Assembly (NCBI GenBank): GCA_019347805.1
Contig: JAHWKR010000001.1
Coordinates: 88,881 to 152,880, forward strand
Direction: 5' to 3'
Length of the DNA stretch: 64,000 nucleotides
DNA from: Methanobacteriota archaeon
Lineage (GTDB): Archaea; Thermoplasmatota; E2; JACPAO01; JAHWKR01
Each line of letters starts with the position of its first letter. Positions within the stretch are counted from its first letter, which is position 1. A program made the position numbers and the translations under genes. Below are positions 1-64,000 of the stretch, one piece after another. The notes under the pieces were generated by a model. That model searched no databases. It saw only the letters and a program-made list of their open reading frames with translations, and was not told the origin of the DNA.

Positions 1-63
1 CGGCATACTGAAACCGACGAACGCGAGGCCTACCAGGATCGCGATCAGTGCTTTTGTGTTCAT
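1..63 (-). CDS. N-terminal signal peptide of a third halolysin-like S8 protease paralog, 5' part only, truncated by the window start
   Basis: Minus-strand translation from ATG at 61-63 gives MNTKALIAILVGLAFVGFSMP, nearly identical to the N-termini of the two downstream paralogs; followed by the same conserved leader. Confidence 0.5.
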   Translation of the reverse strand, partial: MNTKALIAILVGLAFVGFSMP

Positions 64-137
64 GTTCGATACCTCCGTTCGATCACGCGACCTGCCTCGC
101 GGTAGGTGCCTTGAAAGACCTCCGGGACGGGCGCACG

Positions 138-199
138 ACCGTTGTCCACTTGGACGAACGGTTAGCTTCTCTGACATGGCATGGCATGTTTAAGCATGC
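138..199 (-). promoter_or_regulatory. Conserved 5' leader element: about 10-bp stem hairpin (138-162) plus CATG-flanked AT-rich core (184-199), upstream of S8 protease paralog
   Basis: Same element repeated at 2489-2545 and 4870-4917 upstream of the other two paralogs; GCATG-N6-CATGC palindrome surrounding TTTAAG (TATA-like on minus strand). Confidence 0.4.
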
Positions 200-635
200 C
201 GATGCTGCAACCGGTTTGTTGGAGGCTGTAAAGGTGCTCGGAGCCGCGGGGACGCAGGGCTCCGAAGGGGTCTGCGAAGGGGAGGTTCCCAGAAGGGAAG
301 GGGATCGCTCCTGATATGCTCGCGTTCGACCGTCGTTCTCGGTGCATGAAGTTGTGTAATCAAAACGATGGGATTAATATGACCACCCATCAAGTGGCGA
401 AGAACGGGGTCGTCGCGACCGACATCGACGGCGACGGCTGGCCGGACCTCTACGCCGCGAACGACTACGACGCCAACGCGCTCTACCTGAACCGGCGCGC
501 CGGCACGTTCCGGGAGGTCGCCTCCTGTCTCATCATGATCGTCATGGCGATGCGGCGCCGTGCGACCGGATCTTAGGGCCCGTAAAAAGCAAGAGGAAAA
601 AGAGGGGGAAGATAGGGGACGGCCGTCAGGCCGCT

Positions 636-2438
636 CTAGACCGTCTCGGTCTCACAGCTGCCGCTTCCGGCGTGGTCCTGGGTGCTGTCCCACGTCAGCG
701 TGTCGTGTGTGAGGGTGTCGACACAGCTGGTGTAGGTACCGCTGCCGATGTTCCTCCAGCGGAACTCGATGAAGCCGCTCGCATCGGTCGTGCCGGAGCC
801 GGTCGCGCAGGAGCCCCCTTCCTGACAGACGGTGACGCTGATCGACGCACCGGAGACACCGTTCTCGGCATCGTCGTACACCCAGAAGTCGATGTAGACG
901 CTCTTGCCTTTCATGTAGTGGTCGATGTCGTGGACGTGCATCGTGCTGCCGCCGCCGCCACCGCCGCTTCCGTCGGAGACGCTGACGGATTGGCTGCTGC
1001 TGTCGGTCGCACCGCCGTCATCGGTCACCGTGAGGGTCACCGTGTAGGTGCCGCCTGCTCCGTAGGTGTGGCTGACGGTCGCGCCGCTTCCGGTCGTGCC
1101 GTCGCCGAAGTCCCACGCGTAGGACGAGATGGTCCCGTCGGAGTCCGAGCTGCCGGAGCCGTCGAAGTTGCACGAAAGGTCGGTGCAGGTGTATGTGAAG
1201 CTCGCGGTCGGCGGGCTGTTGGTGCCGCCACCGCCTCCGCTGCCACCGACGAAGGCGCCGGTGTTGAGGCGGCCGCCGCCTTGGCGGTCCGCGGAGAGGC
1301 CGATGTCGTCGGCCGTGCTCGTCACGGCGCTCTCGATCGTGCTGAACGCGGCGTCGCCGTTGGCGGCGATGTAGAGACCGATGGCACCCGACACGTGCGG
1401 GGTCGCCATGCTGGTGCCCGACATCAGCTGATAACCGGTCGTCGTCCCGCCGTCCACCGAGAGCACGTCCGTCCCCGGCGCGATGACATCGACCTCGGGT
1501 CCTTCGCTGGACCGGGTGTCGAAGTTGTCGTTGGAGTCGGACATCGTCACGATGACGACCTTGTCGCCGTTCTCCGCCCAGGGGGAACTGACACAGTTCG
1601 TGCAGGAACCGCTGTTGCCGGCTGCGGCAACATGGATGACACCCTTGTTGTGGGCGTAGGCGATCGCGTCATCATAGGCCGTGCCGCTTCCGCCGCCCCA
1701 GCTGTTGCTGGAGATGTGGGCACCGACGTCGCCCATGTCAGCCAGTGCCTGGGCGATCGCGGAGGTCCCGGCGGAGCCACAGCCGAAGATCCCGGAGTCG
1801 AAGATCTTGTGCATGATGATGCTCGACTGGCTCATGCCGGCGACACCGACGCCATTGTCGGTGGTGGCGGCGGCCGTGCCGGCGGTGTGGGAACCGTGGT
1901 AGCTGCAACCGCTGTGGTCCTCGAGCGAGCTGTCGCCGTTCGAGTAGTCCCAGCCGCTTACGCGCGAGTTCACGAAATCCTCGTGGTCGGTGGTGATCCC
2001 GGAGTCGAGAAGACCGAGTTTGACCGAGGTGGAGCCGAGGGTGACGTCCCAGGCGGCCTCCGTGTTCGTAATCTGCGGCCCGTACATGTCGGCGTAGCGG
2101 GCGTCGTTGGGCACATAGTTGAGGTGCTGGTCGAACCGCTCTTCCTCGATGTAGCGCACGCGGTCGTCGAGCGTACCGCGCGTTTGGAGCATCGTCGGGT
2201 TGTTCGTCTCGACGACGAAGAAGTTCAGGGACTCACTCACCTTGGATACGGGTTCGCCGCCGTATTGCGAGCGGTCGTCCGGGAGTTCGTAGAAGCCGAC
2301 GATGTACGGCTGTTTCTCTGTCTGCGGATCCGTGGGGTCTACGGCTCCCGTCGGCATGCTGAAGCCGACGAACGCGAGGCAGACCAGGATCGCGAGTATT
2401 GCCTTGTTGTTCATGTTCGATACCTCCGTTCCGGTCAT
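636..2438 (-). CDS. Secreted subtilisin-like serine protease (S8, halolysin-like) with PKD domain and C-terminal beta-sandwich domain
   Basis: Signal peptide [17 protein letters not shown]; catalytic motifs [11 protein letters not shown] and [12 protein letters not shown]; PKD-like FTYTC...YAWDFGDG segment; SD ggaggt upstream. Confidence 0.85.
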   Translation of the reverse strand: MTGTEVSNMNNKAILAILVCLAFVGFSMPTGAVDPTDPQTEKQPYIVGFYELPDDRSQYGGEPVSKVSESLNFFVVETNNPTMLQTRGTLDDRVRYIEEERFDQHLNYVPNDARYADMYGPQITNTEAAWDVTLGSTSVKLGLLDSGITTDHEDFVNSRVSGWDYSNGDSSLEDHSGCSYHGSHTAGTAAATTDNGVGVAGMSQSSIIMHKIFDSGIFGCGSAGTSAIAQALADMGDVGAHISSNSWGGGSGTAYDDAIAYAHNKGVIHVAAAGNSGSCTNCVSSPWAENGDKVVIVTMSDSNDNFDTRSSEGPEVDVIAPGTDVLSVDGGTTTGYQLMSGTSMATPHVSGAIGLYIAANGDAAFSTIESAVTSTADDIGLSADRQGGGRLNTGAFVGGSGGGGGTNSPPTASFTYTCTDLSCNFDGSGSSDSDGTISSYAWDFGDGTTGSGATVSHTYGAGGTYTVTLTVTDDGGATDSSSQSVSVSDGSGGGGGGSTMHVHDIDHYMKGKSVYIDFWVYDDAENGVSGASISVTVCQEGGSCATGSGTTDASGFIEFRWRNIGSGTYTSCVDTLTHDTLTWDSTQDHAGSGSCETETV

Positions 2439-2488
2439 CCGACCTTCCTCACGGTAGGGCCTGAAGAGACCTCCGTGGGAGACGCACG

Positions 2489-2545
2489 ACCGTTGTCCGT
2501 CAGGATGAACGGTTACCGCTGGCGACGCGCCATGTCATGTATAGG
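2489..2545 (-). promoter_or_regulatory. Conserved leader hairpin plus TATA-like element upstream of S8 protease 636-2438
   Basis: gaccgttgtcc...ggatgaacggt stem conserved with 138-162 and 4870-4894; ctatacatga on minus strand about 105 nt upstream of ATG. Confidence 0.4.
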
Positions 2546-2827
2546 CATACCGAGGCTGCAACCGTTCGGTTGCAGGCTGGCGAGGCGGCCCACAGTGGAT
2601 GGGCGCAGGCTCCCGAGGGGCGGGACGAAAAGGGAATCCCCTGGAGTAGGGGGGCCGTCGTCTTGGGGCGCGGTCGGTGCTCCGTCTCCTCGCGCACATG
2701 GTCATCTGTGTGCAATATGGTGTAATGAAACCGAATCAGTTATTGGCGACCACCCACGGAGTGGAAAAGAACAGGACTTGGGGTGGAAAAGGAAAGAGAA
2801 GGGAAAAAGCGGGTCGGGTCCGTGGAT

Positions 2828-4783
2828 CTAGGACCCCGTCACGACTATGTTGTCGACATACCAGCCGGCGAAGTCGTTGCTGAGGCCGTCGACGGAGTCG
2901 AAGTGGTAACGAACCTTGAGGTTCGCTGTGCCGAACGAGGACACGTCGATGGACTCATGGAGCCATCCCGCAGGGTTGTCGTCGCGGGCGTCCTTGTAGA
3001 GCACCGTGCTCCAGGAAGCGCCGCCGTCGGACGAGACCTGGACGCTCATCTTGTCGTAGGCGCCGTTGTAGGACTCGGTCTGCCAGTAGTGGTCGAACTC
3101 GAGGGTCACGGTGCCGAAGGCGCTCGCGTCGACGGTCGGGGTCGCGGCCCAGCCGACGGCGGTCCCGACATCGTAGTCACAATTCGGTGCGGCACGGCTG
3201 AAGGCGATCTGGTAGATGCCACCCGCGGGTGTCACGCAGTCGGACGAGAGCCGCCAAAGGTCGTTGCTGCCGCTGCTCTTGGTGTAGCCGTTCGCCGCGC
3301 CGTCCTCGAAGTCCTCCGAGTGGAGGGACGAGCTGGTACCGCTGGAGACGGTCACGCTCTTGCTGTCGCTGTCGGTCGCACCGCCGTCGTCGGTCACCGT
3401 GAGCGTCACGGTGTAGGTGCCGCCCGCGGCGTAGGTGTGGCTGACGGTCGCGCCGCTTCCGGTCGTGCCGTCGCCGAAGTCCCACGCGTAGGACGAGATG
3501 GTGCCGTCGGTGTCGGTGCTGCCGGAGCCGTCGAAGCTGCACGCAAGGTCGTTGCAACCTGCCGTGAAGCTCGCGGTCGGGGGACTGTTGGTGCCGCCAC
3601 CGCCGCCACCGCCGCCGACGAAGTTGCCCGTGTTCAGGCGACCGGCGCCCTGGCGGTCCGCGGAGAGGCCGATGTCGTCGGCGCTGCTCTTGAGGGCACC
3701 TTCGATGGTGCTGAACGAGGCGTCACCGTTCGCGGCGACATAGAGACCGACCGCACCGGCGACATGCGGGGTCGCCATACTCGTGCCGGAGAGCTGTTTG
3801 TAGCCGGTGGTGGTCCCGCCGTCGACCGACAGGATGTTGCTGCCGGGCGCGATGATGTCCGCCTCCGGCCCTTGGCTGGAGAAGCTGCTGAAGCTGTCTG
3901 TGGAGGTGGACGAGGTCACGATGACCACCTTGTTGGCGTTCTCCTTCCAGGGCGAGCTGATGCAATTCGTGCAGGAGCCGTCGTTCCCGGCGGCGGCGAC
4001 ATGGATGACGCCCTTGTTGTGGGCGTAGGTGATGCCGTCGCTGAGCGCGGTGGACGAGCCCCCGCCCCACGAGTTGGAACTGATATGGGCGCCCTTGTCC
4101 CCCATGTCGGCGAGGGCGTCGGCGATGGCGCTCGTCGTGGCGCCGCCGCAGCCGAAGATGCCGCTGTGGAAGATCTTGTGCATGATGATGCTCGACTGGC
4201 TCATACCGGCCACACCGACACCGTTGTCGGTCGTGGCGGCGGCCGTACCGGCGGTGTGGGTGCCATGGTAGCTGCAGCCGCTGTGGTCCTCGATGGAACT
4301 GTCGCCGTTCTTGTAGTCCCAGCCGCTCACGCGCGAGTTGACGAAGTCCTCGTGCGCGATCGTGATGCCGGAGTCGAGAAGACCGAGCTTGACCGAGGTG
4401 GAGCCGAGGGTGACGTCCCAGGCCGCTTCGGTGTTGGTGATCTGGGGTCCGTACATGTCGCCGTAGCGGGCGTCGCTGGGGACGTAGTTGAGGTGCCAGT
4501 CGGTGTGGTCCTTCTCGATGTAGCGCACGCGCTCGTCGAGGGTGCCCCGGATCTCGAGAAGGGTCGGGTTCTTGGTCTCGACGACGAAGAAGCTGAGCCG
4601 CTCGTTCACGCTTTTCACCGGGTCGCCGCCATATTGTCGCCGGTCTTCGGGGAGTTCGTAGAAGCCGACGATGTACGGCTGTTTCTCTGTCAACGGATCC
4701 AGGGGATCGGCCGCGCCTGTCGGGATGGTGACGCCGACGAATGCGAGGCAGACCAGGATCGCGATCATTGCCTTGTGGTTCAT
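2828..4783 (-). CDS. Secreted subtilisin-like serine protease (S8) paralog with PKD domain and a different C-terminal domain
   Basis: About 75 percent identical N-terminal and catalytic region to 636-2438 ([23 protein letters not shown]); C-terminal about 200 aa unrelated to the paralog. Confidence 0.85.
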
Positions 4784-4869
4784 GTTCTATACCTCCGTTC
4801 TGGCCGCTTGACCTTCCTCACGGTGGGGCTTTGGAGGACCCTCCGTGGGCAGACGCACGACCGTTGTCC

Positions 4870-4917
4870 AGATGGACGAACGGTTAGACCCGGCGCAAGA
4901 GCATGCCATGTTTAGCC
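4870..4917 (-). promoter_or_regulatory. Conserved leader hairpin plus CATG palindrome/TATA-like element upstream of S8 protease 2828-4783
   Basis: gaccgttgtccagatggacgaacggt hairpin; gcatgccatgtttagccatgcc. Confidence 0.4.
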
Positions 4918-5424
4918 ATGCCGGGGTGGCAGTCGGACGGGTGCATCGGCGGAATATGGCAACCCTTGACCACCCCGGTAGGCGATCTTTGGAGTGGTCG
5001 GCACGTGCCCGGTGCCTCTTGTAGTGGGGAGGGGCGGGCCGTGGCCGTGTCGACACACCGACCAGCGCCATGCGCTATGTGAACAATCTGCACAGACTTG
5101 GCGGTAGGGGGACAGCCACCTCCAGGAGTGGGGGTGGGCGTGGGCGGCCGCCGACGCGGGCTCGGGAGAGGGCCGTCGAGGTGCGCGTGGGGCGTGGTCG
5201 ACCGCCCCTCCGAGACCGAGGGAAAGCCGTGGCGCCCGCACCTCGTCTTCGACCCATCTTGCGGACCTGTATCACGAAGAGTGGAACCTGAAAAACAGAA
5301 GGGAACCGGCCGTTGCGGTGGGTAACGTATATATGCGGGCGTGGCAAACGCTTAGATAGCGCCTGCCGGGTCCCCGCGCTGTCCGACGGGGGACGTTTCC
5401 ACCGGCGGGCGAGCAGGTCGTAGC

Positions 5425-6381
5425 ATGGATTGGGAAGCGCTCAAGCTCGAGGTCCGCCAGCTCCTTGACGAGAAGGATGCGGTCCTCATGGTGCACAACT
5501 ATCAACGCCCCGAGATCCAAGACGTCGCCGACGAGCTCGGTGACTCCCTTGCGCTCTGCCAGAAGGCCCAACAGGTCGACCGCGACCGCATCGTGTTCTG
5601 TGGCGTCGACTTCATGGCCGAGGCGGCCAAGATCCTCAATCCCTCCAAGGTGGTGCACCACCCCGACCTCGACTCGGTCTGTCCCATGGCGCACATGGTC
5701 GACACCGAGGGCCTCAAGATGCTGCAGGAGCAGAAGCCTGACGCGGTCACCGTCTCCTACATCAACACCTCCTCGGAAGTGAAAGCCCTCACCGACATCT
5801 GCTGCACGAGCGCCAACGCCGTCGATGTCGTCCGTGCGACCGGCGCCTCGGAGATCATCTTCACACCCGACACCAATCTCGGCATGTGGATCAAGCGGAA
5901 GCTCCCCGAGGTCGAGATGCATTTCTGGCCGGGCTATTGTCCGACCCATATGCTCATCACGGTGCCCATCCTGAAACAGATGCGCGCCGAGCACCCCGAG
6001 GCGGAGATCCTCGCCCACCCCGAATGCACCCCCGATGTCATCGACTTCAGCGACGGTTGCTTCTCGACCGAGGGCATGATCAAGTACGCGGCGCGCAGCC
6101 CCGCCAAGGAGTTCATCGTCGCGAGCGAACGCGACATGGCCTACCGGTTGCACCTCGCGCACCCCGAGAAGACCTTCCACCCGGTCTCCATCGCGGTCTG
6201 CCCCAACATGAAGAAGATCACGCTCCAGAAGGTGCGCGATTCGCTCAAGCACGACAAGGGCATCGTCGAGCTCGACGAGGACCTCATGGACGCCGCCCGC
6301 CGCCCGCTCGAGAAGATGGTCGCGATCGGCCGCTCCTCGTTCGACTCCGGGCCGCAAGAGATCGCCGCCCAGGTCGCCTGA
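5425..6381 (+). CDS. nadA: Quinolinate synthase
   Basis: 318 aa; N-terminus MDWEALKLEVRQLLDEKDAVLMVHNYQRPEIQDVAD and three-repeat architecture typical of NadA. Confidence 0.85.
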   Translation: MDWEALKLEVRQLLDEKDAVLMVHNYQRPEIQDVADELGDSLALCQKAQQVDRDRIVFCGVDFMAEAAKILNPSKVVHHPDLDSVCPMAHMVDTEGLKMLQEQKPDAVTVSYINTSSEVKALTDICCTSANAVDVVRATGASEIIFTPDTNLGMWIKRKLPEVEMHFWPGYCPTHMLITVPILKQMRAEHPEAEILAHPECTPDVIDFSDGCFSTEGMIKYAARSPAKEFIVASERDMAYRLHLAHPEKTFHPVSIAVCPNMKKITLQKVRDSLKHDKGIVELDEDLMDAARRPLEKMVAIGRSSFDSGPQEIAAQVA

Positions 6382-6437
6382 GGGTCACCTCGGAGACCCA
6401 AATCTTCATCCGGCCGGACGGGGTCTTGGAGCATGGA

Positions 6438-6869
6438 ATGTCCGACGTGTCGGTCGCCCGGACGGAACACGGCTACCAGGTCGCCCCCGAGACCCAGGTC
6501 CCGGCCGGCATCCGTCTGCGCGACAAGGCGCGCGTCCTCCTCGGCCACGATGTCACCGTCGACGGTGGCGTCTTCCTCGCCGGCACGCTCCACACGCAGC
6601 CCCGCGTCAAGATCGGCGGCCCCGTCCGCTGCTTCGGAGATGTGCTCATCGGCCCCGGTTCCGAGGTCCATGGCGGCATCGAATCCGGCGGCGCCGTCCG
6701 GATCCTCCCCGACGCCAAGGTCTACGGCCACATCACCGCCGTGACCGATGTCCACCTGCACGACGGCTGCAAGGTCGCCGGAGCGGTCGTCACCACAGGC
6801 GACATCGTGGTCCACGGGGAGGCGGAGACCGGAGATCTCAGGCCCGAGGGGCGGGTAAGGAGCGAATAG
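6438..6869 (+). CDS. Bactofilin-like (DUF583) beta-helical polymer-forming protein
   Basis: Repetitive beta-helix pattern VLLGHDVTVDGGVFLAGTL...VKIGGPVRCFGDVLIGPGSEVHGGIESGGAVRI...; ATG at 6438 in frame with ORF 5886-6869; upstream part of that ORF overlaps nadA and is not coding. Confidence 0.55.
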   Translation: MSDVSVARTEHGYQVAPETQVPAGIRLRDKARVLLGHDVTVDGGVFLAGTLHTQPRVKIGGPVRCFGDVLIGPGSEVHGGIESGGAVRILPDAKVYGHITAVTDVHLHDGCKVAGAVVTTGDIVVHGEAETGDLRPEGRVRSE

Positions 6870-6909
6870 GTCGAAGGATCGACCGGAAAACCTAACCCGT
6901 CGCCATGGT

Positions 6910-8325
6910 ATGACGCCCCGGTCGCCTATGCTCCGTGGTCCCGTCTTCGCGATGTTCGTCCTTCTCGCCCTCTTCGCCTCGGGCCTCGTCGGCGCACCGG
7001 ACGCTTCCGGCCATGGCGGGGGCTTCTCCATCCCGACGCCCCATGAAGGGATGCGCATCGCGATGGACGGGGAGAACATGACCTTCCAGGCTCCCCAGTC
7101 TCGCTGGGTCGGCCACATGGAGCGACGCGAGACCGTCCTCCTGGATGTCGATGGGAAAGGCGCGTTCGGATATCTTTTCGACATGGAGACGAACCGTCAC
7201 ATCGCGCACGGTCATGCCTCGGCCTGGTCGGACGCCAGCGAGCCACCCCTTCCGTTCATCGGGGACCTGGGTCTCTGGGACGCGGAGTTCTCCTATGAAG
7301 GACACCGCGTCCTGGGGATCCATTCCGTCAAGTCCTCCGTTCCCGAGTGGACGCTGTGGGCGAGATGGCTCCGCGCGGGGATGGACCAGACGATCCCGAT
7401 GGACCCGATCCTCGAGGTCCCCCGCTCGGTCCGCCTCACGACCGCCGACACGTTGCGTGACGGCGGGCTCGATGTCGTCGTGCGCGACGAGATCGTCCTG
7501 CCCAACGGTGTCATGAGGATCGACTGGTCGTTCTGGGTCGACGGTACGTCGCCCTTCGGGGAGGAGCGCATGCGTGCCTATTCGTTCCATTTCACGAACG
7601 GGACCGTCGCCGGGCCCTTCTCCGACCCCGTGCCGATCCAGGTCTTGGACACAGGCGGACGTCCCTTGGTGTTCGGAGCGCAGGTCGATCTGCGTTTCAC
7701 CGCCGACCGCGACCGATCCTATACGTATGGTACGATGGGACTCGTCCCGTTCGACCCGGAACCGCATGCCGTCTACGACATCGGTGAGGCGGCGGTCCTC
7801 GCGTTGGCGCTGGATGACGAGGATGTGCGCGTCTTCCTGTCGCAGTCGGAGGATCCGGTCCTCGCCCGCGCGTCCGCCTATGCCGCCACGACGCTCCCGC
7901 TCGACGGACGGTCACAAGGTGTCGTGCATCGCGTCACGTGGGGGCTGGACTTCCGCGACGCGTCGGGCGCCGCGCTCGAGGTGGAGGTGAAGGGCGTGAA
8001 GGTCGCCGGCGCGCCCCTCGTGGTCTATGGCACCACGACCGAACGGGAGCTTGCGAACGGGACGTCGGCCCTCCGTGCCCGCGAGGGCCTGGAGACAGCG
8101 GCGTTCGGCGACGCACTGCGCCGGGTCGAGACGGCGTTCGCCGGCACGGGTGACGATGTCTACTTCGTCCGATGGTCGCTTCACATGGCCGATGTGGGAC
8201 GGTTGCCGCTTCTCGAGGTGCGGACGCTTTCCCACGACGCTCCGCTCCAGCCGGGCGCCGCTTCTTCCTGGGTCGGTCTCGACCTCGGCCGAGGTGTGGT
8301 CTGGGAAGCGGGCCGATATGGATGA
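6910..8325 (+). CDS. Secreted hypothetical protein
   Basis: N-terminal signal peptide PVFAMFVLLALFASGLVGAPDASG; no recognised catalytic motif. Confidence 0.6.
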   Translation: MTPRSPMLRGPVFAMFVLLALFASGLVGAPDASGHGGGFSIPTPHEGMRIAMDGENMTFQAPQSRWVGHMERRETVLLDVDGKGAFGYLFDMETNRHIAHGHASAWSDASEPPLPFIGDLGLWDAEFSYEGHRVLGIHSVKSSVPEWTLWARWLRAGMDQTIPMDPILEVPRSVRLTTADTLRDGGLDVVVRDEIVLPNGVMRIDWSFWVDGTSPFGEERMRAYSFHFTNGTVAGPFSDPVPIQVLDTGGRPLVFGAQVDLRFTADRDRSYTYGTMGLVPFDPEPHAVYDIGEAAVLALALDDEDVRVFLSQSEDPVLARASAYAATTLPLDGRSQGVVHRVTWGLDFRDASGAALEVEVKGVKVAGAPLVVYGTTTERELANGTSALRAREGLETAAFGDALRRVETAFAGTGDDVYFVRWSLHMADVGRLPLLEVRTLSHDAPLQPGAASSWVGLDLGRGVVWEAGRYG

Positions 8326-8373
8326 GCCGGTCCGGCCAAACCTTGATGAACGCCGCCCGGTCTCGCCCGCCCC

Positions 8374-10410
8374 GTGCCCATCTCCCTGGAGCTCAAGGAC
8401 CGTGCCGCGGCGGGCCGCATCTGTCGCCTCGAGACCCCCCACGGCACTGTCACCACGCCGACGCTCCTGCCGGTGTTGAACCCGAACATCCAGCTCATCT
8501 CGGCGAAGGAGATGCGGCGGCTTTTCGGCGCCGAGATGGTCATCACGAATTCCTACGTCATCCGCAAGCATGACGACCTGAGGACGCACGCGCTCGAAAA
8601 GGGTGTCCACTCGCTCATCGATTGGGACGGCCCGGTGATGACCGATTCTGGGACGTTCCAGCAATACGTCTATGGCGACGTCGAGGTCGCCCCCGATGAG
8701 ATCGTCCGTTTCCAGCGCGACATCGGTGTCGACGTCGGCACCATCCTGGATGTCTTCAGCACGCCGGAGCGATCCTATGAGGAGGCACGGGAGGACCTCG
8801 AAGAGACGGTGCGACGCGCAGAACTCTCGGTCGCCGAGAAGGGCGACATGGCGCTCGCCACCACCGTCCAAGGCGGGGTCTATCCCATTCTCAGGGAAGA
8901 GGCGGCGCGCGCCGTCACCCCGTTCGGTGACCTCTTCCCGATCGGTGGGGTCGTGCCGCTCATGGAGCGTCAGCGCTACGCCGACCTCGTGCGCGTCATC
9001 GTCGGTGCCAAGGAAGGGCTCCCCGCAGGGAAACCGGTGCACTTGTTCGGCTGTGGCCATCCCATGGTCTTCCCGCTCGCCGCCGCACTCGGTTGCGACC
9101 TTTTCGACAGCAGCGCCTACGCCAAGTACGCCCGTGACGGCCGCATGATCTTCGCCGACGGCACGCGGATGCTCGCCGAGATGGAGGAATCGGAATGCCT
9201 CTGTCCGGTCTGCCAGACGACGCCGATGGCGGAGCTCAAGCGCCTCGCCGAGCCGCAGCGCATGCGTCTGCTTGCCGAGCACAACCTGCATGTCAGTTTC
9301 GCCGAGTTGCGCCGCGTCCGGCAATCGATCCGCGAGGGCACGCTCTGGGAACTGGTCGAGCAGCGCGCGACCGCCCATCCGTCGCTCCAGGACGCCATGA
9401 AGGTGCTGCAGGAGGAACCGATGAAGCAGTGGCTCGAGCGCCATGAGCCCATCTCGGGCTCGCGCGCCTATCGCTGGACCGGTCCCCATTCGGCGCACCG
9501 GCCGCTCCTGCATCGCCTGCACCGGAGGCTGCAGACGCGTTACCAGCCGCCGCCGGACGTCGAGACCACCGTGGTCCTCACCGAGGGCCGCCGGCCGTTC
9601 AGCGCGGGGCACCGTGAGCGCATCAAAGACCATCTGTCGCGTCGTGCGGCCCATTTCATCGTCGATTCCTATCTCGGTCCGGTCCCCATCGAGTTGGACC
9701 ATGTCTATCCGTTCGCGCAGAGCATCGTCCCGGACGTCCTCGACCCGGGGTCGCTCACGACCGCGCGTTCCGTCCTGTCGCTCTTCCTTGACGAGGTGGT
9801 GCGCACCCAGGTGCTCGCCGATGGCGACGAGTTGGAGGATTGGACCTTCCACACGGCGGAGGACCTCTATGCCGACCCTGGCCTGGTGCTCCAGCACGAC
9901 AAGAAGGAAGGGCCGGGGATCGAGGCGTGGGACCTGGATCGGTTGCGCATGCGCGCGACCGCCGACCTGCAGTTCGGGCGCGGTGCCGCCAAGGTCCTCC
10001 TCGGGCCGTGGGAAGGGATGGAGGCGCGCGTCAGGTTCCACCGCTCGAAGCGGCTCGACAAGGTCCGCAACGTCCAGGTCGAGGGTGACCATGTCCTTTC
10101 GTTGCGTGCCGCGGACGGCTGGTTCAGCCTCACAGCGGACGGCGCGCGCCGCCTCCATGCCGGGTTCCAGACGCCGAAGCTGCGGGTCGTCGTCCAGGCG
10201 GAGAGCGCGACGTTCAACGCCGAGGGCAAGAACGTCATGGCGCCGTTCGTCATGGACATGGACCCGGAGCTCAGACCAGGCGACGATTGTCTCGTCGTCG
10301 ACCCGGACGACCGCTTGGTCGCCCATGGCCGGGTCATCCTTGCGCCGCACGAGGTCGGTGGCTTCCAGCGTGGCCTCGCCGTGCGCGTCCGTGAAGGTCT
10401 TGGGACCTAG
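8374..10410 (+). CDS. tgtA: Archaeosine tRNA-guanine transglycosylase with C-terminal PUA domain
   Basis: 678 aa; GTG start; N-terminus PISLELKDRAAAGRICRLETPHGTVTTPTLLPVLNPN typical of TGT; zinc site CLCPVC; long C-terminal extension characteristic of archaeal TgtA. Confidence 0.85.
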   Translation: MPISLELKDRAAAGRICRLETPHGTVTTPTLLPVLNPNIQLISAKEMRRLFGAEMVITNSYVIRKHDDLRTHALEKGVHSLIDWDGPVMTDSGTFQQYVYGDVEVAPDEIVRFQRDIGVDVGTILDVFSTPERSYEEAREDLEETVRRAELSVAEKGDMALATTVQGGVYPILREEAARAVTPFGDLFPIGGVVPLMERQRYADLVRVIVGAKEGLPAGKPVHLFGCGHPMVFPLAAALGCDLFDSSAYAKYARDGRMIFADGTRMLAEMEESECLCPVCQTTPMAELKRLAEPQRMRLLAEHNLHVSFAELRRVRQSIREGTLWELVEQRATAHPSLQDAMKVLQEEPMKQWLERHEPISGSRAYRWTGPHSAHRPLLHRLHRRLQTRYQPPPDVETTVVLTEGRRPFSAGHRERIKDHLSRRAAHFIVDSYLGPVPIELDHVYPFAQSIVPDVLDPGSLTTARSVLSLFLDEVVRTQVLADGDELEDWTFHTAEDLYADPGLVLQHDKKEGPGIEAWDLDRLRMRATADLQFGRGAAKVLLGPWEGMEARVRFHRSKRLDKVRNVQVEGDHVLSLRAADGWFSLTADGARRLHAGFQTPKLRVVVQAESATFNAEGKNVMAPFVMDMDPELRPGDDCLVVDPDDRLVAHGRVILAPHEVGGFQRGLAVRVREGLGT

Positions 10411-13067
10411 GGTCGCGACAGGGGCGGGACGGCCTCGGGCAACAGGAACCTGTGGCCGAACCCGATCTGTTCCCAGATGCTCCAGGGGGTCTGTTCGGTC
10501 TCGTCCTGGAAGCGCGCCGTGCCGTTCCACTGACCGACCGGGAGCGCGCCGATGGCGTTCGGGAACATGTGGACCTCGACCTCGCCGGTCTCTCCGGGGG
10601 CGATCGTCTGCCACTCCCGGTGCGTGCGGTACCAGCTGGAACTCCATGGTTCTTCGCTGCGCATGGCGACGTCGACCCGGAACGCCTTGCCGGGATGCCA
10701 GTCGCCTTCCCAGGTCACGGTGCCGATGTTCGTCACCCCGATGATCCATTCCGCTTCTCCGCCTTGGGTCGGCGGGAAGAGAAGAGCCAGGGGATCGCCG
10801 CTCGGGCCGCGCACGATGGAGAGCCGCAGGTCGGCATAGTTGACGTAGAGGCCGTCGATGGCGAACAGATCGACACCGTCGCTCCGCCGCAAGTGCAAGC
10901 CGAGTCCGCGGCCTTCGAAGTCGGAGGGGATCGTGACGATCAGCCGGGTGCCGTTCGCTTCGGTCTGGCTCGGCAGGTCGCGCCAGTGGCCGTCGTCTGT
11001 GGTGGAGACGGTGACGTTGCGGTCGGGGTCCCACGGGACGGCGCCGAGGCCGGTGCCTGTGTACACGACGGTCCCGTTCGTCGTCGTGTGCACCGGACCG
11101 TCAATGTGGACGTCGAGCGGGTCGGTGACGTGGAACGCTTCTGTCCAGGTCACCTCCATGTCGTCGCTGCGCGTGACGCTGAGCGGATAGGTGCCGTAGC
11201 CGATGTCGGGGACGAGGAATTCGAGCCAGCTTCCCGGGTCGTCCCATGCGGTGGCGTTCACCGTCGCGTTCCCGATCGTCACTCGGGGGACATGGAGCGT
11301 GGTGTTCCCCACAAGGTCCTCGCCGTAGACGGTGATCGTGTCGCCGGGCAGTCCGGTGACGGGGGAGACCGACGAGATGCGCGGCATGTCGTGCCAGTCG
11401 AACCAAGGCAGGCCGAGGTGGTCGGCGACGGTCTGGGTGTCGATCTTCTTGTCGCGGATGCTCCAGGCGACCGTGTCGAGATGTTCGGGGTGGAGGGCCG
11501 AGGCGGCATGGAAAACGCTCTCCATGTAGGTGCGCGAATCGCCGGTGCCGGCCGGCATGAGTTCGTTCGCCTCGAGGTAGAGGCGCAGGGTGATGTCGCG
11601 GTCGGTGGCGAGGGTGAGGTTCCAGGCGACGCCTGAAATGACCTGGCCGGCGTAGTGACAGCAGCGGTCCATGACATCAGGGAATGTGAGGTCGTTGTCG
11701 AGGCGGCGGAAGCAGTTCGGGACGCCATCGTCCTGGTCGTCGTCGATGTAGGAGCCGAACCAGTCTCCGAGGCACGGCACATCATAGCCGTCGTTCGCCT
11801 CGAGAAGCGCGAGCGCGGAGAAGAGGTCGGCGAAGCCTTCGGCGATCATGCTGCGGTCGCGTTCGGAGAGTTCATTGCCGGTGACGGCGAGTTGCAGCGC
11901 GTGGCCGTATTCGTGCACGACGACGTCGGCGTCCTCGGCGGCGTCGGCGAGGCCGTTCGGTGCATCGGCGTGATAGCCGAAGCGGATGTAGTCGTCCCAC
12001 GAGTAATAGGCGTTGAACATGCCCATGGCGGGTTCCTTGACCTCTTGCGCTTCGGCGTTGTGGTCGGTGAAACCGAGGCGCTGGACGAGGTCTTGCGCGC
12101 GGTCCATGTGGTAGTAGGACATGACGTCCTCGAACCGGATGTCGCTGCGAGGATAGGTGAAGTCGGCGGTCGTGCTGTCCGTGGAGGTGTTGACGAAGAC
12201 CCAGCGGCCTTTCAATGTGTAGGCGCCGGTGAGGGGGGTGTCGAGCCGTTCCAGGGTGGCGTTGTCGATGGTGCTTCCGATGAGGGCGTTCTCGACGCCG
12301 TTCGGGTCGTCCTTGAGGTCCGGGTCGCCAAGGCGCACAAGCGGGCTCGGGTCGAAGATGCGGCCGGCGCCGTTCGCGGCCTCCCAACGCGGCGTGGCGC
12401 TGTCGCGCGCAGGATCGTCCGGGTGGACCCGCACGAGCCAGCCCGCCTCGGTCGGCCCGTGGGTGCCGCGGACGACCGCCTCCCAGGCTTCGAGCCACTT
12501 TTCGTCGTGGATGCGCCAGATGCGGGTGGGTGCGTCATCCATGGTGAGCGGCCCGGCGAAGGCGGGGTGCGCATCCCAGCCGGTCGTCTGTTCGTCACGA
12601 TCGCGCACGGTGTCAACGAAGACGGCGTCGTTGGGACGCACGCTCTGCCAAGAGGCTGGGAAGGTGTCGGGGAGGGCGACGTGGGCGAGCCAGGGGGTCC
12701 CGGTGGCGTCGTGGTGGATGGCGGCGCTCGCGCCGCCGACGGGGATGCCGTCGTGCGCCGCCAGGTAGCGGACGTGCATGCCGGTGGGGCTTTCGCGGAT
12801 GTCCCGTGGGACGAGCAGCGACGCCATGGCGGGGTCCTTCCCGTCTTCCCGGAGGATGACGCGCACCGTGTCGAGGGCCGTCTCGTGTGGCCGGGCGGGG
12901 TCGTAGCGCGGCAGGCCGGTGGCGTCGAGGACACGGGTGAACACCCCTTTGTCCCCCGCGAGCACCGGGCCGGCTTCCACGGCCTGGCCCGGGAAGAGGG
13001 CGAGCAGTGGGACGGTCAACAGGCAGGCGACGGCGAGGGTACGGAGGCGATTCACGCGGGACACCAC
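10407..13067 (-). CDS. Secreted zinc metalloprotease, gluzincin (M4/thermolysin-like fold) with C-terminal Ig-like domains
   Basis: Signal peptide; HEXXH motif VVHEYGHALQ followed by AEGFADLFSA (third-ligand Glu, thermolysin-like NEAxSD context); 886 aa. Confidence 0.65.
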   Translation of the reverse strand: MVSRVNRLRTLAVACLLTVPLLALFPGQAVEAGPVLAGDKGVFTRVLDATGLPRYDPARPHETALDTVRVILREDGKDPAMASLLVPRDIRESPTGMHVRYLAAHDGIPVGGASAAIHHDATGTPWLAHVALPDTFPASWQSVRPNDAVFVDTVRDRDEQTTGWDAHPAFAGPLTMDDAPTRIWRIHDEKWLEAWEAVVRGTHGPTEAGWLVRVHPDDPARDSATPRWEAANGAGRIFDPSPLVRLGDPDLKDDPNGVENALIGSTIDNATLERLDTPLTGAYTLKGRWVFVNTSTDSTTADFTYPRSDIRFEDVMSYYHMDRAQDLVQRLGFTDHNAEAQEVKEPAMGMFNAYYSWDDYIRFGYHADAPNGLADAAEDADVVVHEYGHALQLAVTGNELSERDRSMIAEGFADLFSALALLEANDGYDVPCLGDWFGSYIDDDQDDGVPNCFRRLDNDLTFPDVMDRCCHYAGQVISGVAWNLTLATDRDITLRLYLEANELMPAGTGDSRTYMESVFHAASALHPEHLDTVAWSIRDKKIDTQTVADHLGLPWFDWHDMPRISSVSPVTGLPGDTITVYGEDLVGNTTLHVPRVTIGNATVNATAWDDPGSWLEFLVPDIGYGTYPLSVTRSDDMEVTWTEAFHVTDPLDVHIDGPVHTTTNGTVVYTGTGLGAVPWDPDRNVTVSTTDDGHWRDLPSQTEANGTRLIVTIPSDFEGRGLGLHLRRSDGVDLFAIDGLYVNYADLRLSIVRGPSGDPLALLFPPTQGGEAEWIIGVTNIGTVTWEGDWHPGKAFRVDVAMRSEEPWSSSWYRTHREWQTIAPGETGEVEVHMFPNAIGALPVGQWNGTARFQDETEQTPWSIWEQIGFGHRFLLPEAVPPLSRP

Positions 13068-13101
13068 ACGGAGGAGGAGAAAGGGGGAAAGCAGAGCGTG
13101 A

Positions 13102-14991
13102 TCAGAGGCGCGACAGGAGGGCTTCGAGGAGCCCCAGCGACGGCAGGCCGCGCACGCCGCTCATCGCCTTCGCGTCCGTTGTGGGGGCGTCGAGGTCGCA
13201 GAGCGGTGGGGTGCAGGGCAGCAGGTTGTCGTCCATGGTCCAGCCACCGCCACCGTCGAGGTAGTGGATCTCGAGCCGTGCCTCGGCATATCCGACCTGG
13301 GCGTCGACCTCGTAGCCGAAGGTCCAGTCGCCTGGGGTGAAGTCGCTGAGGTCGGAGAGCCGGTGGGTGCTGGCGAGGCCGTTCTCTTTCTCGGCTACGG
13401 TGGTCCCGTCGGCGTCGGCGAGGAACAGGCGGCCGAGGAACGGTCCGTCGGTCGTGTCTCTCAAGACGCCGTAGCTCGCCCCCGGGAGGACCGGGACGGT
13501 GTCGGTGAACGAGAAGGCGGCCCCGGCGATCGGTGAGACGGCGACCTCGTGCACAGAGTAGCCTTCGAGGACGATGTCGTCGGCGCCGAGGAGTCGGCCG
13601 TCGGCGTCGTAGACGCGTGCGGTGAAGACGTGCAGCCCGGGTGTGTCGATGGTGGTGGTGATCGTGTCGCCTTGGCCCTTGTCGATGCGGGGGCGTCCGT
13701 CCTCGAGGTAGCGGTGGGTCCAGCTGACACGGCTGCCGGCCGGGGGTGGCGCGAAGCCGTCGGAGGTCTCGTCCTCGTCCGTCCAGCCGTCGAGGAGGCC
13801 GAGGGTCACCTCTTCGCCCGCCGTGGCGTCGAGGGAGAGGGCGTCGGCGGCGACGCTGAAGAACCACGGTTCCTCGGCGACCTTCACGTTCTTTCCTTCG
13901 GCGCTGACGGGGAGCGTGGCGAGACGTTCCGCCTCGCGCAGGGAGCGTTCGGGTTTCGGGGCGCTCTCGTGGCCGACGAGGATGTCCTTCATCTCCATCG
14001 ACATCGAGGCGCTCCCGGTGAAGCCTTCGACGTTGAAGCGGGTCGTCATCGAGGTCTCGCTGATGGTCTGCACGAGGTTGCGGTAGTGCGGGCTGTACCA
14101 GGAGGTGAGCCGCACGTCGATGTCGAAGGAGGCGGTACCTCCGGCGTGTTCGGCGCCTTTGGCCATGAGCGTCTCGATGGCCGCTTCGGTGGCGTCGGAG
14201 AGCCGTGCCTCGATGCGGATCGTCTCGGTGGGGCCGAGTTCGGGGAGTTTGAGGTATTCCTTCTCGACCGCCTCGGCGACCAGTTCCATGGAGAGGTCCA
14301 TGTCCAGCTCGCCGGTCGGGTCGCCGAGGGCGACGATGTTCCAGGTCTTGCCTTTGGTGAGCGGGAAGTCGAGGTTCTTGATCTCGAGGGGCTTTCCCTC
14401 GGGTCCGTCGGGGAGGATGAAGGCGAGGTCTTCGTGGCTGTAGAAGCCGAGGAAGCCGCCGCCGCAGGGGCCGGCGCAGATGCCGCCGAACTCCTCGTCG
14501 ATCATGCCTGCCGGGGTGTCGCCCTCACAGGAGACCGTGCCGTCAGGTTGCTGGACGCATTCGCCTTCGACGCCGAAGGTGTTGCCGCCGTAGCTGGCGC
14601 GTTTGAACTGGACGCTCTGGGCGACCGCGTAGACCGGGATGTCGGAGACGTGGTGGGTGGTGTTCATGACCGACATGGCGTTGGCGGTGTCGATGACCAG
14701 GGCGCCCGCGTCGGCCGAACCGAAGCCGAACAAGGAGCCGGAGGCGCGGATGGTGGTGGTGGCGTCGTATTCCCAGGTGTCGCCCGAGTGCCACTCCGGT
14801 ACCGCTTCGTCGAAGTCGCCGGTCAGGCCCATCACGGCGAGGCCGAGGACCACGAGGGGGCTTGCCAGGAGGATGCCGAGGAGGATGGTGACGGACTGGT
14901 TCATGGGGCGGACCAACTGGACGACCTTTTCCTGTGCTATAACCTTTCTCGGGACACACACGAACAGAAGAGTGGGGTACGCACTGTCCAA
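13102..14991 (-). CDS. Large secreted/membrane-anchored hypothetical protein, probably co-transcribed with the downstream metalloprotease
   Basis: N-terminal signal anchor ILLGILLASPLVVLGLAVMGL; 35-nt gap to the next gene on the same strand. Confidence 0.55.
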   Translation of the reverse strand: MDSAYPTLLFVCVPRKVIAQEKVVQLVRPMNQSVTILLGILLASPLVVLGLAVMGLTGDFDEAVPEWHSGDTWEYDATTTIRASGSLFGFGSADAGALVIDTANAMSVMNTTHHVSDIPVYAVAQSVQFKRASYGGNTFGVEGECVQQPDGTVSCEGDTPAGMIDEEFGGICAGPCGGGFLGFYSHEDLAFILPDGPEGKPLEIKNLDFPLTKGKTWNIVALGDPTGELDMDLSMELVAEAVEKEYLKLPELGPTETIRIEARLSDATEAAIETLMAKGAEHAGGTASFDIDVRLTSWYSPHYRNLVQTISETSMTTRFNVEGFTGSASMSMEMKDILVGHESAPKPERSLREAERLATLPVSAEGKNVKVAEEPWFFSVAADALSLDATAGEEVTLGLLDGWTDEDETSDGFAPPPAGSRVSWTHRYLEDGRPRIDKGQGDTITTTIDTPGLHVFTARVYDADGRLLGADDIVLEGYSVHEVAVSPIAGAAFSFTDTVPVLPGASYGVLRDTTDGPFLGRLFLADADGTTVAEKENGLASTHRLSDLSDFTPGDWTFGYEVDAQVGYAEARLEIHYLDGGGGWTMDDNLLPCTPPLCDLDAPTTDAKAMSGVRGLPSLGLLEALLSRL

Positions 14992-15075
14992 AATGCCGCA
15001 TTCCCTTCTGATAGCGGCGCATCGACAAGCCCTTCAGGGTGTCCACAGAAGCGCTGTTGTCGGTGTCACTGATGC

Positions 15076-15645
15076 TCAGGCGTCACCGGTGAGGAGGTCG
15101 AAGATGCCGACCCCGGCGAGGGTGAGCGTGGTGGTGAGGGCGCCGGCGACAAGGACCCCGACGAAGATGATGGCGTACGATTTGCGGCGCGGCAGGTCGA
15201 AGAGGTAGGTGATGAGGGCGCCGGTCCAGGCGCCGGTGCCGGGCAGCGGGACGGCGACGAAGAAAAAGAGCGCGATCTCCTCGTAGGTCTCGATGCGCTT
15301 TCGGCTGCGGTGGCGGGTGCGGTCGTAGAGCTTCGTGAGGCCGCGGTCGAGTTTCTCGCTCTTGCGCAGGAACCGTTCGATCGGTTCGAGGAGCCACCAG
15401 ATGAACGGCACGACCAATGTGTTGGAAAGGACGGCGAGGGCGAAGACGACGCGCCAGTCGAGGCCGTAGTAGGCGATGCCGAGGGGGATCGCGCCGCGCA
15501 GTTCCAGGATGGGGGCCATGGAGAGCAGGACGACGACGAGGGGCGGGGGCAGGAAGCCGAGGACGTCGGCGAGGAAGCGGCCGATCTCTTGCGAGACGCC
15601 GGCGAGGACGCCGATGATGTTGAGGCCGACGAGCGTCCCCATCAC
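15076..15645 (-). CDS. Small multi-drug export-like membrane protein (COG2426 family)
   Basis: 189 aa, 4-5 TM helices, motif GAIPLGIAYYGL; 4-nt overlap with the upstream gene. Confidence 0.5.
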   Translation of the reverse strand: MMGTLVGLNIIGVLAGVSQEIGRFLADVLGFLPPPLVVVLLSMAPILELRGAIPLGIAYYGLDWRVVFALAVLSNTLVVPFIWWLLEPIERFLRKSEKLDRGLTKLYDRTRHRSRKRIETYEEIALFFFVAVPLPGTGAWTGALITYLFDLPRRKSYAIIFVGVLVAGALTTTLTLAGVGIFDLLTGDA

Positions 15646-17111
15646 GCCACCCCCTTGGCGACGGCCTCTTGTCCGAGCCCCGGCCGACCGACGGCGACGC
15701 CATCGGTGACGACCGCCTGGCCGCGAAGCACGACGTGGCGCGGGAAGACCGCTTCCATGCCGCGGAACGGGCTCCAGCCGGCCTTGCTGTGCAAGCGGGC
15801 AGCGTCGACCCGCTCTACGGCACCGAGGTCGTAGACCGCATAGTCGGCATCGAGCCCGGGCGCGATGCGTCCCTTGTTCAGGCCCATCAGCCCAGCGGGC
15901 CGGGTCGACGCGGCGGCGACGAGCGTCGCCAGAGGGAGTGTACCGCGTGCCACCCTCGCCATCATGAGCGGGACCATCGTCTCGACGCCGGGCAGACCCG
16001 ACGGCGCGTCCAGCACTTCTTTTTCCTTCTCGGCGACGGTGTGCGGCGCGTGATCCGATTCCAGGACCGGGACGCGGTCGGAGAGGAAGGCGTCGAGGAG
16101 CGCGTCGGCGTGACGGGGCGCCCGGAGCGGTGGGTTGACCCGACCGCGGGCCCCGAGGGGCAGGCTATGGTCGAGGAACATGTGGTGTGGCGTCACACCG
16201 AAGGTGACGTCCGATGCTTCGCCGGTGAGCCGTTGCAGGAGGTCCGCTGTCGAAGTGTGGGCGATGTGCACCCGGAACGGCCGCGCGCCGTGCGCCGCCT
16301 CGTCGGCAACAAGCGCCTCGTGAAGCGCATCGAAGGCGGCGGTCTCCGCTTCCACCGGGCGACGGGCGTCATGACCCGGAAGACCCGGTGTGTCGTGGTG
16401 ACGCAGCGCGGCGGCGGCCATCGTGTGCCGGTCCTCGGCGTGCACCGCGAAGAGTCCACGGAAGCCCGCTTCGCGCAGGTCGGCGAAGACCTCCGGGAGC
16501 ATGCCGATCTCTTCGAGCGTCACGCAGCCGGTCGATTCGCCGAGGTAGACCTTGAACGACGGGACCACCGCGGCCAACCTCCGCAAGCGTTCGCCGGGGG
16601 CGGTGATGCCGCCGTAGAGGCCCCAGTCGACGTGCGCCTTGGTGGCGACGTCACGCCGTTTCGCCTCGTAGGCCTCGAGGCTGGTCGTCGCCGGGTCGGT
16701 GTTCGGCATGTCGAAGACGGTGGTGACGCCGCCGTAGGCCGCGGACAACGTGCCGCTTGCGAAGTCTTCCTTGTGCGGATGGCCCGGGTCGCGGAAGTGG
16801 ACATGGATGTCGATGGCGCCCGGCACGACGACGAGACCGCCGTGGTCTTCTACCGTGTCGCCGACGAGGTGGTCCCCGACGGCGGTGATGCGGCCGGTCT
16901 CGGGGTCGTGCGCGAAACGGGTCTGGCGTAGACCCGCGCTCGTGAGGATGCGCCCCTGGACGACGACCGGATGCCGCACAGGGCCGTCGATTCCGATTCG
17001 AGGGATAAGTGTAAGGGGCGGGTCCCGGCCGTCTCTCGAAGGGGAGCGCAGTTTTTCTGAAGTTTTTCGCCGGACCCCATCATCGGTCGCGTCCCAAGTC
17101 GGACCGCGCAC
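15642..17111 (-). CDS. pyrC: Dihydroorotase-like cyclic amidohydrolase
   Basis: Metal-binding motif GAIDIHVHFRDPG and FDMPNTDP; amidohydrolase fold; true start probably downstream of 17111 (N-terminal 40 aa look non-native). Confidence 0.65.
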   Translation of the reverse strand: MRGPTWDATDDGVRRKTSEKLRSPSRDGRDPPLTLIPRIGIDGPVRHPVVVQGRILTSAGLRQTRFAHDPETGRITAVGDHLVGDTVEDHGGLVVVPGAIDIHVHFRDPGHPHKEDFASGTLSAAYGGVTTVFDMPNTDPATTSLEAYEAKRRDVATKAHVDWGLYGGITAPGERLRRLAAVVPSFKVYLGESTGCVTLEEIGMLPEVFADLREAGFRGLFAVHAEDRHTMAAAALRHHDTPGLPGHDARRPVEAETAAFDALHEALVADEAAHGARPFRVHIAHTSTADLLQRLTGEASDVTFGVTPHHMFLDHSLPLGARGRVNPPLRAPRHADALLDAFLSDRVPVLESDHAPHTVAEKEKEVLDAPSGLPGVETMVPLMMARVARGTLPLATLVAAASTRPAGLMGLNKGRIAPGLDADYAVYDLGAVERVDAARLHSKAGWSPFRGMEAVFPRHVVLRGQAVVTDGVAVGRPGLGQEAVAKGVA

Positions 17112-17124
17112 GCCTCTTCCAGGC

Positions 17125-17793
17125 CTAGATGTATCCCCACAGCCCGACCTCGCCCTTGCGCATGAGGTCGTCGATGGAGACGAGGAAGTCGTGCACCCAG
17201 AGCCGCACCGAGAGCGCGCGGCCGAGCGAGAACCCGAGCCAGGCGCCGTAGGTGGCGAAGACAGGGGTCTTGAGGAGCGCGGGGCCGCCGTCCACCACGG
17301 TCAGGAGGCCGAGGATGAGCGTCAGAAAGAGCGCGCTGGACCAGAAGGCGACGAGCGGTCCGATGCTGCGGGTCGCGGGGCGACCCTGGACGCGGCGATG
17401 CACCTCGTCGATGCGGGCGCAGGCGAGCGAGTAGCGCATCCAGCCGTTCCAGCGCTGTGTGAGGGAATCGCGCCAGGTGCGGGTCGTGACATAGCGGCCG
17501 TACAGCAGGCCTGCTGCGCCGCCGATGAGGAAGGTGAGGGTCACGGTGCCGACGCCGATGCCGAGCATGCGGCCGTCCGGCAGGTCGACCATGAGGGCGG
17601 TGAAGAGCCCGAGGAAGAGGAACATGGTGACGATGCCGGCGATCTTGCGCAGGCTGGCGCGTTCCTCGGTTCGGAGGATCCCCACGAAATTTTCGGCGAT
17701 CCCGGAGTGGGCGTGCATCCCTTCGCCGGTGACGGCGTCGGCTGACAGAAAAGGGTGCCGATAGGTCGCACCGTCCCGGGATGACGCGTCCAC
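17125..17793 (-). CDS. Hypothetical integral membrane protein
   Basis: 222 aa with at least 4 predicted TM segments; no known motif. Confidence 0.45.
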   Translation of the reverse strand: MDASSRDGATYRHPFLSADAVTGEGMHAHSGIAENFVGILRTEERASLRKIAGIVTMFLFLGLFTALMVDLPDGRMLGIGVGTVTLTFLIGGAAGLLYGRYVTTRTWRDSLTQRWNGWMRYSLACARIDEVHRRVQGRPATRSIGPLVAFWSSALFLTLILGLLTVVDGGPALLKTPVFATYGAWLGFSLGRALSVRLWVHDFLVSIDDLMRKGEVGLWGYI

Positions 17794-17805
17794 CGGGTGT
17801 CCAGG

Positions 17806-18975
17806 CTAATCACGCCGCCGGCTTCGGGCAACGGCGACCACCGCCACCAGGGCACCGACCGCGAGGAACGCACCGGGTGCGGGCACCTGTCTGGCGGGGG
17901 CCGGAAGCCGTTTGGGTGTTTTCGTCGTGTCGTCCCCGAGGACGCTCTCGTCGGCGAAGGTGACCGTGTAGGTCTCGTTCGAGACGAGGGGGGTCTCGAT
18001 GGGGTGGAGGCCGTGGTCGCGCGCAAGCAGGTAGCTGTCGTGCTCGACCGCCTCGACGCGGAACGTGACGTTGTCGTCGCCACCTTGGACCAGTTCCTTG
18101 AAACGCTCGTGGGTCGCTTCGACCACCCAGGTGTCGTCGTCGCGGTCGCGCTCCATGATGATGGCTGCGGAGCCGTCGGTGGGGGCAAGGCGCACATGCC
18201 AAAGGTCGAACCCTTCGGGCCGGTCCTCGGTGATGCGCACGATGACGCGGTTGGTGTCGCGGGTGAAGCGGCCGCCGTCGTCCAGTTGCACCTCGATGAC
18301 GTCATCGGCGACCCGCAAGGTGCGGGTCTCGGTGCTTTCGCGACCGCGGCTGTCGGCGACGGTCGCGGTGATGGTGTACTCACCGGCCTCAGGGGGTGTG
18401 AAGGTGAGGCCCCAGTGGCTTTCATGCTCCGGGTCATGCCATAGATCCGGAACCCCCAGATCGGTACCACCTGGCCCGGTGACGCGGAACTCGAGCGAGT
18501 CGGGGACGACCTTCAGGTTGTCGATGGCGAAGACGGTGATGTTCACAGGTGCGCCCGCTTCCTGCAGGTCGGGGGTGATGTGGAGGCCGACATCAGGGTC
18601 GACGCCGTCGTAGAGGGGCGGGTTGGTGAAGAAGATGAAGAACGCCAACCAGGAGAAGAAGTAGAGGAACCCGGTGCCGGTCCAGTCTTTCTTGCCGAAG
18701 TGGCTGACATCCACCTTGAGGGCGGGATAGATGTAGCGCAGGAGGTAGCCGAGGACCGCGCCGATCAAGAGGGCCAGGAACCAGCCGCGCTCGGTCGCCC
18801 CGATGGCGAGCCAGACGCCGAACGAGACGGCGGCGGTGACGATGGAGTAGAGGAACAGGATGAGGGTGGTGCGGAAGCTGATGGTCTCGCGGCGGATGTA
18901 TTCGCTCTCGTCGAACTCGGGGACCTCGAAGGGCATCTCCGCCTTCTTGTCGTCCTCGCGCCTGCGCCGTGCCAT
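17806..18975 (-). CDS. Membrane protein with extracellular Ig-like domains and PGF-CTERM-like C-terminal anchor
   Basis: N-terminal TM helices; C-terminus PAPGAFLAVGALVAVVAVARSRRRD (Pro-Gly-Ala-Phe, then TM, then Arg cluster). Confidence 0.55.
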   Translation of the reverse strand: MARRRREDDKKAEMPFEVPEFDESEYIRRETISFRTTLILFLYSIVTAAVSFGVWLAIGATERGWFLALLIGAVLGYLLRYIYPALKVDVSHFGKKDWTGTGFLYFFSWLAFFIFFTNPPLYDGVDPDVGLHITPDLQEAGAPVNITVFAIDNLKVVPDSLEFRVTGPGGTDLGVPDLWHDPEHESHWGLTFTPPEAGEYTITATVADSRGRESTETRTLRVADDVIEVQLDDGGRFTRDTNRVIVRITEDRPEGFDLWHVRLAPTDGSAAIIMERDRDDDTWVVEATHERFKELVQGGDDNVTFRVEAVEHDSYLLARDHGLHPIETPLVSNETYTVTFADESVLGDDTTKTPKRLPAPARQVPAPGAFLAVGALVAVVAVARSRRRD

Positions 18976-19060
18976 GAGAGGTCCTTCCGGGCGGGTCGGG
19001 GGCCGCGCCTGGGCGCGCGGAAGAACGGGTCCCTTTTAACTAAGGCGGTCCGACGGCGGC

Positions 19061-19735
19061 TCAGTGGCGTCGGCGCGACGCGGCGAGTCCCAGGAGGCCG
19101 AGGGCCACGGGGGCGACCATCGCGGGCATCGGGGCCTCCTCGGTGGCCGTCGATTCCGTCTCGGCGTCCGACAAGCTCGGCGCGCCCTCCCAACTGATGC
19201 GGAGGTCCTTGACGCCGTAGGAGCGCTCGAACGTGCCCGATTGGGCCGAGGTGGCGAACAGCATGACGCGCTTGCCCGCCTCTTCGAACGCCTCTTCGGT
19301 CTGCGGCAGCGGCCCGACGATGTCGAGCTTCATGGTGATGGCGCACTCGGGGGGCTCGTACTCGGTCGGGTAGGGCGTGAGGATGAAGGCGCAGCTCGTC
19401 TTGTCGAGCGACGCGTCGAGCCAGGTGGGCTCGTGGGTGATGGCAAAATCGATGGTCATCTCTTCCTTGTCGGGGGCGCCGGTGCCTTCCTGCTCCATGT
19501 CCCACCAATACTTGACCTTGATCGGGACCGATCCGGGGAGCTCGCCGAGTTCGAGCGACGAGATGGGGATCTTGAGGTCTGCGGTGAGACTGATGATGGG
19601 GTAGATGGAGCCGCAGGGTGGCGCGCACTCGGCTGTGGCGGCGACCGGCTCGGGGGCCGCCTCCGCCGGCACGGCGGCAAGGAGGAGGGTGACTGCGACC
19701 AGCGTGATGATGGAGCGCCTCATGGAGATCGCCAT
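19061..19735 (-). CDS. Secreted protein with C-terminal TM anchor plus Arg cluster (archaeosortase-substrate-like)
   Basis: Signal peptide MAISMRRSIITLVAVTLLLAAVPAEA; C-terminus PMPAMVAPVALGLLGLAASRRRH. Confidence 0.55.
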   Translation of the reverse strand: MAISMRRSIITLVAVTLLLAAVPAEAAPEPVAATAECAPPCGSIYPIISLTADLKIPISSLELGELPGSVPIKVKYWWDMEQEGTGAPDKEEMTIDFAITHEPTWLDASLDKTSCAFILTPYPTEYEPPECAITMKLDIVGPLPQTEEAFEEAGKRVMLFATSAQSGTFERSYGVKDLRISWEGAPSLSDAETESTATEEAPMPAMVAPVALGLLGLAASRRRH

Positions 19736-19848
19736 GTCCTACAGGAGGGATACCCAGGAATCCTCTATATACGCTTTCCTGTGTTCGTTTTGTGGGTCGA
19801 ACGGGTTGAAGGGTGGTTTTTCGGGCCGTCCGGCTCAACGTTCAGGGT

Positions 19849-19874
19849 CGGGCCCGCAGAAGACCGCGGGCCCG
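19849..19874. terminator. Perfect GC hairpin (9-10 bp stem, 8-nt loop) in the long non-coding gap
   Basis: cGGGCCCGCagaagaccGCGGGCCCg read directly from sequence. Confidence 0.4.
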
Positions 19875-20514
19875 GGGAACAGGAGTCAGCAAGACACTAG
19901 GAGGGAAGGGAAATCTCCTGCTGTCTCCTCGCTTGCGACATGGGTCTCCAGCATATGTAAGGCTGTCGGGCGCCGGCGGCGGCGCTCAGAAAGTAGGGTG
20001 TGCCGGTGTCGCCCGGACCATAACAGTGCGCGTCATCGGGGCCCTTGTGGGACCTTCCTCGACTTCCTGACCCGGTCCGTCGTCCGCTTCGATGTACCGC
20101 CCTTCCCATAGGGACAGCAGTGGGCATTGGCACGTCGGGCGGCGTTCCCGGCGATTGTCCGCGTCCCGGGTTGTCCTCCGCATCACGCGGTGACGTCTCG
20201 TCTGATCCTCAGGGAGGGACCCTTAAAGGGACGCAGTTTTGTGGCCACCATGTCGTCGCGCCGGTTCATCCTGGCCCGAAGGTCGGTCCTGGCGCTCTTT
20301 TGTGGGGCGTCTTGTCCGCGTCCGTGGTGTCCGCCGTCATCGCGTGGCTCGGGGGATGTTTTGCGGCCGCGGTTGTGGCCCCCCGCTTGCGCCGCGTGTC
20401 ATGGTCCGCCTGGCGGCCTCGCGCGGTCTTTTCGGGGGGCATAGGACCCTGGGTTGGGCAGTATAAAAGCATTGTCCCTGTCTGGAGGGGGGTGCTGTCG
20501 GTGGGAGTCCGTGC

Positions 20515-21126
20515 TTATTCCCGGTTCGGCCGCTCGATCTCCACCTGTCCTTCGACCGCGAAGTCCTGGCTAAGATCCGCCTGAAGGTAGAGCGGCGGGT
20601 GGAACTGGGCGTACGGGGCGCGGACGTACATGCGGATGACCTCGTCGTCCTCGAGCGGCCGCTCCATCCCTTCGAGGGAGACCTGCAACGGCGACGGGCC
20701 GATGGCGAAACCGAGAACGACCTGGTCGCAGTCGTCGCAGTCGGGCCGGTCGGCCAAGATGACCGCACGGAGCTCCGCCATGAGGGGTGAGGAGGCTTGC
20801 CAGGTGAAGTTCACCTGACCGCCGAGCACGTTTCCCGCTTCCCCTTCGATGGTCCGTTCCTGGTCCTCTCGCATCGGTCGGACCGTGTGGCAGGAAGGCG
20901 TCTGGAGTTCACACACGCGGATGCCGGTCTCAAGACGACCCGACCAGGAGACGGGTATCGCTTCGATGGTGGGGGGTTCGGGCAGGGGTTCCGCAGCTCG
21001 GGCTTCGGCCTCTTCCGCCGCGGCCGGCGTGACCGGTGGGGATCCAGGCGTGTTTTCCTCAGAGACGCAGCCCGCGACCATGGAAGTGACGAGGAGACCG
21101 AAGACCAGGGCCAGACGCCGCTGCAT
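20515..21126 (-). CDS. Lipoprotein, hypothetical
   Basis: Signal plus lipobox LLVTSMVAGC; 203 aa. Confidence 0.55.
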   Translation of the reverse strand: MQRRLALVFGLLVTSMVAGCVSEENTPGSPPVTPAAAEEAEARAAEPLPEPPTIEAIPVSWSGRLETGIRVCELQTPSCHTVRPMREDQERTIEGEAGNVLGGQVNFTWQASSPLMAELRAVILADRPDCDDCDQVVLGFAIGPSPLQVSLEGMERPLEDDEVIRMYVRAPYAQFHPPLYLQADLSQDFAVEGQVEIERPNRE

Positions 21127-21331
21127 GAGCGACGAGGGCGAACCGCGCTATATGACCCTTGACGTGGTTTCATTCGCCTGAGGTTTGGTCCCTTGGCTCT
21201 CTTTCCTTCGGGAGGGGCGGGGTGGCCGGCCTCGTTCAAGCCGGGCGCAACGGTTCGAGACCGGCGATCCTGGCGAAGTCGCGGTGGTCGCCTGTGACGA
21301 GCCGGCCTCCGTATTCAAGGATGGCGTCGGC

Positions 21332-22360
21332 CTAGAGCGAGACCTCGTACGAGACATACGCCACGCCCTCAAGGATGGCGAGTCCGGCACCGGCGGCGAC
21401 CGAGGTGATGGTCCATTCGCCGGCGGGGTCGCCGCCACCATAGGGCAGGAGCAGATAGCCAGGATCGTCGGGGGTCTTGACCGCGCTGTAGCGGTTCCAG
21501 CTCGGGTCCTGGACCTGGATCTGCAGCATGCCGGGCGCGACGGGGCCGGTGTCCTGGGCATCGGCGAGGAAGAGCCCGAACGAGACGGCGTCGTAGCCGG
21601 CCTTCACCGTGATGCGGTCCTCTGGCCCGCGCGGCTCGGTCGCCTCGACCAACTTGCAGCGGTCGACCGCCTGGACCAGGACGGCGCGGCCGTCGCAGAA
21701 GACGAGGTCCTGGGCTGCGGGGACGCGCACGTCCCCGGTGTAGCCGTAGCCGTGCTCGATGACCTCGTAGCCGCCGTAGTCGGCGATGGCGAGCTTTGAG
21801 ATGGCGCCCATCGTGGCGTCGTATGTGATGTGGATGTCGCGCGCGCCGGTGATGTGGACCTTCGCCACGGTGCCGTCCACCGATTCGACGATGGCGGTGA
21901 GGGGCGCGCCGTTGTACCACTGTGTCTCCCATGTGCCGCCTTCGACGAGCGGGAACCTCAGGAACGAGATGGGAAGGTCATGCGCCTCGAACGAGAGGTC
22001 GGCCTTGGCGATCTCGCCGAAGGCGGGGAAATGGAGCAGCATGATGCCGTCGTTCCATCCCGCCCGGTCCATCCCGACAAGGTAGGTGTCGTTGTCGACG
22101 CCGGCGACGACGCGATCGAACTCCCCTTCGATCCCGTACGGCGGGGCCGTGAACTTGATGCGCCACCATTCGCCGAGTCGCCACTCGGGCGCCGCTTCGA
22201 GCGTGGCGGTCTCGCGGGGGAGCGTGGGCAGGCCACTTGCCAGGCCGAGGAGCGGACCGGTGAGTGTTCCTTCGTCGACTGTGTTCTTGGGGGACTCGTC
22301 GCCGACGCAGCCGGCGAGAGTCATCAGAAGGAGGGCAAGGATGGGCACCACGACACGCAT
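21332..22360 (-). CDS. Lipoprotein, hypothetical
   Basis: Signal plus lipobox LLLMTLAGC; 342 aa. Confidence 0.55.
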   Translation of the reverse strand: MRVVVPILALLLMTLAGCVGDESPKNTVDEGTLTGPLLGLASGLPTLPRETATLEAAPEWRLGEWWRIKFTAPPYGIEGEFDRVVAGVDNDTYLVGMDRAGWNDGIMLLHFPAFGEIAKADLSFEAHDLPISFLRFPLVEGGTWETQWYNGAPLTAIVESVDGTVAKVHITGARDIHITYDATMGAISKLAIADYGGYEVIEHGYGYTGDVRVPAAQDLVFCDGRAVLVQAVDRCKLVEATEPRGPEDRITVKAGYDAVSFGLFLADAQDTGPVAPGMLQIQVQDPSWNRYSAVKTPDDPGYLLLPYGGGDPAGEWTITSVAAGAGLAILEGVAYVSYEVSL

Positions 22361-22607
22361 GGCGACAAGAGACGGGATGGGGCGGAAATAGGTTGGGGCA
22401 GGCCGGCTAGTGGGTCCGAAGGAGCGTGTCTATTCGGAGACGTCCCATGTGCGGACACGCGTCGGGAGTCGGCTCTTGTGGGTCCGGATCCTCTTTGTTT
22501 ATATGCTGCGCATCATCAGCCGCCCGACCGGACGAACCGGGTGTGTGCTTCTCCTGTTGTCGCGGTCGGCCGACACCTTAATCACCGTCACCCCCTCGTC
22601 TTTTTGG

Positions 22608-23915
22608 ATGTCCCTCGACCTCGACCATCCGGTCCTCCAGGTGGCCCTCGACGAAGTCAATCTGCACCGTGCGCTCGGTTATGCCAAGGAGGCGGTGGAA
22701 GGCGGCGCGGAGTGGCTCGAAGCGGGGACGCCGCTCATCAAGTCGGAGGGCATGGAGGCGGTGCGGCGGCTCAAGAAGGAGTTCCCGGACCGCTTCATCA
22801 TCGCCGATCTGAAGACCATGGACACGGGTGCGTTCGAGACGGAGATGGCGGCCAAGGCGGGCGCCGATGCCATCGGTGTACTGGGCGCTGCGGACAACGG
22901 CACCATCGAGGAGGCGGTCAAGGCCGCGAGAAAGTATGGCGCCAAGCTCTATGTCGATCTCATCTCGGTGCCGGACAAGGTCCAGCGCGCCAAGGACGCG
23001 GCGAGGCTCGGTGCGGACTATGTCTGCATGCATGTCGGCATCGACGAGCAGATGAAGGGCGGGAACCCGGTCGAGATCCTCAAGGAGGTCGCGCGAGCTG
23101 TCGACATCCCCGTGGCCGTCGCCGGCGGGCTCAACTCAGAGACCGTCGCCGAGGTCGTCAAAGCCGGGGCGAGCATCGTCATCGTCGGCGGCGCCATCAT
23201 CAAGGCGGAGCGGCCGACCGAGGAGGCGCGCAAGATCGTCGCGGCGATCCGCGACAAGAAGGTCGTGCCGACGGAGCTCTTCAAGAAATACAAGCAGGAG
23301 GAGCTCTATGCGGCGTTCGGTCGCGTCTCCACCTCGAACGTCAGTGACGCCATGCACCGCAAGGGGGCCATGTTCGGCCTCCGGCCCGTGCAGCAGGACG
23401 TCAAGATCGTCGGTCGTGCGGTGACGGTCGAGGCGATGAACGGCGATTGGGCCAAGCCGGTCGAAGCGATCGACAAGGCGGGACCGGGCGATGTCCTTGT
23501 CATCACCACGCAGGGCGGCCACACCGCGGTCTGGGGCGAGCTCGCGTCAGAGACCTGCAAGGTGCGCGGTGTCGAAGGGCTCGTCATCGACGGTGCCGTC
23601 CGCGACGTCGACCACATCCGCATGATCCAGTTCCCCGTCTGGGCGCGCCACATCGTCCCCAACGCCGGTGAACCGAAGGGCTTCGGCGAGATCGGGGGCG
23701 AGATCGTCTGCGGCGGCCAGGTGGTACGGAACGGCGACTGGATCGTCGCCGACGACATGGGCGTCGTCGTCGTGCCGCAGGACCAAGCCGTCGAACTCGC
23801 GAACCGCGCCCTGGACGTCTACGAGCACGAGAACCGCCTGCGCGAAGAGATTCGCCGCGGATCGAGCCTCTCTAAGGTCCTCAAGCTCAAGAAGTGGGAG
23901 AAGGTCGTCGGATAG
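22608..23915 (+). CDS. Bifunctional 3-hexulose-6-phosphate synthase (OMPDC-fold) with RraA-like C-terminal domain
   Basis: N-terminal half LQVALDEVNL...FIIADLKTMDTG...LYVDLISV...DYVCMHVGID is HPS-like; C-terminal half VSDAMHRKGAMFGLRP...GDVLVITTQGG...GLVIDGAVRD is RraA/MenG-like; ATG at 22608 chosen over the longer ORF start. Confidence 0.7.
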   Translation: MSLDLDHPVLQVALDEVNLHRALGYAKEAVEGGAEWLEAGTPLIKSEGMEAVRRLKKEFPDRFIIADLKTMDTGAFETEMAAKAGADAIGVLGAADNGTIEEAVKAARKYGAKLYVDLISVPDKVQRAKDAARLGADYVCMHVGIDEQMKGGNPVEILKEVARAVDIPVAVAGGLNSETVAEVVKAGASIVIVGGAIIKAERPTEEARKIVAAIRDKKVVPTELFKKYKQEELYAAFGRVSTSNVSDAMHRKGAMFGLRPVQQDVKIVGRAVTVEAMNGDWAKPVEAIDKAGPGDVLVITTQGGHTAVWGELASETCKVRGVEGLVIDGAVRDVDHIRMIQFPVWARHIVPNAGEPKGFGEIGGEIVCGGQVVRNGDWIVADDMGVVVVPQDQAVELANRALDVYEHENRLREEIRRGSSLSKVLKLKKWEKVVG

Positions 23916-23998
23916 CCCTCGGGCATACCCTTTAGAAGGCCCCTCCCCGTCCCACGCCCGGAGGCGTCATCCTGTCGGACGAGATCATCATCGAGAAC

Positions 23999-24565
23999 GT
24001 GGTCGCCACGGCCGAGCTCGGCAAGCCGTTGGACCTTGCGGCCCTGGAAGGTCCCCTCGAGGCGGACCCGTACGACCCGGAACGCTTCCCTGGACTGGTC
24101 ATCCGCGACAAGAGCACCACGTTCCTGCTCTTCGGCGACGGCTCGGTGCGCATCACCGGCCCGAAGGGGACCGACGCGGCGAAGAAGCGCTTGCAATCAC
24201 TCACCGAACGGTTGACCGCAAGCGGCGTCCGGCTCGACGAGCGGGTGCGCTTCTGGGTCGAGAACCTCGTCGTCTCGACCGACCTCGGCGCCTCTGTGCC
24301 GCTCGACCAGGTGGTCTTGGCGTTCGGTCCGGAGACGACCGCCTATCAGCCCGACCGTTTCCCGGGGCTCGTCCACAGACCGGTCGACCCGCCGGTGACG
24401 ATCCTGGTCTTCTCGAGTGGGCGCATCGTCGCGACCGGCCTCGGTGATCTCGACCGTGTACGCCGCTCGCTGCGCTTGTTCATCGATGAGTTGCGCGACA
24501 GGGGCCTGGTCGGTGCGCCCCGTGCAACGGGCCGTGGGGACGCGGTGGTCGCCGAAGGGTCATAG
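23999..24565 (+). CDS. tbp: TATA-box binding protein (TBP); N-terminus almost certainly extends upstream of the annotated GTG
   Basis: Two TBP repeats NVVATAELGKPLDL...FPGLVIRDKSTTFLLFGDGSVRITGPKG and NLVVSTDLGASVPL...FPGLVHRPVDPPVTILVFSSGRIVATGLGD; the conserved IIIENVV beta-strand is encoded in-frame upstream of 23999 (see findings). Confidence 0.85.
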   Translation: MVATAELGKPLDLAALEGPLEADPYDPERFPGLVIRDKSTTFLLFGDGSVRITGPKGTDAAKKRLQSLTERLTASGVRLDERVRFWVENLVVSTDLGASVPLDQVVLAFGPETTAYQPDRFPGLVHRPVDPPVTILVFSSGRIVATGLGDLDRVRRSLRLFIDELRDRGLVGAPRATGRGDAVVAEGS

Positions 24566-25414
24566 ATGGCCCGCGTCCCGGTCTTCGACAACCATGTCCA
24601 TCTGCGTCCTGACGGGCACCACGTCGAAGCGGCGAAGGCGTACGAGAAGGCGGGCGGGACGCATTTCATGCTGGTCCATTCGCCGCACGATGATTTTGTC
24701 GGTGACACCCCGGATTGGGAGCGTGCATACGACCGGACGGTCGCGACCGCAGAGGCGGTGCGGAAAGAGACAGGCGTGCAATGCTGGGTCGCGCTCGGGC
24801 CTTACCCGGTGCATCTCGTGCGCATGGCCGAGACGCTCGGTGTCGAACGAGGTGTACAACAGCTCATCAAAGGTGCCGAGACGGCGGCGCGCTATGTCGA
24901 GGAAGGCAAGGCGGTCGCCATCGGTGAAGTGGGGCGGCCGCATTTCGAGGTCAGCGACGAGGTGTGGGACGCGTCCAACGTGGCGTTGGAGGAGATCCTC
25001 GGGATCGCCCGCGGGGCCGGTTGTCCGGCCATCTTGCACACGGAGTCGGCCGACCCGGAGGTCATGGCCGACCTCGGCGCGATCGCCGACCGGGCGAAGA
25101 TGCCGCGTGACCGGGTCATCAAGCACTACGCCCCCCCGCTTGTCAAGCCCGAGGAATGCCACGGGCTTTTTCCGAGCATCATCGCGAGCCGCAAGCACAT
25201 CCGCAAAGCGGCGGCCGACGCACCCGGTGGTCGCTGGTTCCTGGAGACCGACTACATCGACGACCTCTCAAGACCCGATGTCGTCATGCCCGTCGACACC
25301 GTCCCGAGGCGGGTCTCCGGTTTCCTGCAGTCGGGCGACCTGGGAGAGGAGATGCTCTGGAAGTCGGGCGTCGAATGGGTGGAAAGGCTTTACGGAGTCC
25401 ACCCGGAACTGTGA
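24566..25414 (+). CDS. TatD-family metal-dependent hydrolase
   Basis: 282 aa; FDNHVHL, GEVGRPHFE, ILHTESAD motifs; ATG immediately follows the TBP stop codon. Confidence 0.65.
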   Translation: MARVPVFDNHVHLRPDGHHVEAAKAYEKAGGTHFMLVHSPHDDFVGDTPDWERAYDRTVATAEAVRKETGVQCWVALGPYPVHLVRMAETLGVERGVQQLIKGAETAARYVEEGKAVAIGEVGRPHFEVSDEVWDASNVALEEILGIARGAGCPAILHTESADPEVMADLGAIADRAKMPRDRVIKHYAPPLVKPEECHGLFPSIIASRKHIRKAAADAPGGRWFLETDYIDDLSRPDVVMPVDTVPRRVSGFLQSGDLGEEMLWKSGVEWVERLYGVHPEL

Positions 25415-25462
25415 GCCGAGAGGCGCAGGTCTATCCGCTGAAAGGCGTCTCCGGCCGCACCC

Positions 25463-26407
25463 ATGGCGGCCGCCAAGCTCCCGGTCATCGCGGCTTTTGT
25501 GGCCAACCTGCTGGTCGCCATCGCGAAGTACTTCGCGGCGTTCTTCAGCGGCTCGTCCTCGATGTTGGCCGAGGCGTACCATTCCACGAGTGACACGCTC
25601 AACCAGGTCGCGCTTTATCGCGGCATACATGTCTCCGAGCGGAAGGCGTCGAAGCGGCACGAGTTCGGCTACGGCAAGGCGGCCTACTTCTGGAGCTTCG
25701 TCGTCGCCATCCTCATCTTCGGTGTCGCCGGGGCGTTCTCTCTCGTCGAGGGTTTCCACAAGATGCGTGACCCGCACGCGTTGGACCCGGCGATGGCGTG
25801 GTGGGTCTACGGGGTGCTCGTCTTCGCGTTCCTGTTCGAGTCCGGTGCGCTCTTCATCAGCATCCGCGAGTTGCGCAAGCACCAGGAAGACACGGGCATC
25901 GCGACATTCTCGGAGACCCTGCGCCGCACGAAGAACGCGCCCCTCGTCACGGTCTTCACAGAGGACGGACTGGCGCTCGTGGGCATCGTCATCGCCGCGG
26001 TCGGCGTCTCGGCGACCTATGCCACCGGGAACGGTGTCTGGGACGGTGCGGCGTCTTTCGTCATCGGGCTCTTCCTCATGGTGATCGCGCTGCTCTTGGC
26101 GCGGCGCAGCCGTGACCTGATCCTGGGGGAGTCGATGGACCCGGACCATCGGTTGCGCGTCGTCGAGATCGTCGAGGGGCACCCGAAGGTGCGTTCGCTG
26201 GTCTCGCTGAGCAGCATGTATCTGGGTTCCGAGGACCTGCTTGTCGCCTTGGATGTCGACTTCGAAAAAGGGATGTCGACCGACGAGCTCGAGCGGGCGG
26301 TGGATGACATCGAGGACGCGGTGCGTGAGGCGGTGCCGGGGGTGCGCCGCATCTACGTCGAGGCGGAATCGGGCGATCGGCACGTGGTCGAAACCACGAG
26401 CGCGTGA
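25463..26407 (+). CDS. Cation diffusion facilitator (CDF) family metal efflux transporter
   Basis: LLVAIAKYFAAFFSGSSSMLAEAYHSTSDTLNQ signature, 6 TM plus C-terminal cytoplasmic domain. Confidence 0.8.
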   Translation: MAAAKLPVIAAFVANLLVAIAKYFAAFFSGSSSMLAEAYHSTSDTLNQVALYRGIHVSERKASKRHEFGYGKAAYFWSFVVAILIFGVAGAFSLVEGFHKMRDPHALDPAMAWWVYGVLVFAFLFESGALFISIRELRKHQEDTGIATFSETLRRTKNAPLVTVFTEDGLALVGIVIAAVGVSATYATGNGVWDGAASFVIGLFLMVIALLLARRSRDLILGESMDPDHRLRVVEIVEGHPKVRSLVSLSSMYLGSEDLLVALDVDFEKGMSTDELERAVDDIEDAVREAVPGVRRIYVEAESGDRHVVETTSA

Positions 26408-26409
26408 GC

Positions 26410-27972
26410 CTATGACCCGCGTCCCGCCGCTCTCCCGGCTTTGCCGAGCCGGTCGGCGAGGATGCCCATGGCGGTCGCGGTCTCGAGGCCCACCTCGGCG
26501 CCGGTGATCTCGTATTCGCCGGCGCAGGCGTTCTTGACGCGGTTCGGGAGCCCTTTGGGCCCGATGCCCATGATGACGCATACGGGTCCGGCGTGCACCT
26601 GTTCCTCGATGGCGATGCGGCGTGTCGGGTCGGGCTTCTCCGTCGCGGCGACCCAGGTGCCACGGGCGCGCCAGGCGGCGGGCTCTTCACCGGGATCCAT
26701 GGGGAGCGCGTGGACACGGCGCGCCTTGGCGAGGTCGACCACCCAGGGATGGCCGCCGATGCGTGTCTCGCGCGCGGTGCGCTCGACGAGTTCGGTGAGT
26801 GGGAGGGGGAAGCCGACGAGGACGAGGTCGAGGCCGAATGCGGCGCAGAGCGGTGCGGCGCGGGCGACGGCGCGGAAGTGGATCTCTTTGACGCCGCCGG
26901 TGTAGGTGTTGAGGAGGGCAAGGGAGTGGCCGCTCGGTGCGGTAAGGCGGCCGCTTTGGCGTTGCATCGGGACCGGCTTCGATCTCTTCTCGGGCGCCCC
27001 TTTTTTCCCGCCGGGGGTCTCGCCGCGGAGGTAGGCGCGGGCGGTCTCCAGCTTGCCAAGCAGCCGGTCGGCGTGGGTGGGGGGCACTTCTGCGACGAGC
27101 CGTTCGACATCGTCGAAGAGCGCGCTCGCGCGTTCTTTCTCCCCGAGCCGGTCCGCCTGTGCGCCCAGGGCGAGCGCGACGTCGGCGCGCACGCCGGGCG
27201 GTTCGGTCTCGATGGCCCGCTCCAACGGGTCGAGCGAGGACGGCACGACGAGGGTCTGGACGATGGCGCGCCAAAGGTCGATGCGGCCGCGGGCGTCGCT
27301 GCGACCGGTCGTCGCCGCGAGACGTTGGGCGACATCCGCCATCGTCGACTCGACGAGCGCATGGGTCGAAGCGATTGTCGCGATCTGGTGGTGCAGGAAC
27401 GCCATCAAGCGCGCGGACAGTTCGGGGTCGTCGATGGCGCGCAGGCGGGCCTGCCAAGCCCCGGCCGTCTCGAGGTCCGCCGGGGTCGTGAAGGCCGCGC
27501 GCAGGACCGCCTTCGCGTCGTCCCGTTCGGTACCTCGGTTCAAGAGCGCGCGTTCGAAGAGGGCGACCCGCAGCGGGTCGGGGACGTGCTTGGCGGTCTC
27601 GCGCAGGCCCACCGAGAGCGCCTCGCCGTCGGGGAGCGCGGTGAGGCGGTCGACGAAGGGCGCGGCGGCGGTCGCGGCGCCGGCGTTGTCCAACGTTTTC
27701 ACGATGACCGGGACGGTCTCCGCGACCTGGCCTTCGCGCTCGACCTGGCGGATGCGGTCGACGGCCACCTCGAGCGCTTCGTTCCGCGTCTCCGTCGTCG
27801 CCTCGGCGTGCGTGGCGATGGCGACGAGCGCCTCGGCGGCGCGGGCGCGGTCCGCCATGAGCTTGGCGTCACGGATGAGCGGGTGGGGGTCGCTCCGCTG
27901 CTCTTTCAATCGGCGCAGGAGTTCACGCAGTTCGGTCGGGCCGTGGGCGCCTGGCGACACGGGTCCGCGCAA
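26410..27972 (-). CDS. Hypothetical protein: helical repeat N-terminal region plus C-terminal SPOUT-like (DUF531-like) domain
   Basis: C-terminal about 150 aa with Gly-rich loop VIMGIGPKGLP and ITGAEVGLETATAMGIL reminiscent of trefoil-knot methyltransferase motifs; inference only. Confidence 0.35.
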   Translation of the reverse strand: MRGPVSPGAHGPTELRELLRRLKEQRSDPHPLIRDAKLMADRARAAEALVAIATHAEATTETRNEALEVAVDRIRQVEREGQVAETVPVIVKTLDNAGAATAAAPFVDRLTALPDGEALSVGLRETAKHVPDPLRVALFERALLNRGTERDDAKAVLRAAFTTPADLETAGAWQARLRAIDDPELSARLMAFLHHQIATIASTHALVESTMADVAQRLAATTGRSDARGRIDLWRAIVQTLVVPSSLDPLERAIETEPPGVRADVALALGAQADRLGEKERASALFDDVERLVAEVPPTHADRLLGKLETARAYLRGETPGGKKGAPEKRSKPVPMQRQSGRLTAPSGHSLALLNTYTGGVKEIHFRAVARAAPLCAAFGLDLVLVGFPLPLTELVERTARETRIGGHPWVVDLAKARRVHALPMDPGEEPAAWRARGTWVAATEKPDPTRRIAIEEQVHAGPVCVIMGIGPKGLPNRVKNACAGEYEITGAEVGLETATAMGILADRLGKAGRAAGRGS

Positions 27973-28038
27973 GGGGGGCGGGGGAAAAGGATTGCCGGCG
28001 CTGACACGTGCGGCCGGAGCCTCCCCGCGACGGGGACG

Positions 28039-29244
28039 CTACTTGTTCGCCTTCTCCCATTTGCGGAACTGCCTGAGGTTCTCCATGACGGAGACGCCGT
28101 CCTGGTAGTCGGGGAAGTTCTCCTTGAGCCAGTCGAGGCTGGTCTCGGACAGCGTCCGGTTGTCAAGGTACTCGCGGAACAGGTCGTCGCTCGTGAGCTG
28201 GACCTGGCCGGTCTCGCCGTCGGCGAAGACGTGCCCGGCGGCGTAGTAGCGCTTCGGGTCGTTCCGGGCGCCGCTTCCGCGTGAGACGAGGCTTTCGACC
28301 TTGCCCTTGTTGATGAGCGTCGAGACGTAGGAGGGCGCCTTGCCGATGGCTTCGGCGATCTCCTGGATGGTGACGCCGGGGTTGGCCTCGATGACCTCGC
28401 GCACCTGGTCGGAGACGCTCGGGCCGCGGTCCTTGCGGCGGAACTGTTCCTCGATCTCGCGCTCGGCCTGGGCGATGCGTTTCTGTTCGACCTGGCGCCG
28501 GAGCCCTTCGTAGGTGAACCAGCGCTTCGGGTCGCCGCGCACGCCGCGGCCGCGCGATTGGACGCCGGGGATGCCCTCTTTGAGGAGTTTGGAGATGTAG
28601 GGGACGTGGTTCTCGAGCCGGTCGGCGATATCCTTCGCCGTGAGCCCGGGTTCCTTGGTGACGACCGCCTTGATCTTCTCGGGGATCTCGGGGTCGGGAC
28701 CGCGTGTCGATTTGCGGCGCGCCTCGGTGCGCAGGATGGCCGCGCGTTTCGGTTCGTCGATGGCCGCCTGCTCCTCTTCCGTCTTGGCCGGTTCGAGGTG
28801 GTCGGAGACCGGGGCGAGCTCGGGGCGGTAGTTCACGGGGTAGAGCCGGATGTCCTTGCGGCGGGTCGCGCCGCGGCCCATGCGGACGCCCGGGATCTTG
28901 CCGTTCTCGACGTCGTTGTAGATGGATTGGTAGGAGGCGGAGACCTTGAGGCCCAGTTTGGACAGGGTGATGCCGGGCTCGGAGGTGACCAGTTCCTGGA
29001 TCTTTTGCCGGCGTAGGTCGGCGCCGTAGCGGGCGCGGTGGGGTTTCTTGCGGAGGTAGATCCTGAAACTCTTGCCGCGCGCCTTGACCTTCTTGAACGT
29101 GTCTTCGTTCTGGTCGATGGTCGCCTCCACCTTGTCCGGGTCGAGGTCGAGCGCGGTCGCGATGTTCGCGATCGTCGTGCCAGGGTTCTCCAACACATGC
29201 CGTTGGACCTGACGTTTCAGGGATGAGTCAAGGATCTGTTCCAT
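28039..29244 (-). CDS. DNA-binding protein composed of four tandem winged-helix (wHTH) repeats
   Basis: Four repeats of the pattern xIxxxVxxxPGxTxxxIAxxL...Y(V/I)SxLIxxGK(V/I)xxxxSRGxGxRxDPKRY(Y/F), seen directly in the translation. Confidence 0.6.
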   Translation of the reverse strand: MEQILDSSLKRQVQRHVLENPGTTIANIATALDLDPDKVEATIDQNEDTFKKVKARGKSFRIYLRKKPHRARYGADLRRQKIQELVTSEPGITLSKLGLKVSASYQSIYNDVENGKIPGVRMGRGATRRKDIRLYPVNYRPELAPVSDHLEPAKTEEEQAAIDEPKRAAILRTEARRKSTRGPDPEIPEKIKAVVTKEPGLTAKDIADRLENHVPYISKLLKEGIPGVQSRGRGVRGDPKRWFTYEGLRRQVEQKRIAQAEREIEEQFRRKDRGPSVSDQVREVIEANPGVTIQEIAEAIGKAPSYVSTLINKGKVESLVSRGSGARNDPKRYYAAGHVFADGETGQVQLTSDDLFREYLDNRTLSETSLDWLKENFPDYQDGVSVMENLRQFRKWEKANK

Positions 29245-29695
29245 ACGCCTGCCCTTCCGACTTACGTACTCCTACTTGTAGCTGACGGTCCGGGGCGGGT
29301 CCCGGAGTGGCATGCTTGGCACACCGGCCCATGGAGGCTCTCCCTAAGGAGAGCGGACACCTGGACCGCATCACCGGATTGGGGGTACACGTCGGACGGC
29401 TTTACCCGTTCATGCTATATGAATCGTTTTATCGAAGCCGAGTCCGGCGGGTCGGCGGGGCCCCAGGAAAGAGCGGCGCGGAGGCACGATATGTCCTCCC
29501 CATGCCAAGTATCAGCAAAATGGACATCCAGACCCACAGGGCCGAGCTTGCCTGACGGCGGGCGGAGAGGATGTGCAAGCAAGTGAGGTAGAAGCCGTCG
29601 AACTCAGAGTCCAGCGAAATGACTCGGAGGGAGCGAGCGCAGCGAGCACCCGGCGAGGACACGAGCCTGCCGCCCACGAAGTGGCGGCAGCGAAG

Positions 29696-29769
<74 letters not shown>

Positions 29770-30141
29770 GAGCGGTGCGCCCCGAGTGCATGGACCTCAT
29801 AAGAGGGGGCGCGACGCGTCGAAAGTGGGTGCCTTATAAGAGCGTTTCGTGGTGAGACATGTTCGCACCCTTGAGGGATAGTCATTTCAGACGGGGTCGA
29901 GTAGGCGTTCCCGATGCCCCGGATGCGATGTTCCGACTGTCTTTGTGTCGTCGAGGAGCGCGAACGGGTGGTGACCTGTTCGACCGTCTGTTGTTGTGCC
30001 GAGGTGCCGGTGGCGCCGGGTGCGGAACTCGCGCCGACCGGTCCATAAGACGGATCCACGCCGAAGCGTCACGATGACATTACACCCCACCCCGGTTTCG
30101 TCCCTGAACCGCTTTCTTGGCTGGCGTACGAAGTCCGTGGT

Positions 30142-30666
30142 ATGATGCGCTTACGATGGAGCGTCCCGACAATAGGCCTGCTCGCGATCCTTCTCCTTGC
30201 CAGCGGCGCCGCCGCGCAGGAGGAAGACCTCAAGGATCCGACCTGCGCGGAGGACCCGGACCAGATGGGGTGCGAGGGTTCGACCGGTGACCACCCGCCT
30301 TGTCCGACGAACCTGGCCGGCTATGCACCGGAGACGGGTGGCGTGTTCATGTCGTACCAGCTGAACTCGTTCAGTGACGTCAAGATCTACCGGTCGGTCG
30401 ATGGCGGCGAGATGGAGGAGATCGCCTACAAGGAGTTCCCCACCCCGCGCTTCATCGACCACGACACGGAGCCCGGCAAGACCTACACGTACGGTGTCAC
30501 CGCGGTCGGTATGCACCAGTACGACGAGAACGTCACCGCGGAGGGCGAGTCGCCCATGTGCGGGACGATCGAGGTGACGACAGTGCCGTTCTTCCCGTCG
30601 GCCATGACCGCGGTGCTCGTCTCAGGCATCGCCGTCGTGGGCTATGTCGCCATGCGGCGCAAGTGA
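30142..30666 (+). CDS. Small secreted FN3-like protein with C-terminal TM anchor plus basic tail (archaeosortase-substrate-like)
   Basis: Signal peptide; C-terminus TVPFFPSAMTAVLVSGIAVVGYVAMRRK. Confidence 0.5.
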   Translation: MMRLRWSVPTIGLLAILLLASGAAAQEEDLKDPTCAEDPDQMGCEGSTGDHPPCPTNLAGYAPETGGVFMSYQLNSFSDVKIYRSVDGGEMEEIAYKEFPTPRFIDHDTEPGKTYTYGVTAVGMHQYDENVTAEGESPMCGTIEVTTVPFFPSAMTAVLVSGIAVVGYVAMRRK

Positions 30667-30675
30667 GCCGATGTC

Positions 30676-32148
30676 TCAGACCGTCTTCTTCTCCACTTTT
30701 CCCGCTTCCTTGAACTGGCCGAGGCTGGTCTGGCTGCGCAGGCGTTCGCCGGGGATCTCGACGGGGTAGGCGCCGGTCACGCAGCCGAGGCAGAGGCTGT
30801 TCTGGCTGAAACCGAGGGCACCGACAAGGCCGGGCAGTGAGACGAAGGCCAGCGAGTCGGCGTCGATCATGGTGCGGATCTCGTCGACCGAGTGGTTGGC
30901 GGCGACCAGTTGGTCCCGTGTGTGCATGTCGATGCCGAGGTAGCAGGGCGACACGATGGGTGGACTGGTGATGCGGACATGCACTTCCTTGGCCCCGGCG
31001 TCGCGTAGGAGGTGGACGATGCGGCGCATGGTGGTGCCGCGGACGATGGAGTCGTCGACGAGCATGACGCGGCGGCCTTCGATGAAGCGCTTGATGGGGT
31101 TGAGCTTGAGTTTGACGTTGAGCTCCCTGGTGTCCTGGCCGGGCATGATGAAGGTGCGGTGGACATAGCGGTTCTTGATGAGGGCCTCCTTGTAGGGGAG
31201 GTCGGCGGCCTCGGCGAGTCCTTGGGCACCGGCGCGGCCGGAGTCGGGCACGGGCACGACGATGTCGACGTCGGCGGGGGATTCTTCCCAGAGCCGGGCG
31301 CCGATGCGACTGCGGGCGTCATGCACCAACACGCCGTCCAGGACAGAGTCGCTGCGGGCGAAGTAGACGTGCTCGAAGAAGCAGTGCGCCGTCGAGCCTT
31401 CGTTGGCAACAGAGTGCGATTCGAAGCCGTGGGGGGTGAGCTCGAGGATCTCGCCGGGTTCGACGTCGCGGATGTATTCGGCGCCGAGGACGTCGAGGGC
31501 GGTGGTCTCCGAGGCGACGATATAACTGCCGTCGACCTCGCCGAGGACGAGCGGTTTGATGGCGAGGGGGTCGCGGACGGCGAAGAGCCGTTCGCCGATG
31601 ATGAAGAGAAAACAGTAGGCGCCGCGGATCTTGCTCATGAGGTCCTTGATGGCCTTGACCGGGTTGTGGGTCTGGGCCAGTTCGTTGGCGAGCATGCGGA
31701 CGACCACTTCGGAGTCGTTCTCGCTGACGAACCCCCAGCCTTTGAGCTTGAGCCGTTCGCGGTGTTCGGGGGCGTTCACGACGTCGCCGTTGTGGGCGAG
31801 CGCCACGGTGCCGACCACCGATTCGACGGAGAGCGGTTGGGCGTTCTCGACGCCGCGGCCGCCGGCGGTGCCGTAGCGGACATGGCCGATGCCGAGGCGG
31901 CCCGAGAGCCGTGCCAGGTCCTCCGAGGTGAACGCCTGGTCGACGAGACCCAGCGCCTTGTGGGTGCGGACGGCGCCCCCTTCGGCGAGGATCGAGATGC
32001 CGGCGCTCTCCTGGCCCCGATGCTGGAGGGCACGGAGGCCATAGAAGATGGGGGTGGCGACGTCTTCCGTGGAGACGATCCCGATGACCCCGCACTTGTC
32101 CCACATCGGCATTGTGTCGTGTGCGGATGAGACGGCATATTTATACAA
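30676..32148 (-). CDS. purF: Amidophosphoribosyltransferase
   Basis: N-terminal nucleophile context CGVIGIVSTEDV...LQHRGQESAGI; PRTase motif VMLVDDSIVRGTT; the first roughly 17 aa may be a propeptide or a start miscall. Confidence 0.85.
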   Translation of the reverse strand: MYKYAVSSAHDTMPMWDKCGVIGIVSTEDVATPIFYGLRALQHRGQESAGISILAEGGAVRTHKALGLVDQAFTSEDLARLSGRLGIGHVRYGTAGGRGVENAQPLSVESVVGTVALAHNGDVVNAPEHRERLKLKGWGFVSENDSEVVVRMLANELAQTHNPVKAIKDLMSKIRGAYCFLFIIGERLFAVRDPLAIKPLVLGEVDGSYIVASETTALDVLGAEYIRDVEPGEILELTPHGFESHSVANEGSTAHCFFEHVYFARSDSVLDGVLVHDARSRIGARLWEESPADVDIVVPVPDSGRAGAQGLAEAADLPYKEALIKNRYVHRTFIMPGQDTRELNVKLKLNPIKRFIEGRRVMLVDDSIVRGTTMRRIVHLLRDAGAKEVHVRITSPPIVSPCYLGIDMHTRDQLVAANHSVDEIRTMIDADSLAFVSLPGLVGALGFSQNSLCLGCVTGAYPVEIPGERLRSQTSLGQFKEAGKVEKKTV

Positions 32149-32201
32149 ATCGGTATCTGGCTGTGATGGGTCGGCTTTTTATCCAGGAGCGGGCGGCCGC
32201 G

Positions 32202-33164
32202 TCACGATGGTGTCCCGCTCTGCCACGCATGGTCGTCGAGGGGGGGCAGGCGCGCGGCGATGACGAGGAGCGGGTCCTGTTTGTGGTCGTCTTCCATCGT
32301 GTGCACGTCGAAGCGCCACGGGCCGGGGGTGCGGGTGACGAGGCGGACGAGGGGGTGGTCGTGCGCATGGCCGTCGCCATGGCCGCAGCCTTGGGAACCG
32401 GGTGGTGCGGTGCAGGTCCAGTCGATTCGGTGTCCGGGCCGGGAGCCGAAGAACCAGCCGACGAGGCCGTCGTGCGTCGAGAACGACATCGCGAGGTCCT
32501 TTCCTTCGCTCCCGAGGACCTGCACGCCGTGGTGGTCGCCACCGTGCAGATCGGTGAGGGTGCGCATGAGGATGTCCGAGGGGTCGCCTTCGGTGGCGCC
32601 GTGCCGCATGACGCCGCGTGTCCATTCGCTTTCGAGCCGGATGTCGACCGTGTCATGGGTCGAGAAGACGACCAGTTGCACGACACCGGAATGGTTCCGG
32701 GCCGAGAACGGCACTTGGCTCGCGCCGAGGTTGCCCATCAGCCCGCCATAGCCGGGCGTCGCGACATGGGTGTCGTCCTTCTGGATATGCAAAAGGGACG
32801 GGTCGGCGACCGCACCGCCACCGGCGCCACCGATCATCGCGTCTCCGGCGAGGATGAACGATTGGGTCCAGCGTACCTTGGTGGAAAGGTCGTCGCCTTG
32901 GACTGTGACGCCCTTGATCCTGAGCGTCCCGGCAAGGTCGTTGTCCGCGGAGACGATGAAGGCGTACGACCAGAGGGTCGGGCCTTCGCGGCTGTCGTAA
33001 TAGTTGAACGCAGCAGGTGCTACAGGGGGTGGCGCGAGCACCATCTCGGGGGCGGCCGACGCGTCGCCTGCCATGAACGGCACGGCGACAAGGGGCACCG
33101 CGGGGCCGGCGATGAGGCCCGTGGTGAGGATGACGAGGAGGGGGCGGAGCGGAACGGTCAGCAT
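32202..33164 (-). CDS. Secreted calcineurin-like metallophosphoesterase
   Basis: Signal peptide MLTVPLRPLLVILTTGLIAGPAVPLVA; metallophosphatase-like GD/GNH(D/E) motifs including HGGDHHG; ATG at 33164 chosen. Confidence 0.5.
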   Translation of the reverse strand: MLTVPLRPLLVILTTGLIAGPAVPLVAVPFMAGDASAAPEMVLAPPPVAPAAFNYYDSREGPTLWSYAFIVSADNDLAGTLRIKGVTVQGDDLSTKVRWTQSFILAGDAMIGGAGGGAVADPSLLHIQKDDTHVATPGYGGLMGNLGASQVPFSARNHSGVVQLVVFSTHDTVDIRLESEWTRGVMRHGATEGDPSDILMRTLTDLHGGDHHGVQVLGSEGKDLAMSFSTHDGLVGWFFGSRPGHRIDWTCTAPPGSQGCGHGDGHAHDHPLVRLVTRTPGPWRFDVHTMEDDHKQDPLLVIAARLPPLDDHAWQSGTPS

Positions 33165-33422
33165 GATGTCCGACCTCTGACACGCCACGCTCCTACATAG
33201 GGCAGCGGAGGGGACGCGTTCACCCCACTCGGCCGTGGCGGAGAAGGGTCCTAAGGCCTCTCCGTCGGGACGTCGTGGGGGCGACGCTGATATGTCGCAG
33301 AAAAAGCGCCCGCGTTCGCAACATGAGCCGTCCGACCGGACATGTCTGGTGGGACGGCGTTCGGTGGGAAGCCCGCGTCCGCCCATCGTCTCTCCGAACG
33401 ATGTCCGGTCGTCTTCCTCGGC

Positions 33423-34772
33423 CTACGGCACGAAGAGCGCGGCGGCGTCGAGGGCCTGGCCCCAGACGTATTGCGGCAGGATGCCGGCGCCGATGACGAT
33501 GATGAGCCCGATGGACAGCGCGATGGTCGTCGGGAGCGACAGTTCCACCTTGGTCTCGTCCGCGGCCGGTTCGCCGTAGATGAAGCGCACCACCTTGGCG
33601 TAGTAGAAGAGCGACACGAGGCTGTTGGCGATGCCGGCGATGGCGAGCCAGACGAACCAGCGCGGCCCGTCGGTGAAGGCGGACTGGACGGCGCTGTAGA
33701 AGAGCGCGAACTTGGAGGCGAACCCGGCAAACGGCGGCACGCCGGCCAAGGAGAAGAGCATGATGACCAACACGAGCGCCAAAAACGGGTTGCGCAGCCG
33801 GAGGCCCTTCATGTCGTCGAGGCGGTCGCCGATGCCGTAGAGGGCGATGGCGGCGATGATGAGGAAGGCGGTGCCTTTCATGACCGCGTCGGTGAAGAAG
33901 TGGAACAGTCCGCCCGCGACCGCGAGCTGGGTGCCGACGACGACCGCGATGAGGAGGTAGCCCGCGTGGGCGATGGAGGAGTAGGCAAGGAGCCGTTTCA
34001 TGCTGGTCTGCCGGAGCGCGACGATGTTGCCGAGCGTCATGGTGACGATGGCGACGATGCCGAGGAGCACCTCCCAGTCGGGCTTGATGGGCCCGAGGGC
34101 GACGACGAAGACCTTGAGCGCGGCGGCGAAGCCCATGATCTTGCTGCCACCGGAGAGGAAGGCGGAGACCGTGTCGGGGGCGCCGTAGTAGACGTCGGGC
34201 GCGTACATGTGGAACGGCACGGCGGTGATCTTGAACCCGATGCCGACCAGGAGCAGGGTGATGGCGACGAGCGTGACCGGCTGCATGGCGCGCACCTGTC
34301 CGGCGAGCTCGGCCGAGACGGCGTCGAACTGCAGGGTACCGGTGATGCCGTAGACGAGGCTGATGCCGTAGAGCAGGATGGCGCTCGAGAGCGCGCCGAC
34401 GACGAAGTACTTGACCGACGCCTCGACCTTGCGGCCGTCGTTCTTGAGGTAGCCGGCGAGGATGTAGCTCGAGAGCGATGCGGTCTCGAGGCCGATGAAG
34501 AGGGTGATGAAGTCGCGCGCAGAAGCGACCACCATCATGCCGACCGTGGCGACGGTGATGAGTGTGTAGTATTCGGTGGGGTTGCGGAAGCGCTCGGCGT
34601 AGTCGAGCGAGACGAGCACCACGAGGATCGACACCAACAGGAAGACGATCTTGAGGAACTGGCTGAAGAGGGTGACCTCATAGAGGTCGAAGACCACCTT
34701 GCCGAGGTGGTTGCCGGTCACCATCATGATGCCGACCAGGATGAGCGCGCCGATCAAGGCGAAGAGCGTCAA
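33423..34772 (-). CDS. nuoN: NADH-quinone oxidoreductase subunit N; true start lies upstream, about 34881
   Basis: Polytopic antiporter-like subunit; TTG at 34772 is the only in-frame candidate, yet in-frame upstream sequence encodes a conserved TM1 (see findings). Confidence 0.8.
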   Translation of the reverse strand: MTLFALIGALILVGIMMVTGNHLGKVVFDLYEVTLFSQFLKIVFLLVSILVVLVSLDYAERFRNPTEYYTLITVATVGMMVVASARDFITLFIGLETASLSSYILAGYLKNDGRKVEASVKYFVVGALSSAILLYGISLVYGITGTLQFDAVSAELAGQVRAMQPVTLVAITLLLVGIGFKITAVPFHMYAPDVYYGAPDTVSAFLSGGSKIMGFAAALKVFVVALGPIKPDWEVLLGIVAIVTMTLGNIVALRQTSMKRLLAYSSIAHAGYLLIAVVVGTQLAVAGGLFHFFTDAVMKGTAFLIIAAIALYGIGDRLDDMKGLRLRNPFLALVLVIMLFSLAGVPPFAGFASKFALFYSAVQSAFTDGPRWFVWLAIAGIANSLVSLFYYAKVVRFIYGEPAADETKVELSLPTTIALSIGLIIVIGAGILPQYVWGQALDAAALFVP

Positions 34773-34891
34773 CCGTCCGGCGTCGCGCTTGTAGCGCGGG
34801 CTCTTTTGGAGCGCCAGCGAGACCAGTGGGACGATGAGGACGAAGAGGAGCAGCAGCAGTTCCGGCGCGATGGCGCGCCACTCGAAGACCG

Positions 34892-36409
34892 CTATGCGCT
34901 CACCCCCTCGACCGCGTAGGAGACATCAAGGTCCATGGTACCCAATATGGCGTCCGAGCCGGCGGTGAGGATGTCGGTGAGCAGCATGGGAGCGACGCCG
35001 TAGACGATGGAGAGCACGATCAGGATGAGAAGGGGCCAGAACTCGTTCCGGGTGATGTCATGGATCTTCGCGGTCTCGATGCGCGTGGTCAGCTCGCCGA
35101 AGAAGGCGCGCTTGGCCGCCCAGAGGTAGTATCCGGCGGTCAGCGGGACGGCCGCCACGGCGAAGAGCAAGGTGAAGCCGAACGCCTTGTAGGTGCCGAG
35201 GAAGATGAGCACCTCGGCGACGAAACCGGCCATGCCGGGAAGGCCCAGGCTCGCCATGAACGCGGCCATGCCGAGCGCGACGCCTTTGGGCATCCTGAGG
35301 GCGATACCGCCGAGCTCCGGGATGAGCCGTGTGCCGGCGGCGTGCTGGATGACCCCGGCGGCCATGAAGAGGGCCGGGCTGATGAGCCCGTGCGCGAACA
35401 TCATGTACATGCCGCCGACGATGCCGAGCGGGTGCAGGGTGGCGAAGCCGAGGAGCACCATGCCCATGTGCGAGATGGAGGAGTAGGCGATGACGCTCTT
35501 GAGGTCGCGTTGGCCGAGCGCCACGAAGGCGGGCCAGAGGATGGCGACGATGGCGAGGAAGACGAGGAGCGGTTGCAGCTCGAGGACGCCCTGCGGGAGC
35601 GTCGGGAAAGCGAAGCGCAGGAAGCCGTAGGCACCGAGCTTGAGGAGCACGCCCGCCAGGATGACGGAACCGCCGGTCGGCGCCTGCACGTGCGCATCGG
35701 GCAACCAGGTGTGCACCGGGACGAGGGGCATCTTGGTGCCGAAGCCGACCAGGAAGGTGGCGAAGACGCCCGCCTGGAGCGTGCGCGAGAGCCCCTTGCC
35801 GACATCGAGGAGCGCGAAGTAGTCGAACGTGCCGGGGCCCTTGGCGTAGAGCGTCATGATGCCGATGAGCATCACAAGGCTCGCGATGAAGGTGTAGGTG
35901 AGGAACTTGACCGCGGCGTACTTCCGTTCCGGTCCACCCCAGAGCAGGATGAGGAAGAACATCGGCAACAGGACGAGTTCCCAGAAGATGTAGAACAGGA
36001 AGTAGTCGAGGGCGACGAAGACGCCGATGACCGCGACCTCAAGGAGGAGCATGAGCCCGACGTAGGCCGAGGTGCGCTCCTTGACGTCCCAACTGAACCA
36101 GAGGACCAGCGTGGTGAGAAGACCGGTCAGGAAGACCATGGGGCCCGAGATGCCGTCGATGCCGAAGCTGGCGCTCGCGCCGATCGCGGGGATCCATTCC
36201 CAGGAGCCGTAGTAGGACATGTCGGCGGCGGTGTAGGCCCCGGCACCGATGCGCGTCCCGGTCACCGCCAGGACACCGAGCGCGAGCGGTACGAGCGAGA
36301 CGAGGATGCCGACCCGCTTCGCCACTTCGGCGGGGAGCTTGAAGCTCACCAGGCTGCCAAGCAGCGTGATGCCGAGCGCGACGGGGATGTAGAGGGACTC
36401 GTAGGCCAT
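34892..36409 (-). CDS. nuoM: NADH-quinone oxidoreductase subunit M
   Basis: 505 aa antiporter-like subunit, conserved position in operon. Confidence 0.85.
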   Translation of the reverse strand: MAYESLYIPVALGITLLGSLVSFKLPAEVAKRVGILVSLVPLALGVLAVTGTRIGAGAYTAADMSYYGSWEWIPAIGASASFGIDGISGPMVFLTGLLTTLVLWFSWDVKERTSAYVGLMLLLEVAVIGVFVALDYFLFYIFWELVLLPMFFLILLWGGPERKYAAVKFLTYTFIASLVMLIGIMTLYAKGPGTFDYFALLDVGKGLSRTLQAGVFATFLVGFGTKMPLVPVHTWLPDAHVQAPTGGSVILAGVLLKLGAYGFLRFAFPTLPQGVLELQPLLVFLAIVAILWPAFVALGQRDLKSVIAYSSISHMGMVLLGFATLHPLGIVGGMYMMFAHGLISPALFMAAGVIQHAAGTRLIPELGGIALRMPKGVALGMAAFMASLGLPGMAGFVAEVLIFLGTYKAFGFTLLFAVAAVPLTAGYYLWAAKRAFFGELTTRIETAKIHDITRNEFWPLLILIVLSIVYGVAPMLLTDILTAGSDAILGTMDLDVSYAVEGVSA

Positions 36410-36413
36410 CGGT

Positions 36414-38414
36414 TCACCACCCCAGGAAGGGGAAGACGTATTGCAGGAGGATGAGGACGATCGAGACGCTCACGATGACCGTGGCGGCGTAGGTGGTCAC
36501 CACACCGGTCTGCCAGGTGCGCATGTGGCCGCCGGCCCAGGTCGTTCCGCGGGCGAGGCCGTTGACGATGCCGTCGATGACGTAGCGGTCGATGAGCGCC
36601 GAGAGAGCGCCACCGACGACGCCGACGAAGCGGCCGGTGCCGACGGTGAGGTCGTTGAGGTACCAGCGTCGGGTCGCGCCGTTGTGAAGAGCGGAGAAGC
36701 GCGTCTTCATGCGCTCCGGTGAGACCGAGCCCTTGACGTACATCGCCCACGCGAGCGCCACGCCGGCGGCCGCGACGGCGATGGAGAGCCAGGTGAGCGG
36801 GCTCGTGAAGAGATGGACCAGGAACTCGGAGGCGTGGAAGGCGTGCACCTCAATGAAGCCGGGGGTGTAGCTCTCAAGGTCGTGCGCCATGTAGGGCTCG
36901 AAGCCGCCGAAGCCGCCGAAGGGCACGAAGAAGAAGAGGCCCGAGAAGAGGGCGAAGAAGGCGAGGATGGAGATGGGCCAGAGCATCACCTTGGGCGATT
37001 CGTGGGCATGTTCGGCCATCTCCGAGCGCGGTTCCCCGGCGAAGGTGCTGAACCACATGCGGAACATGTAGAACGCGGTCATGAACGCCGTCAGCACCGC
37101 AAGCCCCCAGAGCACCATGAGGATCGGTTCGCTGCCGCCGGCCGTGTTCGCCGCGGCGAGGATCTCGTCCTTCGACCAGAACCCGGCAAGGGGCGGGATT
37201 CCGGCGATGGAGACGGAGCAGATCAGCATGACCCACGAGGTCACCGGCATCTTGCGGTGCAGTCCGCCCATCTGGCGGAAGTCGTACGGGTTCGCCGCAT
37301 GGTGGAACGCGTGCCCCACCGAACCCGCGCCCAGGAAGAGACCGGCCTTGAAGAACGCGTGGTTCATCAGGTGGAAGAGCGCGGCGACATAGCCGATGGG
37401 ACTCCCGGTCTTGACCAGGATGAGCCCGCCGGCGCCGAGGCCGAGGAACATGTAGCCGAGTTGCGACAGCGTCGAATAGGCCAACACCCGCTTGATGTCG
37501 TACATCACGAGGGCCATGGTCGCCGCGTAGAACGCGGTGAAGCCGCCGATGACCGCGACGACGGTGAAGACGTCTGGGGTGTGGACGAAGACCGGGAAGC
37601 TGCGCGCGACGAGGAAGACACCGGCCTTGACCATGGTGGCGGCGTGGATGAGCGCCGAGACGGTGGTGGGGCCTTCCATGGCGTCCGGAAGCCATGCGTG
37701 CAGGGGGAACTGGGCCGACTTGCCGACCGCGCCGCCGAAGATCATGAGCGCGGCGAAAAGGAGCGGCATGGTGTCCTGCGCGGCGGGGTCCTTGACCGCT
37801 TCGAAGATCTCGCGATAGTCGAAGGTGCCGAAGTGGACGAAGAGGATGACGATGCCCACAAGGAGCATGACGTCGCCGACGCGGGTGACCAGGAACGCCT
37901 TGAGGCTCGCCGCGGCGGCGCTCGGCCGGCGGAACCAGTAGCCGATGAGGAGATAGGAGCAGAGGCCCATGATCTCCCAGAAGAGGAACATGAGGAGGAA
38001 GTTGTCCGCCAGGACGGTGCCGAGCATACCGCCGGCGAAGAGGCCGACCTCGGCGTAGTAGCGCCGGCGTCCTTTGCCTTCCTCGCCCATGTAGCCCCAT
38101 GAATAGATGACGATGAGGAGGACGAGGAGCGACACGAGGAGCGCCATGAAGGACGACAGGTTGTCGACCAGGAAGCCCATGTCGATGGTGTGGCTGCCGG
38201 TGGAGAGCCATTCCCAGCTGCGCTGGAACGGTTCGCCGCCTTGGACCACCTGACCGAAAGCCCCCACCGACATCGCCAGGGAGCCGACGATGGCGGCGAT
38301 GAGCAGCGACGCTCCGCCCTGCGGCAGCTTGTGGCCGACGAAGGTGATGATGAGCGCCGCCAGGATGGGAAGGAGCGGGATGAGCCATGCTTGTTCGAGG
38401 AAGAAGCTCGCCAT
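36414..38414 (-). CDS. nuoL: NADH-quinone oxidoreductase subunit L
   Basis: 666 aa with long C-terminal extension typical of NuoL. Confidence 0.85.
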   Translation of the reverse strand: MASFFLEQAWLIPLLPILAALIITFVGHKLPQGGASLLIAAIVGSLAMSVGAFGQVVQGGEPFQRSWEWLSTGSHTIDMGFLVDNLSSFMALLVSLLVLLIVIYSWGYMGEEGKGRRRYYAEVGLFAGGMLGTVLADNFLLMFLFWEIMGLCSYLLIGYWFRRPSAAAASLKAFLVTRVGDVMLLVGIVILFVHFGTFDYREIFEAVKDPAAQDTMPLLFAALMIFGGAVGKSAQFPLHAWLPDAMEGPTTVSALIHAATMVKAGVFLVARSFPVFVHTPDVFTVVAVIGGFTAFYAATMALVMYDIKRVLAYSTLSQLGYMFLGLGAGGLILVKTGSPIGYVAALFHLMNHAFFKAGLFLGAGSVGHAFHHAANPYDFRQMGGLHRKMPVTSWVMLICSVSIAGIPPLAGFWSKDEILAAANTAGGSEPILMVLWGLAVLTAFMTAFYMFRMWFSTFAGEPRSEMAEHAHESPKVMLWPISILAFFALFSGLFFFVPFGGFGGFEPYMAHDLESYTPGFIEVHAFHASEFLVHLFTSPLTWLSIAVAAAGVALAWAMYVKGSVSPERMKTRFSALHNGATRRWYLNDLTVGTGRFVGVVGGALSALIDRYVIDGIVNGLARGTTWAGGHMRTWQTGVVTTYAATVIVSVSIVLILLQYVFPFLGW

Positions 38415-38415
38415 T

Positions 38416-38724
38416 CTACCACCTCATGGTCTTGACCGACGTGACGTTCACGGTCTGCTTGTAGCGGAACAGATTGATGAAGATGGCCAGACCGACCGCC
38501 GCCTCGGCCGCCGCGATGGCGATCGAGAACAGCGTGTAGACGAGCCCGGCAGGGTCTGCGTGATGGGCGCTGAAGGCGACGAAGTTGAGGTTGGCACCGT
38601 TCAGGATGAGCTCGATGGAGATGAGCAGCCGGATGCCGTTCGTGTTCGTGATGACCCCGAAGAGGCCGATGGCGAACAGGATGGCCGAGACGCCGACGAA
38701 GGCGTAGGTGGGCACGTCGATCAT
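38416..38724 (-). CDS. nuoK: NADH-quinone oxidoreductase subunit K
   Basis: 102 aa, 3 TM, LISIELILNGANLNFVAF motif. Confidence 0.85.
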   Translation of the reverse strand: MIDVPTYAFVGVSAILFAIGLFGVITNTNGIRLLISIELILNGANLNFVAFSAHHADPAGLVYTLFSIAIAAAEAAVGLAIFINLFRYKQTVNVTSVKTMRW

Positions 38725-38984
38725 CGGCGGGTGCCCTCCTTGTTGGCGAGGTAGAGCGCGCCGATGAGGGCGGCGAGCAGGAGGAAGCCGAGCATCTCGA
38801 ACGGGATGAGGTGCAGTGTGAACATGTCCTGGGCCATGCCGTTGAAGAGGTCGGCGCGGTCGGCGTTCTGGTACCAGTCGAGGCTGCCGACGACGGCGAA
38901 GAGCATGACCGCGAGGATGACGAGCACCATGATGCCCTTCGCTTCCTTGGTCTCGCGCTCGGCGCGCGGGTCGGGCGCGTCCAT
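38721..38984 (-). CDS. nuoJ2: NADH-quinone oxidoreductase subunit J, C-terminal half (J2)
   Basis: C-terminal NuoJ-like sequence MVLVILAVMLFAVVGSLDW...; separate ORF from J1 with a stop at 39002-39004 between them. Confidence 0.6.
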   Translation of the reverse strand: MDAPDPRAERETKEAKGIMVLVILAVMLFAVVGSLDWYQNADRADLFNGMAQDMFTLHLIPFEMLGFLLLAALIGALYLANKEGTRR

Positions 38985-39001
38985 GTCGTAGGGACCGGGG
39001 C

Positions 39002-39277
39002 TCACGGTGCCACCTCCTCTTCCTCTTCGGCGGTGAACATGATGCTGAACAGGATGAGCGTCAGGATGGCGCCGATGTAGATGAGCACCTGGATGCCCGC
39101 GAGGAACTCGCTGCCGAGGAACAGGAAGAAGCCGGCGACGCCGAAGAGGACCACGGCGAGCCACATGGCGCTATGGACGAGCCGCGGGGTCACCACGGCC
39201 AGGACGGCGGCCCCCAATGTGACGAGCGTGAGCGTCCAGAATCCGACCCAGTCGAGGACGACGCCGAGTTCCGCCAT
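39002..39277 (-). CDS. nuoJ1: NADH-quinone oxidoreductase subunit J, N-terminal half (J1)
   Basis: 91 aa, LIYIGAILTLILFSIMF typical NuoJ N-terminal region. Confidence 0.65.
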   Translation of the reverse strand: MAELGVVLDWVGFWTLTLVTLGAAVLAVVTPRLVHSAMWLAVVLFGVAGFFLFLGSEFLAGIQVLIYIGAILTLILFSIMFTAEEEEEVAP

Positions 39278-39715
39278 TCAGGGATCCCCCATCTCGGGTT
39301 CTTCGGCACGGATCTGGTTCTCGGTCTTGTCGAGCATGACCGGTGAGTAGAGCGCCCCGCGCTGGTAGCGCGCGAGCTCGTATTCACGGGTGACGTGGAT
39401 GCATTCGACGGGGCACACCTCTTCGCAGAAGCCGCAGTAGATGCACTTGGCCACCTCGACCTGGGGGTAGGTGCCCTTCTTGTTGGCGTCCGGGTTGTGC
39501 TCGAAGTCGGTCATGGTGCACGAGCCGTTCGGGCATGCCTGGGCGCACATGGAACAGCCGATGCAGCGGTCGAGCCGGAGGGCGATGCGGCCTCTCCAGC
39601 GTTCCGCGACGCCGCGTTTCACTTCGGGGTACTCGTACGTGTCCTTCGGGCGTCCAAGGTGCTTGAGCGTCGTCGCCATGCCCTTGAAGATGCCCATGAG
39701 CGGAATGCTGGCCAT
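39278..39715 (-). CDS. nuoI: NADH-quinone oxidoreductase subunit I (2x[4Fe-4S] ferredoxin-type)
   Basis: Two CxxCxxCxxxCP motifs (CIGCSMCAQACP, CIYCGFCEEVCP); ATG at 39715. Confidence 0.85.
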   Translation of the reverse strand: MASIPLMGIFKGMATTLKHLGRPKDTYEYPEVKRGVAERWRGRIALRLDRCIGCSMCAQACPNGSCTMTDFEHNPDANKKGTYPQVEVAKCIYCGFCEEVCPVECIHVTREYELARYQRGALYSPVMLDKTENQIRAEEPEMGDP

Positions 39716-39717
39716 GT

Positions 39718-40776
39718 TCAGTACACCCCCCAGACCTTGAGTGCGACGGCGATCACAAGGTTGAGGATCGAGAGGGGGAAGAGCGTCTTCCAGGCGTAGT
39801 TGAGGAACTGGTCGACGCGGAAGCGCGGCAGGGTGACCCAGATCCAGAACACCAGGAAGACCAGGCCGAAGGTCTTGAGGAGGAACCAGACGAGCGGGGG
39901 CAGGAAGCCGGGGCCGGTCCAGCCGCCGAAGAAGAAGGTGACGGTGAGGGCGCTCAGGAAGAAGATGCCGCTGAACATGGCGACGAAGAAGAAGCCGAAG
40001 CGCATGCCCGAGTATTCCGTGGTGAGGCCCGAGATGAGCTCGCTCTCGGACTCGCCGAGGTCGGTGGGGATGATGCCGGTCTTGGCAAGCAGCGACACGA
40101 AGAAGATGAACGCGCCGATGATCTGCGGGAAGACGAACCATTTGGGGATGAACCCGAACCAGTAGCCTTGCTGGGCCATGACCGCGCCTTGTGTGTCGAG
40201 GCCGCCGACGAGGAGCACGATGCTCGCCGCCGAGATGACAAGCGGGATCTCGTAGGAGAAGTCGAGCGCGGCCGCACGGATGCCGCCGTACATGCTGTAC
40301 TTGTTGTTGGAGCCCCAGGCGGCCATGAGCTCACCGAGCGGCGGGAGAGCGGAGACGGCGAGGATGAAGACGACGCCGTAGGCGAGGTTGCTGAAGATGA
40401 TGACGTCCGACCATGGGAGCGGGGCCCACGCCAGGACGAACGGCACGACCACCACGTAGGGCGCAAGGCGATAGGTCCACTTGTCGGCCTTGGAGGGCAA
40501 GAGGTCCTCCTTGGTGAGCAGCTTGATGCCGTCGGCGAGGAACTGCAGCATCCCTTCTGGCCCGACCCGGTTCGGGCCCTTGCGGAGACCGAAGAAGGCG
40601 AAGAGCCGGCGGAACACCCAGGTGAAGAGGCCGCCGATGGTGAGCGCGACGGTGAAAAGGAGCACGCTCGCCACCAACCACCAGACGAGCTTGGTGACGA
40701 TGAGCGGCATCTCCGGGAGTCCGAACTGGGCGGCGACGTCGCCCAGGAAACTGTGGAGCTGGTCGATGAACGTCAT
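39718..40776 (-). CDS. nuoH: NADH-quinone oxidoreductase subunit H
   Basis: 352 aa, 8 TM, conserved NuoH/ND1 motifs. Confidence 0.85.
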   Translation of the reverse strand: MTFIDQLHSFLGDVAAQFGLPEMPLIVTKLVWWLVASVLLFTVALTIGGLFTWVFRRLFAFFGLRKGPNRVGPEGMLQFLADGIKLLTKEDLLPSKADKWTYRLAPYVVVVPFVLAWAPLPWSDVIIFSNLAYGVVFILAVSALPPLGELMAAWGSNNKYSMYGGIRAAALDFSYEIPLVISAASIVLLVGGLDTQGAVMAQQGYWFGFIPKWFVFPQIIGAFIFFVSLLAKTGIIPTDLGESESELISGLTTEYSGMRFGFFFVAMFSGIFFLSALTVTFFFGGWTGPGFLPPLVWFLLKTFGLVFLVFWIWVTLPRFRVDQFLNYAWKTLFPLSILNLVIAVALKVWGVY

Positions 40777-40788
40777 GCCTTTTCCCTC

Positions 40789-41964
40789 CTACCGGTCGAT
40801 GTCCCCCAACACGATGTCGAGGCTGGCGAGCGACACCACGGTGTCGGCGATGGTCGAGCCTTCGACAAGGAGCGGCAGGCAATGCAGGTTGCTGAAGCTG
40901 TGGCCGCGCGCCTTGACCCGGTACGGTTTCATCGAGTTGTCCGACACGAGCCAGAAGCCGAGCTCGCCCTTCGGGGTCTCGACGCGGCCGTACGATTCCT
41001 TGTTCGGCGGCTTGGTGCGGATGATCTTGGAGCCGTCAAAGCCCTTGGCGATGATGGGTCCGTCCGGCATCTCCCGAAGCGCCTGGCGGATGATCTTGAA
41101 CGATTCCTTCATCTCGCGGATGCGCACCATGAAGCGGCCGTAGCAGTCACCGGTCGTCTCGGTGGGGACATCGAAGCGCATCCTCGGGTAGACCCCGTAC
41201 GGGTCGTCCTTGCGGATGTCGTACTCCTTGCCGGTGGCGCGCAGGACCGGTCCGGTGCAGCCGAGGGAGACCGCCTCCTCCTCGGTCATGACACCGACGC
41301 CGCGCAGGCGCATGTTGAGGATGTCGTTCTCGACGAGGAGGTCCCACATCTCCTTGTGGTGCGCCTCCAGTTCGTCCACCGTCGACTCGACGCGGTCGAA
41401 CCAGCCCTCGGGGGCATCCCACTTGACGCCGCCGAAGCGGAAATAGGTGATCGTGAGGCGGGCACCGGTCAGCTCTTCGATGAGCCCCAACACCTTCTCA
41501 CGGTCGCCGAAGGAATAGAAGAACGGCGTGATCATGCCGAGGTCGAGGCCGAACGTGCCGAGAAACAGGTAGTGCGAGGCGAGCCGCTGCAGTTCGCCGG
41601 AGACGACGCGCAGGTATTCGGCGCGTTCGGGGACCTCGATCTCATGGAGCTCCTCCATCGCCCGGGCGTAGCCCCAGTTGTTGTAGATGCCCGCGATGTA
41701 GTCCATGCGGTCCGTGATGGGCATGAACTTGATCCATTGCCCCTTCTCCGCGATCTTCTCCTTGGCGCGGTGCAGGTAACCGAGGACCGGTTCGCAGCGT
41801 TCGACCACTTCGCCGTTGAGGTGGAGCTTGAGCCGCAGGACGCCGTGCGTCGACGGGTGCTGGGGGCCCATGTTGAGATCCATGAACCGTTCGCGCCCTT
41901 CGCCTTCGAGGGTCCATGTCGTGCCGCGGGCGGCCACCTTGACCTGTTCCTGCACGACTACCAC
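40789..41964 (-). CDS. nuoD: NADH-quinone oxidoreductase subunit D (49 kDa)
   Basis: LNMGPQHPSTHGVLRL motif; ORF track start at 42135 overlaps nuoC, GTG near 41964 more likely. Confidence 0.8.
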   Translation of the reverse strand: MVVVQEQVKVAARGTTWTLEGEGRERFMDLNMGPQHPSTHGVLRLKLHLNGEVVERCEPVLGYLHRAKEKIAEKGQWIKFMPITDRMDYIAGIYNNWGYARAMEELHEIEVPERAEYLRVVSGELQRLASHYLFLGTFGLDLGMITPFFYSFGDREKVLGLIEELTGARLTITYFRFGGVKWDAPEGWFDRVESTVDELEAHHKEMWDLLVENDILNMRLRGVGVMTEEEAVSLGCTGPVLRATGKEYDIRKDDPYGVYPRMRFDVPTETTGDCYGRFMVRIREMKESFKIIRQALREMPDGPIIAKGFDGSKIIRTKPPNKESYGRVETPKGELGFWLVSDNSMKPYRVKARGHSFSNLHCLPLLVEGSTIADTVVSLASLDIVLGDIDR

Positions 41965-42617
41965 CTCCCCGGCCCGGGCGTGTCGTAGACCACGTCCTCG
42001 CCGCGTTCGTCCATGCCGATGAACTGCTCCGTCTCGTCGTAGTCCTTGAGAAGCGGATGGCCGCGCCAGCCGTCCGGGAGGAAGATGCGTTTGAGGTCGG
42101 GGTGTCCGTCGAAGCGGACGCCGAAGAGGTCCCATGCCTCGCGCTCATGCCAGTTGGCACCGGTCCAGAGCGGCGTGACGCTCGCCACGCGCTTGGCACC
42201 GTCGCGGTCGAGGTGCGCCTTGACGACGAGGTGACGACCGGTGGAGTAGGAGTAGAGCTGCCAGTGCATCTCGAGGATGCCTTCCTTCGGGTAATCGCAG
42301 CAGGAGACGAACGAGAGGTGCTCGAAGCCGAGCGTCTTCTTGGCGTGGGACAGAACGTCGAGGGCGCGGTCGGGGTGGATGTAGACCACCGGTTTTCCGG
42401 ACAGGTCGCCGTCGGAGACGATGTCGTTCCCGAACGCTTCCTTGAGCGGGTCGACGTCGTCGGTGTACGCCGGCATGTAGTGCATGGCGGGGAACGGCCA
42501 TTCCTTCGCCTTCGGGTCCTCCTTCTCCTTCGCGGTGGAGGTCCAGATGGCACCCGGGGCGCGGCCTGGCTCCTCGACGTCCTTCTCGGCCGCCGATTTT
42601 TCCTCCAGGTCGCCCAT
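41958..42617 (-). CDS. nuoC: NADH-quinone oxidoreductase subunit C (30 kDa)
   Basis: 219 aa; ATGA overlap with nuoB stop. Confidence 0.8.
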   Translation of the reverse strand: MGDLEEKSAAEKDVEEPGRAPGAIWTSTAKEKEDPKAKEWPFPAMHYMPAYTDDVDPLKEAFGNDIVSDGDLSGKPVVYIHPDRALDVLSHAKKTLGFEHLSFVSCCDYPKEGILEMHWQLYSYSTGRHLVVKAHLDRDGAKRVASVTPLWTGANWHEREAWDLFGVRFDGHPDLKRIFLPDGWRGHPLLKDYDETEQFIGMDERGEDVVYDTPGPGRW

Positions 42618-43174
42618 CAGACCCCTCCCTTGCTACCGTCGCGGCCTTCGAGCGCCTCACGGCGGCGGAAGCGCGGTTTGAGCATGCGCGGGTCGGCGCG
42701 GATCTTCTCCTGGAGCTTCATGAGGCCCCAGAGGAGCGCTTCGGGGCGCGGCGGGCAGCCGGGGACGTATACGTCCACCGGGATGGCCTTGTCGACGCCC
42801 ATCACGACCGAGTAGGCTTCCTGGTAGGGGCCGCCGTTCGTGGCGCAGGCGCCCATGGAGATGACCCACTTGGGGTCGGCCATCTGGTCGTAGAGGTTCT
42901 TGATACGGGGCACCATGCGCTTGCAGCAGGTGCCCGGGACGATCATGAGGTCGGCCTGCCGGGGCGAACCGCGGTTGACCTCGCTCCCGAAGCGGGCCAT
43001 GTCGTAGTAGGAGTTCTGCGCCGCCATCATCTCGATGGCGCAGCAGGCGAGGCCGAAGGTGAGCGGCCAGAGCGAGTTGGAGCGCCCCCACTTGATGGCC
43101 TTGTCCAGGGTGGTGAGGATGTAGCCCTGCTCCTCCTGGTCGTGCCGGCCGATGATGCGTTCGACTTGGTCCAT
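42617..43174 (-). CDS. nuoB: NADH-quinone oxidoreductase subunit B (20 kDa, N2 cluster)
   Basis: [25 protein letters not shown] motifs. Confidence 0.85.
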
Positions 43175-43186
43175 ACAGGGTTCACC

Positions 43187-43555
43187 TCATTTGACCCACT
43201 CGAGCTCGCCGTTCTTGAGCGCGTAGAACCAGGCGAACAGGAGGGTCGCGACGAAGATGCCGATGACCACGAGGCCGTGGGTGCCGAGCTCGGTGAAGCG
43301 CATCGCCCACGGGAGAAGGAACATCGCCTCGACGTCCAGGATGAGGAAATTGATGATGTAGAGGTAGTATTGGACGTTCATCGGGCCGCGGTTCGACCCG
43401 ATCGGCACTTCTCCGCACTCGTAAGGCAGCGCCTTGATGCGGTTCGGCTTCCAGGGCTGCAGCACTTTCGGTGCGAAGATGGTGACGAAGATCAGGAGGG
43501 TGCTGACGACCCCCAAGATCACGACGGGCATGTATGCGTCGAAAAGACTTGCCAA
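43187..43555 (-). CDS. nuoA: NADH-quinone oxidoreductase subunit A
   Basis: 122 aa, 3 TM, first gene of the operon. Confidence 0.8.
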   Translation of the reverse strand: MASLFDAYMPVVILGVVSTLLIFVTIFAPKVLQPWKPNRIKALPYECGEVPIGSNRGPMNVQYYLYIINFLILDVEAMFLLPWAMRFTELGTHGLVVIGIFVATLLFAWFYALKNGELEWVK

Positions 43556-43769
43556 GACCGTCCCTCCTCCCCAGATAGTCCTTTATATGCTGGGGCAGGC
43601 AGTTGTGCCGGAAAGGCTTGCCCTATTTGAGCGTTGGGATGCACTTCAGGAGGGTGTGACCGAGACCCAGGTCTGTGGTACGGGTCGAGCCTTGGCCGCC
43701 CGCCCTGATCGGCGCCCTCACCCGTCCACCGGCACAACGCCTATCCCCGGAAGAGGCGTCGCCGGCCCG

Positions 43770-44693
43770 ATGCGTCCCACCCGGTATCCGTTCCTCCTTC
43801 TGGCCCTCGCCCTCCTCCTCTCCGGCTGCACCACGCCCGGGCCCGGCGAGCCGGGGGAGACCTTCGGCCCCGAGACGGGCGATGACAAGGTCATCCGGAG
43901 CGATGAGGTCTACGTGCCGGTCGACTCGGTCCCGGACATCCATGGCATCGGCGTCGATGCCGAGCGGCCCGACATCCTCTACGTCGCCACCCACCATGGC
44001 CTCGTGCGGGCGGTGAACGACACCGATTGGGCGCGTGTCGGGACGCTCCGGAACGACTACATGGGCTTCACCGCCCACCCGGAGGAGGGGGGGACCTTCT
44101 GGGTCAGCGGGCATCCCTCCGAGGGCGGCAACATGGGGGTCCGTCACAGCACGGACGGCGGCTTCACCTGGCGCACCCTCGCCTTGAAAGGCGTCGATTT
44201 CCACGCCCTCACCGTGAGCCCTGCCGACCCCGACCGCCTCTGGGGCCACTTCCAGGGGAAGATCTACGCCTCGAACGACGGCGGGCACCATTGGACCATC
44301 GTCTCCGACGCGCCCCGGCCGGTCCTCGCCCTTGCCGGCGACCCGAGCGACGCGGACACCGTCTGGGCACCGGGGACACAAGGCCTGGACAAGAGCACGG
44401 ATGGCGGCGAGACCTGGAGCAGCGTGCACGACCGGCCGACGGCGACGCTCGCCGTCGACCCCCATGCCCCGGACACCCTGTTCGCCTCCTTCTCCGAGGG
44501 CCTCTTCCGCTCCACCGATGGCGGGACCACCTGGAGCGAGACCGGCTTGACGATCGGTGAGGACACCGTCGGTTACCTCGCCTTCGACCCCTCCACAGAA
44601 GGCGTCCTTTATGCGGCGACCTACCGGACGGCCATCCACAAGACCACCGACGGCGGCGAGAACTGGAGCCAGGTGCGGGAAGCGGGGCGCTGA
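43770..44693 (+). CDS. BNR/Ycf48-like beta-propeller lipoprotein
   Basis: Lipobox LLLSGC; repeated S(T/N)DGGxxW motifs (STDGGFTW, SNDGGHHW, STDGGETW, STDGGTTW, TTDGGENW); ATG at 43770. Confidence 0.65.
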   Translation: MRPTRYPFLLLALALLLSGCTTPGPGEPGETFGPETGDDKVIRSDEVYVPVDSVPDIHGIGVDAERPDILYVATHHGLVRAVNDTDWARVGTLRNDYMGFTAHPEEGGTFWVSGHPSEGGNMGVRHSTDGGFTWRTLALKGVDFHALTVSPADPDRLWGHFQGKIYASNDGGHHWTIVSDAPRPVLALAGDPSDADTVWAPGTQGLDKSTDGGETWSSVHDRPTATLAVDPHAPDTLFASFSEGLFRSTDGGTTWSETGLTIGEDTVGYLAFDPSTEGVLYAATYRTAIHKTTDGGENWSQVREAGR

Positions 44694-44696
44694 TCC

Positions 44697-46160
44697 TCAG
44701 CGTTCGTCGCTGACCGGCCGTGCCTGCACCCGCATCATCGCCCGACCGGGACCGGCCACGAGCACCTCCTCCTGGACCGCCCACACCGGTGCCGGCGCCG
44801 GGTCGTAGCGACTTCGTGCCGCTCGCCGTGCCTGTGCGGCACGGAGCGCGGTGCGCCGTCGCCGTTTGTCGCGACGGGCCGTAAAGATGCGCACCGAGAC
44901 GACGACGACGAGGACGAGGAGGGTAAGGGCGACCATGATGCGGCCCCAGGCCAATCCGCCTTCGCCGACATCGATCGTCGCGACGGCGGCGTCGACGCGC
45001 AACGCGCCGGCACCGGCCGCTTCGCTCGGGCCCGCGGGGACGGCGGTGGCCTGAAGGACGGCGCGCATGCGTTCGGTATGCCCGCCGCGTCCGCCTTCCG
45101 CCGAGAGTCCTTTGAGCGAAGGGTCGGCCTCCATCATGAGCGCGACCGTGCCGGCCACCATGGGGGACGCCATCGAGGTGCCGCCGAGGGCGAGATAGCC
45201 GTCCTGTGAGCCGTCTACGGTGTCATGTGTCTTGGGGAACGTCGAGAGGATGATCCCCGGAGCGACGAGGTCGGGTTTGCCGCTCTCAGGGGCGCCGCGG
45301 TTGGAGAAGGTGGCCACGTGGCCCGCACCATCGAGGGCGCCGACGGTGATGACCTCGCGCATCGTCCCGGGGAAGGTCACCTGGTCGTGCGCCGAATCGG
45401 GGTCGTGGTTGCCGGCGGCGACCACCACCACGGCGCCCATGTCGTAGGCGGTGCGGATGGCATCCTCGAGCACTTTCGTCTCGGAAGCGGAACGGGAGGC
45501 GACCGTGGGGAGCCCGAACGGCAGGTCGTCGCCGTCGCCTTCGGGGGTCTCGATGCCGATGGAGAGGTTGATCACATGCGCGCCGTCGGAGGGGTCGCCG
45601 TCGCCGTTGGGGTCGAGGGCCCAGCGCACCGCCGCGGCGACGGTGGTGGCGTCGCCGTTGCCGTCGCGGTCCATCGCCTTGGCGACGAGGAGTTCGACGC
45701 CGGGTGCGACACCGGTCGCGCCGAACGGGAAATAGTGGGCGAACGGGTCGGGTTGGAGGTGCCCGCGGGCCGCGATGATGCCGGCGACGTGCGTGCCGTG
45801 CGCGTCATCGTCGTAGGGTGTCGGACGTGCCTCGAGGAAGTCGCGCCAGCCCACCACGGAGCCGCGCAGGTCGGGGTGGGTGGCGTCGATGCCGGTGTCG
45901 ATGATGGCGACGCGGACCCCGTTGCCGCGCACCGGTTCGACCCAGAACGGGCGAGCGGTCCATTCGGCGTCCACGGCGCCGGCGTCCCAGCGGGCACCGA
46001 GGAGCGTGTCGGCGACGTAGTGGCGGGTCTTGGGGCCGACGAGCCCGTCGTGGGCGTCGGCGAGGACGAACGGCGCCGCCAGGAGCAGCACCAGTCCGAC
46101 CGCTTCGAACCAGCGCCGGGGGCGGCCCTTGACACGCCTTCGGGTCGTCGCGCTCGGCAC
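44697..46160 (-). CDS. Membrane-anchored subtilisin-like serine protease (S8)
   Basis: AIIDTGIDATHPDL, HGTHVAGIIAA, GTSMASPMVAGT catalytic triad motifs; C-terminal TM helix plus RRDKRRRR. Confidence 0.8.
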   Translation of the reverse strand: MPSATTRRRVKGRPRRWFEAVGLVLLLAAPFVLADAHDGLVGPKTRHYVADTLLGARWDAGAVDAEWTARPFWVEPVRGNGVRVAIIDTGIDATHPDLRGSVVGWRDFLEARPTPYDDDAHGTHVAGIIAARGHLQPDPFAHYFPFGATGVAPGVELLVAKAMDRDGNGDATTVAAAVRWALDPNGDGDPSDGAHVINLSIGIETPEGDGDDLPFGLPTVASRSASETKVLEDAIRTAYDMGAVVVVAAGNHDPDSAHDQVTFPGTMREVITVGALDGAGHVATFSNRGAPESGKPDLVAPGIILSTFPKTHDTVDGSQDGYLALGGTSMASPMVAGTVALMMEADPSLKGLSAEGGRGGHTERMRAVLQATAVPAGPSEAAGAGALRVDAAVATIDVGEGGLAWGRIMVALTLLVLVVVVSVRIFTARRDKRRRRTALRAAQARRAARSRYDPAPAPVWAVQEEVLVAGPGRAMMRVQARPVSDER

Positions 46161-46363
46161 GACTCTCCCTTGAAGGGGGCTTTAGATAGCGCTTCGCCGA
46201 GGTGTCGCGGTCCGTCCGCTCCGGGTCGCCTTCCTGGCCCTTGGCCGCTTGGCACCTTCGGGCCTGCCCACGGCTCGCTCCGACCTCCGATTCGCTTATT
46301 GCGGAGACGTGTCTCGCGCCGTCCGTGCCCCTCGAGCCTGTCGCTCCGGAGCTGCACCATCCT

Positions 46364-47044
46364 GTGCCGTCATGGCGGCCGCTCGTCACGGTCAACGCCG
46401 CCGTTTCGCTCGATGGCCGCATCGCCGGGCGCGGCGGCCGCACCTTGCGTCTGTCGGACCGGGAGGACCTGGGGCGGGTGCACCGCATGCGGGCGGTCCA
46501 TGACGCCATCCTGGTCGGGATCGGGACGGTGCTCGCGGACGACCCGGCGCTTGTCATCAAGCATGAGTATCACGCCGAGGGGGGGCGCGATCCGATGCGG
46601 GTGGTGCTCGATTCGCATCATCGGACGCCGCTCACCGCCCGGGTCGCCTCCGGCACACCGCCGACCCTGATCTATTCGGTCGGTGCCGAGGACCGCATCG
46701 AGCGGTTGCGCAAGATGCACGGCGTCGAGGTGGTGGCGTGTCCGCGCGACGCTTCGGGTCGTGTCGATCTCAAGGCGGCGCTCGGCGACCTCAAGGCGCG
46801 CGGCATCGAGAGCCTCATGGTGGAGGGGGGTTCGCGTGTCTTGGCGAGTTTCTTCCGCGCCGGCTTCGTCGACCGTGTGACGCTCTTCGTGGCGCCGGTC
46901 CTGGTCGGGGAGGGGGCGCCGCCGCTCGTCGCCGTCGATGCGGAGGATTCGGGGACGCCGCTTGCCGGTTTCACGCTCGTGCATGCGACGGGGCGCCCTT
47001 CGGGTGCCGTGGTCCACCTGCTACCGGACAAGGCTCCGAGGTGA
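46364..47044 (+). CDS. RibD C-terminal-domain reductase (archaeal 2,5-diamino-6-ribosylamino-pyrimidinone 5-phosphate reductase-like)
   Basis: DHFR-like motifs LVTVNAAVSLDGRIA, ILVGIGTVLADDP, LMVEGGSRVL; start GTG 46364 inferred. Confidence 0.65.
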   Translation: MPSWRPLVTVNAAVSLDGRIAGRGGRTLRLSDREDLGRVHRMRAVHDAILVGIGTVLADDPALVIKHEYHAEGGRDPMRVVLDSHHRTPLTARVASGTPPTLIYSVGAEDRIERLRKMHGVEVVACPRDASGRVDLKAALGDLKARGIESLMVEGGSRVLASFFRAGFVDRVTLFVAPVLVGEGAPPLVAVDAEDSGTPLAGFTLVHATGRPSGAVVHLLPDKAPR

Positions 47045-47048
47045 TGGC

Positions 47049-47558
47049 GTGGAGCCGCGACCCCGTTTTTTGGCCGATGCCATGTTGGGGGATATCGCCC
47101 GTTGGTTGCGCATCCTGGGTGAGGATTGTCTCTATGCCGACCCGGCATGGTCCGACGAGGAGGTCCGCAAGGCGGCCCGTCCGGAGGACCGCATCATCGT
47201 CACACGTGACACGGAGCTCGTGAACGCGGCGCGACGGGAAGCGTTGCGGGCCATCGAGGTGCCGCAGGCACCGACCGAGGAGGTGCTCGAAGAAGTCTAT
47301 CGCGGGACGGGCCTGCTGCCCGACCCGGAGCGCATGACGACCCGTTGTTCGCTCTGCAACGGCCGACTCGAGAAGACGGACGAGGTGGGGGCGCGCAAGG
47401 CGGCCGACATCGTGCGGCCCGAGACTCCGCTCGAGCGGGTCTTCGCGCGGCATGACACGTTCTGGGTCTGCATCGCGTGTGGCCAACTCTATTGGCGGGG
47501 CACCCATTGGGACGAGATCGCGCGCGTACGGCAGCGTCTCGAAGAACGGCTCAGATGA
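47049..47558 (+). CDS. Mut7-C (DUF82) PIN-like nuclease with C-terminal zinc ribbon
   Basis: FLADAMLGDIARWLRILG N-terminus typical of Mut7-C; CSLCNGRL...CIACGQLYW zinc ribbon; start uncertain (GTG 47049, TTG 47070 or ATG 47082). Confidence 0.6.
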   Translation: MEPRPRFLADAMLGDIARWLRILGEDCLYADPAWSDEEVRKAARPEDRIIVTRDTELVNAARREALRAIEVPQAPTEEVLEEVYRGTGLLPDPERMTTRCSLCNGRLEKTDEVGARKAADIVRPETPLERVFARHDTFWVCIACGQLYWRGTHWDEIARVRQRLEERLR

Positions 47559-48915
47559 GCATCGTGCTGCCGGCGGGGGTCTCGAGGCGCCGCTCGGTGA
47601 CCTCGCCGGTCATGCCGTCCACTTCGACCTCGCCGTTGACGCCGACGAAACACCAGACCGGGCACCAGTGCAGGCCGCGGTCCTCGATGCGGACGTCGTC
47701 GCGGTGGGCGCGCACGCGGCGCTTCTCGGTGATCATGATGTCGAGGGCGCGGTCGAAGTCCTCGACCGTGATCTGCCGGGCGGTCTCTTCGAGGATGCTT
47801 TCGAGGACCAAGTCGCGTGCCTTCTCGGTCTCGAGGCGCACCGGTTTGTGGTCGACGGCGACGTCGAAGGTGCCTTCGCGCAGGTGCCGGGGGCTGTCCC
47901 AGGTCTTCGGCGCGTGGACGTCGCGCGTGGCGAGGTCGACGACGCGGTGGCCGGCGAGCGTCGTCGTCTCGACGCGGCCTTCGACGAACGCTTCGACGGT
48001 CCAGTCGAAGACCCGCTTGGGGTGGTAGCGAAGATAGGTGTGGTCGATGGTGTAGATGAGGTCGCGTGCCTTCTTGGCGGCGCTCTCTTTCGACACGCCG
48101 GGGGCGACGAGGGCGCCGTCGGTGGGGTTGAAGACGCGCGGGTCGGGGCCGGTGCCGCGGCCGTGGCGTCGTGCGCCGCCCATCGCGGCGAGGCTCGCAA
48201 GGCCGGTCGGCCGGTCGGGCGCGCGCGGGGCGTCTTCCCGTTGGCGGCCGGTCTGGAGCACCCAGCCACGGCCATGTTCGGTGCCGGTGGTGACCGCCAC
48301 GGGGGTGGGGGTCGATGAGGTGTAGGACGGAGCGGGGACCTCCTCGCTCGCGTCGTCAGCGAACAGGAAGCCCATTGGGTCGGCCGCTTCGGCCGGTGGC
48401 GTGGCGGGGGTCTCGGCCTCCGGCGCGGCTTCGGCCATGAAGGGGAACATCGCTTCCGGCTCCGCCGCAGGCTCGGTCTCCGTCATGGGTTCCGGTGCGT
48501 GCCGCGGGCTGATGCCGAGCACTTCGGCGACAGGGGGGTCGTGGCGGTCGCCGAGGACCTCGAAGAGGACGGCGCGGCCGATGGCCGCCTCGATGGCGTC
48601 ACGGTCCCAGAGGATCGTCTTCGTGCGCGTGGCGTGGTGGTAAGCGGCGTCGGTGAACCCGGCGGGGGAGACGATGAGGCCGTAGTAGGCGCCGACGTCG
48701 TGGACCATGCGGGCGTGCCGGTCGACCGCGTCGAGGTCGATGGCGCCGGGGTCGGGTGTGACGGCGACGAGCACGTCCATCCCGCTTTTCTCGGCGATGA
48801 GGTCGACCTCGTATCGGGCTCGGCTCATGCCTTCGGGGGAAGCGGGTCGGGTGGTGTCGAACCCATAGGTCCGGAACACCTCCCCGAGCACGTCGACCAG
48901 GCGCGCGTTGGGCAT
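47551..48915 (-). CDS. Hypothetical protein: N-terminal Mrr-like PD-(D/E)xK restriction-endonuclease-fold domain, Pro/Glu/Ala-rich linker, unknown C-terminal domain
   Basis: YEVDLIAEKSGMDVLVAVTPDPGAIDLDAVDRHARMVHDVGAYYGLIVSPAGFTDAA resembles the Mrr catalytic core. Confidence 0.45.
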   Translation of the reverse strand: MPNARLVDVLGEVFRTYGFDTTRPASPEGMSRARYEVDLIAEKSGMDVLVAVTPDPGAIDLDAVDRHARMVHDVGAYYGLIVSPAGFTDAAYHHATRTKTILWDRDAIEAAIGRAVLFEVLGDRHDPPVAEVLGISPRHAPEPMTETEPAAEPEAMFPFMAEAAPEAETPATPPAEAADPMGFLFADDASEEVPAPSYTSSTPTPVAVTTGTEHGRGWVLQTGRQREDAPRAPDRPTGLASLAAMGGARRHGRGTGPDPRVFNPTDGALVAPGVSKESAAKKARDLIYTIDHTYLRYHPKRVFDWTVEAFVEGRVETTTLAGHRVVDLATRDVHAPKTWDSPRHLREGTFDVAVDHKPVRLETEKARDLVLESILEETARQITVEDFDRALDIMITEKRRVRAHRDDVRIEDRGLHWCPVWCFVGVNGEVEVDGMTGEVTERRLETPAGSTMLI

Positions 48916-49053
48916 CGGGAGACCACCGTCCGGTCCAGGTTAAAAAGCAGGGGGTTAGGCCGCGCGGACAAGAAGAGCGAGGGTCGGGACGGGGTGTCCC
49001 GGGATGGTCCGTGCAGCGGGTGGGGAAGGAGAGGGTCCGGTGTCTGGGTCGGC

Positions 49054-49278
49054 CTAGTCACCGGGCCATTCGTCACGGATCGCCTTGTTGTAGAGGAGGT
49101 ATTCCGTCTGGCACGTTTCGTTGTCCGTGATGTGCTGGTGGAACGCGCCGGGGTCCTCGATGCCGTCCCAGCCGCGCAGTTCCTTGCTGCAGAACATGCA
49201 GGCGGGGGCGCCGTCACCGGCGCTTTGTTCGAGGTGGATGTGTTCGTTGTCGGGTCCGAGGGTGGTTCGTGCATCCAT
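49054..49278 (-). CDS. Possible small Cys/His-containing protein
   Basis: MDARTTLGPDNEHIHLEQSAGDGAPACMFCSKELRGWDGIEDPGAFHQHITDNETCQTEY; weak, short. Confidence 0.25.
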   Translation of the reverse strand: MDARTTLGPDNEHIHLEQSAGDGAPACMFCSKELRGWDGIEDPGAFHQHITDNETCQTEYLLYNKAIRDEWPGD

Positions 49279-49565
49279 GATGATCACCGGGCCCTTCTGG
49301 CCTCGCTTCTGGTATCGTCGGGGTCGGATATAACGGTTCAGTCCGACGGGCGGTCGGTGTGACACGCTGTAGCTGACCGGTTGCAGGAGAATAGTGCCCC
49401 TTTGTGCAGATTGATGTTCAAGATGAAGCAATATCGTCGGCCTCGACCTGTATGAGCAATACAGGCCGGAGGGGCGATTTGTGTCCATCATCGGCGGCTC
49501 GGGGGTCGTCGCGGAGGCTGCCGAACGCCTCTTACGCGCCGTTTTTGCTGGCCCGATCACGACGT

Positions 49566-50528
49566 TCACGGCTCGGCGTCCGCTGTCAAGGTCGGTGTCC
49601 GGCCGACGGCGCCCACGTCGTCAGTGGTCGCCGTGCGTTGGGCCCACACCCAGGCGAGGAGGCCGCCGGTGAGGAACATCGCCAGGCTGTAGAAGCCGGG
49701 CATGAGCGCGGCCCGTGTCGAGTCGAGTTGGGTGACGGCGAGGAGGATGGCGAAGGTGCCGTTCTGGAAGCCGACCTCGATGACCGCGGTGCGCGTTTGG
49801 GCGATGCCGAGTCGGAACAGGCGGGCGACGAGGAAGCCGCCACCCATGGCGAGCAGGTTGAGCGTCAAGGCGGCCGGGACCGTCGCGGCGACGTTGCCCC
49901 AGAAACCGGCCCGGTTCTGTGCGATGATGCCGGAGATCAGCACGACGAGGACGAGGATGCTGAAGACGCGCAGCGGCCGGTCGACGACCGCGACGAGGCG
50001 CGGGAACCAGTGGCCGAGGACCATGCCGAGGAGCACCGGACCGGCGACGACGGCCGCGGACAGTTCCACGATGGCGGAGAATGGGATGGCGATCGCTTCC
50101 GTGCTGCCGTAGAGGGCGTTCGTGGTGAGCCAGAAGATGACGGGCGCGAAGAGGAAGCTGCCGAGCGAGGTGATGGCGGTGAGGGTGACCGAGAGGGCGG
50201 TGTCGCCGCGCGCCAGCCAGGTCAGCATGTTGCTCGTCGCACCGCCGGGGACCGCGGCAAGAAGCAGTAGACCGAGAGCGAGCGGGTATTCCAGTCCGAA
50301 GGCGACGACGAAGAGCACCACCACCAGCGAGGCGGCGAGCGGCAGGAGGACCAGTTGTCCGATGAGCCCGGCAAGGACACCGCGTGGCTGGCGGAAGAGC
50401 AGGCGGAAGTCGGAAAATCGCAGACCGAGGCCGACGCCGAGCATGATGATGCCGAGGACGATCGGCAGCAGGATGTCGGTGAGCGAGGAGGTCTCCAGGG
50501 CCCCCTGCCCCGCTTGGTTCAGGTCCAC
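49566..50528 (-). CDS. Bile acid:sodium symporter (BASS) family transporter
   Basis: 10 TM, AAVPGGATSNMLTWLARGD signature. Confidence 0.75.
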   Translation of the reverse strand: MDLNQAGQGALETSSLTDILLPIVLGIIMLGVGLGLRFSDFRLLFRQPRGVLAGLIGQLVLLPLAASLVVVLFVVAFGLEYPLALGLLLLAAVPGGATSNMLTWLARGDTALSVTLTAITSLGSFLFAPVIFWLTTNALYGSTEAIAIPFSAIVELSAAVVAGPVLLGMVLGHWFPRLVAVVDRPLRVFSILVLVVLISGIIAQNRAGFWGNVAATVPAALTLNLLAMGGGFLVARLFRLGIAQTRTAVIEVGFQNGTFAILLAVTQLDSTRAALMPGFYSLAMFLTGGLLAWVWAQRTATTDDVGAVGRTPTLTADAEP

Positions 50529-50573
50529 CGTCTATGGGAGGCCCCACTGGGGATAAAAACCGATGGGGGCCGC

Positions 50574-51740
50574 TTATGCGCCGGTTTCGGTCCCGGCGTC
50601 GGCAAGGGGTGTCGGCGGGTTGCGCGAGAGCGGGATGCGCTCGATCTCCAAGGCGTCCGCGGTCGGGTATTCCTCGACGAGCGCCGGGTGCAGTTCAAGG
50701 AAGCCTTCGTAGATCTCCTCGAGCACCCAGGGGGCGATCTCGATGCGGCGCTTCGGGCCGGAGCGCAGGCCGACCCATTCCACGGGGACATCATATTCGG
50801 TGATGAGCCGGTCGTAGGCGGCCACAAGCGCGTCCATGGTGCCTTCCAGGATGCCGAAGACGACGGTCATGTCCTCGGTCTTCTCCATGTAGGGCTTGGC
50901 GGTGCGGTCGCGCCGGCGTCCGAGGCGCTTGGTCAGTTGCGTGCCGTCCTTGAAGCGGGAACTGCAGAAGTGGACCGTGAAGCCCGGGAGCTCTTTCCAG
51001 AGGCGCGAGACGGAGCGGTAGCCGGTCTCCATGGAACCGTGCACCCGGTTGTCCTCGTCACCGACCAGTTCGAAGCCGCGGTCGCGCAGCGGGTCGGCGT
51101 TGATGGTGCTGTATTCCAGTTCGTTCATGTTGAGGTACATCGCACCGGCCTCGTGCGCCTGTTTCGCCAACAAGGCGATGTCCTCTTCGCGTTCGGGGAT
51201 GCACGGGATCTCGACGCCGATCGTCATGCCGAGTTCGCGCGCGTCCTGCACCATGCGCACGTAGGGGGTCGACCCGAAGCGCGCCCAGAGCCATTCGTGG
51301 GGGTGGATGCGCAGTTCGTCAAGGCCGGCGTCGGCAAGGAGTTCGAGGGTCTCGCGTTTGGCGAACTGTTGTGTGTAGAGGTGGACGTGGTGCTCAGGAC
51401 CGTATTCCGCCTTGAGGCCGCGGATGAAACCGGCGACGCGCTCCGGGACGACGAGCGGGTCGCCCCCGGTGATACCGGTGCCCCAGGCGCCGGTGGCCTG
51501 CACCTCGGCGAAGACCTGCGGCAACCATTCCTCCATGGTCGTGCCTTCCAGTTTGCGCTCATTGGCGAAGAGGACGTCATGGTCGATCTTCGCTTCCGAG
51601 ACGGGACAATAGAAGCAGTCCGAGGGACAGAGGCCGCTCACGAACATGACCATCTTGGCGCCCTGCCGGCACTGGATGCAGCCAAGCGGGAGGCTGCCCT
51701 TGTGCCGGCTGCCCTGGAACGTCTCGGCCTCGGTCGCCAC
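50574..51740 (-). CDS. Radical SAM domain protein, subfamily unknown
   Basis: CxxxCxxC cluster motif GLCPSDCFYCPV near N-terminus; GGDP glycine-rich SAM motif. Confidence 0.65.
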   Translation of the reverse strand: MATEAETFQGSRHKGSLPLGCIQCRQGAKMVMFVSGLCPSDCFYCPVSEAKIDHDVLFANERKLEGTTMEEWLPQVFAEVQATGAWGTGITGGDPLVVPERVAGFIRGLKAEYGPEHHVHLYTQQFAKRETLELLADAGLDELRIHPHEWLWARFGSTPYVRMVQDARELGMTIGVEIPCIPEREEDIALLAKQAHEAGAMYLNMNELEYSTINADPLRDRGFELVGDEDNRVHGSMETGYRSVSRLWKELPGFTVHFCSSRFKDGTQLTKRLGRRRDRTAKPYMEKTEDMTVVFGILEGTMDALVAAYDRLITEYDVPVEWVGLRSGPKRRIEIAPWVLEEIYEGFLELHPALVEEYPTADALEIERIPLSRNPPTPLADAGTETGA

Positions 51741-51965
51741 GGTCGAGGCTCAAGAGCCGGGACTCTTGAACGTTTGGGTCGGCGCCAGGAGGGTCATCGC
51801 TCCGGCGCGTCGCTGTCGCCCCGCGCTGTCAGGTCTGTGTGAACGTTGATGGTGTGACCTGGCGGAACCTTCAGTCCTCCACATACGCCACGGTTAAGAA
51901 CGGAAGCGGTGCATAGGCCTCTCGTTGGAAGGCTTGCCCAGCGCCCTGGTCAGGGGTGCCCCTGG

Positions 51966-52343
51966 ATGACCAAGGTCCTCATCGCGGACGACGAGGAGGC
52001 CATCCTGGAGAGCACCGCGTCGCTCCTCGAGCTTTTCGGCTTCGATGTCGTCGTCGTGAGCGAGCCCAGCGACATCATCGATACGATGCGCCGTGAGCGG
52101 CCGGACGTCCTCCTCCAGGACGTCCGCATGCCCGATTTCGACATCAACCGGCATCTCGAGCGCTTGCACGCCGACCCCGAGTTGCGGTCGGTCCCGGTCA
52201 TCATCTTCTCTGCCTACGTGAACGCGCGTGAGATCGCCCAGCAGGTGGGTGCCGACGGCGCCATCGAGAAGCCGTTCGACCCGGAGGACCTGCGCGATGT
52301 CATCGAAAGGGTGGTCACGAGCCGGCCGACACCGGCGGACTGA
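51966..52343 (+). CDS. Single-domain response regulator (CheY-like receiver)
   Basis: VLIADDEE, LLQDVRMP (phospho-acceptor Asp), IFSAY, IEKPF. Confidence 0.75.
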   Translation: MTKVLIADDEEAILESTASLLELFGFDVVVVSEPSDIIDTMRRERPDVLLQDVRMPDFDINRHLERLHADPELRSVPVIIFSAYVNAREIAQQVGADGAIEKPFDPEDLRDVIERVVTSRPTPAD

Positions 52344-52344
52344 T

Positions 52345-53337
52345 TCAGATCCAGCCGCGGTGGCGGAAGTAGACGAGGTTCCCGATCCCGATGAGAAGCG
52401 CCACCGCCCAGAAGCCGACATAGCCGTAGGGCATGTGCAGCTCGGGCATGTTGCCGGGGAGCGCCGTGTCGAAGTTCATGCCGTAGACGCCGGCGAAGAA
52501 CGACAACGGGATGAAGATGGTGGCGACGAGCGTCAGGGTCTTCATGATGTCGTTGGTGCGGTTCGACACCATGGTGAGGTATAGGTCCATGAGATGCGAC
52601 GTGGCGTCGCGGTGGGATTCGACGAGGTCTGCCGCCTGTGCGGTGTGGTCCAACACGTCGCGCAAAAACGGTTGGGTGCCGCGCTTGAAGGTGGTCTCGT
52701 CGCGCAGCATGTAGGCGACGGCGTCCTTCATCGGGCGGATGTGGCGCCGCATCCGGCGCAGGTCGAGCTTGAGGGCTTGGACCTCTTCCAGGTGCTCTTT
52801 GTGCACGTCATCGAAGATGGCGTCCTCGAGCACCTCGATGCGTTCCCCCATCTCCTGCACGACCGGCAGGTAGGTGTCGACGGCGGCGTCGATGAGGGTG
52901 TAGGCGAGATAGTCGCTGCCGGAGGACCGGATACGTTGCCGACCGCGCCGGAGGCGGTCCCGCACGCCGTCGAAGAGCCCGTCGGGGCGTTCGCCGATGA
53001 CAAGGAGCCAGCCGCGGCCGAGGAACATGTTGATCTGCCGGGAGCGGACGCCTTCCTCTTCGTCCGGTTCGATGGAGCGGACGACGATGTAGGTGTTCGT
53101 GGAGTATTCCTCGACCTTGGGGCGTTGCCGTTCGTTGCGGCAATCCTCCAGGGCGAGCGGGTGCAGTTCCAGTTCCGCCTCCAGGAGCGCATAGTCCTCT
53201 TCGCTCGGCTCTTCCAGGACGATCCAGCCCATGGTCGGTTCTTTCGCCCGTTCCACCGCCGCCGCGAGGCTCACGTCCTCGTGCTCCTCGATGGTCTCCT
53301 TGTCGTAGACGATGAGGCGCAGGCGGGAGGCCATGGT
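52345..53337 (-). CDS. corA: CorA-family magnesium/cobalt transporter
   Basis: C-terminal two TM with YGMNF signature; start MASRLRLIVYD chosen over longer ORF. Confidence 0.85.
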   Translation of the reverse strand, partial: TMASRLRLIVYDKETIEEHEDVSLAAAVERAKEPTMGWIVLEEPSEEDYALLEAELELHPLALEDCRNERQRPKVEEYSTNTYIVVRSIEPDEEEGVRSRQINMFLGRGWLLVIGERPDGLFDGVRDRLRRGRQRIRSSGSDYLAYTLIDAAVDTYLPVVQEMGERIEVLEDAIFDDVHKEHLEEVQALKLDLRRMRRHIRPMKDAVAYMLRDETTFKRGTQPFLRDVLDHTAQAADLVESHRDATSHLMDLYLTMVSNRTNDIMKTLTLVATIFIPLSFFAGVYGMNFDTALPGNMPELHMPYGYVGFWAVALLIGIGNLVYFRHRGWI

Positions 53338-53558
53338 CCGGCACCTGCTCCGTGGCCATAAAAACGCGGAGGGGAAAGGCCATCGTTGACATGGGGGTGA
53401 CGCGGCCGGCTTGGCGGTCACCCCAAACTATACGAGGTCGTGCGTACACACATCTGGGGTAAGCGCGGTCGAAGGACCAGGACAGACGTTGTTCTGTCCG
53501 GAACGGTCCGAGCCGTGTCCACTACGCCTCGTGTCGGCTGCGAACCTGCAACCGCGGG

Positions 53559-53614
53559 GGTTCCCGAAAGGAACCGTGTCTGACACGTCCTGACCCTTGA
53601 CGTGGCCCGTCAAG
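53559..53614. promoter_or_regulatory. Three consecutive perfect palindromes (candidate operator) between corA and the downstream membrane-protein gene
   Basis: GGTTCCcgaaaGGAACC (53559-75), CGTGTCtGACACG (53575-87), CTTGACGtggccCGTCAAG (53596-614). Confidence 0.4.
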
Positions 53615-53631
53615 ACGAGGTCGGGCGACGT

Positions 53632-54135
53632 ATGGATACGACCTTCGAGACCGCGTGTCGCACTCATCACGTCACCCCATCCGGAACGGTCTTGCACCGT
53701 TCCGGGCTCCTTCTTACGATGATGGACATCGGCCGCCTCGCCGCGGCGCTCCAAGGGACGTTTTGGACCGTGACCGGTGTCTGGCCCATCCTGCACCTCG
53801 GCTCGTTCGAGGCGGTGACCGGTCCGAAGACGGACGACTGGCTCGTGCGGGTGACCGGGCTCCTCATCGCCGTCGTCGGCGTCGTCCTCCTGTGGGCCGC
53901 GCTGCGCCCACCGATCGGTCGCGACACGGTCCGGCTCGGCCTCATTTCGGCGGCCGCGCTCGGTCTCGCCGATGTCGTCATCGTCGCCACCGGTGCGGTC
54001 GGGCCGGTCTATCTGCTCGACGTGCCCGTCGAGGCGTTCTTCGTCGGCCTCTGGTCGGCGCACCTTGTGCGGAGCCGTTCAGCGCGCGATGGTCGCGGTC
54101 TTGAGGGCGGCGACGACGGCGTCTCCGACCTGTGA
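53632..54135 (+). CDS. Hypothetical small membrane protein
   Basis: 3-4 TM helices; 3' end overlaps convergent leuB by about 57 nt, so C-terminus uncertain. Confidence 0.35.
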   Translation: MDTTFETACRTHHVTPSGTVLHRSGLLLTMMDIGRLAAALQGTFWTVTGVWPILHLGSFEAVTGPKTDDWLVRVTGLLIAVVGVVLLWAALRPPIGRDTVRLGLISAAALGLADVVIVATGAVGPVYLLDVPVEAFFVGLWSAHLVRSRSARDGRGLEGGDDGVSDL

Positions 54136-55218
54136 GGTCGTGGCGCTCCCGCCGAGGTCGTAGCTCAAGGTGCGGCCGTCGGCGACGACCTGCCGCACGG
54201 CCTCCTCGACGGCGGTGGCCGCTTCCTTGGCGCGTGCATCATCGTGGCGGAGCGCGAGGTGTTCGAGCATGAGGCGCACGGAGTCGACCATGGCGAGCGG
54301 GTTCGCCTTGCCCTGACCGGCGTGCTTCGGTGCCGAACCGTGCACCGGCTCGAACATGGCGTGCCTGTCGCCGATGTTGCCCGAGGCGGCCATGCCCATC
54401 CCGCCCTGGAGGACGCTCGCAAGGTCGGTGACGATGTCGCCGAGCATGTTCGGCGCGACGACGACGTCGTAATACTCGGGGTTGCGCACGAGCCATTGGG
54501 TGAAGGCGTCGACGTAGGCGTAGTCGCGTTCGATGTCCGGATAACCGGCCGCGACCTCGTCGTAGACCGCGCGGAACAGACGGCAACCTGCGCGCACGTT
54601 CGACTTGTCGACGCAGGTGACGCGGGATTTCCCGTCGGCGGGCGCACCGTTGCGCGTCTTGGCGAGTTCGAAGCCGAAGCGGTGCACCCGCTCGGCGCCT
54701 TTGCGGGTGATGACGCGCGAGTCGATGGCCACCTCGTCGATGCCGCCGCGCGACAAGGTGCCGCGGGTCGGTGTGTAGGAGCCCTCGGTGTTCTCCCGGA
54801 TGAGGAGCATGTCGACCTTGCCGGGTTCCCAGACCTCGCGGAAGGCGCCGTGGATCTTGTGCTTGATGCCGGGATGCAACCGGCAGGGGCGCACGTTGGC
54901 GAAAAGGTCGAGGCCGAAGCGCAGGCCGAAGACGATGCCGGCGCCGGCGATGTCGCCCGAGGGGAGGCTCGCGCCGGGCCAGCCGACCGCGCCGAGCAGG
55001 ATCGCGTCGGACCAATCGCGGCACGCGGGGAAAGCCTCGTCGGGCCATTCTTCGCCGGTTTCGAGGTAGTGTTGTCCACCACAGGGGAAGCTCTGGGTCT
55101 CGAACTCGATGCCGAACCGGTCGGTGACCGCTTCGAGGACCTTGTCGGCCTCGAGGATCACTTCGCGGCCGACGCCGTCGCCCGGGAGGCGGACGATGCG
55201 GTAGGCGTTCCCGGCCAT
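54079..55218 (-). CDS. leuB: 3-isopropylmalate dehydrogenase-family beta-decarboxylating dehydrogenase
   Basis: 379 aa; motifs [26 protein letters not shown]; cannot exclude tartrate/homoisocitrate DH. Confidence 0.7.
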
Positions 55219-55260
55219 GGGGCGCGGCAGAAGAGGGGGGTCTGTAAGGGTTGTGGTCGG

Positions 55261-56022
55261 TCACATCAGTTCGATGCGTACTTTCTGGACACCCTCTGCG
55301 ACCTCGACATCGAGGATGTGCGCTCCTTTTGGTCCGTCGGGGTCCTTTCGTCCGCTGGGTCGTGACGGCTCCTCGTCGCGCCAGCGCCGGTCGCGTCCCC
55401 CGCCTCCGCCCTCTTCGCTGCTCCTTTTTCCGGGGGGTCCTTGTTCCGCGGCTTCGGCCGCCGCCTCCGCCTTTTGCAGTTCGGGCGGCTTCGAGGACGT
55501 GCTGTCATCGTCATTGTGTCGGCGGTACTCCCAGGAGGGGACGATCGAGATCTTGCCGTTTCGTTCGAAGAAGGCGACCTTGATGTCCTCCACCTGGACC
55601 ACTTGTCCGCGTACGCGCATGCTCTCCTCCAGGTCGCGGCGCCCGATCTTGTGTCTGTCCATGTTCTCCCAGATGATCTCGCCGTCGAGGACGAGCGCCT
55701 CCGGCGACCCCTTGATGAGGCGGCCCATGCCATCGCTCCGGTAGGTGACGACGGCGATGATGTAGTGGATGATGACGAGGAGCGCCGCGGCGACGATGCT
55801 CGCCAGGATGGGGGCGTCGCCGTTCACGGCCCGTGAAAGGGTGGAGCCAAGGATGAAACCGAGGACGACGTCGAACGCGGTGTTCTTGCCGAGGAAGCGG
55901 TTCTTGCCGAGGCGGAGGATCAGGAGCGCCGCCGAATAGACGATGAACGCGTTCAATAGGATGACGAGGGATCGGTCGAGCGGGAAGACATCGAGGTACT
56001 CGGCGACCTGGTCGTGGAACAT
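55261..56022 (-). CDS. DUF421 (YetF-like) membrane protein with acidic/Gly-rich C-terminal tail
   Basis: N-terminal 3 TM plus conserved LIKGSPEALVLDGEIIWENMDRHKI region. Confidence 0.55.
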   Translation of the reverse strand: MFHDQVAEYLDVFPLDRSLVILLNAFIVYSAALLILRLGKNRFLGKNTAFDVVLGFILGSTLSRAVNGDAPILASIVAAALLVIIHYIIAVVTYRSDGMGRLIKGSPEALVLDGEIIWENMDRHKIGRRDLEESMRVRGQVVQVEDIKVAFFERNGKISIVPSWEYRRHNDDDSTSSKPPELQKAEAAAEAAEQGPPGKRSSEEGGGGGRDRRWRDEEPSRPSGRKDPDGPKGAHILDVEVAEGVQKVRIELM

Positions 56023-56082
56023 GTCGGTCGGGTGGCGAGCGGGCTGGAGGACGGAAAGCCTCGCATACGGGAGTTGGACATG

Positions 56083-56652
56083 TCACGCATCGAGGCGGGT
56101 GAGGCGACGGAGGAGGCGCACGTTGGTCGGATGGTGGGCCGTGTCAGGGGGTCCGGTGCCGAGCGCCCGTTCCGCGTTGTCGAGCGCATCTTCGATGAGG
56201 GCATCGTGGAGGGGCCGGTAGAAGAGCGGCCACGCGAGTCGGGCGCTCCCGCGGGTCTTCATGACGAGCGTGTGGCGGAGCCTGCAGGCCGCTTCACCGT
56301 CCATGGTGAGGGTGAAGCCGTGTGTCCCCTCGAATCCTTTCGGCCGGGTGAAACGGAAGACGACGGTGCGCCCCGGGTCGAGGGACTCGACCATGTAATG
56401 GACCGGCCCGTGGTGGCAGGGGACCCCGACGGCAAGGGGCGCGTCAGCGCGCAACGGGGGCCATCTCTCGTGCGGCCAGAGGAGGTCGTCCTCGGTCGCG
56501 AGCGACTGGAGAAGCCGTGCGGCCTCCTCCACCGGCACCGGGAGGAGGCGCTCGTGGACGTTCAGCACCATCAGGATGCGTCGCTGAAGAGCAGGATCGA
56601 TTTGGTGATGCCGATGAAGGTCCTGTCCTGGACCGCCCGAGGAGCCCCGCAC
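56083..56652 (-). CDS. Hypothetical protein, possibly SRPBCC/Bet v1-like fold
   Basis: Size and secondary-structure pattern only; start likely internal (MVLNVHERLL). Confidence 0.25.
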   Translation of the reverse strand: MRGSSGGPGQDLHRHHQIDPALQRRILMVLNVHERLLPVPVEEAARLLQSLATEDDLLWPHERWPPLRADAPLAVGVPCHHGPVHYMVESLDPGRTVVFRFTRPKGFEGTHGFTLTMDGEAACRLRHTLVMKTRGSARLAWPLFYRPLHDALIEDALDNAERALGTGPPDTAHHPTNVRLLRRLTRLDA

Positions 56653-56826
56653 GGTCTGCAGCCCTCCCTTGCGTCTGCAGGGTCTTTCCTGCGCGGCTTC
56701 TTGAGGTGGTACGTCGTTGTCGTCCCTGGGCAGGTGCCCGACCTGGTGGACGGGCCGTCACTTGCCCACCCTCCGTTCGGGTGGACACGGGCCAGACAGG
56801 GAGAACACCCGTGTCCGCCCTCCTTC

Positions 56827-58599
56827 TCAGCGGATGTGGTAGCAGTCGCGTGCTTCTGCGTTGGCCTCCCAGCACGGCTGCGGGTCCTCGACGACGACGC
56901 TGGTGTCGACGGGGAGGTGGAGCGTGGTGCTGGCAAGATCGACCGTGATGCGGGCGCCCGTCGAGACCGGTTGGAGGCTGGGGCCGGGGCTGCCGTTCAT
57001 GGTGTTGCCCGAGAACGCGATGATGAGCCGTTCGCCCTTGTGCACGATGTCGTCCTGCGGGAAGAAGCGCACGTCGACCGGGATGGTCTTGCCGGAGACG
57101 TCGGATTCCCCTGATGCGAGGTCGGCGACGTGGTTGAGGCTCTGGGCGGCGAAGTTGAACCAGCGCACCTTGCCGTGGGCCTCGGCGCCGAGCGAGACGA
57201 TGACGCTTGCGCGTTCGCCGTCGGTGGTGACGTTGGCGACAAGGCGCGGTAGCCCGGCGATGGTCAGGTCCTCGGTGAGGGGGGCGGAGCGGTATCGCGC
57301 CTCGTGGGGGGCCATGTCGGTGGCGAGCCGTTGCAGGCCGCCGCGGGCATCATGGTAGGTGACGGTCCCTGTACCGACCGTGGTGTTCAACCAGCCGTCC
57401 ACGTTCGGGTGGTAGGAGCGCCATTCCACGTCGGTGGGGGGCCAGACCGCTTCGTGGCGCCAGACGCCGTCGTCGCGCTGCACCTGGATGGCGGGCGCGT
57501 CGAGGATGCCGGTCTCCTTCTCTTTCAGGAACTGGTCGAACCAGGCGAGCATGGTGGTGTTCCACCAGTCTTCGCGCTGGGGCCAGTTGTGGGACCATTG
57601 TCCGAGCCAGGCCTTGAACGGGACGCCGGTGTCCTGGAGGAGCGGCAGCCAGTCCTCCATCATGTGGGGCTTGACGTTCCAGTCCTGGAGGCCGTGGATG
57701 TAGAAGACGCTTGCGCGTTCCTGGTTCTTGTCCCAGGATGCGGAGAGTTCGGCGCTGAAGTCACGCACCTGCCAATAGGCGTCCTTGTTGCCGTCGAGGG
57801 TCGACGAGACGCCGCCTTCCTGCACTTCGACCTGGTCGGTGCACGCTTCACCGGTGACCGAGCCGGGGACGCTGAGGGGGTCCGTGAGGCCGAAGGGATC
57901 GGGGAAGGCGGTGTAGGGGACGTAATAGGTGTTGAAGCCGAAGCCCTGGATGTTGATGTGGACGCCGTTGACGAAATTGTACTTGTAGAAATCGCTGATG
58001 CCGCTGATCGGGACGATGGTCTTCAAGGACGGGGGCGCCTCGATCCACACGTCTTGCGGTGTCGTGCCGGGGTAGCTGACGCCGATGAGGCCGACGTTGC
58101 CGTTGGACCAGGCCGATGCGGCGAGCTGTTCGATGACCGCCGCGGTGTCCTTCGCCTCTTGGGGTCCACCTTGTGTGAAGCAGCCTTCCGAATTGCCGGT
58201 GCCGCGCACCGACGAGACGGCGTAGGCGTAGCCGCTTGCGACGAGGATGTCGGCGAGGCGGCCGAAGCCTTGCTGGCCGGTCGGGCGCACCGGGTCACCG
58301 CCACCGTAATAGGGCGTGACCTGGATGACGATGGGGACCTTCTCGGTGGTGTCGGGGCGGACGAGCCAGGTGTCGAGGAGGACGCCCCCGATCTCGGTCT
58401 TGACCTGCTCGACGATGCTGTCGACGACCGTGATGCGCTCGTTGGGGACGGAGACGTCGTGCAGATAGGCGACGACCGGGTCCGTGGGGACAAAGGTCTC
58501 GTCCACGTCGGGGGTCTGGACGTCGCTGTCGTCGGTGAAGCACCCGGCCAGGACGGAGCCCACGAAGATGAGGGTCAGGAGGAACGCACGGCCACGCAT
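56827..58599 (-). CDS. CocE/NonD-family (S15, Xaa-Pro dipeptidyl-peptidase-like) hydrolase lipoprotein
   Basis: Lipobox FVGSVLAGC; alpha/beta hydrolase nucleophile motif GVSYPG; C-terminal beta-sandwich domain. Confidence 0.7.
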   Translation of the reverse strand: MRGRAFLLTLIFVGSVLAGCFTDDSDVQTPDVDETFVPTDPVVAYLHDVSVPNERITVVDSIVEQVKTEIGGVLLDTWLVRPDTTEKVPIVIQVTPYYGGGDPVRPTGQQGFGRLADILVASGYAYAVSSVRGTGNSEGCFTQGGPQEAKDTAAVIEQLAASAWSNGNVGLIGVSYPGTTPQDVWIEAPPSLKTIVPISGISDFYKYNFVNGVHINIQGFGFNTYYVPYTAFPDPFGLTDPLSVPGSVTGEACTDQVEVQEGGVSSTLDGNKDAYWQVRDFSAELSASWDKNQERASVFYIHGLQDWNVKPHMMEDWLPLLQDTGVPFKAWLGQWSHNWPQREDWWNTTMLAWFDQFLKEKETGILDAPAIQVQRDDGVWRHEAVWPPTDVEWRSYHPNVDGWLNTTVGTGTVTYHDARGGLQRLATDMAPHEARYRSAPLTEDLTIAGLPRLVANVTTDGERASVIVSLGAEAHGKVRWFNFAAQSLNHVADLASGESDVSGKTIPVDVRFFPQDDIVHKGERLIIAFSGNTMNGSPGPSLQPVSTGARITVDLASTTLHLPVDTSVVVEDPQPCWEANAEARDCYHIR

Positions 58600-58689
58600 G
58601 GGTGGCGGAGCGTGGGTCCGGCCTTTTATGGGTTGTGTTGGAACGGAGTCTTCGGGGGGTCTGTTCCACGATCGGACGGCAAGGCTGGT

Positions 58690-58992
58690 TCAGCGTTTCC
58701 TGCCGTGGCGGATGGGACTCAACCGGTCGAGGAGCGCTTCGCGGTCGAGGTCGTCCGCGTCTTCCACACCGAGCCGTTTGGCGACGGCGACGAGAGACGG
58801 GTCGGGAGTGTCCAGGAGGTCGGTCGGGCCGGCGTCGGTCTCGGTCTCATCACCGATGGTCTCACCGCCGACCCCGTGCAGGCCGAGCATATCGTCGGCA
58901 CCGGGTGGGATCGGCCCGTCGTGCCGATGGCGGCGCTCCGGGGCGCGGGTCGGCCCGAGATAGCCCTTGTCCTTGCTTTTGTGGCGTTCCAT
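58690..58992 (-). CDS. Small acidic protein with Rho_N-like (SAP-like) motif
   Basis: SLVAVAKRLGVEDADDLDREALLDRL. Confidence 0.45.
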   Translation of the reverse strand: MERHKSKDKGYLGPTRAPERRHRHDGPIPPGADDMLGLHGVGGETIGDETETDAGPTDLLDTPDPSLVAVAKRLGVEDADDLDREALLDRLSPIRHGRKR

Positions 58993-59055
58993 CTGGGTCC
59001 TGTTCCGTCCTGCTTTCAGAAGTCTTCTTGGCTCGCGGAGTTTCTGGGGGTCGTC

Positions 59056-59466
59056 ATGTCAGGCCGGTCGGCTGACCGCTGCCGCGAGACCGTCAGCCCG
59101 CAGTTCCTCGATGGAGAGTTTCTCGATGTCTTCGCCTTGGACGTATTGCATCGGGCGGCGGCCGCTCTTCCAGGTCCCTTTGCGCCGGTCTGGGGCGACC
59201 CGAAGGGTGCAGAAGGTTCGCTTCCTGAAGAAGCTGAAGAAACGCTTGAGGACCGTCGTTCCGTCCCGGTCGACCCGCCCGGTTTCTTCGACCATGGGGG
59301 CGCCGAGTTCGTCTTCGTCGCCTCGACCCCCAAACCGGAGAAGAAGCTCGGCATCGAGTTGGAGACCGACGACGAGGACCTCGATTCGGCGGACATCATC
59401 ATGAACTTCAAGATGGAACGGGAGTTGCATCCGATGGAGCCGCTCACCAAGGGCCGTTGGGCGTAG
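59056..59466 (+). CDS. Hypothetical acidic protein, strand assignment uncertain
   Basis: 3' half (59300-59466) shows strong GC3 bias on the plus strand; competing minus-strand ORF 59059-59430 ends in an LSIEELR Rho_N-like motif. Confidence 0.25.
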   Translation: MSGRSADRCRETVSPQFLDGEFLDVFALDVLHRAAAALPGPFAPVWGDPKGAEGSLPEEAEETLEDRRSVPVDPPGFFDHGGAEFVFVASTPKPEKKLGIELETDDEDLDSADIIMNFKMERELHPMEPLTKGRWA

Positions 59467-59559
59467 GCTCGGGATCAGGAAGAAGGGTGCCGCCTCCGTA
59501 CCCCGGACGGGCGGCGACCGTGTGGGAGGAAGCAGGGGAAGAGAAGGGCTCGGTACGGA

Positions 59560-59904
59560 CTATTCCCTGCGCTCTTCGGCGTCCTGGAGTTTGCGCACCA
59601 GTTCCTCCTTGCTCTGGTTCTCCGGGTTCTTGATGTTCTTGTTCTTCGCCTCTTTCCGGAGCTCCTCGATGGACATGTTCTGGAAACGGCCCGATTCCGT
59701 CACCTGGGAGCCACCGCCGCGCTGTTGGGTCGCCCCGCCGCCGCGCTGCTGTCCGCCGCCACCGCCCTGGCCGCGTGTCGGTTCCGCGTCCTGGCCTCCT
59801 TTGCCGCCTGATTGTCCGCGTCCTTGGTTCTGTTCTTCTTTGCGTTGTTGTTTGGCCAAGATGATCACCTTCGACCGTAGAACAAGGCCCGATGTCTTGA
59901 GCAT
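59560..59904 (-). CDS. Gly/Gln-rich low-complexity protein with C-terminal Rho_N (Rho termination factor N-terminal-like) domain
   Basis: QGGGGGQQRGGGATQQRGGG low complexity then MSIEELRKEAKNKNIKNPENQSKEELVRKLQ. Confidence 0.55.
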   Translation of the reverse strand: MLKTSGLVLRSKVIILAKQQRKEEQNQGRGQSGGKGGQDAEPTRGQGGGGGQQRGGGATQQRGGGSQVTESGRFQNMSIEELRKEAKNKNIKNPENQSKEELVRKLQDAEERRE

Positions 59905-60028
59905 GGCCCGCAGAAAGTGCGCATGCTTCGACCTTCGTGCCGCTGGAACCGTCACGGGAGCGACATGTCGACCTGCGTGGCGTGGGCTCCGCTCGGCCTA
60001 TGATGCCGGGTCGCCCTTCGGGCGCCCG

Positions 60029-60580
60029 CTACAGTTCGATGACGTCGGCGTCCTCTTCCTCGCTCGGGGCGGGGTCGAGGCCGAGTTTCTGGCGCACGAT
60101 GCCGACGAGTCCGCCGGCTGCGATGATGCGCTGCATGTTGGGCGGGAGCGGTGTGCCGACGACGGCGCGGCCGGTCTTGATGTTCTCGATCGTTCCGGTG
60201 GCGATGTCGACGATGATCTCGTCGCCGTCACTGACCAGTTCCGTGACCCCGGGGGCTTCGATGACGGGGAGGCCGACGTTGATGGCGTTGCGGTAGAAGA
60301 TGCGCGCGAAGTTCTCTGCGACGACGACCGGAACCTTGGCGCCGATGATGCCGAGGGGGGCGTGTTCGCGGGACGAGCCGCAGCCGAAGTTGTCGCCGGC
60401 GACGATGATGTCGCCCGGTTCCACCTCTTTGGCGAACTCGGGGCGGGCGCCCTCGAGGACGATCTCGCCGAGCGATTCGGGGTCGAGCCGGGTGAGGTAC
60501 TTGCCGGGGACGATCATGTCGGTGTCGATGCTGTCGGCGAAGGTCCAGGCGCGGCCGCGGAACCGGGTCCGGATCGTCAT
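60029..60580 (-). CDS. leuD: 3-isopropylmalate/homoaconitate dehydratase small subunit
   Basis: MTIRTRFRGRAWTFADSIDTDMIVPGKYL...; ATGA overlap with leuC. Confidence 0.85.
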   Translation of the reverse strand: MTIRTRFRGRAWTFADSIDTDMIVPGKYLTRLDPESLGEIVLEGARPEFAKEVEPGDIIVAGDNFGCGSSREHAPLGIIGAKVPVVVAENFARIFYRNAINVGLPVIEAPGVTELVSDGDEIIVDIATGTIENIKTGRAVVGTPLPPNMQRIIAAGGLVGIVRQKLGLDPAPSEEEDADVIEL

Positions 60581-61956
60581 GCGGCGACCTCCAGGAGCTT
60601 GTTGAGCGAATGCGCCTTCGTCGCGCCGTCGGGGCCGCGCAGTCGCACTTTTTTCGGGTTGACCTTGCGCGGGTCGACGATCTCGCCGGCGATGGCGGAG
60701 GCGGCCGCGGTGGCGGGCGACATGAGGTAGACGCGGCCTTCGCGGTGGCCCATGCGGCCGACGAAGTTGCGGTTCGAGGTCGAGGCGCACACCTCGCCGG
60801 CATCGAGCAGCCCGCCTTGGGCGCCGAAGCAGGGGCCGCAGGTCGATTGCAGGAACATGGCGCCCGCTTCGGTGAAGGTCTCGATGAGGCCTTCCTTGAG
60901 GGCGCGGTTGTAGATGTTGGTCGATGCGGGGGAGACGATGACGCGTGTGCCGCGCGGGACCTTCTCGCCCTCGAAGTAGCTCGCGGCGATGAGGAGGTCC
61001 TCCCAGCGGGCGTTGGTGCAGCTGCCGATGAACACCTGATCGACGTGGACGCCTTCCACTTCGCTGACCGGGTGGACGTTGTCCGGCGAGAAGGGAGCGG
61101 CGACCTGCGGTTCGAGGTCGGCGCCGTCGATGACGAGGGTCTCCTGGAAGATGGCGTCGTCGTCGCTCCGCCACTTCTCCATGTCGGCGCGGTCGGGCGC
61201 CTTGTAGTCGATGTGGGGGTCGGAGAGGGTCTCAAGATAGTTGTAAGTGGTCGCATCGGCGGCGACCAGGCCGGTCTTGGCGCCCATCTCGGTCGTCATG
61301 TTGGTGAGGGTGAGGCGTTGCCACATGGGGAGCGACATGACGCCATCGCCGCGGAATTCGACGGCCTTGTAGCGGGCGCCCGAGGTGGAGAGCTCCTTGA
61401 TGGCGGCGAGGATGATGTCCTTGCTGTAGACGCGGTCCTGGAGGGTGCCGTTCACGACCACCTGGATGTTCTGCGGCACCTTGAGCCAGATCTCGCCGGT
61501 CGCGAAGATGGCGGCCATCTCGGTCGGGCCGACGCCTGCGGAGAAGGCGCCGAGGGCACCACCGGTGTTGGTGTGGGAGTCGGTGCCGAGGACCAGGCGG
61601 CCGGGTTGGCAGAAGCCTTTCTCGGCAAGGAGCTGGTGGCAGATGCCGTGATGGCCGATGTCGTAGAAGTGCTTCTCGAGGCCCCATTTGTCGACGAAGC
61701 CGCGGATCTTGCGGTGCATGGCGGCCGACATCTCGTCGGAGGCCGGGACCCAGTGGTCGAGCGTGATCATGACCTTGTCGGGGTCCCAGACCTTCTTCGC
61801 GCCCATCGCCTCGAAGGGTTTCTCGATCTGGGCGCACGCCTCGTGGCTCATGGCGACATCCACCGTGACATCGACGAGGTCGCCGGGCTTGACCTGGTCC
61901 TTGCCGGCCTTGGCCGCGAGGATCTTTTCCGCGAGGGTCATTCCCATGAAGGTCAC
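60577..61956 (-). CDS. leuC: 3-isopropylmalate/homoaconitate dehydratase large subunit (aconitase family)
   Basis: 459 aa; Fe-S ligand Cys motifs CTNARWED, CGPCFG. Confidence 0.85.
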   Translation of the reverse strand: MTFMGMTLAEKILAAKAGKDQVKPGDLVDVTVDVAMSHEACAQIEKPFEAMGAKKVWDPDKVMITLDHWVPASDEMSAAMHRKIRGFVDKWGLEKHFYDIGHHGICHQLLAEKGFCQPGRLVLGTDSHTNTGGALGAFSAGVGPTEMAAIFATGEIWLKVPQNIQVVVNGTLQDRVYSKDIILAAIKELSTSGARYKAVEFRGDGVMSLPMWQRLTLTNMTTEMGAKTGLVAADATTYNYLETLSDPHIDYKAPDRADMEKWRSDDDAIFQETLVIDGADLEPQVAAPFSPDNVHPVSEVEGVHVDQVFIGSCTNARWEDLLIAASYFEGEKVPRGTRVIVSPASTNIYNRALKEGLIETFTEAGAMFLQSTCGPCFGAQGGLLDAGEVCASTSNRNFVGRMGHREGRVYLMSPATAAASAIAGEIVDPRKVNPKKVRLRGPDGATKAHSLNKLLEVAA

Positions 61957-62299
61957 TTCTTAAGGGCGGGGAGACAGGGGTCCTTTCAAGAGGGTTTCGA
62001 AGGACGGTGCGTCCCCGTGGCACGGCTTGACGGGTGGGGTATAGAAAGGATGGGGCAGGGGTGGGAGTCGTCGCTACGGTTCCCTCGGCCCTTGCTATGG
62101 CTGAACAGGCCAGAGACCCGGTCGGGGTCTTCCAACTGGACTCTTGCCTGGTCGAGCAGACGACGCGGCCAGCCCAAATACCAGCAAGATTTTATGGCCC
62201 CACATGGGAGCGCTCTGAAGGCCGCTTCGGGACGAGCGGTCTGGGGTGGTCTCATGGCTCCTGGGATGACGCGTAGCCGAACAACATGGATCGCTTCGC

Positions 62300-63097
62300 A
62301 TGGATAGACGATTCCAAGCCGGCGCCGCCATTGCACTGGTCGTGGCCTTCGGTTCCCTTTTCGTGGTCGCAACCGACGTGCCATTCGGTTCGTCAGAGGG
62401 CCGAAGCGAATGCGCCCACGGCACCAGGATGCTGCTTGACGCACCCGGCTTCGGCGCCACAACCGACTCGTCGAGGGGTACTGAGGCCAATCATGATCTG
62501 GTCCAAATACAGCTCGGTGACCAGGTCGAGGTTTCCTCCTACCTGGGTGGATGTGACAGCGATGCGGCCCTCTACCGATGGACCCTCGCCCCTCGCTCAG
62601 GCCAAGCCGGATTCCCACCTTCGAACTTCACGTCAGAGGAGGCCACCGCAGTGATCGTCCCCCCGTTCATAGGGTTCTACATGGTGTGGTCAGACCATTT
62701 GGACGCCCGAGGGAACATGCTTCGAAACGGCTCGCATGAGTTGAGGCTAGAGGTCCTCACAACGATCAACTTCACTGCCCCGCTCCCCACGGACGGCTCC
62801 ACGTTCACCTATGATTTTACGACATTCTGCTGTCCTGGGTCGACGCGTATCTACGTCGTACCGACCGACGCCCTGGGGCCACAGCAACGCTGGGACGTAC
62901 GAGTGGTCGTCCAGGAGACCGGACAGGTGGTGATGAGTGACCTGAACGGGAACGGATGGGGTGCAGGGCCATACGAACAAGCCCTCGGCTCTAGTTTCCT
63001 GGAGGAATTCCAACTCCAGGTCGTGCCGCAGGGGGGTCTGCCTCCATTAGGAGAGGCCAGCGTCTCTGTAGAGATCGGCCAATGGAAGTTTTCCTGA
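62300..63097 (+). CDS. Hypothetical membrane-anchored/secreted protein in lower-GC segment
   Basis: N-terminal TM AGAAIALVVAFGSLFVV; no known motif. Confidence 0.4.
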   Translation: MDRRFQAGAAIALVVAFGSLFVVATDVPFGSSEGRSECAHGTRMLLDAPGFGATTDSSRGTEANHDLVQIQLGDQVEVSSYLGGCDSDAALYRWTLAPRSGQAGFPPSNFTSEEATAVIVPPFIGFYMVWSDHLDARGNMLRNGSHELRLEVLTTINFTAPLPTDGSTFTYDFTTFCCPGSTRIYVVPTDALGPQQRWDVRVVVQETGQVVMSDLNGNGWGAGPYEQALGSSFLEEFQLQVVPQGGLPPLGEASVSVEIGQWKFS

Positions 63098-63275
63098 GGG
63101 AACGACAGAGAGTGGAAGTCCCGGCGTTCCAGATTTCCTTCCTGATATCAACCCTCGACGCTGGTTCCTCACTCCATTCGTCCGACGAGCACCAGCGAGA
63201 CCGGTCCGACGGTCTTGACGCTGCGCTTGATGCCCGGGTCGCGGAGGTCATGCTCGTCGCTGTGGGCACCGTGGA

Positions 63276-63998
63276 TCAATCGCCCGCAATGAAAATGTAG
63301 CCGTTGCTTGAGAGCATCACGATCTCCAGGTCGCCATCGGTGTCGACATCGACGACAACGAAGTGCCGGATGCCATGAGGATGTGTGGGACTTTGATACC
63401 GGATCGTCCCTTCTAGATCGAGGACAGTGACCCTCCCCGCGTCGATCGAGGGGTCCGAGGATGGCATCACCGATCCAACCACGATCTCCAAGGTTCCATC
63501 GAGGTCGAAATCGGCCCCGCTGATCATATAACCGGAATCGGTGTCGAACGTTCTGAGTAGCTCGAAGCCACCATTCGTGTAGCCAACGATTTCGACCCCC
63601 TCGATCGTCCCCAATACGATCTCGGGACGCGTGTCACCCAGAACGTCCATCGTCGCGACTCCCCAATAAACCGGGGCCTGCGGGAGATAGGAGTGCAGCG
63701 TGCCGTTGTCCAAGACGTAGAGTTCGCCGCCGTAGGTATCGTTCCATTGGTCTGGGACGGTGGTCGCGAAGGCGACCTCCATCTCGCCGTCTCCATCGTA
63801 GTCGGCTGCCATCGGGCTTCGGACCGGTAGCCCTTCCAATTGATACTCGAAGAGTTCCTTCTCTGTGACCACGGGGTTTATCGGATCTACAGCCGGCGTC
63901 AAGAAGTCCAGGCCAAGGCCGTAAAGGACGGTACCGTATGTGCGGTCACCGAGCTCCCAGCATAAGGCGCACGTCTCGCTCTGCTTGGATTTGAGCAA
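63276..63998 (-). CDS. FG-GAP/VCBS-repeat beta-propeller protein (N-terminus may lie beyond window end)
   Basis: Repeats DYDGDGEMEVAF, DFDLDGTLEIVV, DVDTDGDLEIVM. Confidence 0.6.
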   Translation of the reverse strand: MLKSKQSETCALCWELGDRTYGTVLYGLGLDFLTPAVDPINPVVTEKELFEYQLEGLPVRSPMAADYDGDGEMEVAFATTVPDQWNDTYGGELYVLDNGTLHSYLPQAPVYWGVATMDVLGDTRPEIVLGTIEGVEIVGYTNGGFELLRTFDTDSGYMISGADFDLDGTLEIVVGSVMPSSDPSIDAGRVTVLDLEGTIRYQSPTHPHGIRHFVVVDVDTDGDLEIVMLSSNGYIFIAGD

Positions 63999-64000
63999 AA

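Follow-up and report, generated by a model that had tools for sequence, protein, structure and literature searches.

A candidate promoter-leader module in front of three tandem subtilase genes of a Thermoplasmatota-like archaeon

Non-coding blocks upstream of three tandem subtilase genes are conserved far above the neighbouring, presumably neutral sites, and a palindrome in this region is common to homologous genes elsewhere. With moderate confidence, each gene is read as its own transcription unit with a homologous promoter-leader module consisting of the palindrome, a BRE/TATA core, a spacer, an initiator-like TA|A and a leader. In the proposed arrangement, a dyad site TGCAACC-N4-GGTTGCA, centred ~50 bp before the predicted start, would most likely be bound by a transcription factor beside the BRE/TATA core (CTWAAC between CATG flanks), and a spacer of exactly 23 nt, its sequence apparently unconstrained, would lead to the TA|A. 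The ~100-nt 5' leader would open with a 10-bp hairpin, continue with a Shine-Dalgarno (SD)-like CGGAGGT paired to an anti-SD CCTACCG, and close with a strong GGAGGT 7 nt before the ATG. Its role may be to shield the 5' end from 5'-to-3' decay and/or to modulate access to the SD. As it stands, this is an ordinary instance of paralogues retaining a cis-regulatory region, with no new RNA class. Thermoplasmatota are thought to be important protein degraders in saline and marine settings; to our knowledge, almost nothing is known of gene regulation in the uncultured members.

The protease array and the conservation of its upstream regions

Three protease genes encoding S8 and PKD domains lie in tandem on the minus strand of the window, the whole 64,000-nucleotide stretch of DNA analysed, with start codons at 63, 2414 and 4783. 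The genes and the tracts behind them are:

1..63, minus strand: protease gene A, of which the window includes just the first 21 codons (MNTKALIAILVGLAFVGFSMP...), the rest lying beyond its left edge
583..635, minus strand: T/pyrimidine-rich tract immediately behind the stop codon of gene B (cccctatcttccccctctttttcctcttgcttttt), resembling an archaeal oligo-T terminator
636..2414, minus strand: protease gene B, 592 aa, with signal peptide, propeptide, S8 catalytic domain, PKD domain and a short C-terminal domain
2770..2827, minus strand: T/pyrimidine-rich tract behind the stop codon of gene C, putatively terminator-like
2828..4783, minus strand: protease gene C, 651 aa, S8 and PKD, with a longer C-terminal domain unlike that of B

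Read as a terminator, the tract after gene B would place A and B in separate transcription units, and comparable tracts are found behind the upstream gene in L012, L013, L014 and L015. Genes B and C are ~76% identical in nucleotides and 73% in amino acids with unrelated C-termini, in agreement with the ~75% coding identity and different C-terminal domains described in an earlier, sequence-only reading of this DNA. That reading placed the starts at 63, 2438 and 4783. The first and the last are correct, but gene B starts at 2414, since this ATG is the homologue of the other two and follows an SD at a distance of 7 nt. The ATG at 2438 was rejected as a start, as was a coding function of the leader: the position lies within the leader, and the frame is broken by an indel in copy A and by a TAG in copy C, indicating that the leader region is non-coding.

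Protein C is identical to an NCBI protein from a metagenome-assembled genome (MAG), 'S8 family serine peptidase [Euryarchaeota archaeon]'. The proteases match Pfam Peptidase_S8, and in the PDB they come closest to Ak.1 protease and thermitase (E 1e-40 to 1e-42). The earlier description as halolysin-like is appropriate at the level of the thermitase-like S8A catalytic domain, which is present. It does not extend to the signal peptide, as the protease N-termini contain no RR motif of a twin-arginine (Tat) signal, or to the host, which is archaeal and Thermoplasmatota-like and not a haloarchaeon. The nearest named relatives are Thermoplasmatales/Thermoplasmatota MAGs. A search of genome contigs with protein C returned only distant bacterial subtilases (33-66% local identity), and a search of metagenome contigs with the subfamily protein alignment returned only relatives of at most 42% identity, of no use for leader comparison.

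The ribosome-binding block and the 5' hairpin are present in all three copies, confirming that the same block is retained upstream of each paralog. The related claim, that the non-coding element is conserved to a similar degree as the coding regions, holds for the leader as a whole (75-81% pairwise identity). However, the conservation is patchy: 28 of 29 columns are invariant in the hairpin arms and 3' flank vs. 1 of 19 in the adjacent spacer and loop (Fisher p = 5e-11). Identity in the spacer is 27-45%, and the four-fold synonymous sites of B and C are 62% identical. The control region is clearly under purifying selection.

Alternatively, the similarity could be no more than what a recent tandem duplication or gene conversion has left behind, the non-coding DNA being unconstrained. 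The genes are indeed lineage-specific tandem duplicates, the pro and catalytic domains of B and C being 81% identical to each other and only 77-78% identical to the nearest outgroup, L010a; the PKD segment shows a raised synonymous identity between B and C of 87.5%, suggesting some conversion in the array. However, conversion should also have homogenised the spacer and the loop, and the leader is far more similar than the spacer or the four-fold sites. Moreover, B and C cannot be aligned upstream of about -165. Patchy conservation together with the divergence at synonymous sites shows that a recent duplication is no explanation, and the non-uniformity of the divergence contradicts the recent uniform duplication that the sequence-only reading had set against its own proposal. 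This alternative is already disfavoured and is considered extremely improbable.

Core promoter and upstream palindrome

The promoter features of the three copies are:

165..187, minus strand: copy A, 23-nt spacer from the TATA hexamer to TA|A
175..200, minus strand: copy A, core promoter block CGGCATGC-TTAAAC-ATGCCATGCCATG, with the TATA-like hexamer at 188-193 and CATG on both sides
206..223, unstranded: copy A, palindrome with one half degenerate (minus strand: TCCAACAAACCGGTTGCA), with a 12-nt gap to the TATA hexamer downstream
2539..2544, minus strand: copy B, TATA-like hexamer CTATAC, with the 23-nt spacer at 2516-2538 and TA|A at 2515/2514
2557..2574, unstranded: copy B, palindrome without mismatch between its halves (TGCAACCGAACGGTTGCA), with a 12-nt gap to the TATA hexamer downstream
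4910..4915, minus strand: copy C, TATA-like hexamer CTAAAC, with the spacer at 4887-4909 and the CATG-flanked block at 4901-4922
4927..4945, unstranded: copy C, strongly degenerate palindrome remnant (TGCACCCGTCCGACTGCCA)

Each gene has a single AT-rich box upstream, with none closer to the ATG. In an archaeal core promoter, such a box is expected ~24-31 nt before the transcription start at fixed spacing. The spacing of the box agrees with that of the boxes of the window's own leaderless genes, in which the AT-rich 8-mer begins 28-37 nt before the start; this would place +1 at or just before the hairpin, and transcription is predicted to start at TA|A. The TATA block is invariant in 16 of 21 columns. 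The spacer is exactly 23 nt long in all three copies, and its sequence is invariant in 1 of the 15 tested columns (A2 61-75, which hold 22 of the 23 spacer positions plus 7 adjoining CATG-block positions).

The AT-rich box flanked by CATG was correctly located at 184-199 and 4901-4922 by the sequence-only reading. Its 'CATG palindrome' is best interpreted as the BRE/TATA-flanking portion of the core promoter. Across the window, CATG is no rare word: it occurs 395 times vs. 443 expected on trinucleotide composition, with 5 triple clusters vs. 4.4 expected by chance. A special status of the cluster, such as restriction-site avoidance, was rejected because both frequency and clustering are at chance level.

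The palindrome TGCAACC-N4-GGTTGCA was overlooked in that reading; it is the one element conserved across genomes. With at most two mismatches, it has 5 matches in 136 kb vs. 0.33 expected, each of which precedes an S8 gene (winA, winB, L010a, L011 and L014a), and a sixth match, at L012, has three mismatches. At every matched locus it lies 11-15 nt before the AT box. At least three other lineages carry it before protease genes that are homologous, and likely orthologous; it is absent in the related lineages L013b, L016, L098 and L099. In L010 and L011, a GCAACC half-site also precedes the conserved neighbouring gene. Three further matches in the window (49368, 53547 and 59194) have three mismatches and unrelated genes nearby, and were treated as chance. 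The degeneracy of the palindrome in copy C and its absence from those related lineages are observations against the module.

Recurrence before homologous protease genes in other lineages suggests that the palindrome is probably a transcription-factor site. Ptr2 sites of Methanocaldococcus and the GvpE-responsive element of Halobacterium are dyads or repeats just upstream of BRE/TATA that recruit TBP/TFB. The present palindrome is likewise a dyad element in this position, differing in motif and being a candidate site for either activation or repression. In the sptA halolysin promoter of Natrinema sp. J7-2, expression needs semi-palindromes directly upstream of the TATA box, and further elements lie near the start (Li et al. 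2018, PMC6085418). The present palindrome shows the dyad symmetry, the TATA-adjacent position and the recurrence at orthologous promoters of an sptA-type semi-palindrome, and both systems precede an archaeal secreted subtilase. However, the sptA sequences described there (GAAAT-N7-ATTTC and TTCTT-N10-AAGAA) are unrelated to TGCAACC-N4-GGTTGCA, the sptA host is haloarchaeal, and the function of the sptA elements was established by mutagenesis, whereas here it is deduced from sequence comparison. The excerpted text of PMC6085418 does not mention a long SD-led leader or a 5' hairpin. A cross-genome palindrome before secreted proteases provides a concrete candidate operator, and thus a handle on the regulator and its regulon. 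Candidate regulators among the HTH proteins of this lineage include an AsnC-type HTH protein of L014 (1025-1966) and an HTH_24/MarR protein at 28039-29244 of the window.

The 5' hairpin as RNA or DNA element

The hairpins at the predicted 5' end are:

132..164, minus strand: copy A, TA|A, 10-bp hairpin with a bulged C (138-162) and invariant 3' flank CGTGCG (132-137); predicted start A163
2489..2513, minus strand: copy B, ACCGTTCATCCtgacGGACAACGGT, with a G-to-A change and hence an A.C mismatch in the sense RNA
4860..4884, minus strand: copy C, ACCGTTCGTCCatctGGACAACGGT

Exactly three copies of the pattern ACCGTTC(G/A)TCC-N4-GGACAACGGT are present in the 64 kb, vs. 0.01 expected. The sites at 138-162 and 2489-2513 are those given earlier, and the third lies at 4860-4884 rather than at 4870-4894. 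Nine of the ten pairs of helix 1 never vary and one is broken: the sole stem substitution (G to A, in copy B) disrupts the pair in the sense RNA and would leave a G.U wobble on the antisense strand. The loop varies freely (AAGT/TGAC/ATCT). The 'co-varying loop' of the sequence-only reading is therefore a loop that merely varies, as no stem pair covaries. The predicted stabilities of -10 to -13.5 kcal/mol are equalled by 4/40, 24/40 and 15/40 shuffles for the three copies. At seven homologous promoters of other lineages, strong hairpins start 16-26 nt past the AT box, at a strength that 0-1 of 40 shuffles reach. The hairpin itself is absent from the closest homologous leaders, and its exact pattern has no match in metagenome contigs; the search for the element beyond the three copies, in the 64-kb window, the homologous leaders and the metagenome contigs, thus found none. 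A terminator was rejected, as no T-run follows the hairpin and it is sited downstream of the TATA box; so was a dispersed repeat or mobile element, as only three copies exist. Periodic ACGG/CCGT boxes were likewise dismissed as a transcription-factor array because their spacing is not regular.

The conservation starts exactly at the predicted +1, suggesting that the hairpin and the leader act within the transcript. The strict sequence invariance of the dyad is also compatible with a protein-binding DNA site, an observation against the module. Several archaeal repressors block recruitment of RNA polymerase, and a dimeric repressor could do so by binding the dyad ACCGTT...AACGGT (or GTCC-N4-GGAC) that spans the start, the RNA hairpin being incidental. 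The invariant arms around a free 4-nt centre are the classic signature of two half-sites and a spacer, and the dyad lies at +2 to +26 from the predicted start, a position typical of archaeal operators. Further, the neutral sites are nearly saturated, yet no compensatory changes are seen, one change breaks the RNA pairing, and the hairpin is no stabler than chance. In sptA, negative action is ascribed to a semi-palindrome beside the WW motif, which belongs to the core promoter (PMC6085418). Evidence against a repressor site is the abrupt onset of conservation at the predicted +1, followed by six further invariant bases (CGTGCG) only 3' of the dyad and by conservation that runs on across the ~100-nt leader including complementary segments. 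One arm has an extra C, which makes the dyad asymmetric, and the site is found neither elsewhere in the 64 kb nor at homologous promoters, whereas the upstream palindrome is cross-genome. Action as a DNA operator is rated as rather unlikely.

Leader and ribosome-binding block

The leader features are:

71..76, minus strand: copy A, Shine-Dalgarno GGAGGT, 7 nt before the ATG, within the invariant block GAACGGAGGTATCGAAC
100..124, minus strand: copy A, predicted central leader hairpin of SD-like CGGAGGT (118-124) and complementary anti-SD CCTACCG (100-106)
2422..2427, minus strand: copy B, Shine-Dalgarno GGAGGT
4791..4796, minus strand: copy C, Shine-Dalgarno GGAGGT

The ribosome-binding block GAACGGAGGTAT(C/A)GAACATG is present in all three copies, and the SD block is invariant in 16 of 18 columns. 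The predicted untranslated leader of ~100 nt is unusually long. In about a dozen other genes of the window, an AT-rich box precedes the start codon by 23-37 nt, as is usual for leaderless genes, and most other window genes look leaderless. Together with the classification of 11 of 11 Thermoplasmata as leaderless-dominated (PMC6028130), this makes a long SD-led leader atypical for this genome, in line with the earlier remark that archaeal mRNAs are often leaderless. SD-dependent protease mRNAs with leaders, as opposed to the leaderless bulk, suggest extra post-transcriptional control of potentially self-damaging enzymes.

A structured leader RNA as proposed in the sequence-only reading was not borne out. 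The check for covariation on the aligned upstream regions gave no significant signal (304 of 500 shuffles reach the observed score), a comparison of very little power with three sequences. Leader folding energies are not exceptional against dinucleotide shuffles (z -1.36, -2.01 and -1.75), the hairpin has shuffle-like stability, and Rfam 15 gave no match in 1-6000 at E<=1 and, across the whole window at gathering score, a single match, a tRNA.

The 5' arm CCGTTC is complementary both to its own 3' arm and to GAACGG abutting the SD, and in the proposed module it may alternate between these partners. The SD is largely paired in the predicted ensemble of all three copies (mean P(unpaired) 0.16-0.18), and forced folds with the hairpin closed or with the 5' arm paired to GAACGG are 3-4.6 kcal/mol apart. 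The leader contains the true SD along with an SD mimic and an anti-SD, as would suit a ligand- or temperature-sensing riboregulator (a riboswitch or RNA thermometer) with SD-masked and SD-open folds. Such a sensor is nonetheless very unlikely, given the lack of an Rfam family, of covariation and of exceptional folding energy; the leaders of the closest homologues cannot be aligned to the three leaders, and no aptamer-like conserved core common to genomes was found. A dedicated bistable post-transcriptional switch, acquired by secreted subtilase genes in a mostly leaderless lineage and coupled to the TGCAACC-N4-GGTTGCA regulon, is a doubtful extension of the module. In one state, CCGTTC paired to its own 3' arm would give a protected 5' end and an open SD; in the other, it would pair with GAACGG, with the SD mimic and the anti-SD adding a second layer. 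Having several pairing partners to satisfy would account for arms that are frozen in sequence and do not covary.

The module as preferred here can be compared with bacterial leaders. The E. coli ompA mRNA has a 5'-terminal stabiliser stem-loop. In the Bacillus subtilis aprE (subtilisin) leader, an extreme-5' stem-loop with a strong ribosome-binding site is a proposed mRNA-stability determinant (Hambraeus et al. 2002, cited in PMC3997798). The likeness to aprE lies in a leadered protease mRNA with these same two features; both aprE and ompA differ in being bacterial, with other decay machinery, and here the 5' end is predicted and the hairpin is not unusually stable. STAB-SD (cryIIIA) and SD/anti-SD leader hairpins have an SD-like sequence in the leader with no start codon after it. 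The internal SD-like site of copy A is likewise followed by no start codon, and differs in its archaeal host and in its predicted pairing to an anti-SD. Internal GGAGG motifs are also present in the leaders of homologous promoters from other lineages.

Three tandem protease genes

The first 5 kb of the window contain three tandem minus-strand genes encoding secreted subtilases with S8 and PKD domains:

ATG at 63, minus strand: gene A, continuing past the left window end
636-2414, minus strand: gene B, 592 aa
2828-4783, minus strand: gene C, 651 aa

The B and C proteins share 73% identity overall, rising to 81% across the pro and catalytic domains, and have unrelated C-terminal domains. Gene B starts at 2414 and not at 2438, the position given by the sequence-only reading: the ATG at 2414 corresponds by homology to the A and C starts, and GGAGGT stands 7 nt ahead of it. 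The ORF list has an in-frame ATG at 2438, but this one lies inside the leader, and the equivalent frame is indel-shifted in A and closed by TAG in C. The proteases can be called halolysin-like only as members of the same protease subfamily, since the catalytic domain is thermitase-like and the signal peptide lacks a twin arginine. Each stop codon is followed by a T/pyrimidine-rich tract, consistent with the paralogs being independent transcription units. The window is archaeal, encoding an archaeosine-type tRNA-guanine transglycosylase (TGT, C2 and PUA domains) and an EMC6-arch protein; the gene C product matches a MAG protein with the label 'Euryarchaeota archaeon' at 100% identity, and the nearest named relatives are Thermoplasmatales/Thermoplasmatota MAGs.

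The four-fold synonymous identity of B and C reaches 87.5% in a PKD segment (codons 400-450, window about 1000-1250 and 3350-3600) vs. 62% for the whole comparison and 33-58% in parts of the catalytic domain, which points to gene conversion confined to this stretch or to the PKD module having been exchanged more recently. Upstream of gene A, a short plus-strand ORF (316-576) encodes an FG-GAP/VCBS repeat (Pfam FG-GAP_3, E 1e-8) with a hydrophobic, arginine-rich tail. A degenerate remnant of this ORF lies upstream of B (about 2700-2790), with the first ~35 nt and the 5' flank recognisable before a terminator tract, indicating that the ancestral duplication unit took in part of the divergent neighbour gene. 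Further probable surface or secreted proteins are encoded on the minus strand at 10407-13067 (a fragment of an M36-like metallopeptidase carrying an IPT/TIG domain) and 17806-18975 (an EMC6-arch protein with a PKD/filamin-like domain), and the region seems to hold many functions in extracellular protein degradation.

Conserved promoter-leader blocks

The observed conservation is genuine, though for the most part unremarkable: a promoter-leader module under selection has been retained by three diverged paralogues. The regions upstream of A, B and C (copies A-C) can be aligned from the ATG to about -165, and those of A and B beyond, confirming that the same blocks precede all three genes. Three matches to the hairpin motif ACCGTTCNTCC-N4-GGACAACGGT are present in 64 kb, where 0.01 would be expected. 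A pattern search of the window placed the first two sites as previously reported and the third 10 nt away from its reported position:

138-162: hairpin of copy A
2489-2513: hairpin of copy B
4860-4884: hairpin of copy C

Conservation of the upstream regions is strongly patchy, with invariant columns concentrated in the arms and flank relative to the spacer and loop (Fisher p=5e-11).

Columns invariant in the three-copy alignment (A2)
TATA/CATG block: 16/21
15 columns starting at the last CATG-block positions and ending immediately ahead of TA|A: 1/15
TAA, both hairpin arms and GGTCGTGCG: 28/29
Hairpin loop: 0/4
SD-to-start block: 16/18

Four-fold degenerate sites of B and C are just 62% identical at a genome GC3 of about 90%, so that neutral divergence is near saturation. 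The conserved blocks thus reflect selection and not a recent, uniform duplication. Gene conversion is an unlikely source of the conservation, since the spacer and loop would then have been homogenised too.

In all three copies, an AT-rich hexamer (TTAAAC, CTATAC or CTAAAC) is followed by exactly 23 non-conserved nt and then by invariant TAACCG. The leaderless arrangement, in which an AT-rich box starts 23-37 nt ahead of the start codon, is seen at about a dozen other genes of the window. Application of this spacing puts the predicted +1, which could be off by a few nt, at the last A of the TAA (A163, A2514 and A4885), one base ahead of the hairpin. The predicted leader would be about 100 nt long with the hairpin at its 5' end. 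Its 3' part carries a strong SD; it also contains an internal SD-like CGGAGGT, which no start codon follows and which has an in-silico partner, CCTACCG, and a variable segment whose complementarity to invariant GGUCGUG is kept through G.U/G-C/U-A changes. This leadered, SD-dependent architecture is exceptional in a mostly leaderless genome and noteworthy; all 11 Thermoplasmata genomes examined by GeneMarkS-2 were classed as leaderless-dominated (PMC6028130). Many first genes of the window have an AT-rich 8-mer beginning 28-37 nt before the provisional start (e.g. 19735, 22360, 32148, 43555, 46160, 48915, 50528, 58599 and 61956), a promoter layout of the leaderless type, and SD motifs occur mainly at operon-internal genes, e.g. 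in the nuo/Mrp-like cluster at about 33-44 kb.

The CATG-flanked AT-rich core was found where it had been reported. CATG is not depleted in the window (395 vs. 443 expected from trinucleotide counts) and clusters of three occur at chance frequency (5 vs. 4.4 expected); the repeats are best read as part of a conserved BRE/TATA-proximal core and not as a separate element.

The 5' hairpin as a possible RNA or DNA element

The folding results argue only weakly for the leader as a functional RNA. The leader matches no Rfam family, its folding z-scores are -1.4 to -2.0, and the hairpin stability of -10 to -13.5 kcal/mol is reached by 4/40, 24/40 and 15/40 shuffles. The covariation score of the three-copy alignment is reached by 304/500 shuffles, and the structured leader RNA proposed earlier is not borne out. 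Nor is its 'co-varying loop', which is unconstrained; nine of the ten stem pairs never vary, and the tenth is disrupted in B by a G-to-A change, the sole substitution in the stem.

Two strictly invariant arms around a free 4-nt centre would be equally expected if the dyad were the operator of a dimeric DNA-binding protein. Two features speak for the RNA level. Conservation starts exactly at the predicted +1 and runs asymmetrically beyond the dyad and through the leader. The 5' arm CCGTTC can also pair with either of two partners, the 3' arm of the hairpin or the GAACGG next to the SD; alternative leader folds are 3-4.6 kcal/mol apart, and the predicted ensembles of A, B and C all leave the SD mostly paired (P(unpaired) 0.16-0.18). 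Constraint from several pairing partners could have frozen the arm sequence. Action as RNA is on balance rated somewhat likelier than a DNA operator. The hairpin at the predicted 5' end is sequence-frozen, and three copies are too few to decide between the RNA and DNA levels. The folds predicted for A, B and C agree in pairing the true SD with a conserved AUCCU in signal-peptide codons 8-10 (GCGATCCTG, at about +24 to +30 of the coding sequences), which may be a by-product of signal-peptide conservation.

Related genomes and the upstream palindrome

Comparison covered the contigs with the closest homologues (L010-L016 and L097-L099), which were 57-73% identical to C in a protein search; the S8 genes of these contigs likewise tend to stand in tandem. 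Their leaders cannot be aligned with those of the window and none has the hairpin, which is also absent from the metagenome collection; the element is thus specific to this paralogue set. A scan of genome contigs with protein C yielded just distant bacterial subtilases (33-66% local identity), and a metagenome scan with a subfamily protein alignment yielded relatives of at most 42% identity. The homologue promoters have predicted leaders of 46-106 nt behind the AT box, often with an internal GGAGG, and in seven a strong hairpin, reached by 0-1/40 shuffles, starts 16-26 nt past the box. Leader structure may thus follow a common theme even as the sequence turns over.

The clearest cross-genome signal is a palindrome, TGCAACC-N4-GGTTGCA, located 11-15 nt upstream of the AT box and absent from the sequence-only reading. 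It is perfect in copy B (2557-2574), has two mismatches in A and is degenerate in C, and it precedes S8 genes in L010, L011 and L014 (<=2 mismatches) and L012 (3 mismatches). With <=2 mismatches, five matches occur in 136 kb vs. 0.33 expected, all five upstream of S8 genes. A GCAACC half-site also lies ahead of the AT box in L097 and in one S8 promoter of L013 (L013a). The palindrome looks like a transcription-factor site and is a noteworthy candidate regulon operator. The halolysin gene sptA of Natrinema sp. J7-2 is controlled by semi-palindromes next to its TATA box (PMC6085418); they parallel the palindrome in position, but their sequence is unrelated.

A gene for a 352-368 aa secreted or anchored protein without a Pfam family is conserved beside S8 genes in several related genomes and absent beside those of the window:

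L010 1070-2167
L011 1540-2646
L014 4600-5676
L012 3192-4250

In the L010 and L011 promoters of this gene, GCAACC(-N3-CGGTT) stands ahead of a GTTTTCC box. An S15 X-Pro dipeptidyl-peptidase gene, with a leaderless-type AT box CATAAAAG at -31 and without the palindrome, lies about 52 kb from the S8 genes in the window (56827-58599, minus strand) and adjoins the S8 pair in L013 (11601-13385) and L015 (5352-7097). In L016, S8 genes at 4655-6430 and 8093-10078 lie on either side of IS110-family transposase genes (6753-7803). Their pro and catalytic regions are 100% identical, and the pair looks like a very recent, possibly IS-associated duplication.

What the first reader, a model, noticed from the sequence alone, without database searches (positions are those of the whole stretch)
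23933..24566. TBP has no canonical in-frame start codon and is translationally coupled to a TatD-family hydrolase
The conserved first beta-strand of TBP (IIIENVVATAELG) is encoded in-frame upstream of the only ATG/GTG/TTG (GTG 23999). Between the in-frame stop (23933-35) and 23999 the reading frame is KAPPRPTPGGVILSDEIIIENVV, with no ATG, GTG or TTG. A CTG at 23972 would give the very natural N-terminus M-SDEIIIENVV. So TBP either initiates at a non-AUG (CTG) codon or there is an assembly indel. In addition, the TBP stop TAG (24563-65) directly abuts the ATG of the TatD-like hydrolase (24566), an unusual operon partner for a basal transcription factor.
Basis: seen in the sequence. Interest (0 to 1): 0.5.

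Follow-up and report, generated by a model that had tools for sequence, protein, structure and literature searches.

The report
Divergent archaeal TBP with CUG start
A fast-evolving copy of the archaeal TATA-binding protein gene has lost its normal start codon. It most likely starts translation at a rare CUG codon that sits exactly where its relatives have ATG, GTG or TTG. Its tight pairing with a TatD-family hydrolase gene is an ordinary, conserved feature of this class of archaea.

Summary
The TBP frame is open from TAG 23933 to TAG 24563, and there is no ATG, GTG or TTG before GTG 23999. The conserved first beta-strand lies upstream of that GTG.

It is not an assembly error. An independent metagenome (L088, 88% nucleotide identity) carries the same CTG, the same GGAGG and the same lack of a canonical start. 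TBP dN/dS between the two is 0.14, so the gene is under purifying selection.

CTG 23972 is the best candidate start.
- In 33 relatives with a readable N-terminus, an ATG, TTG or GTG lies 6-9 codons before the E-N motif.
- That start usually follows GGAGG by 7-9 nt (L037: GGAGGTGTCATC|ATG; window: GGAGGCGTCATC|CTG).
- The nearest outgroup (L002) has ATG at the same offset from a conserved TATA box and GAGG.

The TBP-TatD pair is conserved Thermoplasmata synteny. It occurs in 31 of 80 TatD loci, many with a stop-start gap of -4 to +4 nt.

First, this TBP belongs to a small, hyper-divergent clade: TBP is 37-45% identical where TatD is 63-73%, whereas canonical pairs with TatD at 65-75% have TBP at 86-99%. 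Second, another gene in the window, nuoN, also lacks a canonical start and most likely uses ATA.

Whether the genome has a second, canonical TBP was not resolved.

The parts
23931..23937 (+). TATA-box-like element TTTAGAA, within CCCTTTAGAAGG. It contains the in-frame stop TAG 23933-23935.
   Evidence: Read. It is identical in L088. L002 has CCCTTTATAGCC, and in both sequences 34 nt separate the element from the start position. Its role as a promoter is inferred and was not tested.
23960..23964 (+). Shine-Dalgarno-like GGAGG, 7 nt upstream of CTG 23972.
   Evidence: Relatives of this TBP gene have GGAGG-type motifs 7, 8 or 9 nt before their ATG, GTG or TTG (9, 7 and 7 cases). Other SD-led genes in the window have spacers that I read as about 6-10 nt.
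23969..23971 (+). ATC, an alternative near-cognate start candidate only 4 nt after GGAGG.
   Evidence: A 4-nt spacer lies outside the 7-9 nt range seen in relatives. It is conserved in L088, so it cannot be excluded.
23972..23974 (+). CTG, the proposed initiation codon of TBP.
   Evidence: It is in the same register as the ATG of L002, 44 nt from the start of CCCTTTA, with GAGGCG at the same offset. Compare L037 GGAGGTGTCATC|ATG and L087 GGAGGCGTTGCA|TTG. It is conserved in L088.
23958..24009 (+). A 52-nt run perfectly identical between the window and L088. It covers the SD, the CTG and the first 12 codons.
   Evidence: It is the second-longest identical run in a 1387-nt alignment that is 88% identical overall. 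The chance of a run this long at this site is about 0.009 if mismatches are placed uniformly.
23972..24565 (+). TBP coding sequence as proposed: 197 codons plus the TAG stop. It is a divergent member of PF00352.
   Evidence: dN/dS against L088 is 0.136 with dS 0.40.
23999..24001 (+). GTG, the start used in the public annotation (MBW3581549.1, 188 aa, 'hypothetical protein'). It is probably a mis-called start.
   Evidence: No SD lies upstream of it, and it falls inside strand S1 of the model.
24563..24568 (+). TAGATG, where the TBP stop abuts the TatD start.
   Evidence: The same kind of junction (-4, 0 or +1 nt) is seen in L002, L090, L092 and in many canonical Thermoplasmata.
24549..24606 (+). 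A 58-nt run identical between the window and L088, spanning the TBP-stop/TatD-start junction.
   Evidence: It is the longest identical run in the 1387-nt alignment.
24566..25414 (+). TatD-family metal-dependent hydrolase gene (282 aa).
   Evidence: Pfam PF01026, 1.1e-25. It is 73% identical to the L002 ortholog, 70% to L092 and 42-48% to 80 Thermoplasmatota orthologs.
34893..34895 (-). ATA, the probable start of nuoN. This is a second gene in the window without a canonical start at its N-terminus.
   Evidence: The first canonical start is TTG 34772, codon 52 of the open frame. The NuoN profile TIGR01770 aligns from residue 17. GGGGGTGA lies 7 nt upstream, and the ATA overlaps the nuoM stop as ATAG. 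The NCBI protein MBW3581557.1 starts MAVFEW at this ATA. The sister lineage L089 has ATG there.

Best explanation
The locus encodes a functional but unusually divergent TATA-binding protein of an uncultured, high-GC Thermoplasmatota archaeon. Its ancestral start codon has mutated to CTG (23972).

The mechanism below is inferred, not shown. Transcription starts about 10-14 nt upstream of the CTG, driven by the TATA-like element at 23931-23937. The GGAGG at 23960-23964 pairs with the 3' end of 16S rRNA and places the CUG in the P site 7 nt downstream. Initiator Met-tRNA then starts the protein at M-SDEIIIENVV, with low intrinsic efficiency that a perfect SD partly offsets. The TatD-family gene is co-transcribed and is translated by termination-reinitiation at TAGATG. 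This gene pair was inherited from the common ancestor of many Thermoplasmata.

The following steps are shown:
- There is no canonical start upstream of the conserved strand.
- The CTG is positionally homologous to the ATG, GTG or TTG of relatives.
- The SD and its spacing are conserved.
- The CTG persists in a second population.
- The gene is under purifying selection.
- The TBP-TatD synteny is conserved.

The following steps are inferred: the transcription start site, SD pairing, actual initiation at CUG with Met, and translational coupling.
For: (1) No ATG, GTG or TTG lies between TAG 23933 and GTG 23999.

(2) All 33 related TBP genes with a readable N-terminus have a canonical start 6-9 codons before the E-N motif. 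Thirty-one were tallied (ATG 15, TTG 12, GTG 4). L002 adds an ATG and L034 a TTG. CTG 23972 is 7 codons before that motif.

(3) SD geometry matches. Relatives with at least 4 of 5 matches to GGAGG have spacers of 7, 8 or 9 nt (9, 7 and 7 cases). The window has GGAGG, then 7 nt, then CTG. L037 reads GGAGGTGTCATC|ATG and L087 reads GGAGGCGTTGCA|TTG.

(4) In the nearest outgroup, L002, the TATA box, the GAGGCG and the ATG sit at exactly the offsets of the window's TATA box, GAGGCG and CTG.

(5) L088 comes from a different sequencing run and is 87.8% identical in nucleotides. It has the identical SD-CTG-S1 segment and no canonical start.

(6) TBP dN/dS between the window and L088 is 0.136 with dS 0.40.

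(7) The two longest perfectly identical runs between the window and L088 are the SD-CTG-first-12-codon segment (23958-24009) and the TBP-stop/TatD-start junction (24549-24606). The two substitutions just upstream (23939 and 23957) would change the amino acid if that stretch were read in the TBP frame.

(8) In the AlphaFold model, strand S1 covers residues 6-15, so a GTG 23999 start would remove part of it, including the invariant Asn.

(9) A second gene in the window, nuoN, has ATA at the position where its sister lineage has ATG, again 7 nt after an SD. NCBI's annotation already uses that ATA.

(10) Near-cognate codons support initiation at 1-2% of AUG in E. coli (bioRxiv 10.1101/063800, read). 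About 30% of putative alternative initiation sites in Haloferax ribosome profiling were at near-cognate codons (PMC7261190).
Against: There is no direct evidence of translation: no proteomics, ribosome profiling or transcript data.

CUG starts are extremely rare in prokaryotes. Only 2 of 61,358 ancestral AUG starts switched to CUG (PMC5622118). Archaeal aIF1 discriminates against at least the near-cognate AUU (PMC4705826).

ATC 23969 is equally conserved in L088. It aligns with the Met column of several distant homologs in one protein alignment.

With the predicted TATA-to-start distance, the SD would sit at the extreme 5' end of the mRNA, and its function there is untested.

The clade shows signs of relaxed constraint. 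Amino-acid divergence is very high, and the L092 copy has an in-frame TAG. The loss of the start codon could therefore be part of a functional decline.
Confidence: 0.7

Rival explanations
1. Translation starts at GTG 23999, as in the public annotation. This would give a 188-aa TBP that lacks the first half of strand S1.
For: It is the only canonical start codon in the frame. Both gene callers used it (MBW3581549.1 and the Logan calls).
Against: No SD-like motif precedes it. It lies inside strand S1 of the model and would remove the invariant Asn of the E-N motif. The 27 nt upstream of it are identical between the window and L088 although pS is 0.31, and they encode the conserved I-x-(I/V)-E-N strand. 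All relatives start 6-9 codons upstream of E-N. A similar annotated GTG start in another TBP (P0017/L003) also sits inside an open frame that encodes S1, with a TTG further upstream.
Confidence: 0.08
2. Translation starts at ATC 23969, or at one of the ATC codons at 23984-23992, rather than at CTG.
For: ATC is a near-cognate codon of similar strength to CUG in E. coli. ATC 23969 is conserved in L088. It aligns with the Met column of several distant homologs.
Against: ATC 23969 is only 4 nt after GGAGG, whereas all relatives with a clear SD have 7-9 nt. In the nucleotide alignment with L002, and in the comparison with L037 and L087, the start codon aligns with CTG and not with ATC. The downstream ATC codons are 19 nt or more from the SD.
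Confidence: 0.07
3. The gene is decaying. After losing its start codon it is translated little or not at all, and another TBP elsewhere in the genome does the work.
For: The clade's TBPs are far more divergent than their neighbours: TBP 37-45% against TatD 63-73%, HTH protein 79% and NuoN 66%. Only 59 of 110 positions that are nearly invariant in canonical Thermoplasmata TBPs are kept. The acidic EYEPEQ stretch before FPGL in the second repeat reads AYQPDR in the window and GWSPSS in L002; from memory of TBP-TFB structures, this is the TFB-contacting stirrup. One clade member, L092, has an in-frame TAG. NCBIfam TBP models all score below their cut-offs.
Against: dN/dS is 0.136 over dS 0.40. 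The ORF is intact in the window, L088, L002 and L090. The promoter-like element, the SD and the initiation region are conserved. The four Phe at the positions that, in solved TBPs, kink the DNA, and both Asn, are retained. The model is a confident TBP fold. No second TBP was found in the window or the flanks, although the rest of the genome could not be searched.
Confidence: 0.07
4. The missing start is a sequencing or assembly artefact: a base error at 23972 or an indel upstream.
For: CTG is one substitution from ATG, GTG and TTG. L001 may derive from the same reads as the MAG.
Against: L088 comes from another run (SRR32481264) and a population with 12% nucleotide divergence. It has the same CTG and the same frame, with four substitutions in the flanking intergenic DNA.
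Confidence: 0.01

Closest known systems
Archaeal TATA-binding protein (Pfam PF00352; solved examples 1mp9 from Sulfolobus, 2z8u from Methanocaldococcus, 1ais from Pyrococcus)
   Same: It has two TBP repeats and a predicted saddle fold with TM 0.81-0.92 to the two archaeal structures. The paired Phe and Asn residues are conserved. It occupies the same genomic position as the canonical TBP of other Thermoplasmata.
   Different: It is only 35-40% identical to Thermoplasmata TBPs that are 86-99% identical to each other at comparable TatD divergence. It keeps 59 of 110 nearly invariant positions. It has a 2-residue deletion in repeat 1 and a C-terminal extension of about 17 residues. It scores below every NCBIfam TBP cut-off. 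It has no canonical start codon.
Prokaryotic genes with near-cognate (non-AUG/GUG/UUG) start codons, such as E. coli infC with AUU (from memory) and the CTG, ATT, ATC and ATA starts annotated in bacterial genomes (bioRxiv 10.1101/063800)
   Same: A near-cognate codon sits at the position of the ancestral start, behind a strong SD. Another gene of the same genome, nuoN, is already annotated with an ATA start by NCBI.
   Different: The organism is an archaeon, whose initiation factors (aIF1, aIF2) are of the eukaryotic type. I found no experimentally confirmed natural CUG start in archaea in the literature searched. There is no evidence for an autoregulatory role like the one known for infC.
Translationally coupled gene pairs with overlapping or abutting stop and start codons (ATGA, GTGA or TAAATG junctions)
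   Same: The junction is TAGATG. Junctions with a gap of -4 to +4 nt are seen at the same TBP-TatD boundary in 16 of 32 scored loci. The junction lies within the most conserved 58 nt between the window and L088.
   Different: Coupling itself is untested. The pairing of a basal transcription factor with a TatD-family hydrolase has no described rationale; I found no paper on it.

Membership tests
TATA-binding protein (PF00352) | Two tandem TBP repeats that score above the Pfam gathering threshold | tested here: met
   113 bits against a cut-off of 22.9, in two stretches.
TATA-binding protein (PF00352) | Saddle-shaped alpha/beta fold superposable on solved TBPs | tested here: met
   AlphaFold pLDDT 88.5 and pTM 0.78. 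The 44 Foldseek PDB hits with E <= 0.001 are all TBP structures or TBP-containing complexes, and the best have TM 0.81-0.92 and rmsd 1.6-1.8.
TATA-binding protein (PF00352) | Paired Phe residues and the strand-S1 Asn in each repeat. From memory of TBP-DNA structures, these insert into or contact the DNA. | tested here: met
   F39, F54, F130, F147, N9 and N98 occupy invariant or nearly invariant columns and are present in the window protein. DNA binding itself was not tested.
TATA-binding protein (PF00352) | Score above the NCBIfam equivalog or subfamily cut-offs used to name a protein as TBP | tested here: not met
   The best score is 129 bits against a cut-off of 181. All ten models fall below their cut-offs. 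The public record calls the protein 'hypothetical protein'.
TATA-binding protein (PF00352) | Acidic C-terminal stirrup (EYEPEQ before FPGL in repeat 2). From memory of the 1ais structure, this contacts TFB. | tested here: inconclusive
   The window has AYQPDR and L002 has GWSPSS where canonical Thermoplasmata have EYEPEQ. The effect on TFB binding cannot be judged from sequence.
Gene with a near-cognate start codon | Conserved protein sequence extends upstream of every canonical start in the frame | tested here: met
Gene with a near-cognate start codon | The near-cognate codon sits at the position of the relatives' start codon, behind a ribosome-binding site at normal spacing | tested here: met
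Gene with a near-cognate start codon | The state persists in related populations while the gene stays under purifying selection | tested here: met
   L088 has the same CTG, and dN/dS is 0.136.
Gene with a near-cognate start codon | The protein N-terminus is mapped to that codon | not testable with these tools
   This needs N-terminal proteomics or initiation-site ribosome profiling.
Translationally coupled operon | Stop and start codons overlap or abut on one strand, and the arrangement is conserved in relatives | tested here: met
Translationally coupled operon | Translation of the downstream gene depends on translation of the upstream gene | not testable with these tools
   This needs a reporter or polar-mutation experiment.
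Pseudogene | A disrupted frame, or dN/dS close to 1 | tested here: not met
   The 197-codon frame is intact. dN/dS is 0.136. One other clade member, L092, does carry an in-frame TAG.

The most novel reading that the evidence does not exclude
In a small, uncultured, high-GC clade of Thermoplasmatota (the window, L088, L002, L090/L091 and L092), the syntenic TBP, which may be the only one, has escaped the extreme constraint seen in every other sampled member of the class. It evolves roughly ten times faster relative to its neighbour gene, and the stretch that normally contacts TFB is remodelled. In one lineage it is expressed from a conserved CUG codon. The same genome also starts nuoN at AUA, which would point to relaxed start-codon fidelity in this lineage. 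If this is the sole TBP, the basal transcription apparatus of these archaea has been substantially remodelled.
Probability: 0.25. Interest if true: 0.7.

Novelty: new member of a known kind. Interest (0 to 1): 0.5.

Why it matters
Natural initiation at CUG or AUA is very rare in prokaryotes and, as far as I could find, is not experimentally documented in archaea. This locus has a conserved CUG behind a perfect Shine-Dalgarno sequence, in a gene under purifying selection, with ATG, GTG or TTG at the same position in relatives. That makes it a clean natural test case for start-codon stringency in the archaeal, eukaryote-like initiation machinery.

It also exposes an annotation error. The public protein is truncated and labelled hypothetical.

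Separately, TBP is among the most conserved archaeal proteins. A syntenic ortholog that has changed almost half of the class-invariant positions raises a specific question: do these organisms carry a second TBP, or has their promoter recognition changed?

The widespread TBP-TatD gene pair in Thermoplasmata is an unexplained conserved linkage and may be worth a functional look.

Tried and rejected
- **Assembly error.** Rejected using L001 (identical) and the independent L088.
- **Read-through of TAG 23933 from the upstream in-frame GTG.** Rejected. The segment lies upstream of the TATA-like element and overlaps the 3' end of the preceding gene. The window-L088 substitutions there would change amino acids in that frame.
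- **Leaderless initiation.** No start-like codon lies at the predicted transcript 5' end. This is an inference.
- **A structured RNA around the start.** The fold of 23958-24030 is no more stable than shuffled sequences (z = +1.0). Rfam finds only one tRNA in the window, which ARAGORN types as tRNA-Ala.
- **The bacterial promoter and terminator scan** found nothing, as expected for an archaeon.
- **Search for a second, canonical TBP in the same genome.** Not resolved.
  - There is only one TBP in the 64-kb window and in the L002 flanks.
  - A database search with a canonical Thermoplasmata TBP listed 120 of 7,855 hits, none attributable to this MAG.
  - The accession look-ups were uninformative.
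- **First genome-contig scan**, with a two-sequence TatD alignment, found nothing. The MAG and its close relatives are therefore not among the GTDB representatives held. A broader alignment then worked.
- **Literature on a TBP-TatD linkage.** Nothing relevant was found.
- **Other genes in the window.** Five further genes had family profiles that reach the N-terminus. All five have canonical starts where the profile expects them.
Full report
**1. The observation**

In the frame of the TBP gene, TAG at 23933-23935 is followed by KAPPRPTPGGVILSDEIIIENVV. There is no ATG, GTG or TTG before GTG 23999. CTG is at 23972 and ATC at 23969. The frame ends at TAG 24563-24565, directly followed by ATG 24566 of the next ORF.

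The first product is a TBP. Pfam PF00352 gives 5.8e-33 over two repeats. The second product belongs to the TatD family (PF01026, 1.1e-25). All ten NCBIfam TBP models hit the first protein, but each scores below its cut-off (best 129 bits against 181). This was the first sign that the TBP is atypical.

An AlphaFold model has pLDDT 88.5. Its first strand covers residues 6-15 when numbered from the CTG, so a start at GTG 23999 (residue 10) would cut that strand. The 44 Foldseek hits in the PDB with E <= 0.001 are all TBP structures or TBP-containing complexes. The best are the archaeal TBPs 1mp9 and 2z8u, with TM 0.81-0.92.

**2. Source and the artefact question**

The protein, as annotated from GTG 23999, is MBW3581549.1. 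It is labelled 'hypothetical protein KY455_00470' and comes from a 'Euryarchaeota archaeon' MAG. A Logan assembly of run SRR15827330 (L001) is identical over the region, but it may come from the same reads.

The decisive sequence is L088, a 1,387-nt contig from a different run (SRR32481264). I found it through the 90% cluster of the protein. It is 87.8% identical in nucleotides over TBP. It has four substitutions in the intergenic DNA upstream, yet it carries the same GGAGGCGTCATC-CTG-TCGGACGAG... segment and likewise has no canonical start. An assembly indel or base error is therefore excluded.

**3. Where translation most likely starts**

I collected relatives in two ways.

- *Nearest protein homolog.* This is P0002, 36-38% identical depending on the alignment. 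It lies on L002 with an ATG start and a TatD gene that overlaps it by 4 nt.
- *Scans with a TatD alignment.* These gave 3 metagenome loci and 80 loci from GTDB species representatives, nearly all labelled as Thermoplasmata lineages. An HMM scan found a TBP gene directly upstream of TatD on the same strand in 31 of the 80, and in all 3 metagenome loci.

In all 33 relatives whose N-terminus could be read, a canonical start lies 6-9 codons before the E of the I-x-(I/V)-E-N motif. Thirty-one were tallied together: ATG 15, TTG 12 and GTG 4. L002 adds an ATG and L034 a TTG. The window has none. Its CTG is 7 codons before that E.

The starts of relatives are preceded by GGAGG-type motifs. Where at least 4 of 5 bases match, the spacer is 7 nt (9 loci), 8 nt (7 loci) or 9 nt (7 loci). 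The window has a perfect GGAGG, then 7 nt, then CTG. Some relatives are almost superimposable: L037 reads GGAGGTGTCATC|ATG and L087 reads GGAGGCGTTGCA|TTG, against GGAGGCGTCATC|CTG in the window.

In L002 the element CCCTTTATAG, the GAGGCG and the ATG sit at exactly the offsets of CCCTTTAGAA, GAGGCG and CTG in the window. In both, 34 nt separate the TATA-like heptamer from the start position. ATC 23969 would have only a 4-nt spacer, which falls outside the observed range.

**4. Is the gene alive?**

Between the window and L088, TBP has dS 0.40, dN 0.055 and dN/dS 0.136. The neighbouring TatD has dN/dS 0.076. This is clear purifying selection over a period in which the CTG persisted.

In the 1,387-nt alignment, which is 88% identical overall, the two longest perfectly identical runs are these:
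- 24549-24606, 58 nt, which spans the TBP-stop/TatD-start junction;
- 23958-24009, 52 nt, which covers the SD, the CTG and the first 12 codons.

The chance of a run this long at the second site is about 0.009 if mismatches are spread uniformly. The two substitutions just upstream, at 23939 and 23957, would change the amino acid if read in the TBP frame. This fits translation starting downstream of them.

I therefore place about 0.7 on initiation at CUG 23972. The remainder is split among ATC 23969, GTG 23999, little or no translation, other or mixed initiation, and artefact.

**5. The TatD linkage**

The abutting TAGATG is real. The pairing, however, is conserved synteny in Thermoplasmata and not a peculiarity of this genome. 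Among 32 scored junctions:
- 16 have a gap between -4 and +4 nt (ten at -4, four at 0 including the window, one at +2 and one at +4);
- nine have a gap of 16 to 107 nt;
- seven have about 480-840 nt, and in at least L005 and L007 another ORF sits in that space;
- two computed overlaps of about 30 nt probably reflect a wrong choice of TatD start.

All members of the divergent clade also keep the tight junction. I found no paper that discusses this linkage.

**6.

Between the window and the L002 organism, identities are as follows:

| Protein | Identity |
|---|---|
| TatD | 72-73% |
| Neighbouring HTH protein | 79% |
| NuoN | 66% |
| TBP | 37% |

Among the canonical Thermoplasmata loci, pairs with TatD at 65-75% have TBP at 86-99% (median 97; n = 27).

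Of 110 alignment columns that are at least 90% conserved in 31 canonical TBPs, the window keeps 59 and L002 keeps 50. Both share derived features:
- a 2-residue deletion in repeat 1;
- DGS...TGP in place of SGK..CTGAKS;
- VVSTDL;
- VATG in place of VCTG;
- a C-terminal extension.

The acidic EYEPEQ before FPGL in repeat 2 reads AYQPDR in the window and GWSPSS in L002.

An exhaustive HMMER search of 1.84 billion representative proteins found only five hits at E <= 1e-30. Two further members of this clade came from that search.
- P0264 (L090 and L091) is 45% identical. It has an ATG start 27-28 nt after a TATA-like element and no SD.
- P0387 (L092) is a partial copy. Its frame contains a TAG where L090 has GAA.

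Across the clade, excluding the close window-L088 pair (92% and 93%), TBP identity between lineages is 36-45% (69% for L090 against L092) while TatD identity is 61-71%. So the clade's TBP evolves much faster than normal but is not neutral, at least in the window lineage.

I could not determine whether these genomes also carry a canonical TBP.

**7. A second non-canonical start in the same window**

The nuoN frame (33423-34925, minus strand) has its first canonical start at codon 52 (TTG 34772). The NuoN profile TIGR01770 aligns from residue 17, and homologs align over the first transmembrane helix.

An ATA at 34895-34893 lies 7 nt after GGGGGTGA and overlaps the nuoM stop as ATAG. NCBI's annotation of the MAG already starts NuoN there (MBW3581557.1, MAVFEW..., 490 aa). 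The sister lineage L089 has ATG at that place, behind GGAGGTGA.

Five other genes in the window have family profiles that reach the N-terminus, and all five have canonical starts.

Two near-cognate starts among about 46 genes is far above published rates. Only 2 of 61,358 ancestral AUG starts switched to CUG and 1 to AUU (PMC5622118). This suggests either drift in a small population, offset by strong SD motifs, or a more permissive initiation apparatus in this lineage.

**8. Comparison with what is known**

AUG, GUG and UUG are the accepted archaeal start codons, and aIF1 discriminates against AUU (PMC4705826; PMC7531240). In E. coli, CUG, AUA, AUC and AUU initiate at 1-2% of AUG (bioRxiv 10.1101/063800). 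In Haloferax ribosome profiling, about 30% of putative alternative initiation sites were at near-cognate codons, but these were set aside and not analysed further (PMC7261190).

The locus is therefore a new, well-supported natural instance of a known but rare phenomenon. It sits in a member of the TBP family that is itself an outlier.

**9. Verdict**

The CTG interpretation is supported and the indel alternative is refuted. The description of TatD as an unusual partner should be corrected to conserved Thermoplasmata synteny.

The mechanism is inferred from comparative evidence only. Overall interest is moderate (0.5). It would rise if this proves to be the sole TBP, or if the genome shows start-codon relaxation throughout.

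Noticed in passing
window 33423-34925 (-), ATA at 34895-34893: nuoN has no canonical start at its N-terminus. Its first ATG, GTG or TTG is codon 52, beyond the first transmembrane helix. An ATA lies 7 nt after GGGGGTGA and overlaps the nuoM stop (ATAG). NCBI's record starts the protein there, and the sister lineage L089 has ATG.
   Followed up: yes
window 23972-24565; L002 6001-6591; L090 1097-1663; L092 3-428: The syntenic TBP of this small clade is hyper-divergent: 37-45% identity where the adjacent TatD is 63-73%. Canonical Thermoplasmata pairs show 86-99% TBP identity at similar TatD divergence.
   Followed up: yes
L092 66-68: A related metagenome contig has an in-frame TAG in the TBP frame where L090 has GAA. 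This could be pseudogenisation in one lineage or a sequencing error. Only one short contig is available.
   Followed up: partly
L008-L087 (GTDB Thermoplasmatota loci): TTG is the TBP start codon in 13 of the 33 relatives with a readable N-terminus. They are mostly Methanomassiliicoccales, and the start is nearly always preceded by an AAGGTGA or GGAGG motif. That is a striking enrichment of a weak start codon for a basal transcription factor.
   Followed up: partly
L003 2965-3537 (P0017): The public gene call for this TBP starts at a GTG inside strand S1 (MVVSTDL...). The open frame upstream encodes ...PIIDIVNVVVS and has a TTG 36 nt upstream, so the call is probably truncated in the same way as the window's annotation.
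   Followed up: partly
L087 3063-3906; L016 3435-3986: Two Methanomassiliicoccales MAG loci have disrupted TBP genes. L087 is split into two overlapping frames and contains a run of N. L016 has an indel in the first codons. Both look like assembly problems, not biology.
   Followed up: no
window 22410-23915 (+): The upstream gene is a fusion of hexulose-6-phosphate synthase and an RraA-like domain (NCBIfam PRK07028, 2e-192). The profile aligns from residue 73 of the 501-aa ORF, so the real start is probably the ATG near 22608 (MSLDLDHP...). The longest-ORF call is over-extended.
   Followed up: partly
window 28039-29271 (-); L002 8360-9568 (-): A 401-aa protein with repeated helix-turn-helix modules (faint HTH_24 and HTH_HVO_0163_N hits) is 79% identical between the window and the L002 organism. 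It is syntenic near the TBP-TatD pair. Its function is unknown.
   Followed up: no
window 23933-23935: The in-frame stop codon that closes the TBP frame upstream is part of the TATA-like element itself (TTTAGAA). Any N-terminal extension of the frame is therefore blocked by the promoter sequence.
   Followed up: no
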